From Candidatus Omnitrophota bacterium (GTDB taxonomy: Bacteria > Omnitrophota > Gorgyraeia > B26-G9), in assembly GCA_043826565.1 (NCBI GenBank), contig JBDRPX010000030.1, positions 21,660 to 85,659 of the forward strand: 64,000 nucleotides of DNA. Reading direction: 5' to 3'. Both the position numbers and the translations under genes were made by a program. Below the pieces are notes generated by a model. It searched no databases. It was not told where the DNA came from and saw only the letters and a list, made by a program, of their open reading frames with translations. Positions within the stretch are counted from its first letter, which is position 1; the number at the start of each line of letters is the position of its first letter. This document shows positions 1 through 64,000 of this stretch, piece by piece.

Positions 1-1209
1 CCAGCCCTCCTTCCGGAGAAAAAGCATTTTTTACCGTACGTAAAACATAGCCGTCCGGTTTAGGAGATTTCTTTACATAATCACCTAAAGTTCCGTAGAT
101 AGTCTTAGTTTTAAGATTCAATGATGTCTTCCCTCCGTCATAAACAGATCTTAAGATTGCACCCATGCCGCCGATCTTATGCACATGTTCTAAATGGATC
201 TCCGGACGTGAAGGAGCGATCTTTATTACATTAGCCGTTGTTCTGGAAAGTTGATTTAAACGCGTTAGATCATACTTTATTCCCGCTTCATGAGCCAATG
301 CCAGGACATGAAGCACGGTATTAGTTGAGCCCCCCATGGCCATATCCAGAATAAACGCATTATCAATAGAATCTTTAGTTAAAATATCTAAAGGCCGAAT
401 ATTATTTTTCTGCAGTTGGACAATTTTTTTCGCGGCCTGCTTAAACAATTCAATACGTTTAGGATTTAACTTGAACTGTCTGGTCTGTCCTTTTACCCGG
501 CTTGTTGCCGGAATCGTCCCATTGCCGGGCAAAGCAAAGCCTAAGACTTCTCCCAGACAATTCATGGAATTTGCCGTAAACATTCCGGAACAGCTTCCAT
601 ATCCCGGACAGGCAGACTCGGTTAATTGTTCGAGTTTCTTACGGGACATTTTTCCCACGCTATTTTCTCCCACCCCTTCAAAAACCGAAATAAGATCTGT
701 GTTGCCGCAGCCGGCAAGCATTGGCCCGCCGCTGACATACATCGCCGGGATATTTATTCTCACCATAGCATTATACATAGCCGGAACAATCTTATCGCAG
801 TTACCAATCCCGATCCAGGCATCACAAGGATGCGCTCCCATAATCGTCTCTATCTGATCGCAAATCAATTCCCGGGAGGCTAAAGAATATTTCATGCCGA
901 AATGCCCCATGGCAATACCGTCACAAACCGCGGCTCCGATATTGGTATACCAGACATTTACGCCTTGTTTTTCCAGCTCTTTTTTTAAAATAGCTCCCAA
1001 TTGATCTAAGTGCGCATGTCCCGGAATCTGTGTTGTATATGAATTAACTATCGTAATAAAAGGTTTTTTAAGATCCTTAAGGTTTTTCATAACCCCTTCG
1101 GCGAGCATCAAAGATACATTCGGCAGCATATGATTGCCTTCTCTAAATACGCCACTGCCCTTTTTCCTGACATTCTCAATCCCCGGATTAACTGCCTTTC
1201 CCTTCATTT
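1..1209 (-). CDS. ilvD: Dihydroxy-acid dehydratase, N-terminal 403 aa; 3' end runs off the window start
   Basis: Minus-strand translation from ATG at 1207-1209 (RBS AAGGAG about 7 nt upstream) stays open to position 1. It contains PFITIVNSY...PGHAHL, VCDGIAMGH, and the hallmark CPGYGSCSGMFTANSMNC motif of the IlvD/EDD family. The six-frame track omits it because no stop lies inside the window. Confidence 0.85.
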
Positions 1210-1218
1210 CTAGTCTCC

Positions 1219-1240
1219 TTAATTTGCGTTAGCAAATTAA
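1219..1240. promoter_or_regulatory. Perfect palindrome TTAATTTGC-gtta-GCAAATTAA directly upstream of the ilvD RBS; candidate operator
   Basis: A 9-bp inverted repeat with a 4-nt spacer is read directly from the sequence, 10-30 nt upstream of the ilvD start codon. Confidence 0.25.
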
Positions 1241-1340
1241 CCTCGAACCCGCCAAAGTGAGAGGTCTTTGCCTTTGAATATTATATCGCCACAATAATTA
1301 AATACCAAGGAAAATTTAGGTCATTCTTATTTAGTGTATC

Positions 1341-1381
1341 TATGTAATCTGGTTTTTAATCACTGCAATCAGGTTCTTTCA
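1341..1381 (+). promoter_or_regulatory. Copy A of the tripartite motif GTAATC-N6-TTAATC-N5-AATCAGGTTCTTTCA, in the divergent region between ilvD and gene 1497
   Basis: Sequence tatGTAATCtggtttTTAATCactgcAATCAGGTTCTTTCA. It shares an identical 15-mer (AATCAGGTTCTTTCA) with the copy upstream of wza, and the tripartite core with copies at 2710 and 12307. Confidence 0.4.
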
Positions 1382-1496
1382 AGTTTACAAAAAACAAGAA
1401 AGAACCAAAAAATTTGCAAAGTTGAAAATTGTATGGTATATTTTAAAATCTTTTTAAAACAGTTAATTTATCTGATTTTCAAATGGGGGCCTGGAG

Positions 1497-2216
1497 ATGA
1501 AAAATTTATTAATTACAGCCATAATATTAATTGTCATTTCAACGGGAAACATCACACAGGCAGCAGAGCTTAATACCGATACAAACAATAGCGTTATACC
1601 TTTTTTTGCACAGTCTTTAGAAGCTGTCTATTGCTCAGTAGCCTTACATGAATTAGGCCATTACACAGAAGCTCAGCAGATAAGTATCGCTCCCAGAATA
1701 AAACTCGGATTTATCCGCTCCAAAGCAAAAAACGGCAGTTCTTCCTATTACCTGGGGAAAACTTCCTATGAAAAATACCCGGACAAGCCGCAAGTCCGGG
1801 CAAAATTAGCGCTAGCCGGACTAGAATCCAGCGGGTTTACCTATGAAACACTTAATCAAAAAGTTAAAGACGGACAAATTAACGACCGGTTCAGCAGCAT
1901 GCTCGCGCTTGTATGTAAAAATGACTTCCCCAGTTACGCCCTGCTGCATAAGCTAAAACAAACACCTGATCCCAGCAATGATATTGAAAATTATATCCAG
2001 AACTCCGGAGCGGATAAAAATTTTGTTTATACCGCGGCTGTTTTGGATATCCTTTTTAATATACGGGAAATCGCCTTTCATACAAAAAGAATTTTTGGAC
2101 ACTCCGCTGAATTTCCCGAAGAAAAAGAATTATTAGGATTCCGGACAAAACCCACAGTATTTGTAAAAAGAAACATGGGTATCGCCATCGGCGTAAACTT
2201 GAAAAAAACCTGGTAA
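1497..2216 (+). CDS. Hypothetical secreted protein with an N-terminal signal peptide; the only plus-strand gene in the window
   Basis: ORF of 239 aa with N-terminal MKNLLITAIILIVISTGNITQA (signal-peptide-like). No recognisable catalytic motif. Confidence 0.45.
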   Translation: MKNLLITAIILIVISTGNITQAAELNTDTNNSVIPFFAQSLEAVYCSVALHELGHYTEAQQISIAPRIKLGFIRSKAKNGSSSYYLGKTSYEKYPDKPQVRAKLALAGLESSGFTYETLNQKVKDGQINDRFSSMLALVCKNDFPSYALLHKLKQTPDPSNDIENYIQNSGADKNFVYTAAVLDILFNIREIAFHTKRIFGHSAEFPEEKELLGFRTKPTVFVKRNMGIAIGVNLKKTW

Positions 2217-2247
2217 GAATCCGGACACAATCCCTAAAACCAAATTC

Positions 2248-2625
2248 TCAATTATCTATTGATCTTTCGCCTTGCTTCTTTTTTAAATAGGCTTCTAACT
2301 CATCCGGAGTAGAAAACATCACATCATAAAATTTTCCGTGAAGTTCACACGCCGGCGGATTATGTTTACGGCATTTATCCGGACGGTTTTCATAGATGGA
2401 ACAACGGCTCTCCGGAGTCAAATATATACATTTTCCTGCTACCCATTGATACCAGCGGCGGTGGCGGATATATACCTTCACTGTATCAAAATGAAGCTGC
2501 CATTTCAAGTCATCTAATTCCTGCCGGTTCGCCGGCCGGCCGATTTGCAGGGCAAGATTATTACAGCATATTGCCGGACAATCATTACAGCCTTTTATTG
2601 TTGTTTTGCCTTTTTTAGAACTCAT
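2248..2625 (-). CDS. YkgJ/UPF0153-family zinc- or iron-chelating CxxCxxCC protein
   Basis: N-terminal CNDCPAICC (CxxCxxCC) plus additional conserved Cys, 125 aa. This is the typical size and motif of the putative Fe-S/zinc cluster family PF03692. Confidence 0.55.
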   Translation of the reverse strand: MSSKKGKTTIKGCNDCPAICCNNLALQIGRPANRQELDDLKWQLHFDTVKVYIRHRRWYQWVAGKCIYLTPESRCSIYENRPDKCRKHNPPACELHGKFYDVMFSTPDELEAYLKKKQGERSIDN

Positions 2626-2653
2626 TTAATTGACTCCTGCTCAACTTTGTAAA

Positions 2654-2689
2654 ATACCCTCTATGATCTGCTTATATCATAGAGGGTAT
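2654..2689 (-). promoter_or_regulatory. 14-bp perfect stem-loop (ATACCCTCTATGAT / ATCATAGAGGGTAT, 8-nt loop) in the leader of the ykgJ-like gene, between motif copy B and the start codon
   Basis: Read directly from the sequence. On the minus strand it is followed by TTTTAC, a weak U-tract. It could be an attenuator or leader structure, or the terminator of the upstream RRM gene. Confidence 0.3.
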
Positions 2690-2709
2690 CTATATTAAAC
2701 TTAGACAAT

Positions 2710-2743
2710 CACTGTAATCTGCTTTTTAATCATTGTAATCAGG
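2710..2743 (+). promoter_or_regulatory. Copy B of the tripartite GTAATC/TAATC/AATCAGG motif
   Basis: cactGTAATCtgctttTTAATCattgtAATCAGG, nearly identical to copy A. It lies 84 nt upstream of the ykgJ-like start, in inverted orientation relative to that gene. Confidence 0.4.
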
Positions 2744-2783
2744 GGCATTATCTAATTTTTCAACCTAAATAAGAATGTCCCCA

Positions 2784-3116
2784 TTACCAGCGTTTTGGCT
2801 GACGATCCTGTCCGCCTCTAAATCCGCCGCCGCTACTGCCGCCGCCAGTAGAATTATCACGTTTTCTGGCCTGACTTACTTTTAAAGCACGGCCGTTTAT
2901 CTGCTGGCCATTAAGCATTTCTATGGCCTGATCAGGGTTTGCATCTGAAGCGAGTTCCACAAACCCGAACCCTTTGGATCTGTCGGTATACTTGTCTTTT
3001 ATAATACGCACTGATTGCGCGGTAACACCTTTTTCAGAACAAAAACTGCTTAATTCATCTTCGGTTAAAGTATAATCCAGATTTCCTACATATAATTTAT
3101 TACCTTCGTCACTCAT
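2784..3116 (-). CDS. RRM-type RNA-binding protein with a glycine-rich C-terminal tail
   Basis: RNP-2 LYVGNL and RNP-1 KGFGFVEL motifs, with a C-terminal GGGSSGGGFRGG tail. Confidence 0.8.
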   Translation of the reverse strand: MSDEGNKLYVGNLDYTLTEDELSSFCSEKGVTAQSVRIIKDKYTDRSKGFGFVELASDANPDQAIEMLNGQQINGRALKVSQARKRDNSTGGGSSGGGFRGGQDRQPKRW

Positions 3117-3144
3117 CGTATCCCTTTCTAATGTCCCGGCCGAA

Positions 3145-3333
3145 TTAACCGTTTTGTTTGTTCCGTATTGTGCGTTTACGCTTCATGGCATCCTGGCGTT
3201 TTTGAATCGACGGTTTTGTATAGTGACGTCTTTCCTTAACTGCCTGCAAAATACCTTCTTTTTTACAGCGTAATTTAAAAAATCGTATTGCTTTCTCCAG
3301 ATCATCTTTATTGTGTACAGTAACTTGTGCCAT
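3145..3333 (-). CDS. rpsU: 30S ribosomal protein S21
   Basis: 62 aa, basic. AIRFFKLRCKKEGILQAVKERRHYTKPS matches the S21 core (RRFKRSCEKAGVL...RREFYEKP). Confidence 0.85.
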   Translation of the reverse strand: MAQVTVHNKDDLEKAIRFFKLRCKKEGILQAVKERRHYTKPSIQKRQDAMKRKRTIRNKQNG

Positions 3334-3345
3334 AACATTCTCCTT

Positions 3346-3867
3346 TTATATGATTTCTACCACCGTAACTTCAAAATGCAATTCTTTACCGGCAAGCGGA
3401 TGATTGAAGTTCAAAACTACGGAACCTTCGCTTACCTTATCAATAACCGCAGGGTATGACCCGCCTTCAGGGGTACCCACGGAAATCATTTGTCCTTCTT
3501 TTAAAGGAATATTTTCCGGAAATTCAGCCTTGGGAACTTCCTTAAAGGCATCCGGCTTGACTTCTCCGTAAGCTTCCGCAGCAGCAACAACAACCGATTT
3601 ATGATCGCCAACTTTTAAGCCTTCCATCTGCTTCTCTAATCCCTTAATGATTTTGCCTTCTCCCTGCACATATTCAAGAGGGCCAGTGTTCTGGGAACTG
3701 TCTACTTTCTGCCCATCAACTGTAAGAACATAATCAAATTTTACTGTTTTTCCAGCTGCAATCATTTTTTGCTCCTCCTTAACTTCTGTCCCGGCATATA
3801 CCGGCGTAGTCATAGCAAAACTGCAAAGTATTATACCAGAGCAGAAAATACTTATTAATCGTCTCAT
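3346..3867 (-). CDS. FKBP-type peptidyl-prolyl cis-trans isomerase (SlyD/FkpA-like), secreted
   Basis: Signal peptide, then an FKBP core (KFDYVLTVDGQKVDSS...PLEYVQGEGKIIKGLE...VLNFNHPLAGKELHFEVTVVEI). Confidence 0.7.
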   Translation of the reverse strand: MRRLISIFCSGIILCSFAMTTPVYAGTEVKEEQKMIAAGKTVKFDYVLTVDGQKVDSSQNTGPLEYVQGEGKIIKGLEKQMEGLKVGDHKSVVVAAAEAYGEVKPDAFKEVPKAEFPENIPLKEGQMISVGTPEGGSYPAVIDKVSEGSVVLNFNHPLAGKELHFEVTVVEII

Positions 3868-3993
3868 TTTATTTTTCTATCCCCCCTTCAAGCTGAAGCT
3901 GCCGGACAAATCCCCTTAAGCCCCATTATTGCTTGTACTTAGTAGCTGTTTATTATGTACTACGATAACCTGTTTGTCAAAGGATAATATAAT

Positions 3994-4022
3994 ATTATAT
4001 CCCAAAAACAGCATTAATACAA
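3994..4022 (-). promoter_or_regulatory. Sigma70-like promoter candidate for the FKBP gene (-35 TTGTAT, 17-nt spacer, -10 TATAAT)
   Basis: On the minus strand: TTGTAT(4022-4017)-17 nt-TATAAT(3999-3994). Only a pattern match; the promoter consensus of this organism is unknown. Confidence 0.2.
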
Positions 4023-4042
4023 ATTTACCTGATAAGTTTATT

Positions 4043-7000
4043 TTATTCAGTCTTGCTATAATCCATCTGAGCAAGATACTGATACCTCTTAAACCGGGCT
4101 TTTACTTCCGCCTGGGATAAATCAAGCAGCATTTTCGCGCGTTCCGGGTTCATCAACTTAAGAGCTTTAAACCGATTTTCCTGATAGATATACTCCTCTA
4201 ACGGAATCGTCGGTTCCTTACTATCAAGCTGCAGCGGATTTTTACCTTCTTTTTCCAGGTCTGGATTAAATCTCAGCAATACCCAGTATCCGGAGTCAAC
4301 CGCCCGCTTCTGAGCATCTATGCCTTTGGTCATATTAATTCCATGCGCGATACAATGTGTATACGCAATAATAATCGAAGGGCCGTCATAAGCCTCAGCT
4401 TCCATAAAAGCTTTCTGAACCTGGGCTGGATTAGCGCCCATGGCAATGCGCGCGACATAAACATTCCCATAAGTCATGGCCAAATAAGCCAGATCTTTTT
4501 TAAATAACGGTTTTCCCGCGGCCGCGAATTTAGCAATCGCTCCCATGGGCGTAGCTTTAGACATCTGTCCCCCGGTATTTGAATAAACTTCGGTATCCAA
4601 AACCAAAACATTAACGTTCTTGCCCGAAGCTAAAACATGATCAAGCCCGCCGTATCCGATATCATAAGCCCATCCGTCACCCCCAAGTATCCAAACGCTT
4701 TTTGCTACTAAATATTCCAATATCCCCAACAGCTCTTTTATTTTTGGATTGGCTGCTTTTGCTTCTAAAACTTTTTTTACTTTTGCTACCCGGTCTCTCT
4801 GCTCTTCAATCTGCAGTTGGGTTTTCTGTTCCGCGCTAAGTATATCACTACAATCCTGAGTACATTCCGGACACAATTTCGCGTCATTAATCTCTTTAAG
4901 CAAAGCCCGCGCTCTTTCGCTAAGCTGATCAACTGCCAGCCTCATCCCAAAACCAAACTCAGCATTATCTTCAAATAAAGAGTTTGACCAAGCCGGGCCT
5001 TTACCATCTTCACGTGTACAATATGGTGTCGTCGGCAAATTCCCGCCGTAAATCGAAGAACATCCCGTAGCATTAGCGATCATCGCGCGATCACCAAAAA
5101 GCTGGGTCATAAGTTTTACATAAGGAGTTTCGCCGCAGCCGGCGCAAGCTCCGGAGAACTCAAACAACGGACGCATTAACTGCGCGCCTTTTACCGTATT
5201 CAGGCCAATCGGTAAATCCTTAACTTTCATATCCGGGATGGACAGGAAAAATTCAAAATTTTTCTTTTCCGAATCACGCAGTTCAACCTGAGAGGCCATG
5301 TTAATCGCTTTTTTACCTGTCGGCTGTTTACTCTCATCTTTTTCAAAAGCCGGACACTTATTCACACAGGCGCCGCAGCCGGTACAATCTTCCGGAGCAA
5401 CCTGTAAAGTAAATGATTTACGCTCTAAACCTTTACCACTAGCCGGGATGGACTTGAAAGTTTCCGGTGCTTTTTTAACTAAATCAGAATCATATATTTT
5501 CATCCGGATAACTCCATGCGGACACACAAAACTGCACTGCCCGCACTGAATACAAACTTCCGGGATCCATTCCGGGATCTGCACGGCAATATTCCGTTTT
5601 TCATATTGCGATGTAGCTGTCGGCCAGGTTCCGTCAATCGGAAATGCCGAGACCGGCAGTTCATCACCGCGGCCGGCAATAATCGATGCCGTAACATTTT
5701 TCACAAATTCCGGAGCATTATCCGGCACAATAGCCGGAATAGTAATTATACTGGTTACTTTCTCCGGAACCGCAACCTGTTCGATCGCGGCAAGTCCGGC
5801 ATCCACAGCCTTATTGTTCATATCCACAACTTTTTCACCTTTATCACCATAGGTTTTCTTGATCGCGGTCTTAATCGCTTCTACTGCTTTTTCCACCGGG
5901 ATAATGTTGCTGATCTTAAAGAACGCGGTCTGCATAATCACATTGATTCTTGCTCCCAAACCGATCTTTTCCGCAAGTTCATAGGCCTGGATAACATAGA
6001 ATTTCAGTTTTTTCGCGATGATTTGCTTCTGCACTTCCTGCGGGATCTTGTCCCAAACTTCATCCTTGCCGTAAGGACTGGCTAAAAGAAATGTTGCCCC
6101 TTGGTCAGCTCCGGAAAGCATATCATATTTTTCTAAAAAACTAAAGTTATGACACGCGACAAAATTAGCTCTCTGAATCAAGTAGGTACTGTTGATCGGC
6201 TTTTTACCGAATCTTAAATGCGATACTGTTCTTGAACCGGCTTTTTTAGAGTCATAAACAAAATAACCCTGCACAAAATTATCCGTCAGATCACCGATTA
6301 TTTTAATTGAGTTTTTATTCGCTCCCACGGTGCCGTCCGAACCTAATCCGTAAAAAACTCCCCGGAATGTTTCCGGGTCTTCCGCGGAAAAACAATCATC
6401 AGTCACAATGCTGGTATTGGTCACATCATCATTAATTCCGACAGTAAAATGATTTTTCGGCTTTGGCTGTGCCAGATTATCGAATATTGCCTTAACCATG
6501 CAGGCATTAAACTCTTTTGAACCTAATCCATATCTTCCACCGATAATCTTAGGCCATTCTTTAAATTTAGCTATTCCGCTTTCTAATGCCTCTCCGATCG
6601 CCGAACGTACATCCAGATATAAAGGCTCACCGATCGCCCCCGGCTCTTTAGTCCTATCCAAAACCGCGATCTTTTTTGTTGTCTGCGGAAGAGCTTTAGC
6701 AAAATGTTCTACAGAAAACGGACGGTATAATTTAATTTTCACCACTCCGACTTTCTCGCCGTTTTTATTCAACTGTTTAACTGTTTCCTCTACCGGGCCG
6801 GCTCCGGAGCCCATGATCACAATAATATTTTCCGCCTGAGGATCTCCGACATATTCAAAAAGCTTATACTGACGGCCGGCCTGCTTGGCAAAACGGTCCA
6901 TAACATCCTGCACAATACCGGCAGCCTTATCATAATATTGGTTAACCGTTTCTCTTTCCTGAAAAAAAACATCCGGGTTCTGTGAAGTTCCTTTAATCGT

Positions 7001-7639
7001 CGGGCAATCCGGAGTAAGCGCTCTTTTTCTATGCGCGTAAACAAATTCATCCTTAATAACCGCTCTCATATCATCAAAGCTTAATTCTTCAATCTTTTGA
7101 ATTTCATGAGAAGTCCGAAACCCGTCATAAGTCATAATAAAAGGAATGCGCGATTCCAATGTCGCGGCCTGAGCAATTAAGCTGATATCCATTACTTCCT
7201 GAACATTTTCCCCGAATAATATCGCAAATCCCGTAGACCGCGCCGCCATAATATCCGAATGATCACAGAAAATTGATAAGGCATGCGAAGCCAAAGTACG
7301 CGCAGTCACATAAAATACCGTGGGGGTTAATTCCCCGGCAATTTTAAACATATTCGGAATCATTAACAGCAATCCCTGCGACGCGGTAAAAGTCGTGGTC
7401 AGGCTGCCCGCGCTTAAAGCCCCGTGCACCGCCCCGGAAGCCCCGCCTTCGGACTGTAATTCCGATACACTCGGGATCTGTCCCCATATATTTTTTTCCT
7501 TATTGGCAGACTTCTCATCAGCCATTTCTCCAACTCCGGAAGAAGGAGTAATCGGATATATCGCGATAACTTCATTAGTCGCATGAGCCACATATGCCGC
7601 AGCCGTATTTCCGTCAATCGCAATTTTTCTTCGTGCCAT
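4043..7639 (-). CDS. nifJ: Pyruvate:ferredoxin (flavodoxin) oxidoreductase, single-chain PFOR
   Basis: 1198 aa. Canonical N-terminus MARRKIAIDGNTAAAYVAHATNEVIAIYPITPSS, a two-[4Fe-4S] ferredoxin domain (CIQCGQCSFVCPHG, CTGCGACVNKCP), and a TPP domain (GGDGWAYDIGYGGLDHV...). Confidence 0.9.
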   Translation of the reverse strand: MARRKIAIDGNTAAAYVAHATNEVIAIYPITPSSGVGEMADEKSANKEKNIWGQIPSVSELQSEGGASGAVHGALSAGSLTTTFTASQGLLLMIPNMFKIAGELTPTVFYVTARTLASHALSIFCDHSDIMAARSTGFAILFGENVQEVMDISLIAQAATLESRIPFIMTYDGFRTSHEIQKIEELSFDDMRAVIKDEFVYAHRKRALTPDCPTIKGTSQNPDVFFQERETVNQYYDKAAGIVQDVMDRFAKQAGRQYKLFEYVGDPQAENIIVIMGSGAGPVEETVKQLNKNGEKVGVVKIKLYRPFSVEHFAKALPQTTKKIAVLDRTKEPGAIGEPLYLDVRSAIGEALESGIAKFKEWPKIIGGRYGLGSKEFNACMVKAIFDNLAQPKPKNHFTVGINDDVTNTSIVTDDCFSAEDPETFRGVFYGLGSDGTVGANKNSIKIIGDLTDNFVQGYFVYDSKKAGSRTVSHLRFGKKPINSTYLIQRANFVACHNFSFLEKYDMLSGADQGATFLLASPYGKDEVWDKIPQEVQKQIIAKKLKFYVIQAYELAEKIGLGARINVIMQTAFFKISNIIPVEKAVEAIKTAIKKTYGDKGEKVVDMNNKAVDAGLAAIEQVAVPEKVTSIITIPAIVPDNAPEFVKNVTASIIAGRGDELPVSAFPIDGTWPTATSQYEKRNIAVQIPEWIPEVCIQCGQCSFVCPHGVIRMKIYDSDLVKKAPETFKSIPASGKGLERKSFTLQVAPEDCTGCGACVNKCPAFEKDESKQPTGKKAINMASQVELRDSEKKNFEFFLSIPDMKVKDLPIGLNTVKGAQLMRPLFEFSGACAGCGETPYVKLMTQLFGDRAMIANATGCSSIYGGNLPTTPYCTREDGKGPAWSNSLFEDNAEFGFGMRLAVDQLSERARALLKEINDAKLCPECTQDCSDILSAEQKTQLQIEEQRDRVAKVKKVLEAKAANPKIKELLGILEYLVAKSVWILGGDGWAYDIGYGGLDHVLASGKNVNVLVLDTEVYSNTGGQMSKATPMGAIAKFAAAGKPLFKKDLAYLAMTYGNVYVARIAMGANPAQVQKAFMEAEAYDGPSIIIAYTHCIAHGINMTKGIDAQKRAVDSGYWVLLRFNPDLEKEGKNPLQLDSKEPTIPLEEYIYQENRFKALKLMNPERAKMLLDLSQAEVKARFKRYQYLAQMDYSKTE

Positions 7640-8135
7640 TTTTTCCTCCTTAATGAAACCATTATTTATGGAACATCGTGATTATAAATATACTGGTTGA
7701 ATTAAGCCTCGCCATATTTTTGGCGGGCAAATTATTATCCTAAAACAGTACAAAGGAATCCTATTTATGGATTCCTTTTTCAAACGAAAATTGCCCCTCC
7801 TGGGCTAAAGGGCAGCTCGAATAAAGACAAAAGCCCCCCCCCTTTTAGAACTAGAAGATTATTATAGCAAATTCAAAAGGTAAAATCAAGGAGATTTTAT
7901 AAATTAAGCACTTCTGTCTACCGGTTAGGGTTAGGAAACCCGTATCGGTTTAGGTTCTCCGGTTACGGCTAAAAAGCCGAAAAACTTTACCGTAAAACGA
8001 TACGGGCATCGTTACCGTTAAACGATAAACGGAGAATAAAGTCTGTCAACTTAAATACACTGAATATACTCTTATAAATAGTACAGTTAGATTACTTAAT
8101 TTTAAAATAGCCGGACACTAGTGATAAATTAGGCA

Positions 8136-9050
8136 TTATTCCTCGGCAAAGGTAATATCATAAGGTTCCGGACGGCCCAAATTCTTACTCAGGTTATTAA
8201 CTTCCCGTTTTAACTCGATCATTCTTGTTTCCCGGCCCACAGACATAGACTTAAACAATTGCAGGTCATCTAAGGTATTTTTCATCTTTTCTTCAGCTGA
8301 TTTACGATCCGTAATCTCAATCCCCATGCCCACAAGATATGCCTGCCCCTTGATTTCGGCAATTAATCCGGTAAAATAATAAGCTATTTTTTTCCCTTGT
8401 TTTGTTGTGAAAAAAGCTTCCACCTCCGCTTTGCCTTCATCAAAAACCTTCTGCACAGCTACGACGACCCGCTCCCTATCTTCCCCTTCAAAAAAATCAG
8501 CCGGACTCATATCTTTGAGATCTTCAATCGAATATCCGGATACTACCATAAAATTATCATTCCACTGCAATAATTTACCCTGACTATCAAATAGATAAAA
8601 AACCCCGGGCAGACTATTGACCAGAGCTTTGGAGAAATTTTTTTCATCAATAAGCGCCTGTTCTGCTTTTTTGTGATCAGAAATATCTTCCCCGGAACTG
8701 AGAACCCCGGAAATATTTCCCGCATTATCTCTTAACAAACTATTATGCCAGGCAATAACCCTTTCTTCTCCCGATTTTGTTAATATCGAATTCTCATAAT
8801 ACTCGACCGGCTCTATTTCTCCACACATTAACTTTGCAAAAACTTCTTTTACCGTACCCTTTATATTTTTCGGCACGCAAATATCAAACCAGTTTTCCCC
8901 CACAATTTCATCCTCTTTATAACCTAATACTGCACAACCTTTTTTATTTATCCGGACAACCCCTCCCTGATCATTAAGGACAACTAATATTGTCCCCGCC
9001 ATCTGAAAATACTGTTCTGCTAAAGACGTTCTTTCTTTATCACTTTTCAT
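8136..9050 (-). CDS. Tandem PAS-domain sensory-box protein with no recognisable output domain
   Basis: Two PAS-like segments (ILVVLNDQGGVVRINKKGCAVLGY...; GVFYLFDSQGKLLQWNDNFMVVSGY...). It follows the radical SAM and TPR genes at 26-nt spacing, so is probably co-transcribed. Confidence 0.55.
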   Translation of the reverse strand: MKSDKERTSLAEQYFQMAGTILVVLNDQGGVVRINKKGCAVLGYKEDEIVGENWFDICVPKNIKGTVKEVFAKLMCGEIEPVEYYENSILTKSGEERVIAWHNSLLRDNAGNISGVLSSGEDISDHKKAEQALIDEKNFSKALVNSLPGVFYLFDSQGKLLQWNDNFMVVSGYSIEDLKDMSPADFFEGEDRERVVVAVQKVFDEGKAEVEAFFTTKQGKKIAYYFTGLIAEIKGQAYLVGMGIEITDRKSAEEKMKNTLDDLQLFKSMSVGRETRMIELKREVNNLSKNLGRPEPYDITFAEE

Positions 9051-9075
9051 AATTCACCCCTTAAGGTTAAACTGG

Positions 9076-10797
9076 TTAATATCCCAGGTTGCGGACATTT
9101 TCAGAATATTTTAAAGCTAATTCCGTTTCTCCTCTTGATTCATATAACTTAGCCAAATCATAATGCGCCAATACATACTCCGGCTTAGCGGCAATTGCGC
9201 TTTTAAATGCTTCGATGGCTTTTTCTTCTTCCTCCCGGGACATAAAAAGCATCCCCAATTTATGATACACCGACGGATTCCGCGGACTAAGTGCCAACGC
9301 TTTTTTCAGCATTTGCTCCGCCGCGGGAAAATCCTGCTGATTCAGATAAAAAACACCCATATTATAATAAGCTCCGGCATAGCCGGATTTCTTATCAACC
9401 GCGCTCTTAAATGACGCAATCGCCTGTTTATCCTGGCCTAAGGCTAAATAAATCAGTCCCAGATTATTATAAGCATCCGCGGAATCCGGGGAAATACTGA
9501 GAACTTTTTTCAATGTCCGCATAGCCTGCGCATACTCACCGGCATCCTGATAAGCAGTGCCTAAATTCACCAGCAGTTCTGTATTTTCCGGTTCATATTG
9601 TAATGAATGTTTATAAAAAGTAATCGGATCACTCCAGCAATTAACCTGCTTAATCGCTAAAAAAGCATATACAATAAGTAAAACAATTCCCCCGCTAAGG
9701 CGAATTCTCTTATCAAGCATTGTGGTATCTTTCCTGACTATATTATTCGCGATAACCAGGAAAAAACCGATTGACGGAAGATATAAATAATTTTCCGACA
9801 TATAAAACGCGATCGGATAGATATTTGAAAACGGCAGTAATGTAATAAAAAACCATAGTATCGCAAATGAATGCAGAGGATTAGATTTTAACTTTTTAAA
9901 CGCGTAATAAAAAGCTGCGGTAACAAACATAAAACCGGTAATTACCTGCGGGTCAAAAAATGAGAATATTTTTTGCCCGTATCCCATATGCAGCTGAATG
10001 GGTAAAATAAAAATACGCAGATAATTAGTTACCGCGGCAAAGAATCCGGGAATTCTCTCCCCCAGGCCGTGCATTGCCGAAACTACCGGCTTTTCCGCGG
10101 CTAAAACAAATATTCTCATCATTAAATATCCGGCAAGCACCAGCCCGGCCGGAATAACCGGACGAAGATTCCACTTTCCCTTTAAATAATAATATATGCA
10201 CGGCAGTAAAAAAATCAGGACTATCGTATTTTCTTTTGCCAGAATGGCAAATAAGTAAGTTATTACCATTGCCCCGGTCCAAAAAACAGATTTACCCCGC
10301 AAACTTTTAATATAAACGATTAGGCTAAGAAGCATAAAAAAGCCTCCTAAAAGATTTCCCCGGCCGGAAATATAGGCCACGGATTCAACCTGTACCGGAT
10401 GCACAATAAACAAAATACTTGTCCAGAAAGCAATTGTCTTACTGCCAAAAAGCAAATAAAGAAATCCAAATAAAGCCAGGCCGGTGAGAATATGCAGAAT
10501 AATATTGGTAAGATGATATCCCGCGGGATTTAATTTCCATAAGGTGTAATCAGCGAGAAAGCTCAAGATGGAGAGGGGGCGATAAAAGATCGACCCCTTA
10601 CCACTGCCGATCCCGATATTTTCCGTTAATATGCGCGGGATATTCTGCCAGCTTTTGATATAGGTATTATTCTCGACCAAAGAATGATCATCCCAGATAA
10701 AAGCGCCTCCGCAGGCATTCTGATAAATAATCAATCCTGCGGCAATGATCAGAAAAACATATAAGAGTATTTTTCCCTTTTTTTTATCAGCGATCAT
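9076..10797 (-). CDS. Multi-pass membrane protein with C-terminal TPR repeats; TMTC/PMT-like (GT-C fold) candidate glycosyltransferase
   Basis: N-terminal ~380 aa hydrophobic domain with a WDDHSLVENN motif, as in TMTC/DUF1736 proteins. C-terminal ~190 aa have TPR-like repeats (AYNNLGLIY, AYYNMGVFY, VYHKLGMLF). Confidence 0.45.
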   Translation of the reverse strand: MIADKKKGKILLYVFLIIAAGLIIYQNACGGAFIWDDHSLVENNTYIKSWQNIPRILTENIGIGSGKGSIFYRPLSILSFLADYTLWKLNPAGYHLTNIILHILTGLALFGFLYLLFGSKTIAFWTSILFIVHPVQVESVAYISGRGNLLGGFFMLLSLIVYIKSLRGKSVFWTGAMVITYLFAILAKENTIVLIFLLPCIYYYLKGKWNLRPVIPAGLVLAGYLMMRIFVLAAEKPVVSAMHGLGERIPGFFAAVTNYLRIFILPIQLHMGYGQKIFSFFDPQVITGFMFVTAAFYYAFKKLKSNPLHSFAILWFFITLLPFSNIYPIAFYMSENYLYLPSIGFFLVIANNIVRKDTTMLDKRIRLSGGIVLLIVYAFLAIKQVNCWSDPITFYKHSLQYEPENTELLVNLGTAYQDAGEYAQAMRTLKKVLSISPDSADAYNNLGLIYLALGQDKQAIASFKSAVDKKSGYAGAYYNMGVFYLNQQDFPAAEQMLKKALALSPRNPSVYHKLGMLFMSREEEEKAIEAFKSAIAAKPEYVLAHYDLAKLYESRGETELALKYSENVRNLGY

Positions 10798-10800
10798 GAC

Positions 10801-12246
10801 TTAATCAATCACATCCACATTCTTTTTATTCATACCCAACACGGATAATGCCGCCTTGGTTTTTTTAAATAATTCATGCGCGGAACGGATCTTTACGGCC
10901 CGGGATAATACATACCCGGGACGCAGATAAAATCCCCGGTAAAATTTCACCAGCAGCCCGAATAATTCCTCACGCTTAAAATTTTCTTCCCATACCGGAA
11001 GTTTAAATCCGGGGCGCGGCTCCCGGGAAAATTCCTGCCAAAGGTCTGTTTTAATAATACCCTGCTTTAGCCCCTGCGCATAGAACTCTGTGCCCGGATA
11101 AGGAGAAAATATGGTAAAATGCGCGTATGCCGGACGTACTGCTTTAGCCAGATTAAAAGAATCCTGAATATCCGCTAAAGTTTCCGAAGGTAATCCGATC
11201 ATAAAATAAGCCAGAGTATCTATGCCGGCCTGCCGGGTGAGATTGAATGTTTCTTTTACTTTTTCAATCGTAAAACCTTTTTTTATTACTTCCAGCATCC
11301 GGTTATTACCGGCTTCGATCCCGTAATGTATGCCCACACACCCGGCTGTTTTTAAAGCCTTGAGCATTTTTTTCTCAACCATATCCACCCGGGTCCGGAT
11401 ATCCCAGCGGATCTTTAACTTCCGGCGGATGATCTCCTCGCATATCTCAAACACACGTTTCTTATCCACGGTAAAAGTATCATCATAAAACAAAAAATCA
11501 CAAATCCCCATTTCCACACATTCGGCAAGCTCATCAACTACATTTTTCGCGCTGCGCGTCCGAAACACCGAAGTTACCGGAGAAAGCGGACGGTCACAGA
11601 AAGCGCAGTGAAACGGACACCCCCGGCTGCTGATAAATGTTGTCGAAAGCCGGCGCCTACTCAATAAAGAACCGTACTGATTCTTATCCACCATCTCCCG
11701 CGCCGGGAACGTGATCGTATCAATATTTTGTATCGGAGCAAAATCATTTTGCACCACTTTTCCCTGCTGATCTTTATACATCAACCCGGGAATTGTTGGG
11801 TAATTTTCCGGATTATTTATGTTCTCTAAAAAAGTAATAAAAGACTCTTCAGCCTCTCCTTTTAAAACAAAATCCACACCCTTAAGATTAATCGTCTCCT
11901 GAGGATATAAATGAACATGAGTTCCGCCTAAAACAACTTTAGCCTGCGGCAGGTTTTTTTTGACCATGGCAACTGTTTTAAAAACATCGATCAGGGTAAA
12001 AGTCATTGCCGTAATTCCCACAACATCATAAGAATCTTTCCCAAGATACGTTTGCAATTGTTCATATGTCCAGTTAAGCGGCTGGGTATCCAGGATTTTC
12101 ACTTCGAATTTATTATATTTTTTAATTGCCGCGGCCAGATAAAGCAAACCCAGCGGTAAATTATAACCCCGGTGTTTTTCTATAATCGCCGGGTTTTTAC
12201 CGATCAGTTCATTCGCTCGGGGAGGATTGATCAGAAGAATTTTCAT
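10801..12246 (-). CDS. B12-binding-domain radical SAM enzyme
   Basis: N-terminal cobalamin-binding-like domain (MKILLINPP...LGLLYLAAAIKKYNKFEVKILD) and a radical SAM CxxxCxxC motif (SRGCPFHCAFCD). Confidence 0.8.
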   Translation of the reverse strand: MKILLINPPRANELIGKNPAIIEKHRGYNLPLGLLYLAAAIKKYNKFEVKILDTQPLNWTYEQLQTYLGKDSYDVVGITAMTFTLIDVFKTVAMVKKNLPQAKVVLGGTHVHLYPQETINLKGVDFVLKGEAEESFITFLENINNPENYPTIPGLMYKDQQGKVVQNDFAPIQNIDTITFPAREMVDKNQYGSLLSRRRLSTTFISSRGCPFHCAFCDRPLSPVTSVFRTRSAKNVVDELAECVEMGICDFLFYDDTFTVDKKRVFEICEEIIRRKLKIRWDIRTRVDMVEKKMLKALKTAGCVGIHYGIEAGNNRMLEVIKKGFTIEKVKETFNLTRQAGIDTLAYFMIGLPSETLADIQDSFNLAKAVRPAYAHFTIFSPYPGTEFYAQGLKQGIIKTDLWQEFSREPRPGFKLPVWEENFKREELFGLLVKFYRGFYLRPGYVLSRAVKIRSAHELFKKTKAALSVLGMNKKNVDVID

Positions 12247-12306
12247 TTTTTAACACATTTCCCAAAATATGGCTGTTACAAAATGCCCCAATACCAACTT
12301 TTGCTT

Positions 12307-12338
12307 CTCTGTAATCTTGTTTAATCTATGTAATCAGG
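12307..12338 (+). promoter_or_regulatory. Copy C of the tripartite GTAATC/TAATC/AATCAGG motif
   Basis: ctctGTAATCttgttTAATCtatgtAATCAGG. It lies 60 nt upstream of the radical SAM start and about 160 nt before repeat-element copy 1. Confidence 0.4.
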
Positions 12339-12497
12339 CGCAGTTGCTATTATGCAACAGCGCCATAATTACTCTATCATACCACCTTAAAAAGGTAAAG
12401 AATAAAGGCATCTACTTCCGTCTGTCTTAATTCTGTTAACTGTTTAAAGTATAAAGTGTAATGTAAAAAATATTTGTTATATATAGTAAATAGATAT

Positions 12498-12621
12498 GGC
12501 AAAAATTCTCTTTGAGCGGCGCTTTCGAGCGTAATCCGCCCATGGATGGGCGAGATAGTGAGAACGCGCGGCCGCCAGGCACGATGCCGCAGCGGGCTTA
12601 GCTCAGATACGTGTTTTTGCC
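12498..12621. repeat. Copy 1 of a conserved ~110-125 nt structured intergenic element (candidate small RNA, leader or MITE)
   Basis: GGCAAAAAttctctttgaGCGGCGCTTTCGAGCG-[hairpin CCGCCCATGGATGGGCG]-GATAGTGAGAACGCGCGGCCGC-[hairpin GGCACGATGCC]-GCAGCGGGCTTAGC...GTGTTTTTGCC. It is homologous to the copies at 22122-22229 and 59585-59706. Terminal 8-nt inverted repeat GGCAAAAA/TTTTTGCC. Confidence 0.5.
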
Positions 12622-12698
12622 ATTAGCTATTTATCCCCCTGAAACTACCACGCCCAGAAGATGTTACATCCTGTAACTCGGCCTGGTCATTTCGTCCT

Positions 12699-12737
12699 GA
12701 AACGAAAACTCCCTCTGCAATTAGATTACAGAGGGAG
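12699..12737 (-). terminator. Rho-independent terminator of the FadL-family gene
   Basis: Minus strand: CTCCCTCTG-taatctaattg-CAGAGGGAG followed by TTTTCGTTT, 70 nt downstream of the stop codon. Confidence 0.55.
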
Positions 12738-12809
12738 TTAAGAAACATTATTCAATTATCCGCCACAAAACATTGGCGGTTAATCTTCGACGCAGAATCT
12801 GCGTCTCAA

Positions 12810-14339
12810 TTAAAACGCCATGCTTAACTGAGCCGTAACCCGGGTTTCTTCCGGAATACTATCTCCGTCAAAGTCGCTGGAGTCAGCAGACATTGCACCG
12901 GCAAGCTCAAGCCTTACCCACGGCATGTTTACTCCTAAACCGGCAGTATAAACCCAGCCGATATCACTTTCTTCGGTATTCTTGTACATTCCCGCGCGTA
13001 AGGAAAGAATTCGGATAAGCATCCATTCCGCGCCAAACGCGATATTTTTTGTATCATAACCGGGTAATGCGGTTTCGTTTTTCGTAATATCGTAATCACA
13101 TTCTAAAGTCATACCATTCCACGGCATAAACGCCACCCCGGCAGTAACAGCAGGGTCTAAACTAACATCCTTAAACACGGTTCCGCCGACCGTCGGCCCG
13201 TCAAACTCAGGACTGTTTAAATTACGCCCGACAATACCCAAATTGAATTTTCCTAATTTGGCCATTGCGCCTAAGTCCACGCCGAAAGTTGTGGTTTCTT
13301 TATAATTATTATCCGCTTCCGATACGATATCACCGGAATCTTTCTTAAAAACTACCAGCTGAGTACCATATACTCTGCCCTTCATTACTTTCAGGTTTCC
13401 GCCGATAGATATATTCTCATTTAAAGCACGGCCGTAAGAAATCGGGATCTCATACATGCCAAACCCTTCTAAGGTAGCGCTGGTAGTATTATTTTCAATA
13501 CCTCCGGTAGTTCCGGTTGTTGCCGCTGCCACACTACCTAAAAGATCTACTGCCTGCTGAAGTTCCGCAGTTCCGGTACTGATACCTGCTTGTCTGGCTG
13601 CATAGTCAAGCTTCTGAATTGAACCTCCTGCACCTGCCGTAAAGCCAGCAGCTAACAACTGAGCTTGTTGCGCAGGAGTAAAAAGAGAAGTTAACCCGTC
13701 ATCTCCGGTTAAAGTTACCGCGACAATGTCGGCATTTAAGGTCGCCATATTCACTTCCAGCCCCAAGTTGGTCGTATCAATAGCAGATACCCGCACACTT
13801 ACCTGCATCATTCCGCGGACACCAATAGCAAAATTATTTATGCGCACCGCAGTTCCGGCATTTCCGTCAAAAGTAATCGCGTTCCCGGAATCATCCAAAC
13901 GGCTGATAAATTCCGCGGCTTTGGTCAGATTCTGCAAATCCGCTTCATTCTGAATATCATTTGCTCCTAATTCCGTAATATCGATTTTTGATAAATCATC
14001 TAATAATTTCCCGAGATTTTCATGAATCCGATAACCTACCCCAACATTCGTATCCCAGGCAAAATTGCCCGGATCAGTATCTAATTCTCTTTGCTGGGCC
14101 ATAAACCCAAATGCCGCCGGATTATAATACTGCGCGGTGGTATCATTAACACATGCCACATTCGCTCCGGCCATACCCGCACCTCTTGCTCCGACAAGGA
14201 AATTATCTAAAGCAAAAACCTGGCTAGGAACCATTAACATCAAACATAATACAAAAGCCGCTGCCCCCGCAATCCTTACATCTATAAACTTTCTCATTCC
14301 TATGTTCCTCCTTTCATTTATTAAAAACCTATTAATCAT
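12810..14339 (-). CDS. FadL/TodX-family outer-membrane beta-barrel transporter for hydrophobic compounds
   Basis: Signal peptide, then GARGAGMAGANVACVNDTTAQYYNPAAFGF (the FadL-family N-terminal NPAG-type motif), and a C-terminal aromatic residue (..QLSMAF). Confidence 0.5.
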   Translation of the reverse strand: MINRFLINERRNIGMRKFIDVRIAGAAAFVLCLMLMVPSQVFALDNFLVGARGAGMAGANVACVNDTTAQYYNPAAFGFMAQQRELDTDPGNFAWDTNVGVGYRIHENLGKLLDDLSKIDITELGANDIQNEADLQNLTKAAEFISRLDDSGNAITFDGNAGTAVRINNFAIGVRGMMQVSVRVSAIDTTNLGLEVNMATLNADIVAVTLTGDDGLTSLFTPAQQAQLLAAGFTAGAGGSIQKLDYAARQAGISTGTAELQQAVDLLGSVAAATTGTTGGIENNTTSATLEGFGMYEIPISYGRALNENISIGGNLKVMKGRVYGTQLVVFKKDSGDIVSEADNNYKETTTFGVDLGAMAKLGKFNLGIVGRNLNSPEFDGPTVGGTVFKDVSLDPAVTAGVAFMPWNGMTLECDYDITKNETALPGYDTKNIAFGAEWMLIRILSLRAGMYKNTEESDIGWVYTAGLGVNMPWVRLELAGAMSADSSDFDGDSIPEETRVTAQLSMAF

Positions 14340-14520
14340 ATATTCAACTATCCTGCCGCCTATAATTTTTTCTCTCTACCCGCCGGGATACTTCTGCGAA
14401 CTTGCCCACGGCGAGGTCTCGCCATTGTCCGCTTACAGCGGCTACTTGGCGGACTCGCTACTTGCTACTCTTTACTCAAATAATAATACTTCTAATACAG
14501 ATTATTTTCAAGCAAAACTT

Positions 14521-17500
14521 TTAGCTCACCGGGAAAGTAATCGTAAATTTTGTGCCTTGTCCTTCTTCGCTTTCCACGGAAATATCACCGTTATGGTTTT
14601 TTATGATCCGGTAAACAATGGATAATCCCAGGCCGATCCCTCCGTCAGGAGATTTTGTCGTAAAAAAAGGATTAAAAATATTATTTAAACTCTCCTGAGA
14701 AATACCACAGCCGGTATCACTGATCTTTATTTCCACATGTTTTTTATCAGCGGTTAAGGCCGTAGCCACACTTATATCTCCCCCTTCCGGGCACTCTAAG
14801 CTGTCGATAGCATCCCGCGCATTTGAAATAAGATTAACAAAAATCTGCTGCAGCTGGTTTTCATCGCCCTGGATATCCGGCAGGTTTTCGCTAAAATCCA
14901 GGTTTAACCGGATATTGCGCAGCTTAAGCTGCTGGCTGATTAATGATAATGAATCTTCCAATGGTTTATGAATACTGATTTTTTCCATTTTAAATTTGGA
15001 CTTCCGGGAGAAAAAACGGATCTCTTTAATGATCTTATCCATTCTATCAGCTTGTTCTAAAATTCTATTTATATCTTCCCGGAAAGGGCTGTTTTCCTCC
15101 AGATCCATCTGCATAGCCTGGGCAAATCCCTTAATCCCGGTAAGCGGCTGATTTAATTCATGCGAAATACCCGCGGCCATCTGCCCCATTGCCGCCATTT
15201 TCCCGGATTGAATAATCTGTTCCTGTGCTTCCTTTAACTGATTATAAGCCTCCCGAAGTTCCATTTCATTTTTCTTTCTTTCAGTAATGTTCCGCACACT
15301 GGACACAATATACTGTTTATTTTCAAACTCCACATATTTAACATTCGCTTCTATGGGGAAAATCGCTCCGTACTTGGTTTTGCTTCGGCCTTCTATCACA
15401 AACATACCCCGCGCTCTCACCTCTTCGACATGTTTTTCCCAACTTAATTCATCCGGAAAGATCGTTTCAATATCCATAACTCTCATAGCCAGCATTTCCT
15501 TGCGGGAATAGCCGTACAAATCACAGGCCCGGTCATTTAAATCAATAACTTCAGCAGTTTTCGGATCGACGATAAAAATCGCGTCATTGGATTGATCCAG
15601 TAAAGCGCGAAATACTTTCAGATCATTCTCTGACTGCTTACGCTGGGTAATGTCTCGGGCATATAAATTAACATATTCTTCTAATACCGGAGTTATATCA
15701 AATAAATAAACCTTATCACCGCAGACCAATTCTTCCGCGCAATCCTCTCCGGAAGAAAACACTTTGGCGATCAGATCAGTCCAAAAACCCGGGAGTTTTT
15801 TACCTACGGCAGATCCCCATATAGCAAGTAATATTTTTCCGGCGATATTAGAATAGAGCACTGTCCCGTGTTTGTCTATTCGCAATACCGGATTGGGGTT
15901 TTCCTCCGGGAACCTTGCCAAGTCCTTGATTTTTTCCTCTGCCATCTTGCGTTCGGTAATATCCTGAAAAATACCCCGGACTTTTACAACCCTACCGTCT
16001 GTTTCCACAACTTCGCCGATTGCCTGACACCACTTTAAATTTCCCTTTTTTGTTTCAAGCATTGCTTCAAATACCATCGGCTGTTTTGTCTCGATTAAAT
16101 CTTTCATTTTTTTCTTTATCATCTCGCGGTACTCAGGAAGATACCAGTCCACATGCTCATTTGCTCCGGGGATAGGCTCATCTTGCTCAATCTCGACGAT
16201 ATCATAAACCCCTTTAGTCCATACTGCTTTGCCGCCTTTTTCTAAATCCATTTCCCATCCGCCGATCCTGGCAATATCTCCGACTTTATTTAACAATCTC
16301 TCTCTTTCTTTTAAATCATCTTCTATTTTTCTTCTTTCGGTAATATCCTCATGCATCATTATTACATTACGAATTACCCTATTTTTATCCTTAGTTGAAT
16401 ACATATAAGAACGAATAATACGTTTTCTTCCTTTTATATTAGCTGATGAAGTTTTCTGAGGATCATATTCAAACGGCGGCAGAGAAATGGGTTCACCGGC
16501 AAAAGCTCTTTCAATATATGGCATAAACCCCAAACTTTCCACCTGGTCATCGCGAAGAATATTGTATTCTTCGTGTATTCTACTTAATTCTTCACGACTC
16601 ACTCCCCAAAGTTCTGCATAAGCATCATTAACCTGCAAAATCTGTCCCTCAGGGTTCATTATTTGAATAGCCACAGGAGACTGTTCCATAAAAGCACGAA
16701 AGCCTTCTTCGCTTTCCCGAAGCTCTTCTTCGGCTTGTTTACGTTCCGAGACATCCCTGATTACTCTAAGAATTCCCATCGCTTTTGCTTTATCATCAAA
16801 GATCAATGCCGCGGAAGTTTCGCCATAAAAAATACTTTTGTCTTTTCTTATATGCTTGTCCGTAATCTGTTTCATTTTCCCATCAGCCACTAAATTACGA
16901 AAACGCTCCTGCTCCATACCCCAGTCTTCCGGAGAAATAAGTTCCTTAAAAGAATGTCCAATCAATTCATTATCGCGATCATATCCATACAAATCCAAGG
17001 CTTGCGGAGAAAGAAAAGTTAATACTCCCTCCAGATCACTCATAACTATCGCGTCCGGTGAGGTATTTACCAGGGTACGATAAGTCACCTTTTTCTGGGC
17101 CAAAAGAACTGCCGACCTTTTTCTTATTAAAATATTGGCAAATAGTTCTCCAATACACCTAAATCTCGACAATAACTCTTTCGGCCATTCCCTGGCTTTA
17201 GTTATATCATTAATTGAGATCATCCCCAGAGCTGATCCGGCCACAGCCAGAGGGATAACCACAATACCCTTAAGGCCGTTTTTCTTAAATAATTTAAGTT
17301 CCGGCACTGCCGAATCCGGGATATTTTTGGGGTCATTAACCACAATAATTTCTTTTTGTTTTATTTTTTTGATTGTCCAGGAAAAATCTTTTAAGATTAC
17401 CGGCGGCGGATTAATATCGGGAGGAGCATAGTAATGGGTTGTTTCTAAAGAATTTTCGTCTTGAGAAGGAAACTGCGCCAGAGAAATTCGCTCAATTTGC

Positions 17501-17724
17501 AAACACTGCGCGATTTGTTCCAACGCGAAAGTTATTTCCTCGTCAAATCTTTCAACCGGAGCATTAATAAAATTTGTGGAAAGTTCATACAGAAGACTGT
17601 CCAGGGACACCAGCTGCGCCAGTTCAGTATCTGCCTGCAGGATTTTTTTCGCGCTTTGCGCGATTTTCTTTATCGAAGATACCGTTTTCCTTGCCGGCTT
17701 CCTCTTTTTTGTGTTTCTAGACAT
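14521..17724 (-). CDS. Multi-sensor (GAF + several PAS) histidine kinase
   Basis: 1067 aa. C-terminal HisKA (AAGISHELNQPLTGIKGFAQAM) and HATPase_c (ISDTGCGI...GGIGLGLSIVYRIIKNHNGDI). Upstream lie a GAF-like region and at least four PAS-like repeats. Confidence 0.8.
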   Translation of the reverse strand: MSRNTKKRKPARKTVSSIKKIAQSAKKILQADTELAQLVSLDSLLYELSTNFINAPVERFDEEITFALEQIAQCLQIERISLAQFPSQDENSLETTHYYAPPDINPPPVILKDFSWTIKKIKQKEIIVVNDPKNIPDSAVPELKLFKKNGLKGIVVIPLAVAGSALGMISINDITKAREWPKELLSRFRCIGELFANILIRKRSAVLLAQKKVTYRTLVNTSPDAIVMSDLEGVLTFLSPQALDLYGYDRDNELIGHSFKELISPEDWGMEQERFRNLVADGKMKQITDKHIRKDKSIFYGETSAALIFDDKAKAMGILRVIRDVSERKQAEEELRESEEGFRAFMEQSPVAIQIMNPEGQILQVNDAYAELWGVSREELSRIHEEYNILRDDQVESLGFMPYIERAFAGEPISLPPFEYDPQKTSSANIKGRKRIIRSYMYSTKDKNRVIRNVIMMHEDITERRKIEDDLKERERLLNKVGDIARIGGWEMDLEKGGKAVWTKGVYDIVEIEQDEPIPGANEHVDWYLPEYREMIKKKMKDLIETKQPMVFEAMLETKKGNLKWCQAIGEVVETDGRVVKVRGIFQDITERKMAEEKIKDLARFPEENPNPVLRIDKHGTVLYSNIAGKILLAIWGSAVGKKLPGFWTDLIAKVFSSGEDCAEELVCGDKVYLFDITPVLEEYVNLYARDITQRKQSENDLKVFRALLDQSNDAIFIVDPKTAEVIDLNDRACDLYGYSRKEMLAMRVMDIETIFPDELSWEKHVEEVRARGMFVIEGRSKTKYGAIFPIEANVKYVEFENKQYIVSSVRNITERKKNEMELREAYNQLKEAQEQIIQSGKMAAMGQMAAGISHELNQPLTGIKGFAQAMQMDLEENSPFREDINRILEQADRMDKIIKEIRFFSRKSKFKMEKISIHKPLEDSLSLISQQLKLRNIRLNLDFSENLPDIQGDENQLQQIFVNLISNARDAIDSLECPEGGDISVATALTADKKHVEIKISDTGCGISQESLNNIFNPFFTTKSPDGGIGLGLSIVYRIIKNHNGDISVESEEGQGTKFTITFPVS

Positions 17725-17876
17725 ATCTGTCTCCTAACTAAACATCTATTTCACAAGTTCAATACTACTCCTAGAACTTCTAGTTTGCAACATAAAACAA
17801 ACTCTTAGAATATTTCCTTTTCCGCTCTATCCAGCTATCAGTATAACTTCAATATTTTTGTTTTCATCTTTCGTTT

Positions 17877-19328
17877 TTAGTGCTGCACCCCTTCACTGCG
17901 TACAGCTTTAAATAAACTTACCCATAAAATTTTTAAATCAAACAAAAATGACCTTTGCAGCAAATAGTAGTCATCATATTCCACTTTAACAGGAATCGGC
18001 AATTCATCCCTGCCGTTTACCTGCGCCCATCCGGTAAGTCCGGGAATAATTTTATGCACACCCTTTTTTGTCCTCAGCGCAACTAAATCATCCTGATTAA
18101 ATAATGCCGGCCGCGGCCCGACAAAAGACATGTCGCCTTTTAAAATATTAAAAACCTGCGGCAATTCATCCAGGCTTGTCCTTCTTAAAAATTTCCCTAT
18201 GGGAGTTAAAAATTGATCCGGATTTTTCATAAGATGTGTTGCCAACTGCGGAGAATTTAAACACATAGTCCTGAACTTATACATATCAAAAATAGTATTA
18301 TTAATTCCCACTCTTTCGGAAACATGAAATACCGGCCCCTTAGAAGCAATATTTATTAAAAAAGAAATAATAAGCATCGGAATACTCAGAATAATCATCG
18401 CGATAATTGCCGAGATTACATCGAATATTCTTTTAAAGAATTCATAAACTTTTAGACTCTTTGCTCTCTTGTAAAGCTTTACTTCTTGCCTAATCCCTTC
18501 CTGAAATGAAAGCGGTGAAAAGTTAAACATACCCGTAGCTGCTGAATAATCAATTTGCTTATCTTCATTCAAACGCATAATCTGTTCACTCTTTATAAAC
18601 GGTTTTGCTTTTAACATTTCCAATGCCTTAATCCCTAACAGTGATAATCCTACAGGCACATGGACTTTCATTACTTTTCTATTTAAGGCGCCGGAGGTAA
18701 TATCAACAATATCGTTAAAAGTATACGCCGATCCTCCGCTAATATTAAATTCTTTATTTATCGTATCTTTACTGGTTAAGGCATCCACTGTCGCCTTCGC
18801 CACATCATCAACAAAGACCGGCTGCTGCAGATATTCTCCGGAGCCGATAACCGGAAAAACCGGGAAACGATCTAAAAAACGAATTAATCTGATCATGTTC
18901 CGATCATCCAAAGCACCATAGATCATAGTTGGCCTCAAAATTGTCCATTCGAGCCGTGAGCCTTTAATACACTCTTCTGCTTGCTTGCGAATGGCTTTTG
19001 AATCCGCATTTAATCCTGTAAATATGGCGGTTGTGCTAATAAACACAGCGCGCTTAATCCCCGCATCTTCAGCTGCGTGCACAATCTCAGCAGCATGCCC
19101 AAAGCCTAAAGAAGCAAGATTCAGCAGCATATCACAACCGGACATTGCTGTTTCAAGGCTTTGCTTATCAGCTAAATCTCCATACGCTACTTCATAACCT
19201 AATTCTTTTATCTGGCTGATATCGCTAGTCGGTCTTACAAAGCAGCGCACACTGCCCTTACTACTAAGTAATGGCAATACTCTGCGTCCGGTAAATCCCG
19301 TAGCTCCGGTTACTAATATATTTATCAC
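17877..19328 (-). CDS. Fusion protein: N-terminal NAD-dependent epimerase/dehydratase (SDR) domain plus C-terminal polyprenyl-phosphate sugar phosphotransferase (Bac_transf, WbaP/WcaJ-like initiating transferase)
   Basis: N-terminus MINILVTGATGFTGRRV (Rossmann GxxGxxG). C-terminal ~200 aa FKRIFDVISAIIAMIILSIPMLIISFLI...GPVFHVSERVG...YKFRTM...DELPQVFNILKGDMSFVGPRP are the diagnostic Bac_transf motifs. Confidence 0.7.
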   Translation of the reverse strand: MINILVTGATGFTGRRVLPLLSSKGSVRCFVRPTSDISQIKELGYEVAYGDLADKQSLETAMSGCDMLLNLASLGFGHAAEIVHAAEDAGIKRAVFISTTAIFTGLNADSKAIRKQAEECIKGSRLEWTILRPTMIYGALDDRNMIRLIRFLDRFPVFPVIGSGEYLQQPVFVDDVAKATVDALTSKDTINKEFNISGGSAYTFNDIVDITSGALNRKVMKVHVPVGLSLLGIKALEMLKAKPFIKSEQIMRLNEDKQIDYSAATGMFNFSPLSFQEGIRQEVKLYKRAKSLKVYEFFKRIFDVISAIIAMIILSIPMLIISFLINIASKGPVFHVSERVGINNTIFDMYKFRTMCLNSPQLATHLMKNPDQFLTPIGKFLRRTSLDELPQVFNILKGDMSFVGPRPALFNQDDLVALRTKKGVHKIIPGLTGWAQVNGRDELPIPVKVEYDDYYLLQRSFLFDLKILWVSLFKAVRSEGVQH

Positions 19329-19333
19329 TAAAT

Positions 19334-22081
19334 TTAACCTCTACCTGTTTCAGGCACATTGACTGCGGTCACAGCACGCTGTGACCCTACTTTTTGTAAT
19401 AACTGTAAATATTTCAATGCCAATTTTTTTCTATCGTAATTTTTAGCCACAAATGACCTGGCCCTACTTCCCATTGCCTGACACTGCTTGGGATTATTTT
19501 TCAAACCCCGGATACTTTTTATCATTTCCTTGGTGTCTTCCGGAGCAACAATCGAAGCGCCCCCGGATTCCTTAAGAATACCTGCAGATTCACCGCGCAG
19601 ACAAGCAACAATAGGTTTTTCACAAGCCATTATTTCAAAAATCTTAGACGGAATAAATGCACTAAATCCCGGCACATCCTTCAAAGGCACAAGACAAACA
19701 TCAGATAAATTATAAAAATTAATAACCTTTTCTCGGGGCTGGCTAGGAATAAAACTAACATTATTTATATTCCTATCTTTTACTCTTTTTACCAATCTCT
19801 GTTTAACTGCACCTTCTCCGACAAAAAGAAAATGCATATCTTCTTCCTTCTGCAATTCTTCGGCCGCATCAATAACACTGTATAACCCATGAGAAATCCC
19901 ATGCGACCCAATATAGGAAACAATAAATCTATTTTTTGGAATGCCTAGTTCAGAGCGTAAAGACGTCTCCCCATTGCCCGACTTAAACATTTGAAGATCT
20001 ACCCCATTAGTAATTACACACACTTTATTTTCCGGAATTCCTCTTTTTATAATATCCTGGGCAAAGCCATTTGTTACCGGAACAACTGCAGCTGATGCCC
20101 GATACAAAAATAATTCCATGGCTTTCAGCACCCAAATTAAAAACTTATTTTTCAAAACGCCTAATTCAATGAATATTCCCGGCCAAAGATCCCTAACTTC
20201 AAAAACATAAGGAACCCTGCGCAATCGGGAAATTATAAAGGTACTGATAACAGAGAAAAATGCCGGAGAGCTCACCATCAACACATCTGGTTTCTTCCCG
20301 CGAAAAAGACTTAGCACAACAACACTAATCATAAATGAAATATGCAAAAGTGTTCTTTTAAAAAGCCCTCTATTCGGTGTATCAAAAAGCCAGTGCCTCC
20401 ACACCTTAATTCCATCAATCCATTCTTCCATGAATATCTTCCCGCGATATTCTGCAGGAATAACCCCTGTTGGATGATTGGGAAACCCGGTAAGCACGGT
20501 TACTTCATGCCCCTGACTAACCCATTCCTTAGCCATTTCTAAAAGCCTGGCCTGTGGCGCCCCAATCTCCGGATAAAAATATTGGCATATTACATTAATT
20601 TTCAATGACTTACTTTCACTCTCTTTGCTTTTACCCTTAACCGTAAATCTGGCTCTCACCAAGCTGAAAAACATTACTACCCTCTTTATCAGCACCCCAT
20701 CCTTAATCGCCTTAATAACCCATTCCTTAAAAAACATCGGATTAATAAAAAAACATTTTCCAAATCGTGCCTGGAATTTCTTATTTACAAAAAATGAAGA
20801 AAGATAATAGTAAGCATTAAGGATATCCTTCTGCTGCATTTTGTCAGTTATCATAACCGGCTGATAATTATCCATATATGTCGGAGATGTAACATACCGC
20901 GACCAGTCGGTTATCTTTAAATACCCTTTTTCCTTGGCAATCCGGTAAAGCTCAGTCCCGGGAAACGGGCAAGCAATGGAGATCATTACATCCTGCCCAA
21001 TATCTTTTAATAGTTGCGCTGTTTTCTTTACAGAATTTATATCTTCTCCTAAATTCCCCACCATTGTAAATGTCCCGATTTGAATCCCTATTTTTCTTGC
21101 TAATGTATGCACAGCAACTATCTGTTCATCGGTAATTCCTTTTTTAAGCTGCTTGCGCACCTGAGCATCTCCTGACTCCACGCCCACATCAATACGTATG
21201 CATCCGCTTTGTTTCATTACTCGTAGCATTTCTTCATCAATTGTATTTACCCGGGCATTGGCCATCCATTTATACTCTACGTCAGATTCTTTAAGCAAAG
21301 AACATAGTTCCAGAACCCGATCTTTTTTAAGCGTAATCATATCATCTACAAAATCAAACTGGGTCATCCCATAAGTTTTATTTAAAAACTCAATTTCTGA
21401 GAATATATTTTTAGCACTCCGGGCGCGAAAAATCCTCCCAAAGATTGTATGCGAATCGCAAAAAATACATTGGTTAGGACACCCCCGGCTGGAAAGCAAT
21501 GCAAAAGTATGTCCCTGCGCTACAGAAAATACCGAGTATTTATTAACATCTATCAGATCCCATGCGGGAAAGGGAAGTGTGTTAATATCCTCAATCAATG
21601 CGCGCGGCTGAGTAGTAACAAAAACTCCAGCACTATCGGAAAAACAAATCCCCTTTATCTTACTAAAATCATTTTCCCCTTTACTGTAAGCTTTAAGCAG
21701 CTCCAGTAAAGTCAGCTCCCCTTCTCCGATAATCGCACAATCTATATCTGCACATTCCTCTAATGTTTCTTTAGGCAATGCCGAAACATGCGGACCGCCG
21801 ACAAATACAGGAGTCACAAAAGAACACTCTTTTATTAACTCAGCTAAACGTAAACACTCTGTATACTGGTTAGTCATAAATGATATGCCCACAGCCAAAG
21901 GCGTATATTTATCCATAAGCCCACGGATTTCTTCCTCTGTATGCGGGGCAGCATTTAAATCAACAATAACCGGATCAAATCCTTCCTGCCTTATATAAGC
22001 AGCAAGATACGCCAACCCCAGCGGGGGATTCTTCCGCGGATATGTATATTTCGGATAAAAAAGCAATACTGTTTTAGTCAT
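19334..22081 (-). CDS. Fusion protein: B12-binding radical SAM domain (N-terminal) plus GT4 glycosyltransferase (C-terminal)
   Basis: B12-binding region (LGLAYLAAYIRQEGFDPVIVDLN) and radical SAM CxxxCxxC (SRGCPNQCIFCD). After ~residue 490 comes a GT4 domain (INVICQYFYPEIGAPQARLLEMAKEW...HEVTVLTG...). The start is placed at ATG 22079-22081 (AGGA 6 nt upstream) rather than the GTG at 22105 used by the ORF track. Confidence 0.7.
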   Translation of the reverse strand: MTKTVLLFYPKYTYPRKNPPLGLAYLAAYIRQEGFDPVIVDLNAAPHTEEEIRGLMDKYTPLAVGISFMTNQYTECLRLAELIKECSFVTPVFVGGPHVSALPKETLEECADIDCAIIGEGELTLLELLKAYSKGENDFSKIKGICFSDSAGVFVTTQPRALIEDINTLPFPAWDLIDVNKYSVFSVAQGHTFALLSSRGCPNQCIFCDSHTIFGRIFRARSAKNIFSEIEFLNKTYGMTQFDFVDDMITLKKDRVLELCSLLKESDVEYKWMANARVNTIDEEMLRVMKQSGCIRIDVGVESGDAQVRKQLKKGITDEQIVAVHTLARKIGIQIGTFTMVGNLGEDINSVKKTAQLLKDIGQDVMISIACPFPGTELYRIAKEKGYLKITDWSRYVTSPTYMDNYQPVMITDKMQQKDILNAYYYLSSFFVNKKFQARFGKCFFINPMFFKEWVIKAIKDGVLIKRVVMFFSLVRARFTVKGKSKESESKSLKINVICQYFYPEIGAPQARLLEMAKEWVSQGHEVTVLTGFPNHPTGVIPAEYRGKIFMEEWIDGIKVWRHWLFDTPNRGLFKRTLLHISFMISVVVLSLFRGKKPDVLMVSSPAFFSVISTFIISRLRRVPYVFEVRDLWPGIFIELGVLKNKFLIWVLKAMELFLYRASAAVVPVTNGFAQDIIKRGIPENKVCVITNGVDLQMFKSGNGETSLRSELGIPKNRFIVSYIGSHGISHGLYSVIDAAEELQKEEDMHFLFVGEGAVKQRLVKRVKDRNINNVSFIPSQPREKVINFYNLSDVCLVPLKDVPGFSAFIPSKIFEIMACEKPIVACLRGESAGILKESGGASIVAPEDTKEMIKSIRGLKNNPKQCQAMGSRARSFVAKNYDRKKLALKYLQLLQKVGSQRAVTAVNVPETGRG

Positions 22082-22121
22082 AATTATCCTCAGGATACAA
22101 AACACAAAAATCTAATAAATT

Positions 22122-22229
22122 GGACAAAATTTCTCTTTTCGCGGCGCTTTCGAGCGTGATTTCGTCACGATGACGAAATAGTGAGAACGCGCGGCCGCAG
22201 CGGACTTAGCGTAAAGATGTGTTTTTGCC
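22122..22229. repeat. Copy 2 of the conserved structured intergenic element, ~40 nt upstream of the radical SAM::GT4 gene
   Basis: GGACAAAATttctcttttcgcGGCGCTTTCGAGCG-[hairpin TTTCGTCACGATGACGAAA]-TAGTGAGAACGCGCGGCCGC-AGCGGACTTAGC...GTGTTTTTGCC. It lacks the second hairpin of copies 1 and 3. The first hairpin has a different sequence but keeps its pairing. Confidence 0.5.
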
Positions 22230-22269
22230 CAATTTAACATAACCACTTTTGTCTTGTCTCTCATGTTTT

Positions 22270-23265
22270 TTAAAAATGCCTCAATTTAAAGTAAGCTTTC
22301 CAAACCTGTGAAACTGCTCTTTTCCAAAAAGAATTAAGATACCCTTGCCATTTTTTATGATAATCCAAGAAAAATGTTTTCCCGGTCAAGTTGTAACACG
22401 CCTGCATCTGCACAGCATGAAGATTTTGATAGTATAAACTAGTCGGCATTACCGGCTGTTTTTTATCATACCCCTGCGGCCAGTCATAGGTAGTCCAAAA
22501 ACCCAAATCATAGTTTTTAAGATTATGCTCCAATGTCTTTAAACACTCTTTGTATATTTTATGTGCCTGCTTATCATTAAAATAAACCGCATAATCACGA
22601 ACGCCCCATAGCGCCCAGATAAAACCGTTCAATACATGGTTAGGAGAATTAACAATATACTCTTCCAGCCATAAAAACCCATCCTGAGCATCTAAAACTC
22701 CGCCTTCATGCTCTCGCGCTAAAAAATTAAAAGACTTAAATCCTTTATGTGCTCGCTGGGCATACTCATTATCACCGGTTAATTTATGCGCCCGAATCAA
22801 AACAGATAATGCCTGCCCCTGGGCAAGCGCCGAACGCCACGGCGCAGAGAGATTATCCCTCATTTCAAAGGGGAAGTTATATTCCCATAGTAAAACATCG
22901 TCACGTACCATGCGCCCGAATTTCCGAAAATAATTTGCCTGCCGCAGGAAAGCGTTTTTATCTTCTTCGGCATTACTCCTTAGATACTTATCATAATATC
23001 CCAGTGCCTGCTGCGCTATGGCATTAGGATTATACTGAAATCCAATCTTTCCGTAGTAATTCAGCATTATTACTCCATCTTCATCTTTATAGTTGTCATA
23101 CCATGTCTTAGAAAGAAAATTCATCGGATAAAGATTAACTCCTTTAATATCTTCTTCCTCAGGCTTATTCAAAAAAAGAGGCGTATGCCAAAAAGACAGA
23201 TTCGAATTCTTTTTATTTAAAATATATGAATTAAATATGCGTAATAAATAATTACTTCTTTTCAT
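22270..23265 (-). CDS. D-glucuronyl C5-epimerase-family protein (C-terminal domain homologue)
   Basis: PWRSALAQGQALSVLIRAH, HVLNGFIWALWGVRDY, YDLGFWTTYDW align by memory with conserved blocks of the animal and bacterial D-glucuronyl C5-epimerase C-terminal domain (WWSS.SQGQAISVL..; FVLNGF.YSLIGLYDL; YDTGSG.IYDL). Confidence 0.55.
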   Translation of the reverse strand: MKRSNYLLRIFNSYILNKKNSNLSFWHTPLFLNKPEEEDIKGVNLYPMNFLSKTWYDNYKDEDGVIMLNYYGKIGFQYNPNAIAQQALGYYDKYLRSNAEEDKNAFLRQANYFRKFGRMVRDDVLLWEYNFPFEMRDNLSAPWRSALAQGQALSVLIRAHKLTGDNEYAQRAHKGFKSFNFLAREHEGGVLDAQDGFLWLEEYIVNSPNHVLNGFIWALWGVRDYAVYFNDKQAHKIYKECLKTLEHNLKNYDLGFWTTYDWPQGYDKKQPVMPTSLYYQNLHAVQMQACYNLTGKTFFLDYHKKWQGYLNSFWKRAVSQVWKAYFKLRHF

Positions 23266-23307
23266 CTATTATCCTGTCTCGGGCCGGCACAAGGACGGCC
23301 CCTACAT

Positions 23308-25212
23308 TTAAAATAATTCGCTAACTCTGATCCTTTGTATCGTCTGATCACCTTTTATTGATAAAGGCGTAAAAAACAAACAATCTGTTTTATTTGTTCC
23401 TTTAGGAAAAAGCACCTGCCCCACCTGGAAAGATTTAATCGGCAGATAGTCTTTTTTGAACCCCGCGACAAACTGCCAGTTATCACCGTCCCGCGTTCCC
23501 CAGATAGAAGCACACGAAGATTTATTGACTTTGCTCGGCTCAACCGCGGTGGAAAAAAACAGCCATTTCCCAACCGCACACCACCAGTAAACAGAAGCAT
23601 TAACCGAAAAAATATTTTCCGTTTTCCCGGTTGCCTTATTTAAGCGAAAAATATTATTCCTTTCAAACGGAGTATCAGTCCCAAAATAAATATATTCTTT
23701 AGTAAACATCAGCTGTAAGGCACGGCTCTGCTGCCGCCCTCCCATAACCTGTTTTAACGTTTTAAACCCGTCTTCAGTAACCCATATTCCTGATTCCTTG
23801 TCATCATCTCCTGTCGTAATCCAAATCTTATTTTCCTCAGGATCGCAAAAAACTCCGTGAACATGACGAACCTGATTTTTCTTAAAAGTATAGATTTTCC
23901 CCCAGGATTGCGCATTATCAAAAGAAACATAAATACTAACTTCTTCTCTGCCCGGATTACGAAAATATTCCCCCCAAAAAAATGCTCCTTCATTGTTTTG
24001 GCTCATAACCAGCGGCCGGGAGCCTCTCTTTATCCCGAAACTTTTTTTAATCTTTCCTCCTGGCAAAGTAGTATAAATAGCTTTTCCTCCGACTACCGCC
24101 ATTTGTCCGTTCTTCATCATCGACAGATGATGAATGCCCTTCCGGGTCAAGCGGGAATACAAACGCGAATAAACCTGCTGATTTGAAGGCAATACTACTG
24201 GTAAATCCTCCCAGATATGTCCGCAATCACGGCTCATTGCCAGGCGATTCTCAATCTGCGCATACAGGATATCTCCGTCGACAGTTAAAACTCTACTTCT
24301 TTCTTTTACCACTGTTTCCGGGTTCACAGGAAATCCACTCAGGAATTTTCGGCCGTTTAGATTAGCCTTAGCACAGGTTTTATCTTTTTCCGCCATTAGC
24401 TGATAAGATACTGATAACGTCAATGCTTTACAGAAAAAAGTATCTGTTGCTAAAACCACCTTTTCCGAAAAATGCTTCCAAGCAACAGGGGGTAATGCAT
24501 ATCCTCCTTTTAAAGAATGGATATTAAAATCCAGCTGCTCTAAATACTGAACAACCACATGCGGAGAAATATCTTCCCCCCTACGAAACACTCGGTTATA
24601 GCAATGCAAAGGGTTGGTTTCCTGCATTACCAACCGGCCGCCGGGCCTTAAAACATCATTTATCAGTTTAAACATTTTTTCTGCACCCGGCATATCATTA
24701 AAGGAAAAAAGAAAATTGATTGCATCGAACTTACCCCATTTTTCCAGTTCAACCGCACAAACATCATCACAAATTAAAGTAATATCCAACTTTCTTCCGG
24801 TAAGGCCTTCATAAAACCTTTTTCTCTGCTTTACAAAATCACAAACATCTTCTCTTATATCACAGCCAACAACTTCCGCTCCAAGCATAGCCATTAACAA
24901 AAGCTGGTTTCCACATCCTGACCCTATTTCCAGAATACGCGGCCGCTTTCCTTCTATTCCCATCATAAAATTTATTGCTTGGTTAAGATTATATCCAAAA
25001 TGGCGCAGAAAAAAATTCCTTTGATCATCATCAAAATATTTACCGTAATAATTGCGCCGATCTTTTAAAAGTAATTTTTCCCTTTCCGGATATCCGGCTT
25101 CGGATAGTTCCAACAGCAAATTTGCATACCATTTACTCATACTCTGCGCAGTTAACGGCAGATCCTTTTTATCGGGCAAATAATACTGTGTTTGTTCTGT
25201 ACTCAACATCAT
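23308..25212 (-). CDS. Class I SAM-dependent methyltransferase fused to an uncharacterised C-terminal ~330 aa beta-rich domain
   Basis: The SAM-binding motif ILEIGSGCGNQLLLMAMLGAEVVGCD and downstream acidic/hydrophobic motifs match Methyltransf_11/23. The C-terminal half (…HVHGVFCDPEENKIWITTGDDDKESGIWVTEDG…) has no motif I recognise; it may be a propeller or sialidase-like fold. Confidence 0.5.
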   Translation of the reverse strand: MMLSTEQTQYYLPDKKDLPLTAQSMSKWYANLLLELSEAGYPEREKLLLKDRRNYYGKYFDDDQRNFFLRHFGYNLNQAINFMMGIEGKRPRILEIGSGCGNQLLLMAMLGAEVVGCDIREDVCDFVKQRKRFYEGLTGRKLDITLICDDVCAVELEKWGKFDAINFLFSFNDMPGAEKMFKLINDVLRPGGRLVMQETNPLHCYNRVFRRGEDISPHVVVQYLEQLDFNIHSLKGGYALPPVAWKHFSEKVVLATDTFFCKALTLSVSYQLMAEKDKTCAKANLNGRKFLSGFPVNPETVVKERSRVLTVDGDILYAQIENRLAMSRDCGHIWEDLPVVLPSNQQVYSRLYSRLTRKGIHHLSMMKNGQMAVVGGKAIYTTLPGGKIKKSFGIKRGSRPLVMSQNNEGAFFWGEYFRNPGREEVSIYVSFDNAQSWGKIYTFKKNQVRHVHGVFCDPEENKIWITTGDDDKESGIWVTEDGFKTLKQVMGGRQQSRALQLMFTKEYIYFGTDTPFERNNIFRLNKATGKTENIFSVNASVYWWCAVGKWLFFSTAVEPSKVNKSSCASIWGTRDGDNWQFVAGFKKDYLPIKSFQVGQVLFPKGTNKTDCLFFTPLSIKGDQTIQRIRVSELF

Positions 25213-25214
25213 AA

Positions 25215-26630
25215 TTAATAACCTATAGCGTTGTCTTTTGCTTTTGTCTTGAGTCTATTTATTATCCACTGCTTCTTCCCCCCTTTTTCCGCGGGGATGG
25301 AATCCACATATTCGTATTTTATTGAAAGCGGAGCTATTCTTTTACGTAATTCCTCAATCAAACATTCCCGATCACTGTCCTTAAACTCATCCTTTACAAC
25401 TAATTTTAAATTCACTGAATCCATAGCCTCCTGAATTAATTGTGATTCTAAAATATTCTCAGCATGAAAAGCTGTACTTAAAGCCGCACTCCCCACAGTC
25501 ATGCCATTAGGCAAAGTCAGAAACGACATTTTTCTGCCTTCTAAAGATTTAAGTATCGGTAAAGTACGGCCGCACGGGCAGTTTTTATCCTCCTGGGGAT
25601 AAGCCGCAATATCTCCGGTGCGATAGCGCACAAACGGCATTCCATAATTAAGAAGCCCGGTACAAACCATTTCTCCTGATTGGCCTCGAGGCACGGGAGC
25701 CCCCTGAGAATCAACAATTTCAATTATGCCAACCTCCGGACTTAGATGAAGACTGCCATGTTCACACTCATTCACTGTTGCTACCCATTCTACGCTACCA
25801 TAATGATTAAACACCTTAACCCCGAATCCCTGCTCAAGTGTTTCCCTTGCCTGGGGTTTTAGATATTCTGAACAAGAAATTACGCTTTTTAATGACGGTA
25901 TCTTTTGTTGAGTATCAGCTAAATATTTTGCCATTGGATATAATGATCCGGGGTATCCGATTATATATCGCGGCTTAAACCTCATTAGTTCTTCAAAATA
26001 AAAATCCATATTGATTTGGCTTAAATGATAGCTGGACATATATAATTGCTTTTCCGCAAAATTATAGCGCCAAAAAGGCGGCTTTGTCTGCGCCACCGGA
26101 ACTAATACCTTACCGGTAAAATTCGCCCTGCGGTCATTAATACTTACTCCTGCAGAAGCCCGCATCCGCGTCTCATATAAAGCATATATCCATGTGTAAA
26201 AATCTTTTGTCCAATAAACAGTCAGCGGCGATCCGGAAGTACCACTGGTTTGCTCGGCTATTAAATCCGATTTGGGGATATTTTTGCTTACAAACTGCTG
26301 GGAATTTCCCAATACATCTTTCTTTTCCAGCAAGGGCAGTTTTTGCAAATCAGCTAATGATCTAATATCATTCGGGTTAAAATCCAGTTTTTTAAATAGC
26401 GCCTGGTAATAGGGAACATTCTTGCGGCAATGCCTTAACATATCACGCAATAACCGCAATTGCTGTTTCTGGTATGACTCTTTAGAAGCACACTCATTAG
26501 CTTTTAGCATATACGAATACCTCTGCTGAGAGCTGTTATAGCGCTTGTCTCGAAGATGATAACCGTATAAACTAAACAGCACATTCTGCAGCCAAACCGG
26601 CAATAGATCATATACTTTAGCTATCTTCAT
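25215..26630 (-). CDS. CapK/PaaK-like adenylate-forming enzyme (phenylacetate-CoA ligase family; coenzyme F390 synthetase-like)
   Basis: The AMP-binding P-loop TSGTSGSPLTVYW and the overall length (471 aa) and organisation are typical of CapK-type proteins of capsule loci. Confidence 0.6.
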   Translation of the reverse strand: MKIAKVYDLLPVWLQNVLFSLYGYHLRDKRYNSSQQRYSYMLKANECASKESYQKQQLRLLRDMLRHCRKNVPYYQALFKKLDFNPNDIRSLADLQKLPLLEKKDVLGNSQQFVSKNIPKSDLIAEQTSGTSGSPLTVYWTKDFYTWIYALYETRMRASAGVSINDRRANFTGKVLVPVAQTKPPFWRYNFAEKQLYMSSYHLSQINMDFYFEELMRFKPRYIIGYPGSLYPMAKYLADTQQKIPSLKSVISCSEYLKPQARETLEQGFGVKVFNHYGSVEWVATVNECEHGSLHLSPEVGIIEIVDSQGAPVPRGQSGEMVCTGLLNYGMPFVRYRTGDIAAYPQEDKNCPCGRTLPILKSLEGRKMSFLTLPNGMTVGSAALSTAFHAENILESQLIQEAMDSVNLKLVVKDEFKDSDRECLIEELRKRIAPLSIKYEYVDSIPAEKGGKKQWIINRLKTKAKDNAIGY

Positions 26631-27742
26631 TTTAACTCAGCGCACTCCTTATTTTTAGAGTTACGTGATAAACTTTCATAATTCTCTGCCACTGTCCGGC
26701 TAAATGTTTCCCATCGAAAAATCTCTTTACCCGAATTATTATCAATTCCACCAAAACACCTCAAAGCTTCTTTAGTTTTTTCCATAAACTCTGCCTGGGT
26801 ACACCCGGGATCAAGCACAAAACCATTTTGATTATCAACAATTATGGACTTTGCAATCCCCACATCAGTAGTCACAACCGGAACATTCATACAAAAAGCT
26901 TCTGCAATACAACAACCAAACGTTTCTGAAGTAGAAGAAGATACCGAAAGATTAGCATTGCTTAATATATTATGCACATCATCCCTATCTATATTCCCGG
27001 TAAACACAACATTCTTTCTCAACCCAAGTTTCACAGCAAGTTTCATTATCTTTTCCCGAAGAGGCCCTTCCCCGATTAATACCAAATATGTATTGTCCTT
27101 TAAAATAGATTCTAGGGAATGCAATAAAAAATCATGCCGCTTCCATGGCTGAAAACGGGCTGTATAAACAATTATCGTAGCCGCGTTTTCACTTAAAATC
27201 TCTTGGCCTTCAACATCTTTGATAATCCCCTTTGCCCCGGAATCGCTCATAAACAATTCCTCTATCCCCAAAGGAAACACACATGTATTATCAGGGAGAT
27301 CTTTAAACCAAAAGTATTCCTCCCTGCTTTTTGAACACAAAAAATGCCACATATCAACACGCGAATAAAAAAACATGTAGCTAATTAGCGCAACCCACCG
27401 GGCATACCAAAGAGCATTACGAAAACAATGCACACTCATCAATATCTTATCAATGGGCCTCGCAATACTAATTGCTTTGCGAAGATGCGAAAATCCCTGA
27501 CAATGGAATACAACAGGACTATCCTCTCCCTGCCTATTTACAAAATCTTTCAACTCTAAAACATCAATACACTCTATATTGTTTTCATGAAACTTATCCA
27601 GAAACCAGTTATTTAATTCTGTCTTTCGATCATATATGATCGAAACATCAGAGAAGCGGGCCGCAGCAATCGCCATATTGCCAATAGGATTTGTTACCCC
27701 TACTCTTTTAACATATGCAAAAAATAGTATTTTTATTTTCAT
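26627..27742 (-). CDS. GT4 glycosyltransferase
   Basis: C-terminal GT4 signature ETFGCCIAEAFCMNVPVVTTDVGIAKSIIVDNQNGFVLDP (E-x7-E region). Confidence 0.7.
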   Translation of the reverse strand: MKIKILFFAYVKRVGVTNPIGNMAIAAARFSDVSIIYDRKTELNNWFLDKFHENNIECIDVLELKDFVNRQGEDSPVVFHCQGFSHLRKAISIARPIDKILMSVHCFRNALWYARWVALISYMFFYSRVDMWHFLCSKSREEYFWFKDLPDNTCVFPLGIEELFMSDSGAKGIIKDVEGQEILSENAATIIVYTARFQPWKRHDFLLHSLESILKDNTYLVLIGEGPLREKIMKLAVKLGLRKNVVFTGNIDRDDVHNILSNANLSVSSSTSETFGCCIAEAFCMNVPVVTTDVGIAKSIIVDNQNGFVLDPGCTQAEFMEKTKEALRCFGGIDNNSGKEIFRWETFSRTVAENYESLSRNSKNKECAELK

Positions 27743-27922
27743 TGGATCCTATCGTTATTTTCCGATAATAAAACGTATATTATTTGCCGCAGCGCCACCA
27801 ATATTTAATGTAGCAACTTTTTCGGCATTCTCTACTTGATACCCCTCAGCTGTTCCCGTAGATATAAATACCCTAAACAGCAGATTATATTTTTGTGCTA
27901 ACACAGCTTTTAAAATCATCTT

Positions 27923-29113
27923 CTACCCTCTGACCTCTGTAATTTGTACTAATATATCCTTTACTTCGGCAGCGCGAATCTGCCATGAATGTTTCGCGGC
28001 AATCTCTTTTCTCTTCTCAGCCAATTGCCCATCTTCGCGCAAACTCTCCCGTATCTGAGATTCAAAATTTTTATCATTATGCGCAATTCTGACTATTCCC
28101 GAAAAATCCGCCACCCCCGGCAAATCAGTAGAAACAACCGGCTTGCCGGTGGCTAAGTATTCATACACTTTTAACGGCGAACAAAATCTGCTAAACATAG
28201 AATCCATTTTATAGGGAATAATACAAACATTAAATGCCTTTATATAACTGGGAAGCTTTTCATATGGCCGGAATTCAAATAGATGAATATTCCGATGTGC
28301 TGCCTGCAATTCTCTCATTTCTTTATAATGCATTCTACTTCCAATAAAAACAAACGTCCAATCCTTATTTCGCTCCGCTATCCAACTAATTAAGTCCGTA
28401 TCTATACGGTATGAAAAATTACCCACAAAACCGATGACAGGAGACGGCAGCTGCTGCATTTCTTTAGCCACTACTATGTCCGGATCATCTACTTTGCCGA
28501 AATGACGAATATCTGCGGCATTAGAAATAAGGCGAAGATTTTTAGTCTTGGCCTGCTTTGCCTCATAAAGCTCCTGGGAAACAACCAATGTCATATCTGC
28601 TGTGGCTAAAATTTCATCTTCTTTGGCAATTAACTCTTTTTTTGTCCGGAAAAAGCGGTTATATACCCGCATTGTATAGTCATCAAAACAATCAAATATT
28701 TTTAATACCCCGGGAAATAAATCCGCATAACTTAGTTGAAAGGGATCGGTTAACCAAACAATAAGCGAAGACGGCATAGCAGCTTGTTCTAATATTTTAC
28801 TAATTTGTCTTTTTAGCACCTTCCTGTTTATATAATCCAAAAATGGGATTTTGACAGCGAAATTAGTATTCAAAAAAATCCAAGGCTGATAAACAAATAA
28901 ATTCGGCTTGACTGTTCTGACCTTTTTTTGCTTCCGGTGATTCTTGCGCCACTGCCGGTAATTTTTCAGAGGAGAAATCACATAATCTATAGGATTTTCA
29001 ATACAAAGGATCGCCATCTCCGGCATAAGTTCTGCCAAAGCACTAAGTAAGTAAAAACCACGCCATGGATGACCCCATTCACAAGGTAAAAATACAATAA
29101 TAGTTTTTTTCAT
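27923..29113 (-). CDS. GT4-like glycosyltransferase
   Basis: IGFVGNFSYRIDTDLI...FIGS...NVCIIPYK...ATGKPVVSTDLPGV: a divergent GT4 C-terminal domain. Confidence 0.5.
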   Translation of the reverse strand: MKKTIIVFLPCEWGHPWRGFYLLSALAELMPEMAILCIENPIDYVISPLKNYRQWRKNHRKQKKVRTVKPNLFVYQPWIFLNTNFAVKIPFLDYINRKVLKRQISKILEQAAMPSSLIVWLTDPFQLSYADLFPGVLKIFDCFDDYTMRVYNRFFRTKKELIAKEDEILATADMTLVVSQELYEAKQAKTKNLRLISNAADIRHFGKVDDPDIVVAKEMQQLPSPVIGFVGNFSYRIDTDLISWIAERNKDWTFVFIGSRMHYKEMRELQAAHRNIHLFEFRPYEKLPSYIKAFNVCIIPYKMDSMFSRFCSPLKVYEYLATGKPVVSTDLPGVADFSGIVRIAHNDKNFESQIRESLREDGQLAEKRKEIAAKHSWQIRAAEVKDILVQITEVRG

Positions 29114-29217
29114 ACTAACAATCCAATTTCTTTAATAACATTTTTGGCAATAGTATCCAAAATATTCGTTTTGAACCTAACTATACAACTCTCTTTTGTT
29201 TACTAGCCTCTTTCTTT

Positions 29218-30348
29218 TCATGCAGTCACAATAATTTGATTATATATTCTTTCCAATTGCCTAGTATTGGTTCTTTCATTAAACAATTTTTCGACTCTTT
29301 CTTTGCCCTTTTGACCGAAAAGCTTTGCCCTTGCAGGATTATTTATCATTTCCGAAATAGCTTTTGCTAACGCTTCAGGATTGCCCGGCGGAACCAATAA
29401 GCCCGTAACACCATCCTCTACAACTTCAGGGGCACCCCCTGAACAAGTGCCAATAACTGGCTTTCCTACAGCCATCGCTTCAATCAAAACACGCCCAAAG
29501 GGTTCCTTTTCAGATGGCAACACCAATATATCCATAGTAGAATATAATTCACGTGTATTATTAATAAATCCAGAAAAAACAATATTCTGTTCTAAATTTA
29601 AAGTCTTACTCAGTTCTTTCAAATAAGAAAAACAATTAGACTCTTTGCTTATCGAAATATCACCTGCGATAAGTAATCTGACCTGAGAATATTGTTTTAC
29701 CAATAAATCCATAGCTTTAATAAGGAAATGTATTCCTTTTGCTTTTTTAATTTGCCCTACGTATCCTATTAAAAAAGCATCCTTTTCAATGCCATATTTT
29801 TCTCTAAAACTACCTGCACTAGCAGTAGAATAACTTTCATCCAAGGAAACAGAATTATAAATTACTATGGATTTCTGCGTGTTTCTCAAATACTTTGAAT
29901 AACTTAGTTCCGTAGCGCTAGAATTAGCAATTAATGTTTTTGTAAGAAATAAAAAATTATTATAGTAACAAGGTTTGGTAATAATGTTTCTGATATGACA
30001 TACTAACGGTACCTTAGTAAATAAGGATGCTATCACTGCATATTGGTTGGATATATACATATTGCAATGAATGAGGCTTATTTTTTCAAGTTTTATTACC
30101 TTAATAAGCCATCGTAAAGTTTTTAAATAAGAAAAAACTGTCCCAAGATTTTTCTTTTTTATATTAGCTAAAGGGTATAAATGAGTTTTTATATTCATTG
30201 ATTTAATCTGCTCTACCAACGGGCCGTTTCCAGTAAGTATAACTATGGGAGTAAATACCTTTTGATCTAAACCCTTTAATAGACAAAGTAAGCTCTTTTC
30301 TGCACCAGCTATTTCCGAAGTATGAGAAATATAAAGTATTTTCTTCAT
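29218..30348 (-). CDS. GT4 glycosyltransferase
   Basis: EPFGRVLIEAMAVGKPVIGTCSGGAPEVVEDGVTGLLVPPGNPEALAKAI. The start is moved to MKKILYISH (30348) to remove the overlap with the upstream gene. Confidence 0.75.
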   Translation of the reverse strand: MKKILYISHTSEIAGAEKSLLCLLKGLDQKVFTPIVILTGNGPLVEQIKSMNIKTHLYPLANIKKKNLGTVFSYLKTLRWLIKVIKLEKISLIHCNMYISNQYAVIASLFTKVPLVCHIRNIITKPCYYNNFLFLTKTLIANSSATELSYSKYLRNTQKSIVIYNSVSLDESYSTASAGSFREKYGIEKDAFLIGYVGQIKKAKGIHFLIKAMDLLVKQYSQVRLLIAGDISISKESNCFSYLKELSKTLNLEQNIVFSGFINNTRELYSTMDILVLPSEKEPFGRVLIEAMAVGKPVIGTCSGGAPEVVEDGVTGLLVPPGNPEALAKAISEMINNPARAKLFGQKGKERVEKLFNERTNTRQLERIYNQIIVTA

Positions 30349-30352
30349 ATGT

Positions 30353-31498
30353 TCAAGCCCTTGTCTGTACATTATTTAAAATCATTTCAATTTTATTTCC
30401 TGCTATGTTCCAATTCATCTCTTTCTCTACCCTTTGTCTCCCATTTTCACCCAGTTCTTTTGCATATTTTTCGTCTTTCAGTAAACATAAGATTGCTTGA
30501 GAAATTTCATCAATATCATCGGGATTAACTAAAATCCCGGTAACGCCGTCGATCACTGCATCGTCTACCCCGCCAGACTTTCCGGCAATAACGGGCTTTC
30601 CACATGCATTAGCCTCCAAATAAACAATCCCGAAACTCTCATAATCAATGTCTATCGTCTTAGATGGCATTACAAAAATATCGCAAATGTTATAATACAG
30701 CTGTATGTCTTCATGTTTTATTTGTCCAAGGAATTTTACATATTCTTCTAATCCTAATTCTCTTGTCAAGCTTTCAAGCCTTGTTCTTTCTTCACCTTCA
30801 CCCAAAATTACATACGTAACATTTTCTACCTCTTTAATTACAACAGCTAACGCTTTTAAGATATTTTCGTGGTTTTTTTTCGCTACCAAGCGTGCAACGG
30901 TTAGCAATATCTTGTTGTCATTTAGCTTAAGTTCTTCCTTCATTTTGACGCCCTTATCAACCATTTTCAATACTTCTACATCAACCCCGGGATTAAGTAT
31001 CTGTATCTTTTCCAAAGGATATCCTCGTTCATGGACAAGATTTCTGGTTACTTGACTGTTTGCAATAATTCCTTTCGCATTCTTCAATACTATTCCTGAA
31101 GCCCATTTATCCACAAATGTGAACCGGCTAAAATAAGCATTAAATTCTGTGCCATGCACTAAAATTACATACGGAACTTTTAAAATAATCCTAGAAAGAA
31201 CGCCTCCCAGCCAATGCGTTGATCCAAAGTGACCAAAAAAAACAATATCTATATTATTCTTTAGAACAAGATAGAGCAATTTACTAATCGCCTCTATTGA
31301 TGTTGGCCTAAGATTTCCCTTTAGCCTGATAATTTCAAATCCCTGCGCTAAATCAAACTTTTCGCTCCCCTTTATACTATTAGCCAGCACCACAAGCTTA
31401 TGACCTTTTTGATGTAAGGATTTACATATATTGTAATCAAAATTCGCAATCCCTCCATTTAAGGGCGGAAAATTTGAAGTAACAAATAAAATGTTCAT
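30353..31498 (-). CDS. GT4 glycosyltransferase
   Basis: ESFGIVYLEANACGKPVIAGKSGGVDDAVIDGVTGILVNPDDIDEISQAI. Confidence 0.75.
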   Translation of the reverse strand: MNILFVTSNFPPLNGGIANFDYNICKSLHQKGHKLVVLANSIKGSEKFDLAQGFEIIRLKGNLRPTSIEAISKLLYLVLKNNIDIVFFGHFGSTHWLGGVLSRIILKVPYVILVHGTEFNAYFSRFTFVDKWASGIVLKNAKGIIANSQVTRNLVHERGYPLEKIQILNPGVDVEVLKMVDKGVKMKEELKLNDNKILLTVARLVAKKNHENILKALAVVIKEVENVTYVILGEGEERTRLESLTRELGLEEYVKFLGQIKHEDIQLYYNICDIFVMPSKTIDIDYESFGIVYLEANACGKPVIAGKSGGVDDAVIDGVTGILVNPDDIDEISQAILCLLKDEKYAKELGENGRQRVEKEMNWNIAGNKIEMILNNVQTRA

Positions 31499-31499
31499 A

Positions 31500-32201
31500 T
31501 TATTTATCTACCTTTGCAATAAATTGAATATGCCCGGCAAAATCTAAAGGAGCTCTTTTAGCTATATACTCATAAGCTCTTCTATAATCATCTGATAAAC
31601 GACCACGCTTTATATACGATATCACCGCTCTACAAATAAGTATCATATAAACCAATCCCACGATAATAGTTTGCATTATACAAAATGCCGCTTTTTCTCC
31701 TAACTTTCGTGGAAGCAAACGAGTTAATAAATTTCGCATAATCAATGAAAAAGCATTGATCCCGTTTCTTATCTCAATCTGAACATACCCTGCTTTTTTT
31801 AATATAAACTTCACGCCCACAGGATTAAATGAATAGTACATACATTTATCATGAGATGGTTCTAAATATGAAACGCTTCCAATTATCTTTCCGCCAGGCA
31901 TTAAAACTCTCTTAACCTCTCGTAAGAATTTTTCCGGACAAGGAACATGTTCAAGAACTTGCCAGAGGATAATGAGATTAAAAGAATTTTCTTTAAATGG
32001 TAATGCCGTTCCATCACATTGAACTATTCCCTGCCCCCGCGAAATGTCAACATCACAACCTGTATAGCTATATCCAGCATTTTCAACAAGTTCTCTGGCC
32101 CAACCACTTCCACACCCCACATCTAAACATAAGCCTTTTCCGCGAGGAATGTTAAGCTGAGTATCTTTCCAATTAAATTTCCAATCAGTAAATAATGACA
32201 T
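31500..32201 (-). CDS. Class I SAM-dependent methyltransferase
   Basis: LDVGCGSGWARELVENAGYSYTGCDVD...FNLIILWQVLEHVP...LMPGGKIIGS. The start is trimmed to MSLFTDW (32201) because the longer ORF overlaps the upstream GT by ~100 nt. Confidence 0.6.
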   Translation of the reverse strand: MSLFTDWKFNWKDTQLNIPRGKGLCLDVGCGSGWARELVENAGYSYTGCDVDISRGQGIVQCDGTALPFKENSFNLIILWQVLEHVPCPEKFLREVKRVLMPGGKIIGSVSYLEPSHDKCMYYSFNPVGVKFILKKAGYVQIEIRNGINAFSLIMRNLLTRLLPRKLGEKAAFCIMQTIIVGLVYMILICRAVISYIKRGRLSDDYRRAYEYIAKRAPLDFAGHIQFIAKVDK

Positions 32202-32202
32202 T

Positions 32203-33300
32203 TTATCCTTTGAATGTTTTTGTAACTGCTTGAAAAAACTTTTCACATACCATATCCCATGAAGATAGTTTGCTGAATTTTGCAAATGAAGCTTGAGACA
32301 TTTCACATCTCAGTTTTGAATCAACAATTAATTTCCTGATAGCTTTAGCCAATATTTCACTATCTGCCGGCGCAACTAAAATACCTTCACGCTCATTTGT
32401 CAATTGCTCAGGAATTCCACCGACGTTACTTGCTACAATCGGTATCCCAAACGACATAGCCTCCTGAATTACCACACCGTAGGCCTCATAAAGAGAAGGT
32501 AGCACAAATATATCTGCATCCTTATACATTTGCACTAAAGCCTCTCCCTCTAACCGTCCACACAGCGTTACCTTGTCTACTAACTTATATTTTTCTATTA
32601 AACCTCTAAGTTCCTGCTCATATTCTATTTCCTTCACTCCACCAACAAGAGAACATTTCCAATTGTAATCCTCTATTTGCTTTAAGGCTTCTATCAAATA
32701 CCTTTGTCCTTTCAACTCTCGAATATGTGCCACACATAAAATATTTACCACATTTGTACTTTTTCGTTTCCATTTTTCTTGATTGTTTTTTACTTTAGAA
32801 GATGAATAAACTACTTTGATTTTATGTTTATTTGCCTTATAATTGTCGCTCAACTCCTTGCTTAAATATTCACTATTAACAGTCAGCAAATGTGCTGATT
32901 GTACATACAAAAACAACATAACATCCCTCAACAACTTATTAATACCCCATTTCAATCTAGGGCTAGGTATTTGCCTGAAACTAACAATAATTTTAATATC
33001 CTTTCTAAATAGACGTATGAACCAGTTTGATAAAATAAACGCATGATAAAATGTCCCCTCTTGTAGGATAATAGCTTTTTTTGCAAGACGGGTAAAACGC
33101 CGAATAAAATATGCGTTGATTTTAAGGGCATTCTTTGGACGATTTAAAAAATTTATATCAGATTCATCCGGTAAAATAACCGTAACATCTTCCTTGTTTT
33201 TTAAATCCTCCAACACTTTGGAATAAAAAAGCTCGCCCCCCGTTTGGGGAGAAGGAAATAAGTTAATACAATAATATATGATCAAATTTGTATTGTGCAA
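32203..33300 (-). CDS. GT4 glycosyltransferase
   Basis: EAYGVVIQEAMSFGIPIVASNVGGIPEQLTNEREGILVAPADSEILAKAI. Confidence 0.75.
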   Translation of the reverse strand: MHNTNLIIYYCINLFPSPQTGGELFYSKVLEDLKNKEDVTVILPDESDINFLNRPKNALKINAYFIRRFTRLAKKAIILQEGTFYHAFILSNWFIRLFRKDIKIIVSFRQIPSPRLKWGINKLLRDVMLFLYVQSAHLLTVNSEYLSKELSDNYKANKHKIKVVYSSSKVKNNQEKWKRKSTNVVNILCVAHIRELKGQRYLIEALKQIEDYNWKCSLVGGVKEIEYEQELRGLIEKYKLVDKVTLCGRLEGEALVQMYKDADIFVLPSLYEAYGVVIQEAMSFGIPIVASNVGGIPEQLTNEREGILVAPADSEILAKAIRKLIVDSKLRCEMSQASFAKFSKLSSWDMVCEKFFQAVTKTFKG

Positions 33301-35612
33301 GATTGGCCTGCCTCATTCTGAGTAGTAATACTTTTCTCTATAAAATTTATATTGCATTCATCTGTTGAATAAATATCCTTGAAGTTTTCCTTTTTAAATG
33401 GCACCAACTCCGCCACTGAAAAAATAGAGTCCCTTTCATGATTCTTTTCCAATTTAAAATCACTCATTGAATACACACTACAAGGCCCTCTTGGATTGCT
33501 TGGAATATCTGTTTTTATTATTTTTCTATACCCTTCTACCCCCCACACCCCAAGATGATTATACATAAACCCTTGTTCATGATTTCTGGAAATAAAACCG
33601 CTACCTTTCAACTCAACTTCCCATCCATCGTCACTCCTTGCACACATTGCACTTAAATTTTTTACCTCAATGTTTTTCAATTTATCAAATATCTTCAGCT
33701 TTGAAACCATAATAATTCTATTAGAAAAACAATGATATTTTTTTTCAAATAAGAAACTTTCAAATGATTTTCTATAAGTAATTATTGTCGCATATTTTTC
33801 TTTTTTTTTGGCAATGATAAGTCCTGGACCATAACAATATTTTCTATTGCCGTCAATCACGAAAAAAGGAAGATCTGTCGTTGGCAAATAGCCTGGTTTT
33901 AGATGTTCCAAAATAGGCAATAGACTACCTTTTCCTGGAATACCTAACATCGCTATTCCTGCTATACCAACCTGATGTATTCCCCCCGACCATGCTGCTG
34001 CCGCTTCACATCCTCCAAATAGTCCTAAGTAGTAATTCAACCCTCCCACAATGCAAAAATTAGATTCCTCCATGTTAATGATACAGTCCTGCCTTTCCAT
34101 CGGAATAGCTACATCAGTTGTCGGAGAAATTAGTTTATCGTCGACATTAAAAAGAAAATATCCACATAGCGCATTATAGGTAGTAGCATTGTGATTCCAT
34201 GCCATTCTAATCTTCCCATATTGATTCATCGCAGTTGGCATAAGTTTATTATCCTCCACCCACCTCTGAAGATATCCTATTGCTTTATTAACCGCCCTTT
34301 TAAACTGATCTGATCGAGTTTTATTTTTAGTCCTTTTCGATGCTTCATAAAAAGCATAAATTGCTGAAACTTGGTGATAAATGTTATTTGCTCCTCTTCC
34401 CATATATGCTACTTCACCATCTGGGGTTAAAAGATTTAGAGAAAATTGACATCCTTTAAGAAAAATGTTTAACAATTTTGGGTCATCATTGTAAATTAGT
34501 GCTCGAGCTAAACACGCTAAGGAGTATTGATGATACGTAATATCCCGGTTGCTTAAATTACTATATCTTTCTCTAAAATTATCGCAAATCAGCCCATCTT
34601 TAGATTGATCCTCCTCAAGACGCTTCAAGCATTGACCCACTCTTTTTGACTCTGATTTTCCCGTATAACGATGTCTCGTACTGTGCCAATGAACTCTTAA
34701 GGCATATACGTTAGTGGGCTGATAATGTGTAGTTTCTTTCATTTTAAATAAAAACTTGTTATATTTTGTTACGTCCTCATCTTCTGAAAGCAATTTTACA
34801 CACTCTACAAATACAGGATTTTTAAAATCTGTATTTTGCCACGCAATGGATGATGCTAAATAGTCGCTATATATTCGTATCATAAAATCCATCGCTAATT
34901 TCGCGCTTTTTAGAAATTCTTTATCGCCCGTTGTCGCATGGCATCTAAGAAAACAATATGCGGCATAAATCGTAACATAGTGGTCACCTGGTACTTGTGG
35001 AGGATACGCACTGCTTTCGGAATCCAGATTAAAATCAATAATTCCGCCTAAATCATAGGATTTCAAAAAAATTTCAATTTTATCAAAATGTTTTTTTAAG
35101 GAGATGAATAAAAAGGTGACCCCTCCTAAATTATCGAGATTTTGCCGGCGTTTTCGGGATCGCAAATAACTCATAATGTTTATTTGTCTAGTATCACGCC
35201 ACTCACCGAAAAATTTCTTTAAAATATAACTCGTTTTTCCGAAATATCTTTGCTTTTTGAGCGAAATTACGTCTTCCATAACTTCTGCATGACTTGGAAT
35301 CTTTATGTCTTTGCGGAGATCATTAGTAACATTTTTTTCAGCTAATGGAAGCCGAAAAAAATCTCCTTTACACACAGAGCACACTTTTTTTTCTTCCTCT
35401 TTGTCATAGATAACTACATGTAACTTCTTCTTATTAAAATAGAATTTAGCTTTAATCGATTTTCCATGGCGATATGTATCTATATCTATCCATTTTGATT
35501 CAAAAGATCCACTATCAACCTTAGCAAGTGTTACCCGTTGATCCTCCGCAATAACTTGTTGAGCAAAAAGAATGTTTGAGATATTCAATGCGATTTTATT
35601 TAAATTTGTCAT
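33282..35612 (-). CDS. Heparinase II/III-like protein, as commonly embedded in polysaccharide biosynthesis loci
   Basis: Large (~775 aa) soluble protein whose C-terminal region (GGLNYYLGLFGGCEAAAAWSGGIHQVGIAGIAMLGIPGKG...) resembles the Hepar_II_III family. The N-terminal half is alpha-rich. The assignment is by motif memory only. Confidence 0.4.
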   Translation of the reverse strand: MTNLNKIALNISNILFAQQVIAEDQRVTLAKVDSGSFESKWIDIDTYRHGKSIKAKFYFNKKKLHVVIYDKEEEKKVCSVCKGDFFRLPLAEKNVTNDLRKDIKIPSHAEVMEDVISLKKQRYFGKTSYILKKFFGEWRDTRQINIMSYLRSRKRRQNLDNLGGVTFLFISLKKHFDKIEIFLKSYDLGGIIDFNLDSESSAYPPQVPGDHYVTIYAAYCFLRCHATTGDKEFLKSAKLAMDFMIRIYSDYLASSIAWQNTDFKNPVFVECVKLLSEDEDVTKYNKFLFKMKETTHYQPTNVYALRVHWHSTRHRYTGKSESKRVGQCLKRLEEDQSKDGLICDNFRERYSNLSNRDITYHQYSLACLARALIYNDDPKLLNIFLKGCQFSLNLLTPDGEVAYMGRGANNIYHQVSAIYAFYEASKRTKNKTRSDQFKRAVNKAIGYLQRWVEDNKLMPTAMNQYGKIRMAWNHNATTYNALCGYFLFNVDDKLISPTTDVAIPMERQDCIINMEESNFCIVGGLNYYLGLFGGCEAAAAWSGGIHQVGIAGIAMLGIPGKGSLLPILEHLKPGYLPTTDLPFFVIDGNRKYCYGPGLIIAKKKEKYATIITYRKSFESFLFEKKYHCFSNRIIMVSKLKIFDKLKNIEVKNLSAMCARSDDGWEVELKGSGFISRNHEQGFMYNHLGVWGVEGYRKIIKTDIPSNPRGPCSVYSMSDFKLEKNHERDSIFSVAELVPFKKENFKDIYSTDECNINFIEKSITTQNEAGQSCTIQI

Positions 35613-35643
35613 TTTTCCCAATTCTCGTGCATTTAATAATAAG

Positions 35644-36603
35644 TTAATTAAATAAATACGGAATATTTGAGTAATCCACAAGTTTTTTCTTTCCGCGGTC
35701 TATTTTATCCTTATAAACAAAATGAAATAGGCTATCAAACAATACTTTTGGATTCGGCAAGAAAAACCCGACTTTATATGCCTTGATTAAGCAGTCTATC
35801 GATAGTCTGTTGCGCAATGACTTGTGCGCTAATATTGCCCCTTGATAAAAATATTCTCTTATTTGACCCGTTATAATCTTATTCATTTGTTTAGAAATTT
35901 TATTGTTTGATTTAAACTTTTTCAGAACTGCAAGATGAGTTAATGTTGAATACACTGGATCTCTTTTGCTTATCCCCTCTTTATTTATCCTAAATATTAC
36001 AAGTGGGTCGTCAACATAGTCAAAACAACATACTTGTGCTAAACGTAACCACATATCATAATCTTCAGAAGGACTCATCCTTTGGTCGAATAATCCCACC
36101 CTTTGGATCAAAGACTTTTTTACCACAACTGTTGATGTTCTAACAAAATATGACTGGAGCAATTCTAAAAGCACATCTCCTCTGTATGCTTTCTTCCACT
36201 GAAATGTTGTTTGCGGTTGTCTTTCTCCATATTCCTCTCTAAAGTAATCAGAATAAACTAAACCAGTTTGTTCATTTTCAGTGAAAAGCTTCATCTGTTT
36301 CTCAAGCTTATTTGAAATCCAACTATCATCAGAGTCTAAAAAAGCAACGAATTCTCCTGTGCTCTTCTTTATTCCCTCATTTCTAGCAAAAGCTACTCCT
36401 TTATTAGGTTGCCAAATATATTTTATATTTTCAGAAAACTGTGCCACCATCTTATCTGTTCCATCAGTAGACCCATCATCCACAATTATTATCTCTATGT
36501 TTGCGTATGTTTGATCAAGCACGCTTTTTACCGCATTTTGAAGATATTTTCTTCGATTAAATGTAGGAATTATAACACTTACTAATGGATAATAATTTCC
36601 CAT
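35644..36603 (-). CDS. GT2 glycosyltransferase
   Basis: VSVIIPTFNRRKYLQNAVKSVLDQTY.NIEIIIVDDGSTDGT...FARNEGIKKSTGEFVAFLDSDDSW (GT2 DxD and DD motifs). Confidence 0.8.
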   Translation of the reverse strand: MGNYYPLVSVIIPTFNRRKYLQNAVKSVLDQTYANIEIIIVDDGSTDGTDKMVAQFSENIKYIWQPNKGVAFARNEGIKKSTGEFVAFLDSDDSWISNKLEKQMKLFTENEQTGLVYSDYFREEYGERQPQTTFQWKKAYRGDVLLELLQSYFVRTSTVVVKKSLIQRVGLFDQRMSPSEDYDMWLRLAQVCCFDYVDDPLVIFRINKEGISKRDPVYSTLTHLAVLKKFKSNNKISKQMNKIITGQIREYFYQGAILAHKSLRNRLSIDCLIKAYKVGFFLPNPKVLFDSLFHFVYKDKIDRGKKKLVDYSNIPYLFN

Positions 36604-36605
36604 TT

Positions 36606-37817
36606 CTACACTCTTGTTCCTTTCTCACTATTATTGTACATTTGTATTAAACTATTGCGATGTTTTTCCGGGTCAAATAAATCCAAAGCTATTTCTCTAC
36701 TTTTCACACTCATTTTTTTTGCCAGTTCTTTATCTTCAAGTATCCTATTAATCCTATTTGCCAGCATTTTCACATCGCATGGTTTCACCAAATATCCATT
36801 TTCATTATCAAAGCACCATGATGTTGAAATTCCTCCGACATCAAAGGCCACTACAGGAAGTCCATATGAAATCGCTTCTTGGCCTATTAATCCAAAAGTT
36901 TCCGGACAAATAGACGGGACTACCATTACCGAAGCAGTTGTATACTCCTCCTGCAATTTCCGATTATCACCTGCCCCATGAAAAACAACTTTTTCCTCTA
37001 TATTCAGAGTTTTAGCAAGTTCTTTAAGATTTTGAAGATAATCCCCCTCTCCAATAATGCTTATGGTATGTTTCTCTATAATATTCTGGCTTGCTTGTAA
37101 CAAAAATTGTGCACCCTTTACATCGCTTATCCTTCCGACAAAGAGAATTTTGTTAAAATCTTTCTTATAACCTTTATTCCTAATATCATAAAGGCCGTCA
37201 AAAGATGGGGTGATTATGCTTATTTTTGTCTTTTGTATTTTAATTTTCAATAGCATTCTTTTCATATATTCATTCATAACAACTACCCTTGCCGCATCAT
37301 TGTGTAATTGTATGTTCTCTTTAACTTTTTGGTATCTTCTCCACATCGTTCTTATCCCTGCAGCCCTTCCGGAAAAAATATATTTACATACGATGCATAA
37401 TAATCCTGTCTGCCTTTCACATATACGATTACCTTTTAACAGTCTACTTTTTGACTTTGTCGGACAATCAAGATAATGGGTATGAGCTGTTATAACTGTC
37501 TTATGCTTATTTATAACTTTTTTAATAGTCTCTACATCCTCAAACACCTCTACGTTATGAAAATGCACAATATCCGGATTTTCTTTCACTATGATATCAA
37601 AAATAAACTTGCTTCCTTGTCGTGCAATAGTAAAGTTACTGCTCATGTCTTTTAAATAATACTTTTTCACCATTGGCTGAAAGTCTTCCGGAACTTTTTT
37701 ATCTCCATAAATAACAACAATTTCACAGCCCTCATCGCTAAGCAGCTGAATATCACTTCTCATCACATTTTCGGCGCCACCGATAGAACCATATTTACCT
37801 ATAAACAAAATTCGCAC
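36606..37817 (-). CDS. GT4 glycosyltransferase
   Basis: ETFGLIGQEAISYGLPVVAFDVGGISTSWCFDNENGYLVKPCDVKMLANRI. Confidence 0.75.
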   Translation of the reverse strand: MRILFIGKYGSIGGAENVMRSDIQLLSDEGCEIVVIYGDKKVPEDFQPMVKKYYLKDMSSNFTIARQGSKFIFDIIVKENPDIVHFHNVEVFEDVETIKKVINKHKTVITAHTHYLDCPTKSKSRLLKGNRICERQTGLLCIVCKYIFSGRAAGIRTMWRRYQKVKENIQLHNDAARVVVMNEYMKRMLLKIKIQKTKISIITPSFDGLYDIRNKGYKKDFNKILFVGRISDVKGAQFLLQASQNIIEKHTISIIGEGDYLQNLKELAKTLNIEEKVVFHGAGDNRKLQEEYTTASVMVVPSICPETFGLIGQEAISYGLPVVAFDVGGISTSWCFDNENGYLVKPCDVKMLANRINRILEDKELAKKMSVKSREIALDLFDPEKHRNSLIQMYNNSEKGTRV

Positions 37818-37909
37818 TTTATGCTTTCTCCTTTTAAAAATATCTCCTTACTTAAATCTAAATAAATCATCTCTAATCTTTAACAACATTAAGTTAATTA
37901 ATCGCTGTT

Positions 37910-38746
37910 TTATTTTCTAAATATTGCCATGTGTTGTTTTCCAACATCATCATCGACTTTTGAGCCCTCTACTTTAGTAATTCTAATTTCTTTAAATCCG
38001 CTATCCATCAAAAGTTTTTTAATTTCATCATACCCATAATAAACCATTCTGAGTCTTACTCTTGCTCTGTACCATTTTACGTAAGATTTTATATTTGGAT
38101 TTGCTTTTTCTTCACTTATTTTATCATTAATTATTAAATGAACAAGAGCCCTTCCCTGGGGCTTAAGAATCCGTGTGAATTCTTTTAAGAAGACTTTGGT
38201 TTGTTTTTTCTCTAAATGTTGAAAAACTGCAAATGAATAAATAAAATCAATACTACTATCGCTAATTTTGCCCAAACCCAAGTTTGAATTAGTCATGTAT
38301 TGTATATTATCCTCTAAATTCAACTCTCGAGCACAGGCTATTGTTCCGGCAGAAACATCTGTAGCCAAAACCTTCGAAACATATTTACTTACTTCCCTCG
38401 CAAGATACCCAGGCCCACATCCAAAATCCAAAACAACATCATTTGAATGCAAATAATCTTTAAGAATACTATTGCAAATAGCCTTTCTGGAAATAATATT
38501 CCTACTATTTTCCCTGTATAATATTTCCCTGTGCTTCAAATTAGCGGGGTAGCAGCTATCCCACTGGTAAATAAAATAATGCGGGCTCAAAGAAAGAAGG
38601 TGCAACGCCAATGTCTCACGAAAAGATCTCGGTACAATTTTAAACAACCAAGAGATCCAATGCCTATTTAAAAACTCATGCTTCTTTGACCCGGCAACTA
38701 CTAGTCGTAATATCTTATACATCATTGGTTTAGAACGTTTTTTCAT
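37910..38746 (-). CDS. Class I SAM-dependent methyltransferase
   Basis: VLDFGCGPGYLAREVSKYVSKVLATDVS...FAVFQHLEKKQTKVFLKEFTRILKPQGRALVH. The start is uncertain (candidates at 38761, 38746, 38725). Confidence 0.6.
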   Translation of the reverse strand: MKKRSKPMMYKILRLVVAGSKKHEFLNRHWISWLFKIVPRSFRETLALHLLSLSPHYFIYQWDSCYPANLKHREILYRENSRNIISRKAICNSILKDYLHSNDVVLDFGCGPGYLAREVSKYVSKVLATDVSAGTIACARELNLEDNIQYMTNSNLGLGKISDSSIDFIYSFAVFQHLEKKQTKVFLKEFTRILKPQGRALVHLIINDKISEEKANPNIKSYVKWYRARVRLRMVYYGYDEIKKLLMDSGFKEIRITKVEGSKVDDDVGKQHMAIFRK

Positions 38747-39969
38747 CCCGCGACACCACACTTTCTTAAAAAATTTTGCGCTTCTAAAAATACTTCCTCA
38801 ACTGATATTAACTCCATACATTTATGTTTTTCTTCTGGGCAATGCATAAATTGATGGCACGGGGAACAATCTACTTTATGTGTTATACATTTAAAGCTTG
38901 GATAATCATACGTCCATTGCTTGTCAAATGTCCTCCCACTTTCTAAACATATAGTAGGGGTATTATTTATAGCGCACAAGTGCATCGGGCCGGTATCTAA
39001 TGTTATGAATAAATCTAAGGTAGATACTAAGTAAGCCGCCTGGGAAAGTGTCGCTTCACCAACAAGACTTGTTACTTTTCCTCCTATGCCATCCAGGAGC
39101 ATAGGAATATCCTGTTTATGTTCCTTTCCCCCGATTAAAACTATATTAGAATCTTTATATCTATTCCCCAGCAGATTAATAAGTTTGCCGAATCTATCAT
39201 AACCCCACCTATTTACTTTCTTTTTTGCGAATGGGTTTATTCCGATTAAGGTTTTTTGTTTAAAGTTTTTTCCTACAAGCTCATCTACATATTGGGTGTC
39301 AGATTTATTCCAACACAATTCCACACTTGCATCGGCCATATCTTGAGCGCCTAACAATGCTGCTAATTTCAAATTTAATTTAAGAAAATTAATATTTCTC
39401 AATGGCCCAACATCGATTTCGTAAGTATTGAGATAATTACTTCGTTGAAATTTAAACCCTATCCTGTTTTTTATGCCTGTTGCAAAGGCCAATAAGCTAT
39501 ACTCGAATGCCACTTCAGTAATATCCATTAATACACAATCATAATGCTTCTTCTTTCCAATTTTATGCATTAACCATAGATCTTTCATCACAAGAGGCAC
39601 ACTTCCCGATATACACTTCCAGCCCTTAACAAGATATAGCTTATCAATATTGGGGTTGTCTTTATAAACTTGATAACTGACATCGTTAACAACCGCATCA
39701 ATCTTACAATTAGGATGTGCAGCCTGAATTGCTTTTAAAGTGGGGGTAAAGATTAAACTGTCTCCAAGAAATTGAAGCTGTAATATCAGTATGTTTTTTA
39801 CTCCGTTACGCAGTTCTTCTTCATTAGTTTTCTTAATATTTGGGAGAAACCCTTTTAAGAATACTAAACTGATAAACTTTCTTAATAGCCTCCAATGTAA
39901 CTTCATTAGTCTAATTCCTTTACCGTTACCATTTTGCTTAGTTTTGAAATTATCGACGAATGTATACAA
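38743..39969 (-). CDS. GT9 (heptosyltransferase-family) glycosyltransferase with a Cys/His-rich C-terminal extension
   Basis: ILILQLQFLGDSLIFTPTLKAIQAAHPNCKIDAV...LIGGKEHKQDI...LDTGPMHLCAINNTPTICL (GT9 hallmarks). C-terminus CITHKVDCSPCHQFMHCPEEKHKC. Confidence 0.6.
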   Translation of the reverse strand: MYTFVDNFKTKQNGNGKGIRLMKLHWRLLRKFISLVFLKGFLPNIKKTNEEELRNGVKNILILQLQFLGDSLIFTPTLKAIQAAHPNCKIDAVVNDVSYQVYKDNPNIDKLYLVKGWKCISGSVPLVMKDLWLMHKIGKKKHYDCVLMDITEVAFEYSLLAFATGIKNRIGFKFQRSNYLNTYEIDVGPLRNINFLKLNLKLAALLGAQDMADASVELCWNKSDTQYVDELVGKNFKQKTLIGINPFAKKKVNRWGYDRFGKLINLLGNRYKDSNIVLIGGKEHKQDIPMLLDGIGGKVTSLVGEATLSQAAYLVSTLDLFITLDTGPMHLCAINNTPTICLESGRTFDKQWTYDYPSFKCITHKVDCSPCHQFMHCPEEKHKCMELISVEEVFLEAQNFLRKCGVAG

Positions 39970-39982
39970 ATATTACTAGTCA

Positions 39983-40741
39983 TTACTGTTTACCCCTTGC
40001 TCCTCCTGCGTGCTTTGCGAGAGCCCATCCACTCGTTTCATTAACACCAAGCAGCTGAAAACCTGGATCTAGTTTGATTTGTTGTACGCTGCGAAAATGC
40101 TTAACATGATGGATATCATCCAATAAAACAATATATGGCTGATCGCCCATGGTTTCCTTCATAATCATGAACTCAAGCATCCCGATACCTCCAGCTGAAT
40201 CCAAAACAATCAAAGGATTTCTGTTCTTGAACAGCTGAAGCCACTTTTCTAACAATCCCTCGCCGTCGTAATTTAGTATTTTATTAAAGAAATAATGGGG
40301 ATAGTTTTTTATGCTTATTTTTCTAATCGCTCCTCGGCACTCCTGGGTATAAAACCCAACCGGGTTAGTAACAACGTCGATGAAGATATCCTCATAATCT
40401 CTATGGTTAATTAGAGCCTCGTCGTTTGAGATAAAATCAAGAGCTTGTTTTTGCCTAACACTCTGCCCCCAAAGACACTTTACAAAAGGAAAATGTAATA
40501 GATTCTTTTTTGCTTCACGCCAGCTCTGCCAGTTTGTTTCAATAGTTACAAATATTTCCGGAGGAGAAGATTTTGGAAATGACTCAGCAATAAATGTTGT
40601 AGATCCCAGCCCCTGATATGTGCCTGTTTCAACAACACATTTGATCTTTTCCTCTACCACTACATCCTGAAGCAATTGAGAAAGTTCACTGCTTGCATGC
40701 ATCGACATTGATGCATCGGGATGTTTTGTATATAATTTCAT
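39983..40741 (-). CDS. Class I SAM-dependent methyltransferase (CmcI/Methyltransf_24-like)
   Basis: VVETGTYQGLGSTTFIAE (SAM-binding glycine-rich loop) and ...IVLLDDIHH. Confidence 0.4.
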   Translation of the reverse strand: MKLYTKHPDASMSMHASSELSQLLQDVVVEEKIKCVVETGTYQGLGSTTFIAESFPKSSPPEIFVTIETNWQSWREAKKNLLHFPFVKCLWGQSVRQKQALDFISNDEALINHRDYEDIFIDVVTNPVGFYTQECRGAIRKISIKNYPHYFFNKILNYDGEGLLEKWLQLFKNRNPLIVLDSAGGIGMLEFMIMKETMGDQPYIVLLDDIHHVKHFRSVQQIKLDPGFQLLGVNETSGWALAKHAGGARGKQ

Positions 40742-40753
40742 TTTTTATTCCTC

Positions 40754-42220
40754 TTATTTATTCTGCACAGCTCTCTTTACCATAGATATTATTGATTTAT
40801 CTAAATAACAGCCAAAAAGTCTATTTAAACAAATATAAGATGTTGCCCCGAAAATTGTTTTTATAATCAAGTTGCTCAAATTTGCAAAAAAGTAATTTTG
40901 AACTGGGAGAAATATTCCTATAAAAAGAATCCCGCCAACCATAACTAACGACATCGCTAAAGGTTTGAGTATTACGATTACCAAACTCTTATATTTTAGC
41001 CCGATTATTCGACACATAATATACGGATTCCAGAACATCATACCAATCTGTATAATGACTAGCCCCACAGCCATTCCTATCGCTCCCCAACATGCCCCAA
41101 TTATAACTGCAACAATCCTCACAATTGAATTAAATAAACCAAGTTTAAAATGAATCTCTGTTCTAGCTGTGGCCAAAAATACAGATCCAACTAATCCTCC
41201 TAAAACCATACACCCCCCCGAAACTGATAGTATACGGATAAAGATCACGCTTTGAACCCATTTGGGGCCTAAAAAAAGAAGAACAACTTCATGAGCAATA
41301 CAAAAAAGTCCAAAAGAAAGAGGAAGAACTATATAAGAAATATGTTTATAAACCTCTACGATAATATTTTTCATCCGTTGATTGTTTTCATGAATAGTTG
41401 AAAATGCTGGGAAAAGTACCTTTCCTAAAGGGATGCCCATAAAAGTAAATATTTTTTTACTGACATTATCAGCCATTGAATAGTATCCCAGCATATTTAC
41501 ACCAATACTTCTGCCGATAATTATCTTATCTAATTGCATGCTTAAATAATTGCAAATCCTGAACAAAAAGAGATAAATTCCATAATTAAAAAAGTGTTTT
41601 ATGGACTCTTTACTATATCCAAAACAATAATGCCACCGTGAATAATAACTTAAAACTCCGACCCTTACAACATGCTCAGCGAGAAAAGCACACACAAGTG
41701 CCCACACTCCAAATCCCATTAATGCCATAACCAGCGCAACAACTCCATATACAAAAACCCCGCTTACCTTTGCCTTTGTCAGGCTGCGAAATTGCATGTG
41801 TCTTTGAAGAAGCGCATTGTGTATCCCTATAAAAGGGCTTAAAAGAAAAGATATTGCAATTACTTTTAGCAACAAACTCAATTGTGGTTCATGTAAAAAT
41901 AAAGCTAGTGGCTTCGCTAAAAAAAACATCCCCACAAAAAGTATTGTTCCGACCACACAACTAAATAAAAACGCCGTTTTTTTATCTACCTCCTGCAAAT
42001 TTTTCTTTTGTATAATTGCCGAACCAAACCCATAATCAGAAAATAGATCCAAAAACCCCACGCATACACAGGCTAAGGCAAATATCCCAAACTCCTTGGG
42101 AGACAATATTCGCGCCAAAAAAGGTGTAATAAAAAGCATTATCATTTGAGGAAGAAGCCTCTCTAAAAAAGCCCACCAAGCCCCTTTGACAACTTTAGAT
42201 TTAAGATGTGGTTCTGTCAT
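40754..42220 (-). CDS. wzx: Wzx-type oligosaccharide flippase (MOP/polysaccharide biosynthesis protein family)
   Basis: 488 aa, about 12 predicted TM helices. N-terminus KGAWWAFLERLLPQMIMLFITPFLARILSPKEFGIFALA is typical of Wzx/RfbX. Confidence 0.65.
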   Translation of the reverse strand: MTEPHLKSKVVKGAWWAFLERLLPQMIMLFITPFLARILSPKEFGIFALACVCVGFLDLFSDYGFGSAIIQKKNLQEVDKKTAFLFSCVVGTILFVGMFFLAKPLALFLHEPQLSLLLKVIAISFLLSPFIGIHNALLQRHMQFRSLTKAKVSGVFVYGVVALVMALMGFGVWALVCAFLAEHVVRVGVLSYYSRWHYCFGYSKESIKHFFNYGIYLFLFRICNYLSMQLDKIIIGRSIGVNMLGYYSMADNVSKKIFTFMGIPLGKVLFPAFSTIHENNQRMKNIIVEVYKHISYIVLPLSFGLFCIAHEVVLLFLGPKWVQSVIFIRILSVSGGCMVLGGLVGSVFLATARTEIHFKLGLFNSIVRIVAVIIGACWGAIGMAVGLVIIQIGMMFWNPYIMCRIIGLKYKSLVIVILKPLAMSLVMVGGILFIGIFLPVQNYFFANLSNLIIKTIFGATSYICLNRLFGCYLDKSIISMVKRAVQNK

Positions 42221-42263
42221 AATCTCCTATTCTATTTTCCTTAAAAAACAAAGTTTTATTTTC

Positions 42264-43937
42264 TTATTCCCATTCTTTTTTTACCTCTACATAAATACAA
42301 TAAATGAACCCCATAAACAACCAAAAGAAAATTCCTATATCTGGAATATAATGCACGATTCTTAACTGTATTAAATTTTCCGAATAGGCAAAAGGAACCA
42401 TTGTTCCCCCTGTATTAGCAGCAGCTAAAAAACAGGATATACTCCATAACACAGAAATTAAGACGATTTTTAAAACTTTATCGTTGGCCTTTTTTATTAC
42501 CTTCGCACCTATTTTATATGTGTACCCTATCAATAGAAACAATGCTCCTGAAGCGACAATCCCAACGGAAGAAAGATAGTGAAGGATAAAATTGTGAGGA
42601 GAGACTAACGGCCAAACATTAAACATATAGAATGTTCGTGGCGAATAAAAATCCAGAAACTTCACGTAGTTGCCAAACCCAACGCCAAATAACGGATAAT
42701 CCTTTATAATCCCTAAGGCTGCTTTATAAGCACACATGCGTATACTATCAGTCTGAAGCGCGTTCCAGGTTAGCGGAATAGCTGCAATATGCCGTTCAGA
42801 CTGTGCGCCATAGTATAATAGCAAACTTAAGCCGACACTAATCCCTCCTAGGAATATGGCCTTTTTAAATTTTATCGGTAGTAAGAATACAAAAGGAAGA
42901 GTAGCAACCAAGGCAATTATCGGCTCACGTTTATCTCCAAAAACAATACCAGTGATTGGGGCTAATAAAAGTAATAAAACGAATAATTTCGTCCATTTGT
43001 ATCTCGAAAGCAAAAATAATCCAAAGAGCAGAGGGAGAAGCATTGTCGAAAGCGTTGTAATCACCTCTATTTGACTCACTGCGGTTGTAAGGGAGTCAAT
43101 AAGAATTTTATGTCGCACAGCCATATAAAGTGTGATTAAAATACGAATTGTCATTGCAATTGTGATACTGTAAAATAACAGTATAATAAATCGCTTTTCC
43201 CGACAAGCATCTTTAACAAAAAGAAAAAACAGGGGAAATACTATTACTTCTATAATAAATCCGATAAAACTTACGCTGATATCCCAAGCATACAATGTAG
43301 AAAAAAGACAAGCCACGGCAAATATCAGGTAATATTTGTTCCCCGTATCGTTAATAAGACTTATATTTTCCCGGTTAGTAATTTTTACGATTACATAAAA
43401 GAAAGCAAAAATTCCAATAGCAATATTAGACGGAGTAATAATAAACGGGGTCATCAAAAACCCTGCAAAAGACATATACATTGACTGTAATTCGAGAAAT
43501 CGTATAAACGGCAAGCTCATAAGTAAAGCGATCAAAGCATATACTTTTTTATTAATCAAAAGCAGCAAGCTAAAAGCAACAATTCCTAAAAAGGAAAAAC
43601 AGCCAAAAACTCCAGGCACCAGCCCTGGCGGCAATAAACTTGACACAATCAGCCAAGCCGTAACCGTAACTAGTAATATCGAAACATATTGCCAATTACA
43701 TAATTGTTTAAAATCAGTAAACACATCCGCAGCGAATAATCTCGCCGAATATTTATACAATATATATATACCGGTAATAGCTGCTACCGGGACGACTCTC
43801 ATTAGAAACGCCCCCATCCCCTCATAATAAACCAAAGCCGGAATAATTGCCGCTGAAAAACAGGCTAAGCTTATTACAAAAAGACCGGTAATAATATTTT
43901 CCCAATCAATATTAATTTTTAATTTTAGTTTCTTCAT
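42264..43937 (-). CDS. Polytopic membrane protein; Wzy-type polysaccharide polymerase candidate
   Basis: 557 aa, highly hydrophobic with more than 12 TM segments. It sits between Wzx and an O-antigen-ligase-like gene. No soluble domains. Confidence 0.4.
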   Translation of the reverse strand: MKKLKLKINIDWENIITGLFVISLACFSAAIIPALVYYEGMGAFLMRVVPVAAITGIYILYKYSARLFAADVFTDFKQLCNWQYVSILLVTVTAWLIVSSLLPPGLVPGVFGCFSFLGIVAFSLLLLINKKVYALIALLMSLPFIRFLELQSMYMSFAGFLMTPFIITPSNIAIGIFAFFYVIVKITNRENISLINDTGNKYYLIFAVACLFSTLYAWDISVSFIGFIIEVIVFPLFFLFVKDACREKRFIILLFYSITIAMTIRILITLYMAVRHKILIDSLTTAVSQIEVITTLSTMLLPLLFGLFLLSRYKWTKLFVLLLLLAPITGIVFGDKREPIIALVATLPFVFLLPIKFKKAIFLGGISVGLSLLLYYGAQSERHIAAIPLTWNALQTDSIRMCAYKAALGIIKDYPLFGVGFGNYVKFLDFYSPRTFYMFNVWPLVSPHNFILHYLSSVGIVASGALFLLIGYTYKIGAKVIKKANDKVLKIVLISVLWSISCFLAAANTGGTMVPFAYSENLIQLRIVHYIPDIGIFFWLFMGFIYCIYVEVKKEWE

Positions 43938-43941
43938 TTTT

Positions 43942-46215
43942 TCAAATATCTCTAGTCTCAGCGAAAAGTTTGCACTTTCTGATAAACTCTTTAGCCTTTA
44001 ATTCATCACTTTCGCAAAGCCTTCGCGCGATAGCCCGTTCCAGCTCTTTTACAGACTGCTGATACAGACCTTCATAATAAAGATGCATCCCATAATAAAA
44101 ATGATAAAACCCATTCTTTTGTTCAGTATTGAAAACTATTTTGTAATGGCTTTGCGTAAAATCCCAATCATAAGACTCATCATAGAAACTATCATGCGCA
44201 ATCCAAAAATGAAGTTCGCAATTATGGGAATAAGTTTTTAAAAACTTCTCGGCAAACCCTATCGCATAACCCAAGCCTTCCTTATCTTCTAAAAACCTAA
44301 AGAAGGCAACATCACTTTCTTCTTTTCCCGGAAGGATGTCGGCCAATTCCGCATATTTTTTTTGATAAGAAAAATAGCTTTCCACGCCTTCTTTAGTAAA
44401 CTGCGGGTCTATTTCTATTGCTTTTCTGTACTGAAATACCGCCTGAGATATGTTCTCTTTCGTCGGATTATTAAATAACCAACGCGCGTAAGCCCGCCGG
44501 CGATACGCATTATTCGGTTCAAGTTTTATTGCTTTCTGGAAATGATATTGGGCAAAATTATTATCCCGGATAGAAAAAACAGTGTTCTGCACATTCAAAT
44601 TAGCGCGCTGAGCATAGCTCCAGGCCAGAGCCTGATGATACTTCCCGTTTAACGGATTTAATAATACCGCTTTCCTAAAATACTCTATCCGAAAATCAAG
44701 GGAGTCTGCACCCGCGGATATTTGGCCCATACGATAATAATACAACGCATTATCCGGATCGAGCTTAACCGCATTTTTAAGCAGTTTTAGTCTCCCCTTT
44801 ACAGCTTGCTCCGGCTGTCGTTCCGATAAAGTAAAACAATAATGTGCAAGTGCCGGGGTAATGCTAAAAAATACAAATACCACCAATAAGATACAACCCG
44901 CCGGATACGCCACAATCCGCATTGACTTTGAAACATACACCATCTGCCCACTCGCATTTTTTGTCTTCCCCCGAGAGTGCAAAGCAGCAATAAACAAGGC
45001 GAGAATTATACTCAGCATAACCGCGTTTGCCGGAATATGAAGACTAAAATCAGTAAAAGAATGGACAAAAATACTTATTAATGCCCCCCAGAACCCTACA
45101 GACAACCCGACTATCCAGGGATTATGACGATTAACAAAATGCTTCCACAAATAGAGCAAAACCCAAAAACCGAAAGTTACAAACAAAGTAAAACCAAAAA
45201 TCCCTGTTTCGCTAAGAAGTTCCAGAATATCGCTGTGCGCGTAAGTATAGTGCCCGGACATTATTTCCACGGCTTGATATCGGGGAAATATATAATTAAA
45301 TGTTCCAAGACCAGAACCCCATAAAGGGTAGTCCCGGACAATCTCCAGCGCCCCCTGCCAAACCGGCAAGCGGCCGCCAAAATACATAGAACTTACTTCA
45401 ACTTCTTTACTAAATATTTTTTCGACAATCGGAGAAGCACCTAAAGTCATTACTGCTATCGCTACAAAAAAAACAGCCGCTCCAATCACCCATTTTCTAC
45501 CCTGCATAGATTTTCTTTTCCAGGATATAATACTCACCCCGGAAAGCGCCGCGATAAAACTAAATATCCCTCCCCGGGACATAGTAAAAAATAAAACCGC
45601 AGATATAATAACAATACAGGAGAAAAGTAGTATTTTATATTCCCGGCGCACTATATTTTTGTTAGCGGATTCTTCTTTATAAATACTATTGGGAACAAAA
45701 ATAGGCCCAAAAAGCAAAGGAATTCCCATTCCAAGAAATGCCGCAAGATGGTCGGGATTAATTATTCCTCTGGGAACATTTCCGCCAAAATACCGCAATA
45801 AATAAAAAAAACTTAAACTAAAACAAACTATTGTAATAACATTAAGAATAGTTTGGACCTGTCGCTGTTTTTTTATTGTATTAACCGTAACAAAAAAAAT
45901 AAAAAAATACGCGATAATTTTTAAAAATTCTCTCTGGGTGGCCCATACATAAACAGACCCTGGCAAGCTAAAAGCCGAAAGCACAAACATCTGAACCAAA
46001 AGATACCCCGAAAACAAAACAATAAAGATGTTTAATGGACACCTAATAAACTCAAATTGTCCTTTTTTAACCATTTTAAACATCCAGGTAAAGGCCATAA
46101 ACGCCGCAGTGATTTCAACCACAGCAATACCCCACGGCTCAACCCCGCCATACGCAAACGGCGTGAATGTCAGCAAAAAAATTACGCAGATTTCAACAAC
46201 CCGATCGTAGATCAT
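43942..46215 (-). CDS. O-antigen ligase (Wzy_C)-domain membrane protein fused to C-terminal TPR repeats
   Basis: N-terminal multi-TM region with an FTMSRGGIFSFIAALSGV loop typical of the O-antigen ligase/polymerase family. The C-terminal ~300 aa contain TPR-like repeats (ALYYYRMGQI, YHQALAWSYAQ, AYRRRAYARWLF). Confidence 0.55.
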   Translation of the reverse strand: MIYDRVVEICVIFLLTFTPFAYGGVEPWGIAVVEITAAFMAFTWMFKMVKKGQFEFIRCPLNIFIVLFSGYLLVQMFVLSAFSLPGSVYVWATQREFLKIIAYFFIFFVTVNTIKKQRQVQTILNVITIVCFSLSFFYLLRYFGGNVPRGIINPDHLAAFLGMGIPLLFGPIFVPNSIYKEESANKNIVRREYKILLFSCIVIISAVLFFTMSRGGIFSFIAALSGVSIISWKRKSMQGRKWVIGAAVFFVAIAVMTLGASPIVEKIFSKEVEVSSMYFGGRLPVWQGALEIVRDYPLWGSGLGTFNYIFPRYQAVEIMSGHYTYAHSDILELLSETGIFGFTLFVTFGFWVLLYLWKHFVNRHNPWIVGLSVGFWGALISIFVHSFTDFSLHIPANAVMLSIILALFIAALHSRGKTKNASGQMVYVSKSMRIVAYPAGCILLVVFVFFSITPALAHYCFTLSERQPEQAVKGRLKLLKNAVKLDPDNALYYYRMGQISAGADSLDFRIEYFRKAVLLNPLNGKYHQALAWSYAQRANLNVQNTVFSIRDNNFAQYHFQKAIKLEPNNAYRRRAYARWLFNNPTKENISQAVFQYRKAIEIDPQFTKEGVESYFSYQKKYAELADILPGKEESDVAFFRFLEDKEGLGYAIGFAEKFLKTYSHNCELHFWIAHDSFYDESYDWDFTQSHYKIVFNTEQKNGFYHFYYGMHLYYEGLYQQSVKELERAIARRLCESDELKAKEFIRKCKLFAETRDI

Positions 46216-46388
46216 AAAAAACCCATCGTTGATAAGTTCATGCCTGCTAAGTTAACTGCCCCTTGGTCAAGCAAGCCTAGCCCCTATACGCCTTCACTAG
46301 AACAAAAAAGCTCATAGCTCTATGTCCTCCATGAACTATAAGCTGATACTTGCTTCCAAATAGTACAGTTAATACAACTTTAATCAAA

Positions 46389-48287
46389 CTAAGACTCATC
46401 TATTTGTTGTTCCGAAAATAATTCCGTCTGTCCAGATTTACGAATACTACCGCCTTGTCCGTAATAATGATAGTATCTATAATAGTTATAGTAATCATCG
46501 TGGAACGCCTGAACTCCGTTAAGAATTACCCCGAGATCTCTGGCTCTAGCATTAATAAGTTTTCCCCTTGCTTTCAGAACAATTTGTACCGGGGAACGTC
46601 CGCTGCGCACAACCTGGAGCATACAATCGGCCACATCACTTAAGACTACGGCATCAGTTACACTCACTACCGGAGGAGAGTCAACCAGAACTAAATCAAA
46701 TTTATCCTTTAGGTGCCACATCAGCTCTTTCATTTTTACGCCACCTAAAATTTCCGAAGGATTATGCGGAATCTTCCCGCTAGTTATAACACTTACACCT
46801 TCCATATCTGTTTTCTTTATTATTTCTTCAATCTCAACTTTTCCCATTAAATATTCAGTCACGCCAATATCCCTCGGCAGATTAAATACTTTATCAAGCT
46901 GCGGTTTTCGCAAATCACAATCTACCAACACAACTCTATCGCCGCGCTGTGATAAAGCAATCCCCAGATTAGAAACAGTCAGTGTCTTTCCCGCTTGCGG
47001 CTCAGCACTTGTTATTAATAGCGATTTTACTCCCTCTCCCTGTGCCATTAATTGACTAATGTCAGTTCGAATAGAGCGGTAGGCTTCGGCAATCGGAGAA
47101 AACGGCGCGATTATTACAACTTTATCTTTATCTTTATCTTCTTTCTCATGACTAAACGGAACTGCCCCTAGAAAATTAGCCCTGACTATATCTTTGACGT
47201 CTTCCGGAGATTTTATAGTCGTATCCAAGTAATCAAGAAAAAATCCCAAAGCAAATCCCCCGACAATTCCCATCATTATGGCTAAAATCAAGTTCAGTTT
47301 CACATTTGGCTTAACCGGTTTCAAAGGAACCAAGGCATTATCAACTATACTGATATTATTAATATTCAGCGTACTGGAGATATCTATCTCTTTAAAGCGT
47401 GACACAAGAACCTCATACATACGCTTATTAGACTGGACATCTCTTTCCAAGACTCGATATTCCATAGTCTTACTACCGGCATCAATGTCCTCTAATCCCT
47501 GTATCTTATTTTTAAGTGAAGTTATCTGTGCTTCTAATTCGACCATCTTCGGATGCTCATTAGTATACCGCTGGGCATAATTAGCCAACATAGCCTGAGC
47601 TTTAGCGTACTCAGATTTAATCTCTTCAATCGCAAATTCTCCGGTCATCTCCGGAAGAATATTAATATCGTTTTCTTCCCGATATTTCTGCAAGGACAAT
47701 TCCACATCTCTCAGTTTTTTCCTTTGCTCTTCAATCTTCCGGGAAAGCCATAACGCGGCTTCGCTCGAGGTACTCATATTTCTTTCCAAATTCTGATTTA
47801 TATACTCAGCGGCAACTACATTGGCAAATTTGGCTGCCATTTCCGGAGACGTGCTTTCCGCGCTTAACTCGACTAACTGGCTGTTTTTCACCGGTTTTAC
47901 TTTCACTTGGCGATCTAATTTCTTTATTGCTTCGCCCTTATCATTCTGCATCCCCAGCAAAAAAGCTGTTTTCTTTAAAAGCGCAGGACTTTTGATAAGT
48001 CGATACTGTGTCTCATAATAATCTTTATAAGCATAATAATCATTTGTACCCATCGGAGTCACCTCCTGAACTGAGATTACCCGGGGACTCCGGGGTTCAA
48101 TTAAAAGAGTTGCCGTTGCTTCGTAGATGGGTGTTTGTCTTATTGTCCCGATCAGAACAGTCGTAACCAGAACAATAAAAAAAGTAATAATAACAAAGCG
48201 GCGGCGTAAAACAATCTGAACATAATCCCGCAAATGCATCTGCTGCTCAGGGATTTGAGAAGAAGCTCGGGAAGGCATCATTTTCAC
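46389..48287 (-). CDS. wzc: Polysaccharide co-polymerase / BY-kinase (Wzc/EpsB family tyrosine autokinase)
   Basis: N-terminal Wzz-like periplasmic domain with flanking TM segments, Walker A LLITSAEPQAGKTLTVSNLG, DxD VLVDCDLRKPQ, and a C-terminal Tyr cluster YYNYYRYYHYYGQ. Confidence 0.8.
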   Translation of the reverse strand: MKMMPSRASSQIPEQQMHLRDYVQIVLRRRFVIITFFIVLVTTVLIGTIRQTPIYEATATLLIEPRSPRVISVQEVTPMGTNDYYAYKDYYETQYRLIKSPALLKKTAFLLGMQNDKGEAIKKLDRQVKVKPVKNSQLVELSAESTSPEMAAKFANVVAAEYINQNLERNMSTSSEAALWLSRKIEEQRKKLRDVELSLQKYREENDINILPEMTGEFAIEEIKSEYAKAQAMLANYAQRYTNEHPKMVELEAQITSLKNKIQGLEDIDAGSKTMEYRVLERDVQSNKRMYEVLVSRFKEIDISSTLNINNISIVDNALVPLKPVKPNVKLNLILAIMMGIVGGFALGFFLDYLDTTIKSPEDVKDIVRANFLGAVPFSHEKEDKDKDKVVIIAPFSPIAEAYRSIRTDISQLMAQGEGVKSLLITSAEPQAGKTLTVSNLGIALSQRGDRVVLVDCDLRKPQLDKVFNLPRDIGVTEYLMGKVEIEEIIKKTDMEGVSVITSGKIPHNPSEILGGVKMKELMWHLKDKFDLVLVDSPPVVSVTDAVVLSDVADCMLQVVRSGRSPVQIVLKARGKLINARARDLGVILNGVQAFHDDYYNYYRYYHYYGQGGSIRKSGQTELFSEQQIDES

Positions 48288-48394
48288 TCTCTTTCCTTTT
48301 ATGGGTTTTTGGTAGCAATTATTAGTTTCTTATTTTTTAGAAAAAAAATTAATAGAACAGATACCTCTATTAATATAAATCAATATCTGTCCTA

Positions 48395-49000
48395 TTAAAA
48401 AAGACTCTCCGGCACAAATACCACATCGCCGCGCTCTAAGACAACATCCTCTCTGCCCTTTTTAACTATATCCGCAACTCGCACTATTATTGTTTTTGAT
48501 TCTCCGGCTTCTGTCCTCATAATCTTTACAGCATTTTGGGCCGCTATTTTTGAAAACCCCCCGGCCAAGCTTATTGCCTCTAAAACAGTTAGATTGCTTT
48601 TTAACTCATACTCTCCCGGGCGCATAACTTGCCCGGAAACAGTAATTGTGCTGTATTTCTCGATAAATATATTTACATGAGGATTTTTGAGGTATTTTTT
48701 AAGCATCATTTCCATGGATGTCTTAAGTTCCGCAACTGTTTTCCCACTTGCCTCTACCTGCCCGATCAAGGGAAAAGAAAAATATCCATCATGAGAAATC
48801 CCTACTCTTCTGTTTAATTCATCTTCACGATAGACGCTTATACTTAAAACATCATCCGGGCCAATTAAATAATCCTGGGCAAAAACAGCCTGCCCCAAAA
48901 TGCTTACCTGCATCAGCAATGCCATACATAGAGGAAAGATAAAAAAACTTTTTTTCAACGCTCCGCTCCCTTTTTTAAGTTCGTTCTTATCTGAAAGCAC
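48395..49000 (-). CDS. wza: Wza-type polysaccharide export protein (Poly_export + SLBB domains)
   Basis: Signal peptide, then DYLIGPDDVLSISVYREDELNRRVGISHDGYFSFPLIGQVEASGKTVAELK (Poly_export motif). GTG start at 49000 inferred from the ORF track. Confidence 0.7.
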   Translation of the reverse strand: MLSDKNELKKGSGALKKSFFIFPLCMALLMQVSILGQAVFAQDYLIGPDDVLSISVYREDELNRRVGISHDGYFSFPLIGQVEASGKTVAELKTSMEMMLKKYLKNPHVNIFIEKYSTITVSGQVMRPGEYELKSNLTVLEAISLAGGFSKIAAQNAVKIMRTEAGESKTIIVRVADIVKKGREDVVLERGDVVFVPESLF

Positions 49001-49047
49001 CTGAAAGAACCTGATTTCACAGATTAGTATAAGATTATACTGATTTG
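49001..49047 (-). promoter_or_regulatory. Copy D of the tripartite motif (minus orientation), 10-47 nt upstream of wza; contains a perfect TATAAT
   Basis: Minus-strand read: cagTATAATCttatacTAATCtgtgaAATCAGGTTCTTTCAggtg. The 15-mer AATCAGGTTCTTTCA is identical to copy A. The preceding plus-strand sequence is three 10-bp units CTGAAAGCAC/CTGAAAGAAC/CTGATTTCAC. Confidence 0.4.
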
Positions 49048-49139
49048 TTTTGGACTATTTATAACTAAGGTAAGATATCCGAATCATTACCTAGACTTAT
49101 GCCGATATTAAAAAATCACCTCTTTATATTATTATAACC

Positions 49140-50327
49140 TTAAAGCATTAAAGAAGCTTTAACAAAAAATTTGTGATCCACGTAATCAAATGCCGCAAAA
49201 TCAGAATCTCTTTGTTTATACTCATAGCCTGTTTCTAAAGACAGATCTTCCCACATTTGGTAACGCAAACCAATATTTGCGTTCAGGATATCATCTGTTC
49301 TCTTTTTCGTTAAAGAACCCTCGGTGGTTTCATCCGGATATTTATTAAACTGATAAGATGTTCCGGCAATAAACAGAAGGCGTTCTTTTAATTCGTAATC
49401 CAGATTAAGTCCCGCTTTGTTCATTGCATAATAACTATTGGTGCTATATGAAGATTCTACGGAACTTCTTTCCGCATAAATCTTTAAAGTACTACGTTCT
49501 ATCACATCGTACTTTAAATTTGCATGTAAAGTACCGCTGGCAAAATCCTTTTTCCCCGCCTCATCATAATCCGTAGCCTTATAACCAACTTTTACCAGGC
49601 CGGTTAGCTTAGGGGCGATATCCCCTTTTACCCCTACTCGGAACTGACTATATACTGAATCACTATTGGAAGTCGCAACATCATAATCTAATGTGCCGTA
49701 ATTATATTCACAAAGCACAGCTGTTTTCGAGAAAAGCTGATAATAAGCGCTCAGAGTAGTAATATGTTCAAATTTATCTAAACTATCAAGATTCTTATAA
49801 TCATCTCTTATATTCCTGTACCTCAAATCTACTTTTATTGACTCCCTTTCATACCCAATGACCGCACCCGCTGAATTACGCATACGATTTTCCTGTGAAG
49901 TCAATTCTGTATTAGGAGGATCCGCGGTTGTCTGGAAATCCTCATCAAGTTTAAATGAGAAATCATTGGCAAAATTTAAATCTACCTCTGCCCCGGCAGC
50001 CTGCTCTGCCCTATTTAATGCTGTTTCATCATGAAAAGCAAGTAGGTCTGCTTTATAACGGAGCTTTAGCAAAAAATCATCTTCACGGCCCGCAACCAAC
50101 GGCATGTTCGCAGAACAGCCAAGAGATGTAGTTGTAATCCAATCCTGGTTTTCCAGGTTTTCCGGCTCCAGATAAATATTGCTATCATATTTTTCTTCTA
50201 AGGACACAAACGGGTTGATTTCCAGTCTTCCGACGTGAATATTCCCCTTTGCAAATGCCAATATATTCATACCAAAAATTATGGCAATCATCCCCCCTAA
50301 ACAAATCAGCAGTTTTGCTTTTTTCAT
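49140..50327 (-). CDS. Uncharacterised outer-membrane beta-barrel protein at the distal end of the polysaccharide export gene cluster
   Basis: Signal peptide (MKKAKLLICLGGMIAIIFGMNILAFA), then 395 aa with alternating amphipathic beta-strand-like segments. No known motif. Confidence 0.35.
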   Translation of the reverse strand: MKKAKLLICLGGMIAIIFGMNILAFAKGNIHVGRLEINPFVSLEEKYDSNIYLEPENLENQDWITTTSLGCSANMPLVAGREDDFLLKLRYKADLLAFHDETALNRAEQAAGAEVDLNFANDFSFKLDEDFQTTADPPNTELTSQENRMRNSAGAVIGYERESIKVDLRYRNIRDDYKNLDSLDKFEHITTLSAYYQLFSKTAVLCEYNYGTLDYDVATSNSDSVYSQFRVGVKGDIAPKLTGLVKVGYKATDYDEAGKKDFASGTLHANLKYDVIERSTLKIYAERSSVESSYSTNSYYAMNKAGLNLDYELKERLLFIAGTSYQFNKYPDETTEGSLTKKRTDDILNANIGLRYQMWEDLSLETGYEYKQRDSDFAAFDYVDHKFFVKASLML

Positions 50328-50393
50328 AATTACCCCCTATTAAGAATTTCGCTTTTATTTATTATAACATAATTTTTTTATTTCAAACTATGT

Positions 50394-51155
50394 TTACCGT
50401 GTATGTGGACTAGTTTCCGGAATTTCCGGCTCCGGAGGCTCATCATCAGGAACAAACCCCGCAGCTTCCGGCTCTTCATCAAAAGTCTGAATCGTTCCAG
50501 AATCTGAACTTGTAAATTTAAGAGAAACTGCTTTAGCTAATCTTATAACTTCTCCATCCAGGGCAACAACTTGTATCTCTCCGCGAAGAGAAACAATTTC
50601 TACTTTTCTTGTTTTCGCGTTTACCTTAATTTTTGCAACCGCATCCTGAGGAATCACTGCTTTAACTCCTACGGTAACCACCTCTACTATCCCAGAGATA
50701 CTACTTAATTCTACCACACCAGTCTTATTATTAAAATTAATTCTTACAACTTCTCCTTTTTTTAAATACGTAGTTGAATTCCCGCTGATAACAGTTACCT
50801 TTTCATTAACAACCTTAAAGCTAGCACCGGCAACCCCTTCTTTAATCGACGCGATTAAACGCTCTCCCTCCAGCACTGTCGCCACAGAATCTGCGGCCAC
50901 AACTTGAATAAAACCTTCGGTTGAGGTAATGTCAACCGCACCTTCGAGTAACTCAACAATAGACCCGGAAGCTATCCTTGGTAATGTGTCTGATTCTTCT
51001 ACCTTCATAATGCTGCCATCAGGGGCTGTAATCGTAACCTTACCACTCCTATACATTATTGCAGATTGCACTAATACCGGAAATAAAAGAAATCCAAGTA
51101 TCATTGCTAACCTCACCCTAAAACACTTACTATTGTTTTTGGTTACAATAAACAT
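50394..51155 (-). CDS. Secreted beta-rich protein, paralogue 1 of 2, with an acidic/proline C-terminal tail EPPEPEIPETSP
   Basis: Signal peptide, then a conserved QSAIMYRSGKVTITAPDG start. Roughly half its residues are identical to the 51910..52671 paralogue along the full length. Confidence 0.4.
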   Translation of the reverse strand: MFIVTKNNSKCFRVRLAMILGFLLFPVLVQSAIMYRSGKVTITAPDGSIMKVEESDTLPRIASGSIVELLEGAVDITSTEGFIQVVAADSVATVLEGERLIASIKEGVAGASFKVVNEKVTVISGNSTTYLKKGEVVRINFNNKTGVVELSSISGIVEVVTVGVKAVIPQDAVAKIKVNAKTRKVEIVSLRGEIQVVALDGEVIRLAKAVSLKFTSSDSGTIQTFDEEPEAAGFVPDDEPPEPEIPETSPHTR

Positions 51156-51456
51156 TTTTTACCCCTTTCGCCTTAAATACGAAAATCTGTTTAAAGTTGC
51201 TACAATCAATATAACTTGCAAAAGATATTTTAAAAAGTAATCATTATAACTCATATTTATATAATAATATAGCACTCAATCATATTGTCAAGTGTTTTTA
51301 CATGATATTAGTTAAATATGCCACAATATCATATTAATCGCCTGGCAATGCTTCTTATTTTATATTATTCTATGCATTCTCAGCGCACGCTTCAAATGCT
51401 GGATAATAAAAAAGGAGCCATTTCTGGCTCCCTTATAAATTATACAGCTTTAAATT

Positions 51457-51873
51457 CTATTCTTCTTTTAAAATTTCAAGTGCCCTGTAATTATTGGACG
51501 TTGACAAAACTATCTTTGCCGGGCATCCCTGTGAACAATTAGTTCCGTAAATATATACGATATTAATATCATTTTGCGCTAAACGCTCTGATATATTTTT
51601 TAAAGCACCGGGCCTGTTTTCAACTCCTACAATTATAACATCATTTTCCCGGATCGCTTCATACCCATAATCACTCAAAGCATCAATCGCCGCGAGATTA
51701 TTACTGGTTACAAACATAAGCCCGGCTTCTTCTCCCATACTTCTGGCATATCCGGCAACTGCCTCAAGATTAATCCCGTGGTTAACCAAAAATGAGGTAA
51801 TCTTTGCCAATGCTCCCACCTCATTAACAACTGTAACACAAATCTCTTTCCCAATCACTACTTCCTGAATCAC
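51457..51873 (-). CDS. Tandem ACT-domain protein
   Basis: 138 aa with two ~65-aa ACT-like repeats (VVNEVGALAKITSFLVNHGINLEAV / VENRPGALKNISERLAQNDINIVYI). Confidence 0.5.
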   Translation of the reverse strand: MIQEVVIGKEICVTVVNEVGALAKITSFLVNHGINLEAVAGYARSMGEEAGLMFVTSNNLAAIDALSDYGYEAIRENDVIIVGVENRPGALKNISERLAQNDINIVYIYGTNCSQGCPAKIVLSTSNNYRALEILKEE

Positions 51874-51909
51874 TCAATACCTCCTTGTTGTTGTAATTAC
51901 ATCCAATTT

Positions 51910-52671
51910 TTAAGGCTGATACGGACTCGTTTCCGGAACTTCGGGCTCTGTGGGTTCATCTTCCAAAGGAATCTCACCTGTATCTACCTCATCCTCTTGG
52001 GGCACATCCTTTAAAGTATCATCTCCATCAATATCTGTAGCTTTATCCTCATCAACCTTAATTATGTTACCCGCTGAAGATATAACCTGAATTACTCCGG
52101 ATACCGAAGAAATCTTTACTTTCCTTGTCTTTGCATCTACTTTGATTTTTGCTACACCGTTTTTAGGCACCAAAGCCTGTACACCGCCAGTAGTAGTTGA
52201 GATTACTCCATCAATACTCTTTACCTGAACCGTACCATCCCCTTTATTATAGGTTATCCGGGCAATCTGTCCGGCTTGTATTGTTGTAGCTGTATTTCCG
52301 GACACAACAGTAACGGCATCAGTAATAACTTTAAAACTTACTCCTTTTTCCTTGCCTTTTGCAGATGCAATTAACCGCCCCCCGGGTTTAACCGTAGCTA
52401 AAGATCCTTCGGCAAGAATCTGAACAAATCCATCAATGCCGGTAACATCAATTGCTCCACTAATAATTTCGATTGTAACACCTGAGACTATTTGCGGCAT
52501 GGGATCTTTTTTCCCAACTACTAAAACTGTCCCGTCAGGCATAGTTACTTTTATTTTTCCGCTACGATACACAATAGCAGATTGCGCCCAAACAACATCC
52601 CCCACCAATAAAACTATTAATGCCAAAGATACTACTACCTGTGCTGATTTCCTTAAATACCTATTAAGCAT
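51910..52671 (-). CDS. Secreted beta-rich protein, paralogue 2 of 2 (C-terminal tail EPTEPEVPETSP)
   Basis: Paralogue of 50394..51155, with conserved blocks QSAIVYRSGKIKVTMPDG, RLIASAKG, SFKVITDAVTVVSGN, VAKIKVDAKTRKV. Confidence 0.4.
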   Translation of the reverse strand: MLNRYLRKSAQVVVSLALIVLLVGDVVWAQSAIVYRSGKIKVTMPDGTVLVVGKKDPMPQIVSGVTIEIISGAIDVTGIDGFVQILAEGSLATVKPGGRLIASAKGKEKGVSFKVITDAVTVVSGNTATTIQAGQIARITYNKGDGTVQVKSIDGVISTTTGGVQALVPKNGVAKIKVDAKTRKVKISSVSGVIQVISSAGNIIKVDEDKATDIDGDDTLKDVPQEDEVDTGEIPLEDEPTEPEVPETSPYQP

Positions 52672-52763
52672 TGATCCCCCTTTTTTATATAACGCTAATA
52701 ACGCTAAGAATAATAATACTGCTAATCTTTACTGTTTTCAAGAAAAAACAAAATAGAGTCTTT

Positions 52764-53915
52764 TTACTCCACCCGCAGCTGCGCCAGGCACTCAATATGG
52801 GCAGTCCGGCAAAACATATCAAAGATCTTGAACCTATTTAAAACCCAATTGCCGGATGTGGCCAGAATTTTTATATCCCGGGCCATTTTAGCCGGATCAC
52901 AGGATATATAATAAATCGTAGTAATATCCTTATTTGCCCCCAGCCAAGCCAGGAACTGTTTATCCAGGCCGTCACGCGGAGGGTCCAATAGCAATATATT
53001 GCTCTGGGCTTTGCTTTTATTAAAAACATCCGCAAATGATTTTTCTACATCACCCTTAAAAAATCCATACCCTTTCAATCCGTATTTTTTTACTGTCTTT
53101 TTCGCGCACTCAATAGACAACCCTTCATAATCTATGCCGACTTTTAATAAATATTCCGGCAGCAAAAACGAGAAAAATCCCGCGCCGCAGTAAACATCAA
53201 AAAACACCGCATCTTTACTTGCCTCAGATAACCACTGATTTAATTCCTCAATAATTTTTAGCGATATATAGCGGTTGCACTGTGAAAATATCCGCGGAGA
53301 AGAAAACATCTCTTTACTATTATAGTTATCCGTAAAAAACTTATCTGTTGTTTTATCTGAACGCCAGACATTCCCCTGATGGTCTTCTTTTAAGGTTACC
53401 CGGTCTTTTTGCGCGTCATTAGACAGCTCCGGTAATATTTTATTTATTGCTTTTGAAGCTATAGAACACTCCTGTATAGGAACAACCTCATTCGAGTTAT
53501 CCCGGCAAAAACCATACCCCTCGGAACTTTTATGCAGAGTAATACTACTGCGGTAATTATAGCAGTCTCCGGAAGCAACAATTTCACTTTTAAAATCCCG
53601 CAGGCCGCCGATTCTCTGCATCAGCTCTTCTACCTGCTTCTTTTTATAAACAAGCTCTTTTTCATAACTAAGATGCTGATATTGACAGCCTCCGCAAATA
53701 CCATAATATCTGCAAACCGGCGCAGTCCGGTCCGGAGAAGCTTTTCGCAAATCGGCAATTGAACCTTTAATATAGCTTGAGGTTTCTTTATCAACCGTAA
53801 AAATAACTTCTTCTCCGGGCAAAGCAAAGTTTACGAAACATATTTTTCCGTCAACCCGGCCCACTCCGGCGCCGCCAAAAGCCAAATCATATATAGTCGT
53901 TGTATATTTCTTCAT
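52764..53915 (-). CDS. 23S rRNA (uracil-C5)-methyltransferase, RlmD/RumA family (TRAM + Fe-S + SAM methyltransferase)
   Basis: N-terminal TRAM-like domain, a Cys cluster CRYYGICGGCQYQH, a class I methyltransferase fold, and the LLDPPRDG motif. Confidence 0.75.
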   Translation of the reverse strand: MKKYTTTIYDLAFGGAGVGRVDGKICFVNFALPGEEVIFTVDKETSSYIKGSIADLRKASPDRTAPVCRYYGICGGCQYQHLSYEKELVYKKKQVEELMQRIGGLRDFKSEIVASGDCYNYRSSITLHKSSEGYGFCRDNSNEVVPIQECSIASKAINKILPELSNDAQKDRVTLKEDHQGNVWRSDKTTDKFFTDNYNSKEMFSSPRIFSQCNRYISLKIIEELNQWLSEASKDAVFFDVYCGAGFFSFLLPEYLLKVGIDYEGLSIECAKKTVKKYGLKGYGFFKGDVEKSFADVFNKSKAQSNILLLDPPRDGLDKQFLAWLGANKDITTIYYISCDPAKMARDIKILATSGNWVLNRFKIFDMFCRTAHIECLAQLRVE

Positions 53916-53968
53916 CGCCCCACTATACTAACATCAAAAAACCTTAACCACAAATAAAAAAGCCCTTT

Positions 53969-55630
53969 CTATTTATCGATCATTTCATGATTTGCCGCAC
54001 CCGGCGGAACCATGGGTATTACGTTTTCTGCATAATGTATCGGGGCATTGACAATACAGCTTCCCGGCAAACATAAGGCCTCGGCTAAAACATCAATCGG
54101 CTCATTTGCTTTGCCCAAATCATAACCGCGCAGACCAAATCCTTTGGCGATCGCGATAAAATCCGGTTTTGCTTCAAAGCGTGAAGCAATATAATTTTTC
54201 TCATAGAAAAATTCCTGCTGTTGGCGCACCAGCCCTAAATGCTCATTGTTCATAATAATAACCGTAATATTTGAGTTTAGTTCCGCTAAAGTAGCCAGCT
54301 CCTGAATGTTCATCAGAAAAGATCCGTCTCCGCTAATACAAATGATACGTTTATCCGGATTTGCCAAGGCCGCGCCAATCGCTGTTGGCAGGCCAAAGCC
54401 CATTGTCCCCAGGCCTCCGGACGTTAACAAAATCCGGGGAGACGGAAACGGATACGCCTGCGCTACCCACATCTGATGCTGTCCTACATCTGTGGTAATA
54501 ATTGTGTCCCGGGCAACCAGGTTAGCCACACTCCTGATCAAATTAAGCGGATGTAGGGGGTCCTTACTCTGCCCTAAAGCCTGGGGATGTTCCTGTTTTA
54601 TCTGCTCAATGTAAGCTATCCATTCTTGGCGGTCATCTTGCCGTATAGCTTGGTTAAGTTCCCTTAACGCATCTTTTATATCTGCAATCAGGGAAATATC
54701 CGCTTTTTTTATCTTATCGATTTCCGAAGGATCAATATCAATATGAATAATTTTAGCCTGCGGACAAAACTTTTTAACATTACCTGTAGCCCGGTCATCA
54801 AAACGCACTCCAAAAGCCAGCAATAAATCCGCTTCACGCAAAATTAAATTCGTATGTTTTGCTCCATGCATACCCAACATTCCCAGATAAAGCTCATCCT
54901 CCGGAGGAAAACATCCCAAACCCATTAAAGTTACGGCAACCGCAATAGAATTCCTTTTAGCAAATTTATAGAGAAATTCATGAGCCTGCGCTTGTGCAAT
55001 ACCGCCGCCGATATAAAGCACCGGGCGCTTTGCCGCATGGATCATATCCGTGATTTTCCTTATCCCTGATATATCAATCTCAGCAGTGTTGATATCCTGA
55101 GAATATTCCGGCCATTGGTCAAACTCAATGATCTCCCTTTGCACATCTTTAGGGACATCAATCAAAACTGGGCCGGGCCGGCCGGATTCGGCAATACTAA
55201 AAGCCTGCGGAATTATTTTAAGCAATTCTTTTGCGCAGCGCGCCATAAAATTATGCTTGGTTATTGAGCGGGATATGCCGCAGGTATCAACTTCCTGAAA
55301 AGCATCGGTTCCGATCACCGCACGGGGAACTTGTCCGGTAATCGCGATGATCGGAACTGAATCTGCTTTTGCATCCGCTATGGCAGTGATCAAATTAGTC
55401 GCGCCCGGGCCGGAAGTCGCAAAACATATTGCGGCTTTTCCCGTAGTGCGCGCGATCCCCTGCGCGATAAATCCCGCACCCTGTTCATGCCGGGCCAGGA
55501 TATGCCGGATACTGCTTTTAGACAAAGCATCATATAAGGGTAAATTCGCTCCGCCGGGAATCCCGGCGATAATTTTAATCCCATAGCGTTCCAGCAGTTT
55601 AATAATAATTTCCGCACCTGAATATTTCAT
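53969..55630 (-). CDS. ilvB: Acetolactate synthase large subunit (biosynthetic, TPP-dependent)
   Basis: MKYSGAEIIIKLLERYGIKIIAGIPGGANLPLYDAL...HEQGAGFIAQGIAR..GPGATNL and a TPP-binding GDGSFLMNIQELATL motif. RBS AAAGGAG lies 8 nt upstream of the ATG. Confidence 0.85.
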   Translation of the reverse strand: MKYSGAEIIIKLLERYGIKIIAGIPGGANLPLYDALSKSSIRHILARHEQGAGFIAQGIARTTGKAAICFATSGPGATNLITAIADAKADSVPIIAITGQVPRAVIGTDAFQEVDTCGISRSITKHNFMARCAKELLKIIPQAFSIAESGRPGPVLIDVPKDVQREIIEFDQWPEYSQDINTAEIDISGIRKITDMIHAAKRPVLYIGGGIAQAQAHEFLYKFAKRNSIAVAVTLMGLGCFPPEDELYLGMLGMHGAKHTNLILREADLLLAFGVRFDDRATGNVKKFCPQAKIIHIDIDPSEIDKIKKADISLIADIKDALRELNQAIRQDDRQEWIAYIEQIKQEHPQALGQSKDPLHPLNLIRSVANLVARDTIITTDVGQHQMWVAQAYPFPSPRILLTSGGLGTMGFGLPTAIGAALANPDKRIICISGDGSFLMNIQELATLAELNSNITVIIMNNEHLGLVRQQQEFFYEKNYIASRFEAKPDFIAIAKGFGLRGYDLGKANEPIDVLAEALCLPGSCIVNAPIHYAENVIPMVPPGAANHEMIDK

Positions 55631-55660
55631 AATTTAACTCCTTTCTTTAATCCTATTAGA

Positions 55661-55698
55661 TATAAAAAAACCTCTGTCGGCTCTCACCGGCAGAGGTT
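55661..55698 (-). terminator. Rho-independent terminator 2, the promoter-distal attenuator hairpin, 30 nt upstream of the ilvB RBS
   Basis: Minus strand: ACCTCTGCCGGTGAGAGCCGACAGAGGT followed by TTTTTTTATA. Confidence 0.6.
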
Positions 55699-55741
55699 AA
55701 TAAAAACAATAAAGCCCCTGCCGATTCCCACCGGCAGGGGC
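55699..55741 (-). terminator. Rho-independent terminator 1 (attenuator), directly downstream of the leader peptide ORF
   Basis: Minus strand: AGCCCCTGCCGG-tgggaat-CGGCAGGGGCT (11-bp stem) followed by TTATTGTTTTTATT. The 5' arm CCCCTGCC can alternatively pair with GGCAGG...CCGTAGGGG inside the leader ORF (antiterminator). Confidence 0.6.
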
Positions 55742-55758
55742 TTGAATTAGTACACTTA

Positions 55759-55866
55759 TTAGTACATAGGCATACCCCTACGGCAAGAACCTGCCACGAC
55801 GACAAGTACTAATAAGACAGCAATATTATTGAATTCCCTGATCTTTTGCTTCATTATTCTCACCAT
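55759..55866 (-). CDS. ilvB leader peptide rich in branched-chain residues: MVRIMKQKIREFNNIAVLLVLVVVAGSCRRGMPMY
   Basis: Small minus-strand ORF (35 codons from ATG 55866, or 31 from ATG 55854 with a GGTGAG SD-like sequence). It has 11 consecutive I/A/V/L codons and ends 18 nt before terminator 1, the classic ilv attenuator layout. Confidence 0.5.
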   Translation of the reverse strand: MVRIMKQKIREFNNIAVLLVLVVVAGSCRRGMPMY

Positions 55867-55949
55867 AAGGTTATTGTTAACTCCTATTTGTTAGAAGTAT
55901 ATCATGAACTTTTTAAATTCGCAAGTTTTTGCATTATTTTATTATCAAA

Positions 55950-58181
55950 TTAATAAAACGTCTGTCCTAGGAACAGATATATTCGGCCGTCCGTACTTCC
56001 CTCGGCCCGGCCATAACCAAAATACAGCGGCCCCAAGAGAGTTTTCATTCCCACAAACACTGTGCCGTTCAAACGCATATCATCCAGATCAATATCACCG
56101 CGCCTGTTCCAGACATCACCGTATTCTACAGCCGCGCCCAGATGAATATTGCTGGCGATCCCGGCATCATCATCACCCAAGGTATAATAATATATCACCC
56201 GGCCCAAGCCGCGGTGCATGCCGCGAAGCTGTTTTTCTCCGTATCCGGAAAGCGATAAAAATCCGCCTAAAGTGAACTGATCATAAAACGGAGTATCTTC
56301 ATCAACACTTGTCCCTGCTTCACCGGCAATTACTAATGTATGCTTGTTAGATAAAGTTCTGGCCCGGGTAAATCCCAATTCCATTTTTTCATAATTAAAA
56401 TCCGCGCCTACTTTTTTATCGGAAACATAAAGCACTGCTTTTGCCTGGGATCCATGTTTAGGAAAAATATGGCTGTCAAACTGGTCATAAAGTATCTGCG
56501 CGGTAAACGCTCCTTCCTGAATACTCTCAAATTCCGGCAAAGCCATACCGCCGACTTCCGGCTCGGCTTCAATACTGCCGCGCTTAACTCCGATTTTAAA
56601 CTGAGTATATGAACAGAAATTCATGCCCAGGTTTATACCCGCGGAATTATGGTCTACGCGATATTCGGCAATGCGGTGGTCCTCCTGATAGATATCATAT
56701 AAATACCTCTGGATAGAAAAATTCGGAGCAATAAAAAACCGGTTGCAGACATCTAAGGGCTGGTGAAATTCCGAATCTATTCCGGTATTCGCGCCAAACC
56801 CAAAAGTATTTCGCCACTCTCCGCCTAAAGAATTAATCTGGGTCATCCGGAAATCCGCAAGTAAGGTATATTCACTATTACCCGTAGAATCGCTATTCAG
56901 ATTAAGGCCAAAACGCAGATAATTAGGTCCCCACTCTTTTTCCTTAGTTTTTACATATAAGCCGCGCTGGCCGTCTTTTTCTATAACATCATAATCAATT
57001 TTTTCAAAATCACCCATGGCGTAAATCCGGTTAAGATCTTTTTCCCATTTTCTCATATCCAGAGAGTCCCCGGGGTGAGTAGCTATCCTGGCCTTGACAG
57101 TTTCCGGGCTTAGTTTTTTGGGTTTAGAAACCTCAACAAATCCCACAATCATCGGATCCGAATCAGCCGGGCGCAGGCGGGAAAGATATTCTTTATACTC
57201 TTTTTCGCTGATACTGTATTTAGCAAAACTATCCGCGATTTTTCGCGCGGCTTGTTCTCCGGCAGTTACTGCTTCCGGGGTCTTATTAAAACTCCCGACG
57301 GCAATACCCCCTACTTGCGGTTTTACAATAATATCATCTTTATCCAGTAAAGCCAATTGGCGCTTGGCATCATCACTTCCCAGAATATCCAGGGCCTGCA
57401 TCATGATCGCCACGGCTGACTGCAGATTTTCCGGTTTATCCAATGCCGGGCCGACATCCACGGCAATAATAATATCCGCGCCCATTTTTTTGGCCACATC
57501 AACCGGAATATTATTTACCACTCCGCCGTCAACCAAGATCTTTCCGTCAACTTCTATTGGAGAAAATGCTCCGGGAATAGACATGCTCGCGCGCATCGCA
57601 TCGGCGATATTGCCGTGATCAAAAATATAAACCTCTCCGCTGCCGATATTCGTAGCTACCGCGCGAAAAGGGATCGGCAAACAATCAAAGTCCTTTATAT
57701 GCGCGGCATCTTTGGTCAGCCGCTTAAGAAAAAATCCCAGTTTTTGCCCGGCAATAAATCCCCGCGGCAGAATGATCTTACCTTTTCGATAACCGGTTTC
57801 AAAATTCATAAGCCGCTGTTCATCATTTTTGCGGCGAAACGGCAAATAATCATCGGTAGGCTTATCACTAAAAAAACCGTTCCAGTCAATTTCATCAAAT
57901 ATCCGGGCCATCTCTTCCGGAGATTTTCCGGAAACATATAATCCGGCCACGATCGCGCCCATGCTTGTACCCACAATATAATCAATGGGCACACGCTGTT
58001 CTTCTAATACTTTAAGCACGCCCACATGCGCGGCGCCGCGCGCTCCGCCCCCGCCTAAAACTAAAGCGATCTTTGGCCGCGTTATCGGATCCTCTGCCCA
58101 CACCAAAGACGAGCACAAGATAATTCGGCAAAATACCATCACTAAAACCAAAACTGTGTTATATCGATATTTTTTTTTCAT
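55950..58181 (-). CDS. Patatin-like phospholipase fused to POTRA + Omp85-type beta-barrel (type Vd autotransporter, PlpD-like)
   Basis: Signal peptide, the patatin motifs GGGGARGAAHVGVLKVLEE and the nucleophile elbow GTSMGAIV, a DGG catalytic Asp region (LVDGGVVNNIPV), then a ~400-aa C-terminal Omp85/surface-antigen-like region. Confidence 0.6.
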   Translation of the reverse strand: MKKKYRYNTVLVLVMVFCRIILCSSLVWAEDPITRPKIALVLGGGGARGAAHVGVLKVLEEQRVPIDYIVGTSMGAIVAGLYVSGKSPEEMARIFDEIDWNGFFSDKPTDDYLPFRRKNDEQRLMNFETGYRKGKIILPRGFIAGQKLGFFLKRLTKDAAHIKDFDCLPIPFRAVATNIGSGEVYIFDHGNIADAMRASMSIPGAFSPIEVDGKILVDGGVVNNIPVDVAKKMGADIIIAVDVGPALDKPENLQSAVAIMMQALDILGSDDAKRQLALLDKDDIIVKPQVGGIAVGSFNKTPEAVTAGEQAARKIADSFAKYSISEKEYKEYLSRLRPADSDPMIVGFVEVSKPKKLSPETVKARIATHPGDSLDMRKWEKDLNRIYAMGDFEKIDYDVIEKDGQRGLYVKTKEKEWGPNYLRFGLNLNSDSTGNSEYTLLADFRMTQINSLGGEWRNTFGFGANTGIDSEFHQPLDVCNRFFIAPNFSIQRYLYDIYQEDHRIAEYRVDHNSAGINLGMNFCSYTQFKIGVKRGSIEAEPEVGGMALPEFESIQEGAFTAQILYDQFDSHIFPKHGSQAKAVLYVSDKKVGADFNYEKMELGFTRARTLSNKHTLVIAGEAGTSVDEDTPFYDQFTLGGFLSLSGYGEKQLRGMHRGLGRVIYYYTLGDDDAGIASNIHLGAAVEYGDVWNRRGDIDLDDMRLNGTVFVGMKTLLGPLYFGYGRAEGSTDGRIYLFLGQTFY

Positions 58182-58752
58182 TAGGGTAACGGACAGGTTG
58201 CAAACCTGTCCCTACATGTATATTTACATTATTTTCGTCTTCTGCCCATGCGGCAGGATTATTAATTATATATTCGCGAATATTGTTCAACGATTTGTCA
58301 TTACGTATGATGTGATCATGAAAAGACCGTTGCCATTTAAATTTATTTCCTGTTTTTATTGTTATATTTATTTGTTTTGATGAAAATGTTTTGAAACCAC
58401 GGATGATTTCCGATAATGAATATGATTTATTATTGTTAACCTGTAGGGGAGGGTTTGTAACCCTCCCTCTAGGATTAACCCTTTTATTGAAATTATCAAT
58501 AATCAAAATCCCATGAATATGGTTGGGCATAAGAATAAATGTATCGATACTTAGATTATTATAGTGTGTTGGTAAATCTAGCCAAGTTTGCTGGCAAATT
58601 CTACCATACAAGTTTATTTGTATCTGATCATTTATAACATTTCCCAGCCATTCTTTGCGACCATCGGTGCAAATAGTTACATAATAATAACCATTAAGCG
58701 TATAATCGCAGTGTTTCAATCGATTATTTTTACGTGTATAAAATTTTACCAT
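58159..58752 (-). CDS. IS200/IS605-family Y1 (HUH) transposase of the REP-associated (RAYT) type, carrying an in-frame 39-bp REP-like insertion
   Basis: HuH motif MPNHIHGILI, the Tyr region SYSLSEIIRGFKTFSSKQIN, and the RAYT-typical WQRSFHDHIIRND...YIINNPAAW. Confidence 0.65.
   Translation of the reverse strand: MVKFYTRKNNRLKHCDYTLNGYYYVTICTDGRKEWLGNVINDQIQINLYGRICQQTWLDLPTHYNNLSIDTFILMPNHIHGILIIDNFNKRVNPRGRVTNPPLQVNNNKSYSLSEIIRGFKTFSSKQINITIKTGNKFKWQRSFHDHIIRNDKSLNNIREYIINNPAAWAEDENNVNIHVGTGLQPVRYPNEKKISI
58191..58211. repeat. REP-like palindrome GGACAGGTT-gca-AACCTGTCC inside the 3' end of the RAYT ORF, 10 nt upstream of the patatin gene ATG
   Basis: Perfect 9-bp stem read from the sequence. 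It is homologous in form (GGTT/AACC core with compensatory arm changes) to the palindrome at 58447-58467. Confidence 0.5.
58442..58480. repeat. 39-bp REP-like insertion in the RAYT gene: palindrome GGGAGGGTT-tgt-AACCCTCCC plus a 6-bp direct repeat TTAACC (58436-58441 and 58475-58480)
   Basis: Read from the sequence. The insert plus one direct repeat is 39 bp (13 codons) and encodes the extra loop PRGRVTNPPLQVN between the HuH and Tyr motifs. Confidence 0.5.
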
Positions 58753-58810
58753 AACAATATGCCAACATCCTAATTATTTACCAATAAATGCAGCCCCAGA
58801 TTGTTTTAAT

Positions 58811-59542
58811 TTAGTTACTCTTATTTTTCCGCCGTTCTTTCAAAGACATTCCCGGCACCCCGCAATATACTGTACGCGGTTCAATAATTGTATTTTTGCC
58901 CAGCACCGTACCCGCGGCCAGCATCGCCTGATCACCGATCTGGCATCCGGGCAAAACCACAGAATTCAAACCGATCACCGCGCGATTGCCGATCTTAACT
59001 TTTTTTAAAACCAATCTTCCCCGCTCAAAAGAATGTCCGATCACCGTAGCATGGCCGCCGATAACCGCGCTATCGCCGATCTCCAAAAGAGACAGATCAG
59101 CGCAAAACTTGGAATTTATCTGTACATTCTTACCCAGCTTCGCGCCCATTAAACGGTAAAAAAGATTAATAAAAGGAGTAATTAAAATAAAATCCATAAA
59201 TGTATTAGCGACTACCAGGACCAGGGAATTGACCAAAGCCCATTTCAAAGCCCCCGGAGAAGCCATGGGATATTCCCCTTCTTTTAAAGTTAGTCCGAAT
59301 AAAATCCGGACTATTCCGACAATAAAAATCAAACATAATCCATAAATAAAATAAGCCGCCGCGATCCCTAAGGAAAACGCCAGTATCTGCCAAACCAAAG
59401 AATATTCCGCCGCCAGATTAACAAACTTAACACACAATAACAGTCCGGGAAAAATCGCCAAGCCGATAACAAATATCCCCACCACATACATGAATAATGT
59501 AAACAACAACTGCACAATCGTCGTAATCAACCATTTCATAGC
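58811..59542 (-). CDS. Membrane-anchored hexapeptide-repeat (LbH) acyltransferase
   Basis: Start moved to MKWLITTIV (ATG 59540-59542, GGAGG RBS); the longer ORF-track start would run into the repeat element. Three or four N-terminal TM helices, then LbH repeats (IGDSAVIGGHATVIGHSFERGRLVLKKVKIGNRAVIGLNSVVLPGCQIGDQAMLAAGTVLG). Confidence 0.55.
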   Translation of the reverse strand, partial: AMKWLITTIVQLLFTLFMYVVGIFVIGLAIFPGLLLCVKFVNLAAEYSLVWQILAFSLGIAAAYFIYGLCLIFIVGIVRILFGLTLKEGEYPMASPGALKWALVNSLVLVVANTFMDFILITPFINLFYRLMGAKLGKNVQINSKFCADLSLLEIGDSAVIGGHATVIGHSFERGRLVLKKVKIGNRAVIGLNSVVLPGCQIGDQAMLAAGTVLGKNTIIEPRTVYCGVPGMSLKERRKNKSN

Positions 59543-59584
59543 AACCCTCCGATTTAAAGTATTACGTCCCATAAGTACAGATAA

Positions 59585-59706
59585 CGCAAAAATTATCTTT
59601 GAACGGCGCTTTGAATCGTCATTTTTGCACGAGGCAAAAATAGATTCAACGCGCGGCCGCAAGGCATGGATGCCGCTGCGGGCTTAGTGAAAAGATGTGT
59701 TTTGCG
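59585..59706. repeat. Copy 3 of the conserved structured intergenic element, ~45 nt upstream of the LbH acyltransferase gene
   Basis: CGCAAAAATtatctttgaacGGCGCTTTGAATCG-[hairpin ATTTTTGCACGAGGCAAAAAT]-AGATTCAACGCGCGGCCGC-[hairpin GGCATGGATGCC]-GCTGCGGGCTTAG...GTGTTTTGCG. The terminal inverted repeat is CGCAAAA/TTTTGCG, a compensatory change relative to GGCAAAAA/TTTTTGCC in copies 1 and 2. Confidence 0.5.
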
Positions 59707-59769
59707 ATATCCCTATATATTTCATTATATATTTCCATTCTTTATTACGGGTGCAGGCAAGCAGCGCCC

Positions 59770-60510
59770 CTACATTGTTTGATTAAACCAATCAAGAATC
59801 AATTTCTTCATCAGCTCCGGATATTGCTGAATTAAGCGTTCCGCATGCAAACCATCTTTGATCAGCTCGATCTTATTTTTCCCCGATGCCGCTTTAAATA
59901 AATCCTGAGAATGATAATCCTTAATTATCCAATCCCGCGTACCATGAATAAAAAACATCGGAATATTTTCAATATATTTTACCTGAGTAAGCGGCTTGGG
60001 TTTTTTCATAAAGATCACATCAACTCTCGCTCCCTTACCTTCCCAGTCACACTCCAGATTATCCTTTAAGTCCGAAAACATCTCCGGCTCCCAGAAATGA
60101 TAATTGATCTGCCAGAAACTTTCCGGCCCGCTGATCAAAACCATACTCTTAACATTCTGCGTGCGGCTGATCGCGTTAATCGACGCGGCCGCACCCAGAG
60201 AATAACCGAGGATACCCACCTCGGCATATCCGCAGGAATAAGCATATTCAAGCACAGCCTCAACATCATAATGTTCTTTCGCCGACCAGGCAAACTTTCC
60301 ATTGCTGTCCCCATGGCCGCGAAAATCAAAAACAATCGCATCATAACATTCGGAAATAATATTTACGGTCTTTTGTATCCAGCGGTTTTTCTTGCTGTTA
60401 AAAAACCCCGGACAAACCACGATCACTTTTTTAAATCCATTTTGGCGATGCTCAAAACTGATTTTAATATTATCTTTGGTTTTTAAAATCCCGTTTATTT
60501 TTTTAGACAT
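59770..60510 (-). CDS. Alpha/beta-fold hydrolase
   Basis: Nucleophile elbow GYSLGAAAS. 246 aa, with probable Asp/His late in the sequence (..HGTRDWII..GLHAERL). Confidence 0.55.
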   Translation of the reverse strand: MSKKINGILKTKDNIKISFEHRQNGFKKVIVVCPGFFNSKKNRWIQKTVNIISECYDAIVFDFRGHGDSNGKFAWSAKEHYDVEAVLEYAYSCGYAEVGILGYSLGAAASINAISRTQNVKSMVLISGPESFWQINYHFWEPEMFSDLKDNLECDWEGKGARVDVIFMKKPKPLTQVKYIENIPMFFIHGTRDWIIKDYHSQDLFKAASGKNKIELIKDGLHAERLIQQYPELMKKLILDWFNQTM

Positions 60511-60574
60511 AATTCCCTCCTGTATTCCCCCTAGACAAATAACACAAAAACTTTTTTCTGACCTCTGACTTCTG

Positions 60575-63500
60575 TCATCTGTTTTCTGCTGCTTCCTGCG
60601 CGATCTTCTTTATCTGCTTCAAATCTAATTTACCGCTGCCTAAAAGCGGGATTTCCTCAACCTTATAAAAACTATCCCGTTTAGGGATCCATAACTTGGG
60701 TAATTCCGTAGCATTAAGCTTCTCCCATAATTCATCTGTATTAATATCACCTTTATATAATACTGCCAGGCGCTCGCCTTTTCTTTCATCCGCCACAGAC
60801 GTTACCGCGCAAACCGTTTCCACCGTACCGAGAATATTAGTTATCTCCTCTTCCACCTTAATATGCGGCACCATTTCTCCGGCGATCTTACTAAACCGGC
60901 TTAAACGGTCGGTTATCTGAATAAAACCATCTTCATCCATCATCGCGATATCGCCAGTTAGATACCACCCGTCTTTAATTACTTCCGCGGTTTTCTCCGG
61001 CTGATTTAAATATCCCTTCATCACATTCGGCCCCTTAATGACCAGCAAACCTTCGGTATCATACGGCAAAAGCTCAAGCGTATCCGGGTTAACAATTTTT
61101 GCCGCCACCCCGGGAAGCGGATGTCCGACTTTACCCGGCTTAAAACCTTTTTGCAAAATATTTTCATTTTTATCAAAACAATCCGGAATGCCCACGGACA
61201 CAATCGGTGAAAGTTCAGTCGCGCCATATCCTTCAAACGGCACTACATTAAATTTTTCATAAAAAGCCTGCGCTACATTCTGCTTTAATTTTTCCGCTCC
61301 GGTCAAAGCATAGCGGATACTGGCAAACTGCTCTGGTTTGCATTTTTTAATATAAGCGGAGAAAAATGTCGGGGTACCCAGCAAAATCGAAGCTTTATAC
61401 TTATGTACCATTTTACCGATCACTTGCGCGTCCAGCGGATTATTATGATAGACCACTCCGATGCCGCTGCCTACCGGCAGGCATAATGTCGCGGTAAAAC
61501 CAAACGAATGAAAAAACGGCAATATTCCCATAACCACATCTTTGCCGTCTAACTGCATGATCTGATAAAACCCTTCAATATTCGAAGAAATATTCTCATG
61601 CGTAAGCAATACTCCTTTGGGCATGCCCGTACTGCCGCTGGAAAAAATCACTGTAGCCACATCATCGACATTCTGTTTATCTCCGCGCACATACCAGGAC
61701 CTGATCAGCACAGACGGCAGCAGCAAAGCCGCCAAAAATGACCTGATCTTTTCCCCGGAACTTATTTTCGTCTTCATATCTTCGAGATAGATCATTTCTA
61801 TTTCCGGAAGCTCCATGGTTACTTTTTCCAAAAATTTACGGGAGGTAATAATCCTTTTCATCCGGCATTGTTCAATAGAAGAAAACACGCTTTCCCGGGA
61901 AGCGGTAAAATTAATATTTACCGGAATTTTACCCGCGAATAAAGCCGCGCCGTTTATCATTGAAGCCATGCAGGAAGCCGGCAATAAAACACCCACCATC
62001 TCATCTTTTTCATCTTCCGGAAACAATTTACGGGAAAGCAGCATTACGGTTGCCAATACCTCCGCGTAATTAAATCTCATGCCCGTACTGTCGGCCATGC
62101 AAAACTTAAACGGATGCTGTTTTACTTCGCGAATAAAAGCAATATGCAGCTTCACTCTGTCCGAACCGCGTTCTTTATAAGCTTGCGCGGAAAGTTCCAT
62201 TACCTGAGCACGCACTTGATGTACCTTAGAATCCGCCGGCATCTGATTGCCATAACATATTGTAACCGGATAAGGAATGATCTTCGGCATGGTCCACTTA
62301 TATTTACTGTTCTCAAACCTAAAAAGAGCACCCCAGATACGGTCTATATACATCGGGATTATTGGTGCTTTTGTACCTTTCATAATATGTTCAAAACCCC
62401 GGCGAAACGGCTGCATATTTCCGCTTTTCGTCAAATGGCCTTCGGCAAAAATGCACACCAGCTCTCCGTTTTCCACTGCCTCCCGGGCCTCTTGCAAAGA
62501 CTTCAATATTGATTTCGGAGCATCTTCAAAAGATACCGGGATCACCTGCATGATCCTGGCGATCCAATGAACCAGCGGATGATCATACATCTTACGCCAC
62601 ATTAAAAACCGTACCGGGCGCGGTGATGAACCGAGAATGATCAATGGATCAATAAAAGACACATGATTGCACACTAAAAGCGCCCCGCCGTCCTTAGGCA
62701 GGTTATCCATACCCATGACTTTCAATCGGATGATCGAATGGGTGATCACCCAATTAAATAAACGAATAAACGCAATCGGTAAAACCCGAAAAATATATAA
62801 AGTAACCAAAATTGATAGGCCGCCGCAAACCACAAAGATCAGTGCCGCATTCAAAGAAAACCATTCCCGCAAAACATAGATCAATCCGGTCCCGGCGAGG
62901 ATAGCTGAAAAGGAAAAAAAGTTTAAGGTTGCCAATACTTGGCCTCTACGGGTTTGCGGACTTTTTTGCTGAATATAAGTATTTAAAGGAACAATATAAA
63001 ACCCCGCGCAGATTCCCAGCACAAACAAACATCCCAAAGTCAGAGCAAGCGAGTGATAAGTAAATCCCAGAATTATCGGGAATATACTTAAACCCAGCGC
63101 TCCCAAAGGCACCAGTCCGAATTCAACTTTATGATCTGAGAGTTTTCCCGCCAGGATACTTCCGGCTCCAATACCCAAAGCCAGCAAAGTCAAAAGCATC
63201 CCGGTATTAAGCTCATTAACTTCCATAACCTTGCGCGCGTAGATCAGAATATTCAGCTGAAAGATCGAACCAAGCAAACTGAAATAGATCAGGCCAAGTA
63301 AGGCGAGAAAAATATTCTTTTCCCCGGCAGCACGTTTTACATTTTGGACAACTTCCCGGAAAATATTCCATTCAAATTTACGCGCCGAATATACTGCCGG
63401 AACTTTAGTCACGAACAAACTGGTAATAATACCCAATAAAGAAACACCCATAAAAACAAACGCCGCTTTTGCCGGATTCTCTTTAGTTATATAAAAAACA

Positions 63501-63982
63501 AACCCTCCGAATGCCGTCCCGAAAATAATCGCCAGATATGTCCACATCTGCATGGCCCCGTTCCCCTCAGAAAGATCATCCTCCGCGAGAAGCTCCGGCA
63601 GGATCCCGTATTTTGCCGGGCTAAAAAAAGCGCTCTGCATTCCCATCAAAAACAGCACCGCCAACACCCCATAAATACTTCCCGCAGACAAAGCCGTAAA
63701 TCCCAGCCCCATCACAATAAGTTCGGCAATTTTCGCGCTGATAATTATTTTGCGTTTGCTCACCCGGTCGGCAATAAAACCGGCATACGTGGAAAATAAT
63801 AAAAACGGCAGAATAAACACCGCGCTCGGCAAAGACAAATACTCAGTTCCGCCGCCTTTACGCACAAACATGTTTACCGCCAATAAAGAAATCACTAACT
63901 TAAAAGCATTATCATTAAACGCGCCTAAGAACTGCGTAGCCATTAAAGCCCTAAATCCCGGCTTAGCGACAGAACGTGACAT
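60575..63982 (-). CDS. Triple fusion: LplT-like MFS lysophospholipid transporter + PlsC-type acyltransferase + acyl-ACP/acyl-CoA synthetase (Aas-like)
   Basis: Residues 1-~400: 12-TM MFS-like. Then the acyltransferase HX4D motif (CNHVSFIDPLIIL) and FAEGHLTKSG. The C-terminal adenylation domain has VIFSSGSTGMPKGVLLTHENI and a YLTGDIAMMDEDG hinge. E. coli encodes LplT and Aas as two adjacent genes; here they form one ORF. Confidence 0.7.
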   Translation of the reverse strand: MSRSVAKPGFRALMATQFLGAFNDNAFKLVISLLAVNMFVRKGGGTEYLSLPSAVFILPFLLFSTYAGFIADRVSKRKIIISAKIAELIVMGLGFTALSAGSIYGVLAVLFLMGMQSAFFSPAKYGILPELLAEDDLSEGNGAMQMWTYLAIIFGTAFGGFVFYITKENPAKAAFVFMGVSLLGIITSLFVTKVPAVYSARKFEWNIFREVVQNVKRAAGEKNIFLALLGLIYFSLLGSIFQLNILIYARKVMEVNELNTGMLLTLLALGIGAGSILAGKLSDHKVEFGLVPLGALGLSIFPIILGFTYHSLALTLGCLFVLGICAGFYIVPLNTYIQQKSPQTRRGQVLATLNFFSFSAILAGTGLIYVLREWFSLNAALIFVVCGGLSILVTLYIFRVLPIAFIRLFNWVITHSIIRLKVMGMDNLPKDGGALLVCNHVSFIDPLIILGSSPRPVRFLMWRKMYDHPLVHWIARIMQVIPVSFEDAPKSILKSLQEAREAVENGELVCIFAEGHLTKSGNMQPFRRGFEHIMKGTKAPIIPMYIDRIWGALFRFENSKYKWTMPKIIPYPVTICYGNQMPADSKVHQVRAQVMELSAQAYKERGSDRVKLHIAFIREVKQHPFKFCMADSTGMRFNYAEVLATVMLLSRKLFPEDEKDEMVGVLLPASCMASMINGAALFAGKIPVNINFTASRESVFSSIEQCRMKRIITSRKFLEKVTMELPEIEMIYLEDMKTKISSGEKIRSFLAALLLPSVLIRSWYVRGDKQNVDDVATVIFSSGSTGMPKGVLLTHENISSNIEGFYQIMQLDGKDVVMGILPFFHSFGFTATLCLPVGSGIGVVYHNNPLDAQVIGKMVHKYKASILLGTPTFFSAYIKKCKPEQFASIRYALTGAEKLKQNVAQAFYEKFNVVPFEGYGATELSPIVSVGIPDCFDKNENILQKGFKPGKVGHPLPGVAAKIVNPDTLELLPYDTEGLLVIKGPNVMKGYLNQPEKTAEVIKDGWYLTGDIAMMDEDGFIQITDRLSRFSKIAGEMVPHIKVEEEITNILGTVETVCAVTSVADERKGERLAVLYKGDINTDELWEKLNATELPKLWIPKRDSFYKVEEIPLLGSGKLDLKQIKKIAQEAAENR

Positions 63983-64000
63983 ATTTACCCCCTATTTAAA

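Follow-up and report, generated by a model that had tools for sequence, protein, structure and literature searches.

A predicted leader-peptide attenuator with one leader and two terminators upstream of ilvB in an Omnitrophota genome

Is ilvB in this Omnitrophota genome preceded by a leader-peptide transcription attenuator, and if so, why would two terminators follow a single leader peptide? An initial annotation of the 64,000-nt stretch of DNA analysed here (the window) had proposed ribosome-mediated attenuation by Val, Leu and Ile supply. We consider it likely, at a probability of roughly 80%, that the element is a ribosome-mediated transcription attenuator in which charged Val and Leu tRNA, and to a small extent Ile tRNA, would set ilvB expression. 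Every sequence-level prediction of that proposal was borne out and was conserved in relatives. An ORF with its own ribosome-binding site (RBS) follows a promoter, carries a run of codons for the end products of the pathway, and is followed by an intrinsic terminator and, in silico, by an antiterminator that excludes it. From these features we infer amino-acid-dependent read-through, kinetic control, a relay between the two terminators, and a deletion in the history of the locus. The transcription unit comprises the following features.

55924-55896, minus strand: promoter of the sigma-70 type, TTGCGA, 17-nt spacer, TATACT, with TG at 55904-55903
55854-55759, minus strand: leader ORF of 31 codons plus stop, MKQKIREFNNIAVLLVLVVVAGSCRRGMPMY, its start picked by comparison with relatives
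55824-55792, minus strand: control codon run I-A-V-L-L-V-L-V-V-V-A, 11 consecutive branched-chain or Ala codons
55643-55638, minus strand: ilvB RBS, AAGGAG
55630-53969, minus strand: ilvB, large subunit of biosynthetic acetolactate synthase, 553 aa, the candidate regulated gene

The ilvB product scored 689.6 bits against TIGR00118 (cut-off 538); its best NCBIfam model was PRK08155, at 840 bits just short of the cut-off of 870. It was 54-55% identical to enterobacterial IlvB (AHAS-I-type), compared to 43-47% for most of the other matches listed. A protein identical to it is recorded at NCBI for a Candidatus Omnitrophota MAG. Transcription of the leader is predicted to start near 55889. The gene upstream encodes a patatin-Omp85 protein and is separated from the leader by the leader's dedicated promoter, and an rlmD-like methyltransferase gene begins 53 nt after ilvB. 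We did not find ilvN directly 3' of ilvB at the window locus. A 138-aa ACT-pair protein (51873-51457) was considered as IlvN and rejected, as it has generic ACT similarity only and 25% identity. In all close relatives read, an ACT-domain gene of 95-104 aa (72 and 81 aa in the copies truncated by a contig end) begins within a few nt of the ilvB stop codon or overlaps it.

The minus-strand ORF with 11 consecutive branched-chain or Ala codons, on which the initial annotation was built, is present at 55866-55759 and encodes MVRIMKQKIREFNNIAVLLVLVVVAGSCRRGMPMY in its 35-codon version. Its reading frame stands and its start codon probably does not: comparison with relatives favours a start at ATG 55854, which is in frame and yields 31 codons, because a GGUGA Shine-Dalgarno (SD)-like box conserved in relatives lies 5 nt before it and ATG 55866 is ACG there. 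The leaders of relatives start with GGUGA, 4-5 nt and AUG. The control run contains five Val, three Leu and one Ile codons, with nine of 10 consecutive codons being Val, Leu or Ile, and its last Val is codon 20 (55797-55795). The window has 873 ORFs of 15-60 aa. Only three of them had at least nine V, I or L in a 10-residue window, and just one of those three, the ilvB leader ORF, has terminators after it and a branched-chain amino acid gene downstream. From the stop codon it is 15 nt to the stem of the first terminator, T1; the 18 nt given at first is correct for the distance to the CCCC run. Both a strong terminator hairpin and a second, sequence-related terminator before ilvB were found as described.

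55743-55712, minus strand: T1 hairpin (segments 3 and 4), AAGCCCCUGCCGGU-GGGA-AUCGGCAGGGGCUU, 14 bp, 9 of them G-C
55698-55664, minus strand: T2 (segments 5 and 6), AACCUCUGCCGGU-GAGA-GCCGACAGAGGUU, related to T1, coordinates including its U7 tail

T1 has an energy of -27.9 kcal/mol (-28.5 kcal/mol with short flanks) and the tail UAUUGUUUUU. The U-tract that follows it is interrupted (UAUUGUUUUUAUU, 55711-55699), which makes for a weak tail (UUUAUUGUUUUU). The T2 hairpin (55698-55669) consists of 8 bp, a C.A mismatch and 4 bp, at -17.6 kcal/mol; the mismatch is why T2 was absent from a simple terminator scan. Its U7 tail occupies 55670-55664, and the U-tract ends ~20 nt before the ilvB RBS, closer than the 30 nt first reported. 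The T1 and T2 hairpins lie just 13 nt apart, with no second ORF between them.

For attenuation, T1 would have to compete with an alternative pairing, and two further segments of the leader come into play here.

55870-55858, minus strand: segment 1, CCUUAUGGUGAGA, which holds the leader's GGUGA SD-like box and pairs with segment 2
55789-55775, minus strand: segment 2, UUCUUGCCGUAGGGG, putative 5' strand of the antiterminator, with a box that is also kept in relatives and E. coli ivbL

The fold of the 270-nt leader had a z-score of -6.1, unmatched by any of 200 shuffles. Folding of the minus-strand RNA, which had been suggested as a check, yielded the alternative structures 1:2, 2:3, T1, 4:5 and T2. 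The pairing earlier noted between the 3' part of the leader ORF and the T1 5' arm was confirmed, and it extends further than first described: UUCUUGCCGUAGGGG (55789-55775) and CCCCUG(C)CGGUGGGAA (55740-55725) form 15 bp with one bulge, at a 2:3 duplex energy of -18.4 kcal/mol. The 1:2 helix has 13 bp in minimum-energy folds (duplex -19.9 kcal/mol, 0 of 300 shuffles) and was also found in seven of nine unit-1 relatives at no more than 6 of 300 shuffles. In the window, the 1:2 and 2:3 duplex energies were each matched by 0-3 of 300 shuffles. As hairpins, 2:3 and T1 are close in energy (-27.2 and -27.9 kcal/mol), and so are 4:5 and T2 (-16.7 and -17.6 kcal/mol). The 4:5 structure arises because the T2 5' arm is complementary to the T1 3' arm over 11 bp.

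We then placed a ribosome on the leader by masking its footprint, assumed to be -15 to +13, in folding of length-limited transcripts. The probability of 2:3 was 0.6-0.95 when the A site was at any of codons 13-20, and at most 0.11 from codon 22 to the stop codon. The switch from an antiterminator-permissive to a terminator-permissive state thus falls right after the last Val codon, and in these models the register of the Val/Leu run fits a stall-dependent antiterminator. Masking in the whole leader did not separate the states because the terminators always win, so that the informative mask folding is the length-limited one only. In the full-length RNA at equilibrium, the terminator fold won in every ribosome scenario (T1 0.86-0.98, T2 0.95-0.97), which means that regulation would have to be kinetic.

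Segment 1 is modelled to act as an anti-antiterminator. When no ribosome was placed and the transcript ended at the T1 loop, 2:3 was preferred over 1:2 (0.93 vs 0.03); default termination of untranslated RNA would hence need 1:2 to form first. The stall sites are ~40-70 nt downstream of segment 1, which a stalled ribosome therefore does not cover. This is a difference from the trp model, in which the stalled ribosome covers segment 1, whereas in the window leader segment 1 would stay uncovered.

Taken together, these structures suggest the following course of events. RNA polymerase would start from the promoter at 55924-55896, and a ribosome would load at GGUGA and AUG 55854 and translate the 31-codon leader. 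In starved cells, the ribosome would stall on the eight Val and Leu codons of codons 13-20 and leave segment 2 free to pair with the emerging T1 5' arm and loop, forming the 2:3 antiterminator and blocking T1. The T1 3' arm thus freed could then pair with the T2 5' arm, a near-copy of T1's own (4:5), and this would disable T2 as well, allowing the polymerase to read into ilvB. In replete cells, the ribosome would pass segment 2 to the stop codon and cover the 30 nt that separate segments 2 and 3, so that T1 and T2 both form. The transcript would end at about 185 or 225 nt, longer than the ~150-nt leader transcript initially expected. On untranslated RNA, segment 1, with the leader's SD box, would pair with segment 2 and also favour termination.

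Leaders of this appearance may be controlled otherwise. At ilvB of Streptomyces coelicolor, a change of the candidate control codons reportedly left regulation unaffected, and this similar-looking leader was reported to behave otherwise than a classical attenuator (PMC1262725). With this precedent, and with an antiterminator that was never favoured in equilibrium folding of the full transcript, we considered that control might not be by classical stalling, and that a protein or other signal acts on the terminators or the ORF acts mainly on translation or mRNA stability, as was argued for S. coelicolor. The Val/Leu run, however, sits exactly where a stalled ribosome frees segment 2, and the design is repeated in E. 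coli ivbL, an annotated attenuator leader peptide. Nor did the window leader match the T-box or another known RNA family, while a T-box was detected before ilvB of a relative at 61% identity (L083). We regard non-classical control as improbable. An Rfam search of the region with E up to 10 gave nothing relevant, and T-box features were absent. This says little by itself, since the E. coli ivbL leader (L102) had no Rfam match either, though the T-box of L083 was found.

The preferred reading, ribosome-mediated attenuation, makes predictions for related genomes. With the IlvB protein as query, genome and metagenome collections yielded only relatives of at most 63% identity, and a protein search with contig look-ups provided relatives at 66-72% identity, including Omnitrophica MAGs. 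The latter have matching segments: an SD-containing segment 1, a segment 2 in which "YGCCGUAGGG" is conserved, and the terminator arms 3 and 4. Non-conservation of the small ORF, named beforehand as grounds for giving up the proposal, did not occur, as the leader is kept in these relatives. In 10 related sequences, on which these close-relative covariation tests rest, the terminator had 97.7% of cells paired and compensatory changes at five pairs. The 2:3 antiterminator had 90.6% of cells paired, vs 38-56% when the partners were slid, and compensatory changes at four pairs. Relatives thus keep the antiterminator and the terminator, with compensatory changes in each helix, as well as the ORF with its Val/Leu/Ile run, as the proposal of a conserved peptide and structure had anticipated. 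In a cross-phylum set, with an alignment fitted by the covariance model, the 2:3 pairing was weaker (72.6% paired, reached by 15 of 500 shuffles).

The relatives also bear on what is conserved. Leader peptides can end alike (...VVGVVVSAFCRRGLANK in leader 1 of L169, ...VLVVVAGSCRRGMPMY in the window), and the window peptide, a hydrophobic stretch and then a Cys (...VVAGSC...), resembles a signal peptide and was called as a gene by the gene caller. The short ORF might accordingly be read as a real small membrane peptide or lipoprotein, with the hairpins as its terminators. AGSC is a poor lipobox, though, and its L169 counterpart SAFC is worse. Relatives keep the RNA box rather than the peptide tail, and their leader ORF always lies between promoter and ilvB. 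Across relatives the segment-2 box is translated in three reading frames, and in several it contains the leader's stop codon, which indicates conservation at the RNA level and not of the peptide. We rejected the small-protein reading for this frame inconsistency and leave it next to no weight.

A similarly slight chance attaches to the idea that the hairpins belong to something other than ilvB, either as terminators of the patatin-Omp85 gene or as REP palindromes. T1 and T2 are two related palindromes, and a homologue of REP-associated tyrosine transposases is encoded 2.4 kb upstream (58752-58159). Against this, no further copies of T1 or T2 were found in the 64-kb window, by pattern or by covariance model, and hairpins homologous to them go with ilvB elsewhere; on these two grounds the REP/BIME reading was rejected. 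The leader is separated from the upstream gene by the promoter, and the layout of promoter, leader and terminator goes with ilvB in relatives in which the upstream gene varies (TonB receptor, HD-domain, MetRS, ClpB). It is therefore very unlikely that the hairpins simply end the patatin-Omp85 transcript, the refuting outcome that had been set out for the proposal. The promoters of relatives read TTGACA-17-TATATT, and their position and a TGnTATA-type -10 are common to them and the window.

What, then, is the second terminator? Six of nine relative architectures read contained the complete unit twice, with a 2:3 pairing in each copy, and such tandem two-leader ilvBN attenuators occur at L162-L166, L169-L172, L178 and L098. 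They share with the window the promoter type, the unit-1 design and a terminator ~30-40 nt before the ilvB RBS, and differ in that another leader ORF, equipped with an antiterminator of its own, lies between T1 and T2. What remains in the window is leader 1, T1 and T2, and a second leader is missing; the window does not hold two leader ORFs each with antiterminator and terminator, as a tandem attenuator would. Because relatives still have tandem complete attenuators, the duplicated terminator is most simply read as the remnant of an ancestral pair of them, and the window as the collapsed form of a two-leader tandem of the kind that related Omnitrophota retain. On whether T2 is the orthologue of T2 in relatives or a local copy of T1, its few diagnostic bases conflict: the GGUG at the start of the loop is T1-like, and GAGAG-CCGACAG is T2-like.

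The collapsed arrangement could remain under the control of one leader, as pairing between the T1 3' arm and the T2 5' arm could let one antiterminator relay to both terminators. With 2:3 enforced, the best fold with 4:5 had -52.3 kcal/mol vs -46.1 kcal/mol with T2, and the base that makes the T2 mismatch, as read from the sequence, pairs perfectly with the T1 3' arm. Because T1 and T2 are copies, 4:5 complementarity is automatic and need not be selected, and the relay may be incidental.

We therefore weighed whether only T1 is regulated and T2 is the unregulated leftover of a lost second attenuator, constantly lowering ilvB expression or decaying, with 4:5 a by-product. In relatives a full leader ORF lies between T1 and T2, which would mean that T2 originally had its own sensor, and adjacent copies of one hairpin are always complementary in the 4:5 manner. 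T2 is also the weaker of the two hairpins (-17.6 vs -27.9 kcal/mol for T1) and contains the C.A mismatch, and ilvN is gone from the window locus too, which suggests local erosion. On the other side, T2 keeps its U7 tail and a 12-bp stem right before an intact ilvB, where a constitutive terminator would be costly; 4:5 is better than T2 by ~6 kcal/mol once 2:3 has formed; and the mismatch base of T2 is precisely the one that completes the pairing with T1. We believe an unregulated T2 is rather unlikely, although it has a larger share of the probability than any of the alternatives above.

The predicted relay resembles the his attenuator of Salmonella and E. coli, in which pairings A:B, C:D and E:F alternate with B:C and D:E and only the last hairpin terminates. 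One leader peptide would likewise flip a chain of 1:2, 3:4 and 5:6 vs 2:3 and 4:5 in the window. In the window, however, 3:4 and 5:6 are both terminator-like, there is no sequence relationship to his, and the relay is a predicted one. The Salmonella mgtCBR leader contains two short ORFs, each controlling a choice of stem-loops (PMC3641672), and is a precedent for the tandem arrangement of the window's relatives; its signals differ, its sequence is unrelated, and the window has a single ORF. Leader-peptide control of ilvB extends beyond Proteobacteria, as ilvB in Actinobacteria and Firmicutes is controlled by premature termination in its leader (PMC1262725, PMC11857589, PMC5794164). The sequences and structures of these leaders, and of the T-box, are unlike those of the window.

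A closer match came from a covariance model built only from close relatives, with no enterobacterial sequence. In the 64-kb window it found one site, at 75.7 bits, with a reverse-strand echo of 32.6 bits at that site and the next other match at 23 bits. Elsewhere its matches lay in the 150 nt before ilvB in Leptospira, Spirochaetia, Zoogloea, Verrucomicrobiota and Enterobacteria, and the enterobacterial match was confirmed to be the annotated E. coli ivbL-ilvB leader. E. coli-type leaders scored weakly (24-28 bits, E ~0.002-0.05), always in the right place and on the right strand. The ivbL leader of E. coli responds to Val and Leu. Its peptide is MTTSMLNAKLLPTAPSAAVVVVRVVVVVGNAP; in both cases Val and Leu codons abound in the leader, which stands ahead of an AHAS-I-type ilvB. 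A GCCGUAGGG box and a CCCCnGCCGG terminator are common to the two, the box being GCGCCGUAGGG in E. coli and UUGCCGUAGGGG in the window, with the terminator 25-35 nt past it (CCCCGCCGGCG...CGGGCGGGG-U run in ivbL, CCCCUGCCGGUG...CGGCAGGGG in the window). The two also differ. The box encodes Ala-Pro-stop in E. coli and is in another frame in the window, where the ORF is six sense codons longer; segment 1 overlaps the leader's SD box in the window, unlike in ivbL; E. coli ivbL has one terminator and the window two; and ilvN is part of the E. coli ivbL-ilvBN operon and does not follow ilvB in the window.

This likeness suggests that the ivbL and window attenuators are homologous, and we consider common descent likely, short of proof given the weak score. 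The element appears to be one of a family of leaders found with AHAS-I-type ilvB in several phyla, among them the ivbL leader of E. coli. More tentatively, at somewhat below even odds, the ivbL type could be an old cassette attached to ilvB, by descent or transfer, in at least 5-6 phyla (Proteobacteria, Spirochaetota, Verrucomicrobiota, Omnitrophota, and Candidatus Auribacter and Binatia lineages) and often doubled, of which the window would show a collapse to one leader and two relay-governed terminators. If this is true, two independent decisions have become one decision with a fail-safe double stop.

To the question raised at the outset, whether this lineage uses attenuation at all, the answer by sequence is that Omnitrophota carry leader-peptide attenuators, and that their ilvB clade has them in many phyla. 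As a regulatory element, the window attenuator is well supported and mostly ordinary; its double terminator is unusual. Its kind of mechanism was already known and leaves the general understanding of attenuation unchanged; what would be new is the extension of a textbook mechanism to the Omnitrophota, an uncultured phylum without genetics, for which it had no earlier description. Leader-peptide attenuators are usually held to be fast-evolving and lineage-specific, and our comparison suggests an ilvB attenuator RNA conserved with its gene across phyla. In the relatives, natural tandems of leader-peptide attenuators would be available for comparison with the collapsed derivative of the window, which has one sensor and two terminators. 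The covariance model can be used to annotate ilvB leaders, which are at present outside Rfam.

Val-rich leader ORFs stood ahead of most IlvB relatives of at least 52% identity; leaders that begin with GTG or TTG escaped an ATG-only ORF scan, as did the L082 and L083 loci. The L082 leader, with no Rfam match at the gathering threshold, looked T-box-like by eye.

The region between the patatin-Omp85 gene and ilvB carries a leader ORF followed by two related predicted terminator hairpins, T1 and T2. The initial annotation had described this anatomy, which holds with small corrections to its distances:

55950, minus strand: end of the patatin-Omp85 gene, the upstream neighbour
55924-55896, minus strand: sigma-70-type promoter, TTGCGA, 17 nt, TATACT with a TG extension
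55870-55858, minus strand: segment 1, holding the leader's Shine-Dalgarno-like box; pairs with segment 2
55866-55759, minus strand: leader ORF MVRIMKQKIREFNNIAVLLVLVVVAGSCRRGMPMY
55789-55775, minus strand: segment 2, UUCUUGCCGUAGGGG
55743-55712, minus strand: T1 (segments 3 and 4 together), a 14-bp G+C-rich hairpin with the tail UAUUGUUUUU
55698-55669, minus strand: T2, a second hairpin related to T1, 13 nt past it, with a U7 tail
55630-53969, minus strand: ilvB, preceded by an RBS; passes TIGR00118 (biosynthetic acetolactate synthase large subunit), best match PRK08155

The true leader start is probably the ATG at 55854, because a GGUGA box 4-5 nt ahead of this AUG is kept in relatives, where the ATG at 55866 reads ACG. 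The 270-nt leader folded much more strongly than its shuffles (z = -6.1). Among the 873 small ORFs of the window, only 3 encode 9 Val, Ile or Leu residues within 10 consecutive ones, and the leader ORF is the sole one of these with terminators and a branched-chain amino acid gene downstream. NCBI lists an identical IlvB from a Candidatus Omnitrophota MAG, and the contig is also present in a Logan assembly of SRR26275510. We read the element as a Val/Leu-sensing attenuator with a probability of roughly 0.8; alternative pairings, codon register and covariation all support the attenuation proposed at the outset.

Four segments recur across the leaders, with 1:2 as anti-antiterminator, 2:3 as antiterminator and 3:4 as T1. 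In the window, the 1:2 duplex had an energy of -19.9 kcal/mol, the 2:3 duplex -18.4 kcal/mol (-27.2 kcal/mol as a hairpin) and T1 -27.9 kcal/mol; shuffled segment 2 equalled the observed duplex energies in 0-3 of 300 trials. Segment 2 can pair with the T1 5' arm and loop over 15 bp with one bulge, bearing out the mutually exclusive antiterminator and terminator of the initial annotation.

The alternative structures it anticipated also appeared on folding with a model ribosome that masked positions -15 to +13 relative to the A site, on a transcript ending at the T1 loop (segment 4 absent). While the A site lay within the Val/Leu run (codons 13-20), the 2:3 core formed with a probability of 0.6-0.95; between codon 22 and the stop codon the value was at most 0.11. 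Stalling therefore permits the antiterminator up to the last Val codon and no further; within this model, this is the register that attenuation requires. A non-classical mechanism has been reported for S. coelicolor ilvB (PMC1262725); for the window leader we consider one unlikely. In the full-length transcript at equilibrium the terminators won in every case, from which we infer that the choice between antiterminator and terminator must be kinetic, as in classical attenuators. The ribosome-free intermediate transcript preferred 2:3 over 1:2; for untranslated RNA to terminate by default, 1:2 would then have to form first.

Scanning genome and metagenome collections with the single IlvB protein returned only relatives of up to 63% identity. 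In most relatives of at least 52% identity, ilvB had a Val-rich leader ORF 75-140 nt ahead of it, among them Enterobacteria (ivbL), Verrucomicrobiota, Spirochaetia, Leptospira, Zoogloea and Binatia. A protein search yielded relatives at 66-72% identity; on their contigs, which we fetched, ilvB has a 95-104-aa ilvN behind it and ~500 nt with a TTGACA-17-TATATT promoter ahead of it. Of the 9 architectures read (loci L162-L166 counted once), 6 had two full units of leader ORF plus terminator, including L162-L166, L169/L170 and L171/L172 (both named Omnitrophica) and L178. The more distantly related L098, on a low-G+C metagenome contig, is also tandem; a single unit is present in L174 (Candidatus Auribacter), L176 and L167. 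The relatives' terminators (CCCCUGYCGGYG...CCGRCAGGGG) are visibly homologous to those of the window, whose leader corresponds to the upstream unit, unit 1: leader 1 of L169 is MRTKNHYKAIFSLVVGVVVSAFCRRGLANK, with UGCCGUAGGGGU common to both. The small ORF and terminator are thus conserved ahead of ilvB. On the question of whether this lineage uses attenuation, the ivbL-like element here and the tandem units of the named Omnitrophica indicate that it carries predicted leader-peptide attenuators. The alternative that the hairpins merely terminate the upstream gene was rejected, as a promoter intervenes and the element travels with ilvB, not with that gene, in relatives.

In an alignment of ten unit-1 sequences, a set whose small size and relatedness make its figures supportive rather than conclusive, 97.7% of terminator cells were paired, with 5 pairs changed on both sides. 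The antiterminator was 90.6% paired, compared to 38-56% with its partners slid, and 4 of its pairs changed on both sides. The segment-2 box is read in three different frames among relatives, and therefore the RNA is conserved, not the peptide; it encodes Cys-Arg-Arg-Gly in the window and holds a stop codon (Ser-Pro-stop) in several relatives. A functional small lipoprotein was rejected for its poor lipobox and inconsistent reading frames among relatives. Many ilvB leader peptides of unrelated phyla (L003-L017, L085-L103) end in Pro-stop (GNAP, AVAP, MLAP, VCAP, RFSP, RSPP, KAPP), with these codons falling within the conserved box. This may reflect an RNA constraint, slow termination keeping the ribosome on segment 2, or both.

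A covariance model built from the ten close relatives alone matched the 64-kb window at this site only (75.7 bits, with a reverse-strand echo there of 32.6). The next match reached 23 bits, and within the window a dispersed repeat is thereby ruled out, even with a gene for a REP-associated tyrosine transposase (RAYT) close by. Among the fetched loci, the model matched the right strand within ~150 nt upstream of ilvB in Leptospira, Spirochaetia, Zoogloea, Verrucomicrobiota and Enterobacteria, the last match being the annotated E. coli ivbL-ilvB leader. The two share a box (GCGCCGUAGGG in E. coli ivbL, UUGCCGUAGGGG in the window), whose 7-mer form is ~4-fold enriched upstream of ilvB, and a terminator core (CCCCGCCGGCG against CCCCUGCCGGUG). 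In the fitted cross-phylum alignment the terminator had strong support: pairing was 98.4%, and 10 of its 13 pairs were compensatory. Support for the antiterminator was moderate (72.6% in the window register compared to 32-53% slid; reached by 15 of 500 shuffles). Because E. coli-type leaders score weakly (24-28 bits), their common descent with the window leader is likely, not proven.

These data support an attenuator of a type already known, ribosome-mediated and ivbL-like, in an Omnitrophota genome. The case is well supported and the mechanism holds no surprise; its evolutionary side is modestly interesting. Leader-peptide control of ilvB is documented beyond Proteobacteria (PMC1262725, PMC11857589, PMC5794164); we found no literature on such attenuators in Omnitrophota. 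None of these leaders, E. coli ivbL included, is covered by an Rfam family, and a T-box or other riboswitch in the window was rejected for want of a match. Upstream of the related ilvB of L083 (IlvB 61% identical, 30% G+C), Rfam detected a T-box (1806-2050, 120.7 bits) in place of a leader peptide; one and the same ilvB clade has thus switched between attenuation mechanisms in different lineages. L082 (63%) has a T-box-like GGGUGGUAGCAC motif by eye upstream of ilvB, with no Rfam match at the gathering threshold.

T2 of the window has no leader ORF of its own, whereas second units of tandem relatives have their own antiterminator pairings. Sequence comparison suggests that this unusual layout, with one leader for two terminators, is best accounted for by the collapse of a tandem attenuator; T2 could have been copied locally from T1 or be orthologous to the T2 of the relatives. 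Salmonella mgtCBR is a known case of tandem attenuators with a pair of short ORFs (PMC3641672). L167 (69% identity, ~1600-1690) has a further small ORF (MGKLKDETLKFDPELLVLIYITG) after unit 1; its RBS is strong, it has no terminator, and it ends 39 nt ahead of ilvB. This is another degenerate tandem form, and might act on translation.

Since T1 and T2 are near-copies, the T1 3' arm (segment 4) can pair with the T2 5' arm (segment 5) over 11 bp, at -16.7 kcal/mol compared to -17.6 for T2 itself. With 2:3 enforced, the best fold (-52.3 kcal/mol) included 4:5 and also paired the T2 U-tract; 2:3 together with T2 gave -46.1 kcal/mol, and the free fold with T1 and T2 -55.5 kcal/mol. A single antiterminator could therefore relay to both terminators: 2:3 would free the T1 3' arm, which would capture the T2 5' arm, so that neither T1 nor T2 forms. 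The his leader contains a comparable chain of alternative hairpins. The base behind a C.A mismatch within T2 pairs perfectly with the T1 3' arm, a single observation suggestive of such a relay, whose operation we put at somewhat under even odds. Complementarity between 4 and 5 is an automatic outcome of duplication, and T2 as an unregulated remnant, though unlikely, therefore remains a serious rival.

The window lacks ilvN after ilvB (53915-53990, minus strand). Its ilvB ends ...AUCAUGAAAUGAUCGAUAAAUAG, about where the overlapping ilvN of relatives begins, and the candidate ilvN ATG meets a stop after two codons. The ilvB stop is followed by AAAGGGCUUUUUUAUUU, which resembles the 3' half of a terminator without its 5' half and may be the scar of a deletion that took ilvN. 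Three genes downstream of ilvB lies a 138-aa protein with two ACT domains (51457-51873, minus strand). As the first strong terminator after ilvB (51434-51411) follows this gene, it may be co-transcribed with ilvB. Its similarity to the relatives' IlvN is generic to ACT domains (25% identity), which would fit a substitute regulatory subunit or an unrelated protein alike.

Neither of two paralogous 253-aa ORFs (51910-52671 and 50394-51155, minus strand; 43% identical) matched a Pfam or NCBIfam model. Each combines a hydrophobic stretch at the N-terminus with an acidic C-terminus rich in Pro and Glu (...EPEVPETSPY and ...EPEIPETSPH), and they adjoin an EpsL/PEP-CTERM-type outer-membrane protein gene (49140-50327). 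The RAYT/IS200-like homologue (58159-58752, minus strand) overlaps the patatin-Omp85 gene start by 23 nt, and the window showed no REP copies to match it. A long same-strand block (8136-49000, minus strand), by appearance an exopolysaccharide/PEP-CTERM-type cluster, includes the first four of these features:

10801-12246: B12-binding radical SAM enzymes
14521-17724: PAS histidine kinase
17877-19328: priming glycosyl-phosphotransferase
19334-22105: fused radical-SAM/glycosyltransferase, 923 aa
4043-7639: pyruvate:ferredoxin oxidoreductase

The minus strand carries 38 of the 40 ORFs of at least 180 aa, and GC skew is negative throughout.

Follow-up and report, generated by a model that had tools for sequence, protein, structure and literature searches.

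A GTAG-headed, REP-type hairpin within the coding sequence of a RAYT-like transposase gene of a Candidatus Omnitrophota bacterium

The DNA analyzed here, referred to as the window, is a stretch of 64 kb from a Candidatus Omnitrophota bacterium, and it contains a gene whose product was assigned to the Pfam family Y1_Tnp (E 6e-6). The positions of the gene, of its main motifs, and of the palindromes in it are listed in Table 1. NCBI lists a protein of the same sequence from a Candidatus Omnitrophota MAG, and the gene was reproduced base for base in an independent Logan assembly of run SRR26275510. Since the two assemblies agree at every base, the hairpin in the gene is not an assembly artifact.

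Table 1. Features of the RAYT-like gene and its palindromes, in window coordinates
Feature	Position	Strand	Remark
RAYT-like Y1 (HUH) transposase gene	58159..58752	-	197 aa, intact ORF; Pfam Y1_Tnp
HuH motif H78-I-H80	58513..58521	-	aligns with the HMH motif of 4ER8
Codon of the putative catalytic Tyr, Y161 (REYIINNP)	58270..58272	-	aligns with Y115 of E. coli TnpA-REP (4ER8)
Internal REP core: GTAG head (58443-58446) plus 9-bp stem with 3-nt loop, GGGAGGGTT-TGT-AACCCTCCC	58443..58467	+	
Extended imperfect palindrome, ~19 pairs with bulges, 45 nt	58435..58479		form specific to the window gene
14 nt GGGTTAATCCTAGA, left outer arm with one TTAACC/GGTTAA copy	58468..58481	-	missing from short-form orthologues
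10 nt GGTTAACAAT, right outer arm with the other TTAACC/GGTTAA copy	58432..58441	-	missing from short-form orthologues
3′ REP, second related type: GTAG head (58212-58215) plus GGACAGGTT-TGC-AACCTGTCC	58191..58215	-	

To place the protein among known transposases, its scores against curated models were compared. REP_Tyr_transpos (NF047646) was the best NCBIfam model, at 57.8 bits, a score under the curated cutoff of 80, and three homologues likewise remained under that cutoff on the same RAYT model, with 64 to 75 bits. With the IS200-type TnpA model NF033573, the protein reached 17 bits against a cutoff of 55 and was not recovered as a member. The core of an AlphaFold (AF2) model, computed from 32 sequences, is confident and matches IS200/IS605 TnpA and the E. 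coli RAYT structure 4ER8 (4er8_A, E 1e-5). Both the alignment with 4ER8 and the AF2 model revealed the combination that marks a RAYT, namely, an HuH motif and a Tyr in the context Y(I/V)xxNP on a Y1 fold. Between the two lies the RAYT motif WQxxF(W/Y/H)(D/E)H.IR, for which KWQRSFHDHIIRN of the window protein aligns with IWQPRFWEHAIRN of 4ER8. W140, Q141, F144, and R150 are invariant in an alignment of homologues (A1), Y161 is nearly so, and every residue that is invariant in this alignment is present in the window protein. The original prediction had taken the segment SYSLSE for the catalytic Tyr region; by alignment with 4ER8, the Tyr is Y161, which we take to be the catalytic residue from the 4ER8 literature. 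Judged by these matches, the clade is RAYT-like and lies outside the curated RAYT equivalog (NF047646/COG1943). The AF2 model has a pLDDT of ~50 or lower in a linker (approximately residues 88 to 112) and in the tail that the 3′ hairpin encodes at the C terminus. The segment encoded by the internal hairpin belongs to this low-confidence linker, which joins the HuH strand to the helix that follows and is probably disordered.

Two related palindromes are present in the gene, as had been predicted. The internal one, perfect in the arrangement 9+3+9 (58447 to 58467), is situated just after the HuH motif and before the next helix, where it keeps the reading frame and yields the peptide KRVNPRGRVTNPPLQVNNNK. 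Read on the coding strand, the internal REP core is GGGAGGGTT-ACA-AACCCTCCC-CTAC (25 nt), and it encodes GRVTNPPL. The second palindrome reads GGACAGGTT-gca-AACCTGTCC on the plus strand (58191 to 58211), and this 3′ REP is oriented opposite to the internal one. It is kept at the 3′ end of the orthologous genes at loci L001, L003, L205, and L210, where the stop codon TAA falls in its loop. Of the upstream and 3′ copies, the window gene has only the 3′ one, and L003 and L205 have both. When a degenerate pattern for the family was searched in the 64 kb, it matched exactly these two sites, versus 0.01 expected from shuffled sequences.

According to PMC2817692, GTAG-class REPs are defined by a head and, directly after it, an interrupted GC-rich palindrome. 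Both hairpins of the window gene conform to this structure, with a GT(A/G)G head and a GC-rich perfect palindrome that has an interruption of 2 to 4 bases. The REP-like character claimed at the outset was borne out by the GTAG head, the GC-rich stem, and the 3-nt loop of the internal palindrome. REPs are also described as extragenic and of high copy number, and here the window gene departs from the description: the internal copy is translated, and only two copies occur in the window, both in this ORF. On its sequence, the internal palindrome is REP-type in structure and at most a candidate member of a repeated family in this genome. Neither palindrome is followed by a terminator-like tail, and a search of Rfam gave no match for them.

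In the window gene, the internal core is embedded in a longer palindrome (Table 1). TTAACC occurs twice in this region, at 58436 to 58441 and at 58475 to 58480, with a period of 39 nt. The pair, its spacing, and the kept frame are all as first described, and the original prediction had interpreted the pair as a 6-bp target-site duplication. In the predicted single-stranded DNA fold, GTTAA (58475 to 58479) pairs with TTAAC (58435 to 58439), and CCTAG pairs with CTA..GG; the extended palindrome has folding energies of −13.2 and −13.0 kcal/mol on the two DNA strands (z = −3.9 and −4.2). As TTAA is self-complementary, any direct repeat of it is at once an inverted repeat, and the pairing of GTTAA with TTAAC makes the “direct repeat” the outer arm of the 45-nt palindrome. 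Flanking direct repeats of at least 6 nt were found at 6.6% of 331 GC-rich hairpins, compared with 3.5% when the flanks were shuffled, and in no case was the repeat TTAACC. A flanking direct repeat alone is therefore weak evidence for a target duplication. Moreover, IS200/IS605-type Y1 enzymes make no target-site duplications (PMC3333891). We rejected TTAACC as a target-site duplication, since it pairs within the stem, the orthologous copies have other flanks, and the other copies lack TTAACC.

A DNA alignment with the orthologues at L001, L003, L205, and L207, which have the short form of the element, revealed where the window gene is longer. Compared with the short form, it has 14 plus 10 extra nucleotides, i.e., 8 additional residues, and its core is read in another frame. 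Where an alignment of orthologues had been expected to confirm a 13-residue indel, the window gene differs by these 14 plus 10 nt only, with the palindrome itself common to the orthologues. With a perfect left arm, GTTAACCTGTAG, TAG would fall in frame, and the observed arm, GTTAATCCTAGA, avoids this triplet; we infer that bulges persist at places where a complete GTAG would introduce a stop codon into the frame. The 24 extra nucleotides could equally derive from a partial duplication, from template switching, or from a longer copy that took the place of the short one.

All 31 aligned homologues have a short segment at the same position of the loop. The 25-nt core is shared at the same site by close orthologues, the proteins of which are 56 to 74% identical. 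Among these, L001 and L207 have an intact REP stem and CTAC tail (the loop of L207 is ATA, not ACA), L003 and L205 have a copy of the core with one mismatch, and the site is identical in all four. In L001 and L204, the identical 25 nt are read in the two remaining frames, and all three frames are hence in use, yielding GRVTNPPL in the window gene, R-EGYKPSP-T in L001, L003, L205, and L207, and GGLQTLPY in L204. In L210 and L211, the element is GGGAGGGTC-GCA-GACCCTCCC, in which a compensatory change from T:A to C:G has converted EGYKPSP to EGRRPSP. Since the core is translated in any frame, it is the nucleic acid structure that is maintained, not the peptide. The orthologous genes are located in unrelated neighborhoods, e.g., between xseA and xseB in L001, and therefore the unit has moved or was gained and lost.

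Removal of the 39 bp had been predicted to restore a canonical loop. It restores no orthologous state, because the orthologous state contains the palindrome; what holds of the claim is that members without an internal REP have loops near the excised length. One of them, P0114 (locus L212), has the loop IIEKLQDKKNYSLSE, with no internal hairpin and with hairpins on both flanks, and its gene looks fully intact. No internal hairpin was found in E. coli K-12 rayT either. Compared with family members in which no internal REP is present (P0114/L212 and E. coli rayT), the internal palindrome counts as an insertion. Among the best 120 protein homologues, nearly all have palindrome-type peptides where the loop could be delimited, and P0114 is one clear exception.

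The survey was then widened to 80 metagenome loci encoding homologues of 33 to 49% identity, together with the window, L001, and L003; 81 of these have a recognizable HuH motif. A perfect hairpin of at least 7 bp is present within 170 nt after the HuH motif in 67 of the 81 loci, versus 89 of 778 (11%) background segments drawn at random from the same loci. For stems of at least 9 bp, the corresponding figures are 47 of 81 and 26 of 778. GC-rich hairpins cluster in only three places: shortly before the start codon, directly behind the HuH motif, and at the 3′ end. Of these three peaks, the internal one is the strongest. Considering the 61 loci with full flanks, the internal hairpin is present in 48, the upstream one in 19, and the 3′ one in 22, and in 23 loci the internal hairpin is the only one. 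The internal hairpin is also more constant than those on the flanks. There is no significant association of the kind expected if internal and upstream hairpins replaced each other (odds ratio 0.43, p = 0.31). Most internal hairpins are tagged with GTAG, CTAC, or both, and no clear strand preference of the GTAG head was seen, as tags were present at both sides of 34 hairpins, at one side alone in 23, and at the opposite side alone in 15. The stems vary widely by lineage (e.g., GGGAACGGTT, GGGACAGGTT, GGGGCGAGGCATGCCTCGCCCC, and GGGAACGGTCGCGACCGTTCCC) and are nearly always perfect: the whole sample contains only 6 mismatches, too few for a count of G-T versus A-C mismatches to separate the RNA level from the DNA level. 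Half-arm tandem duplications are frequent beside internal hairpins.

Most genes of the sample remain intact. Under strict patterns, 68 of 75 (~91%) have HuH, WQ..F..H, and Y..NP together in a single uninterrupted frame, and among the 7 that failed, several are pattern misses. About 20% of the sampled clade members are without an internal hairpin. Since such members exist and at least one of them (L212) looks fully intact, the hairpin is not essential; since ~80% of the sampled relatives have one at the same spot, the window hairpin is not a fresh insertion. The idea of a recent and unusual landing of a REP in its own mobilizer is thus not upheld, as the close orthologues carry the core at the same site and ~80% of the distant homologues have their own version. 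Across the loci compared, the internal hairpin is the norm in a large clade found in several phyla and not a recent or unique landing.

The loop DNA was aligned for 27 sequences chosen by protein motifs only. RNAalifold recovered 8 pairs in this alignment, 5 of them with double changes. Over a 14-pair structure, we counted 34 double-change cells, compared with 10.3 in shuffles (0 of 500 reached 34), and the covariation score was 0.273, versus 0.130 in shuffles and 0.05 to 0.12 with slid partners. In 24 of 49 comparisons within a locus, the inner 8 nt of the internal arm equal the arm of a flanking hairpin, versus 2% between loci, and arm distance decreases with rising identity of the N-terminal protein parts (Spearman −0.21; none of 500 permutations reached this value). 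These comparisons showed that the internal hairpin is of the same sequence class as the flanking hairpins, that it diverges with the protein, and that its stem is kept via compensatory changes.

Dispersed copies are scarce. With up to 3 mismatches allowed, the window and five orthologous loci of this Omnitrophota group (together 115.8 kb) contain the REP sequences (REP1/REP2) nowhere but within the RAYT gene or directly beside it, and there is no further copy at this threshold in the 64-kb window or in the 51.8 kb of orthologous loci. Nor does another 4.8 kb of this contig contain an exact match to the family pattern, so that 68.8 kb of the genome was covered. In the flanks of 65 homologous loci (337 kb), only 3 extra copies of a locus's own hairpin were detected. 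The active REP/RAYT system that the original prediction envisaged for this genome is without support, as the DNA covered contains no further copies. A related hairpin, GTAG-GGGCGGGTT-N3-AACCCGCCC, is dispersed in genomes of many phyla, including Dehalococcoidia chromosomes, in at least 120 stretches, mostly far from any RAYT gene.

RAYTs and REPs are a textbook example of a domesticated transposase with dependent repeats. The window gene resembles the REPtron of E. coli (rayT/yafM, TnpA-REP) in encoding a Y1 HUH enzyme with the HuH motif, WQxxF.(D/E)H, and the Y(I/V)xxNP Tyr, and in having one class of GTAG-headed GC-rich hairpins at the gene, represented by the 3′ REP of the window and by 5′ copies in L003 and L205. 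It differs from the REPtron in that one hairpin forms a translated part of the ORF, that no dispersed family is visible near the gene, and that the protein scores under the curated RAYT cutoff. Neither E. coli K-12 rayT nor the DNA beside it contains a perfect hairpin with a stem of 6 bp or more, and GTAG/CTAC-tagged REPs were recognized by eye in the downstream flank of the gene. With IS200/IS605 elements, the gene shares the Y1 fold, the hairpins near gene ends, the lack of a target duplication, and the occurrence of the unit at unrelated sites in related genomes. In contrast to them, however, the protein is far nearer the RAYT model (57.8 versus 17 bits), the hairpins are GTAG-tagged and often inverted, and the IS200/IS605 plan includes no internal hairpin. 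HUH-type nucleases with a recognition and nick site in their own coding sequence are known from the rolling-circle initiator genes phiX174 gene A and pT181 repC, where this layout ties enzyme and site together. The analogy extends to the layout only; those sites are replication origins of small replicons, whereas the gene described here is chromosomal and single copy.

In-frame GTAG-type palindromes are tolerated in coding regions, as reported by Di Nocera et al. 2013 (PMC3733652). The intragenic REPs described there lie in host genes at differing sites, whereas the gene here is that of the presumed REP-processing enzyme, and the site is conserved in a multi-phylum clade, with the hairpin diverging alongside the protein. 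The RAYT/REP papers covered here (Nunvar 2010, Ton-Hoang 2012, Di Nocera 2013, Bertels 2017, Quentin 2018, Corneloup 2021, and Bertels & Rainey), an incomplete selection of the literature, contain no mention of a REP inside a RAYT ORF. RAYT genes with flanking REPs and in-frame REPs in host genes are thus already known, and a REP in the ORF of a RAYT is apparently new, as we did not find it described.

We propose that the RAYT-like gene harbors, as a resident element, the GTAG-type REP hairpin that is cognate to the enzyme it encodes, with a function that is presumed from sequence features, and we put the probability of this explanation at roughly 55%. A GTAG-headed hairpin would form when the stretch becomes single stranded or is extruded as a cruciform. 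The encoded protein may bind, and possibly nick, the internal hairpin, by analogy with E. coli TnpA-REP, of which a GTAG head and a hairpin are the recognition features (PMC3733652). The location within the ORF would tie enzyme and site together: because the site lies in the ORF, neither deletion of a flank nor transfer would remove it unless the gene were lost as well. Such an internal site could act as a seed or master copy, or else as a self-limiting regulatory site; a seed role is not visibly exercised here, since dispersed copies are rare near these genes. For the symmetric lengthening in the window gene, the most likely origin would be a template switch at the palindrome or the exchange of the hairpin for a longer, double-tagged copy. 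Several observations count against a resident cognate site. Perfect stems and double changes are explicable by template-switch correction of quasi-palindromes, without any function, and the protein is below the curated RAYT cutoff (57.8 versus 80 bits). Moreover, dispersed copies are scarce, ~20% of the clade members do without the internal hairpin, and the GTAG head has no clear strand preference.

The main rival explanation is that of a functionless passenger, according to which REPs land repeatedly in the sole tolerant spot of the protein and stay perfect or grow via template-switch or hairpin-directed correction. It would account for the predicted disorder of the linker, for the variation of hairpin position, frame, and flanks even among close relatives, for the half-arm tandem duplications common beside hairpins, for the clade members without a hairpin, and for the one-mismatch copies in the orthologues L003 and L205. 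We nevertheless regard it as rather unlikely, since the internal site is occupied far more than the flanks (48 versus 19 and 22 of 61 loci, and as the sole hairpin in 23), potential donor copies are nearly absent nearby (3 in 337 kb), the stems are almost always perfect (6 mismatches in the sample), and the 25-nt core is identical between genes whose proteins are only 56 to 74% identical. An mRNA hairpin that slows translation or serves as a nuclease or processing site, keeping RAYT low as IS200 tnpA hairpins do, seems improbable. The stem is stable and is part of the transcript, and down-regulation of RAYT/IS200 expression by REP hairpins is discussed in PMC3733652. However, the conserved GTAG/CTAC tags are single-stranded DNA recognition features, needless for an RNA stem, and the L003/L205 mismatches are A-C on the coding strand, which breaks the pair in mRNA, and G-T on the GTAG-bearing DNA strand; both facts make an mRNA role less likely. 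The lack of a terminator-like tail and of an Rfam family also argues against it.

Two further explanations carry still less weight. A recent REP transposition into the RAYT gene with duplication of TTAACC, implying an active REP/RAYT system, is very improbable in our estimate. The presence of TTAACC on both sides, in frame and with 39-nt spacing, and the existence of members without an internal REP, with loop lengths near the excised one, would agree with it, but an identical core is already at the site in the orthologues, the repeat consists of paired outer arms, and other copies have no such flanks. Furthermore, no other copy occurs in 68.8 kb, and Y1 enzymes make no target duplication (PMC3333891). 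Scarcely credible, finally, is a feature of the protein itself, i.e., a conserved peptide such as a DNA-binding hairpin, with the nucleotide symmetry as a by-product. The peptides VGNGLKPFPT and VGTGLKPVPT do recur in many homologues; yet the same nucleotides are read in three frames into unrelated peptides, lineages with unrelated stems and peptides always have the palindrome, and model confidence is low in the segment. We rejected the conserved peptide because the reading frame changes.

Extending the resident cognate site to the whole clade is a tentative step and a doubtful one: a large, multi-phylum group of RAYT-like genes might keep the recognition hairpin in the coding sequence as self-contained enzyme-plus-site modules, much as rolling-circle initiator genes contain their own origin. 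If so, the internal copy may play one or more of three roles, as an inseparable seed that founds a REP population after transfer, as a nick site on its own gene, or as a brake on its own expression. The near-identical GTAG hairpins in distant phyla would then also be explained. The layout is noteworthy for its hairpin, which can be translated in every frame, changes along with the protein, and frequently exists as a single copy at its locus. For annotation, the layout explains the odd Gly/Pro/Arg-rich, frame-variable segment in very many metagenome “transposase” calls. The layout would also allow one to test whether palindromes persist through selection or through self-correcting mutation, and with one gene and one site, it would provide a simple natural test system for binding, cleavage, and self-regulation. 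The finding bears on two questions of RAYT biology, namely, how enzyme and repeat stay matched and how REPs are made in vivo.

We compared the surroundings of the RAYT gene in the window with those of its close orthologues at L001, L003, L205 and L207, and found the five neighborhoods to be unrelated. At L001, the gene is interposed between xseA and xseB, which are usually neighbors. These contexts suggest that the RAYT gene and its hairpins are mobile as one unit.

Two of these orthologues, at L003 and L205, carry an internal hairpin with one mismatch, and these are also the two in which that hairpin recurs intact directly upstream of the gene, hinting that a single intact copy may be enough. 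Across a wider sample of loci, the trade-off between internal and upstream hairpins was not significant (p = 0.31).

The 3′ hairpin of the window's gene differs from that of the orthologues in its loop. On the coding strand, the orthologous loop reads TGT, giving TTG-TAA and hence an in-loop stop codon, whereas that of the window's gene reads TGC. Because this T-to-C change abolishes the stop, the ORF continues for 14 extra codons past the orthologous stop position (..QPVRYPNEKKISI), and its end overlaps the ATG of the downstream patatin/Omp85 gene.

Half-arm tandem duplications adjoin internal or flanking hairpins at several loci (L142, L149, L154/L164, L181, L182 and L212) and in the homologues P0053 and P0071. 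The P0071 loop comprises 105 aa with VETGFNIEKVKTDLN four times, and the upstream hairpin of L212 is followed by three additional right-arm repeats. These duplications look like products of slippage or of cut-and-rejoin at the hairpin.

Elsewhere in the window, two further GC-rich perfect hairpins show no sequence relation to the RAYT-associated ones. Plus-strand GC skew is strongly negative (−0.17 to −0.24) across the entire window (1-64000), which probably makes the minus strand the leading one over its full length. Nearly all long ORFs of the window lie on the minus strand.

Positions of hairpins and associated features
Feature	Locus	Positions
RAYT neighborhood	L001	8678-10848
RAYT neighborhood	window	55950-59662
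3′ hairpin loop and ORF extension	window	58159-58203
patatin/Omp85 ATG	window	58181
Intact upstream hairpin	L003	3302-3322
Intact upstream hairpin	L205	5284-5304
Upstream hairpin and repeats	L212	9865-9990
GGTCACAGCACGCTGTGACC hairpin	window	19367-19386
TTCAGGGGCACCCCCTGAA hairpin	window	29425-29443
GTAG-tagged matches	L074	875-5169

Among the matches listed for the degenerate GTAG-hairpin pattern (L004-L123), near-identical copies of GTAG-GGGCGGGTT-N3-AACCCGCCC(-CTAC) occur in MAGs of Chloroflexota, Thermodesulfobacteriota, Nitrospirota, Patescibacteria, Omnitrophota and others, mostly distant from RAYT genes. For REPs, such close likeness across phyla is unusual. The Candidatus Omnitrophota contig JAUYEC010000001.1 (L074) holds eight GTAG-tagged matches among those listed, with double-tagged copies counted once per strand, at five hairpin sites in 7.5 kb. 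Among these is the GGACAGGTT type, which the window's RAYT gene also carries at its 3′ end; therefore, this hairpin type forms dispersed clusters in another Omnitrophota genome.
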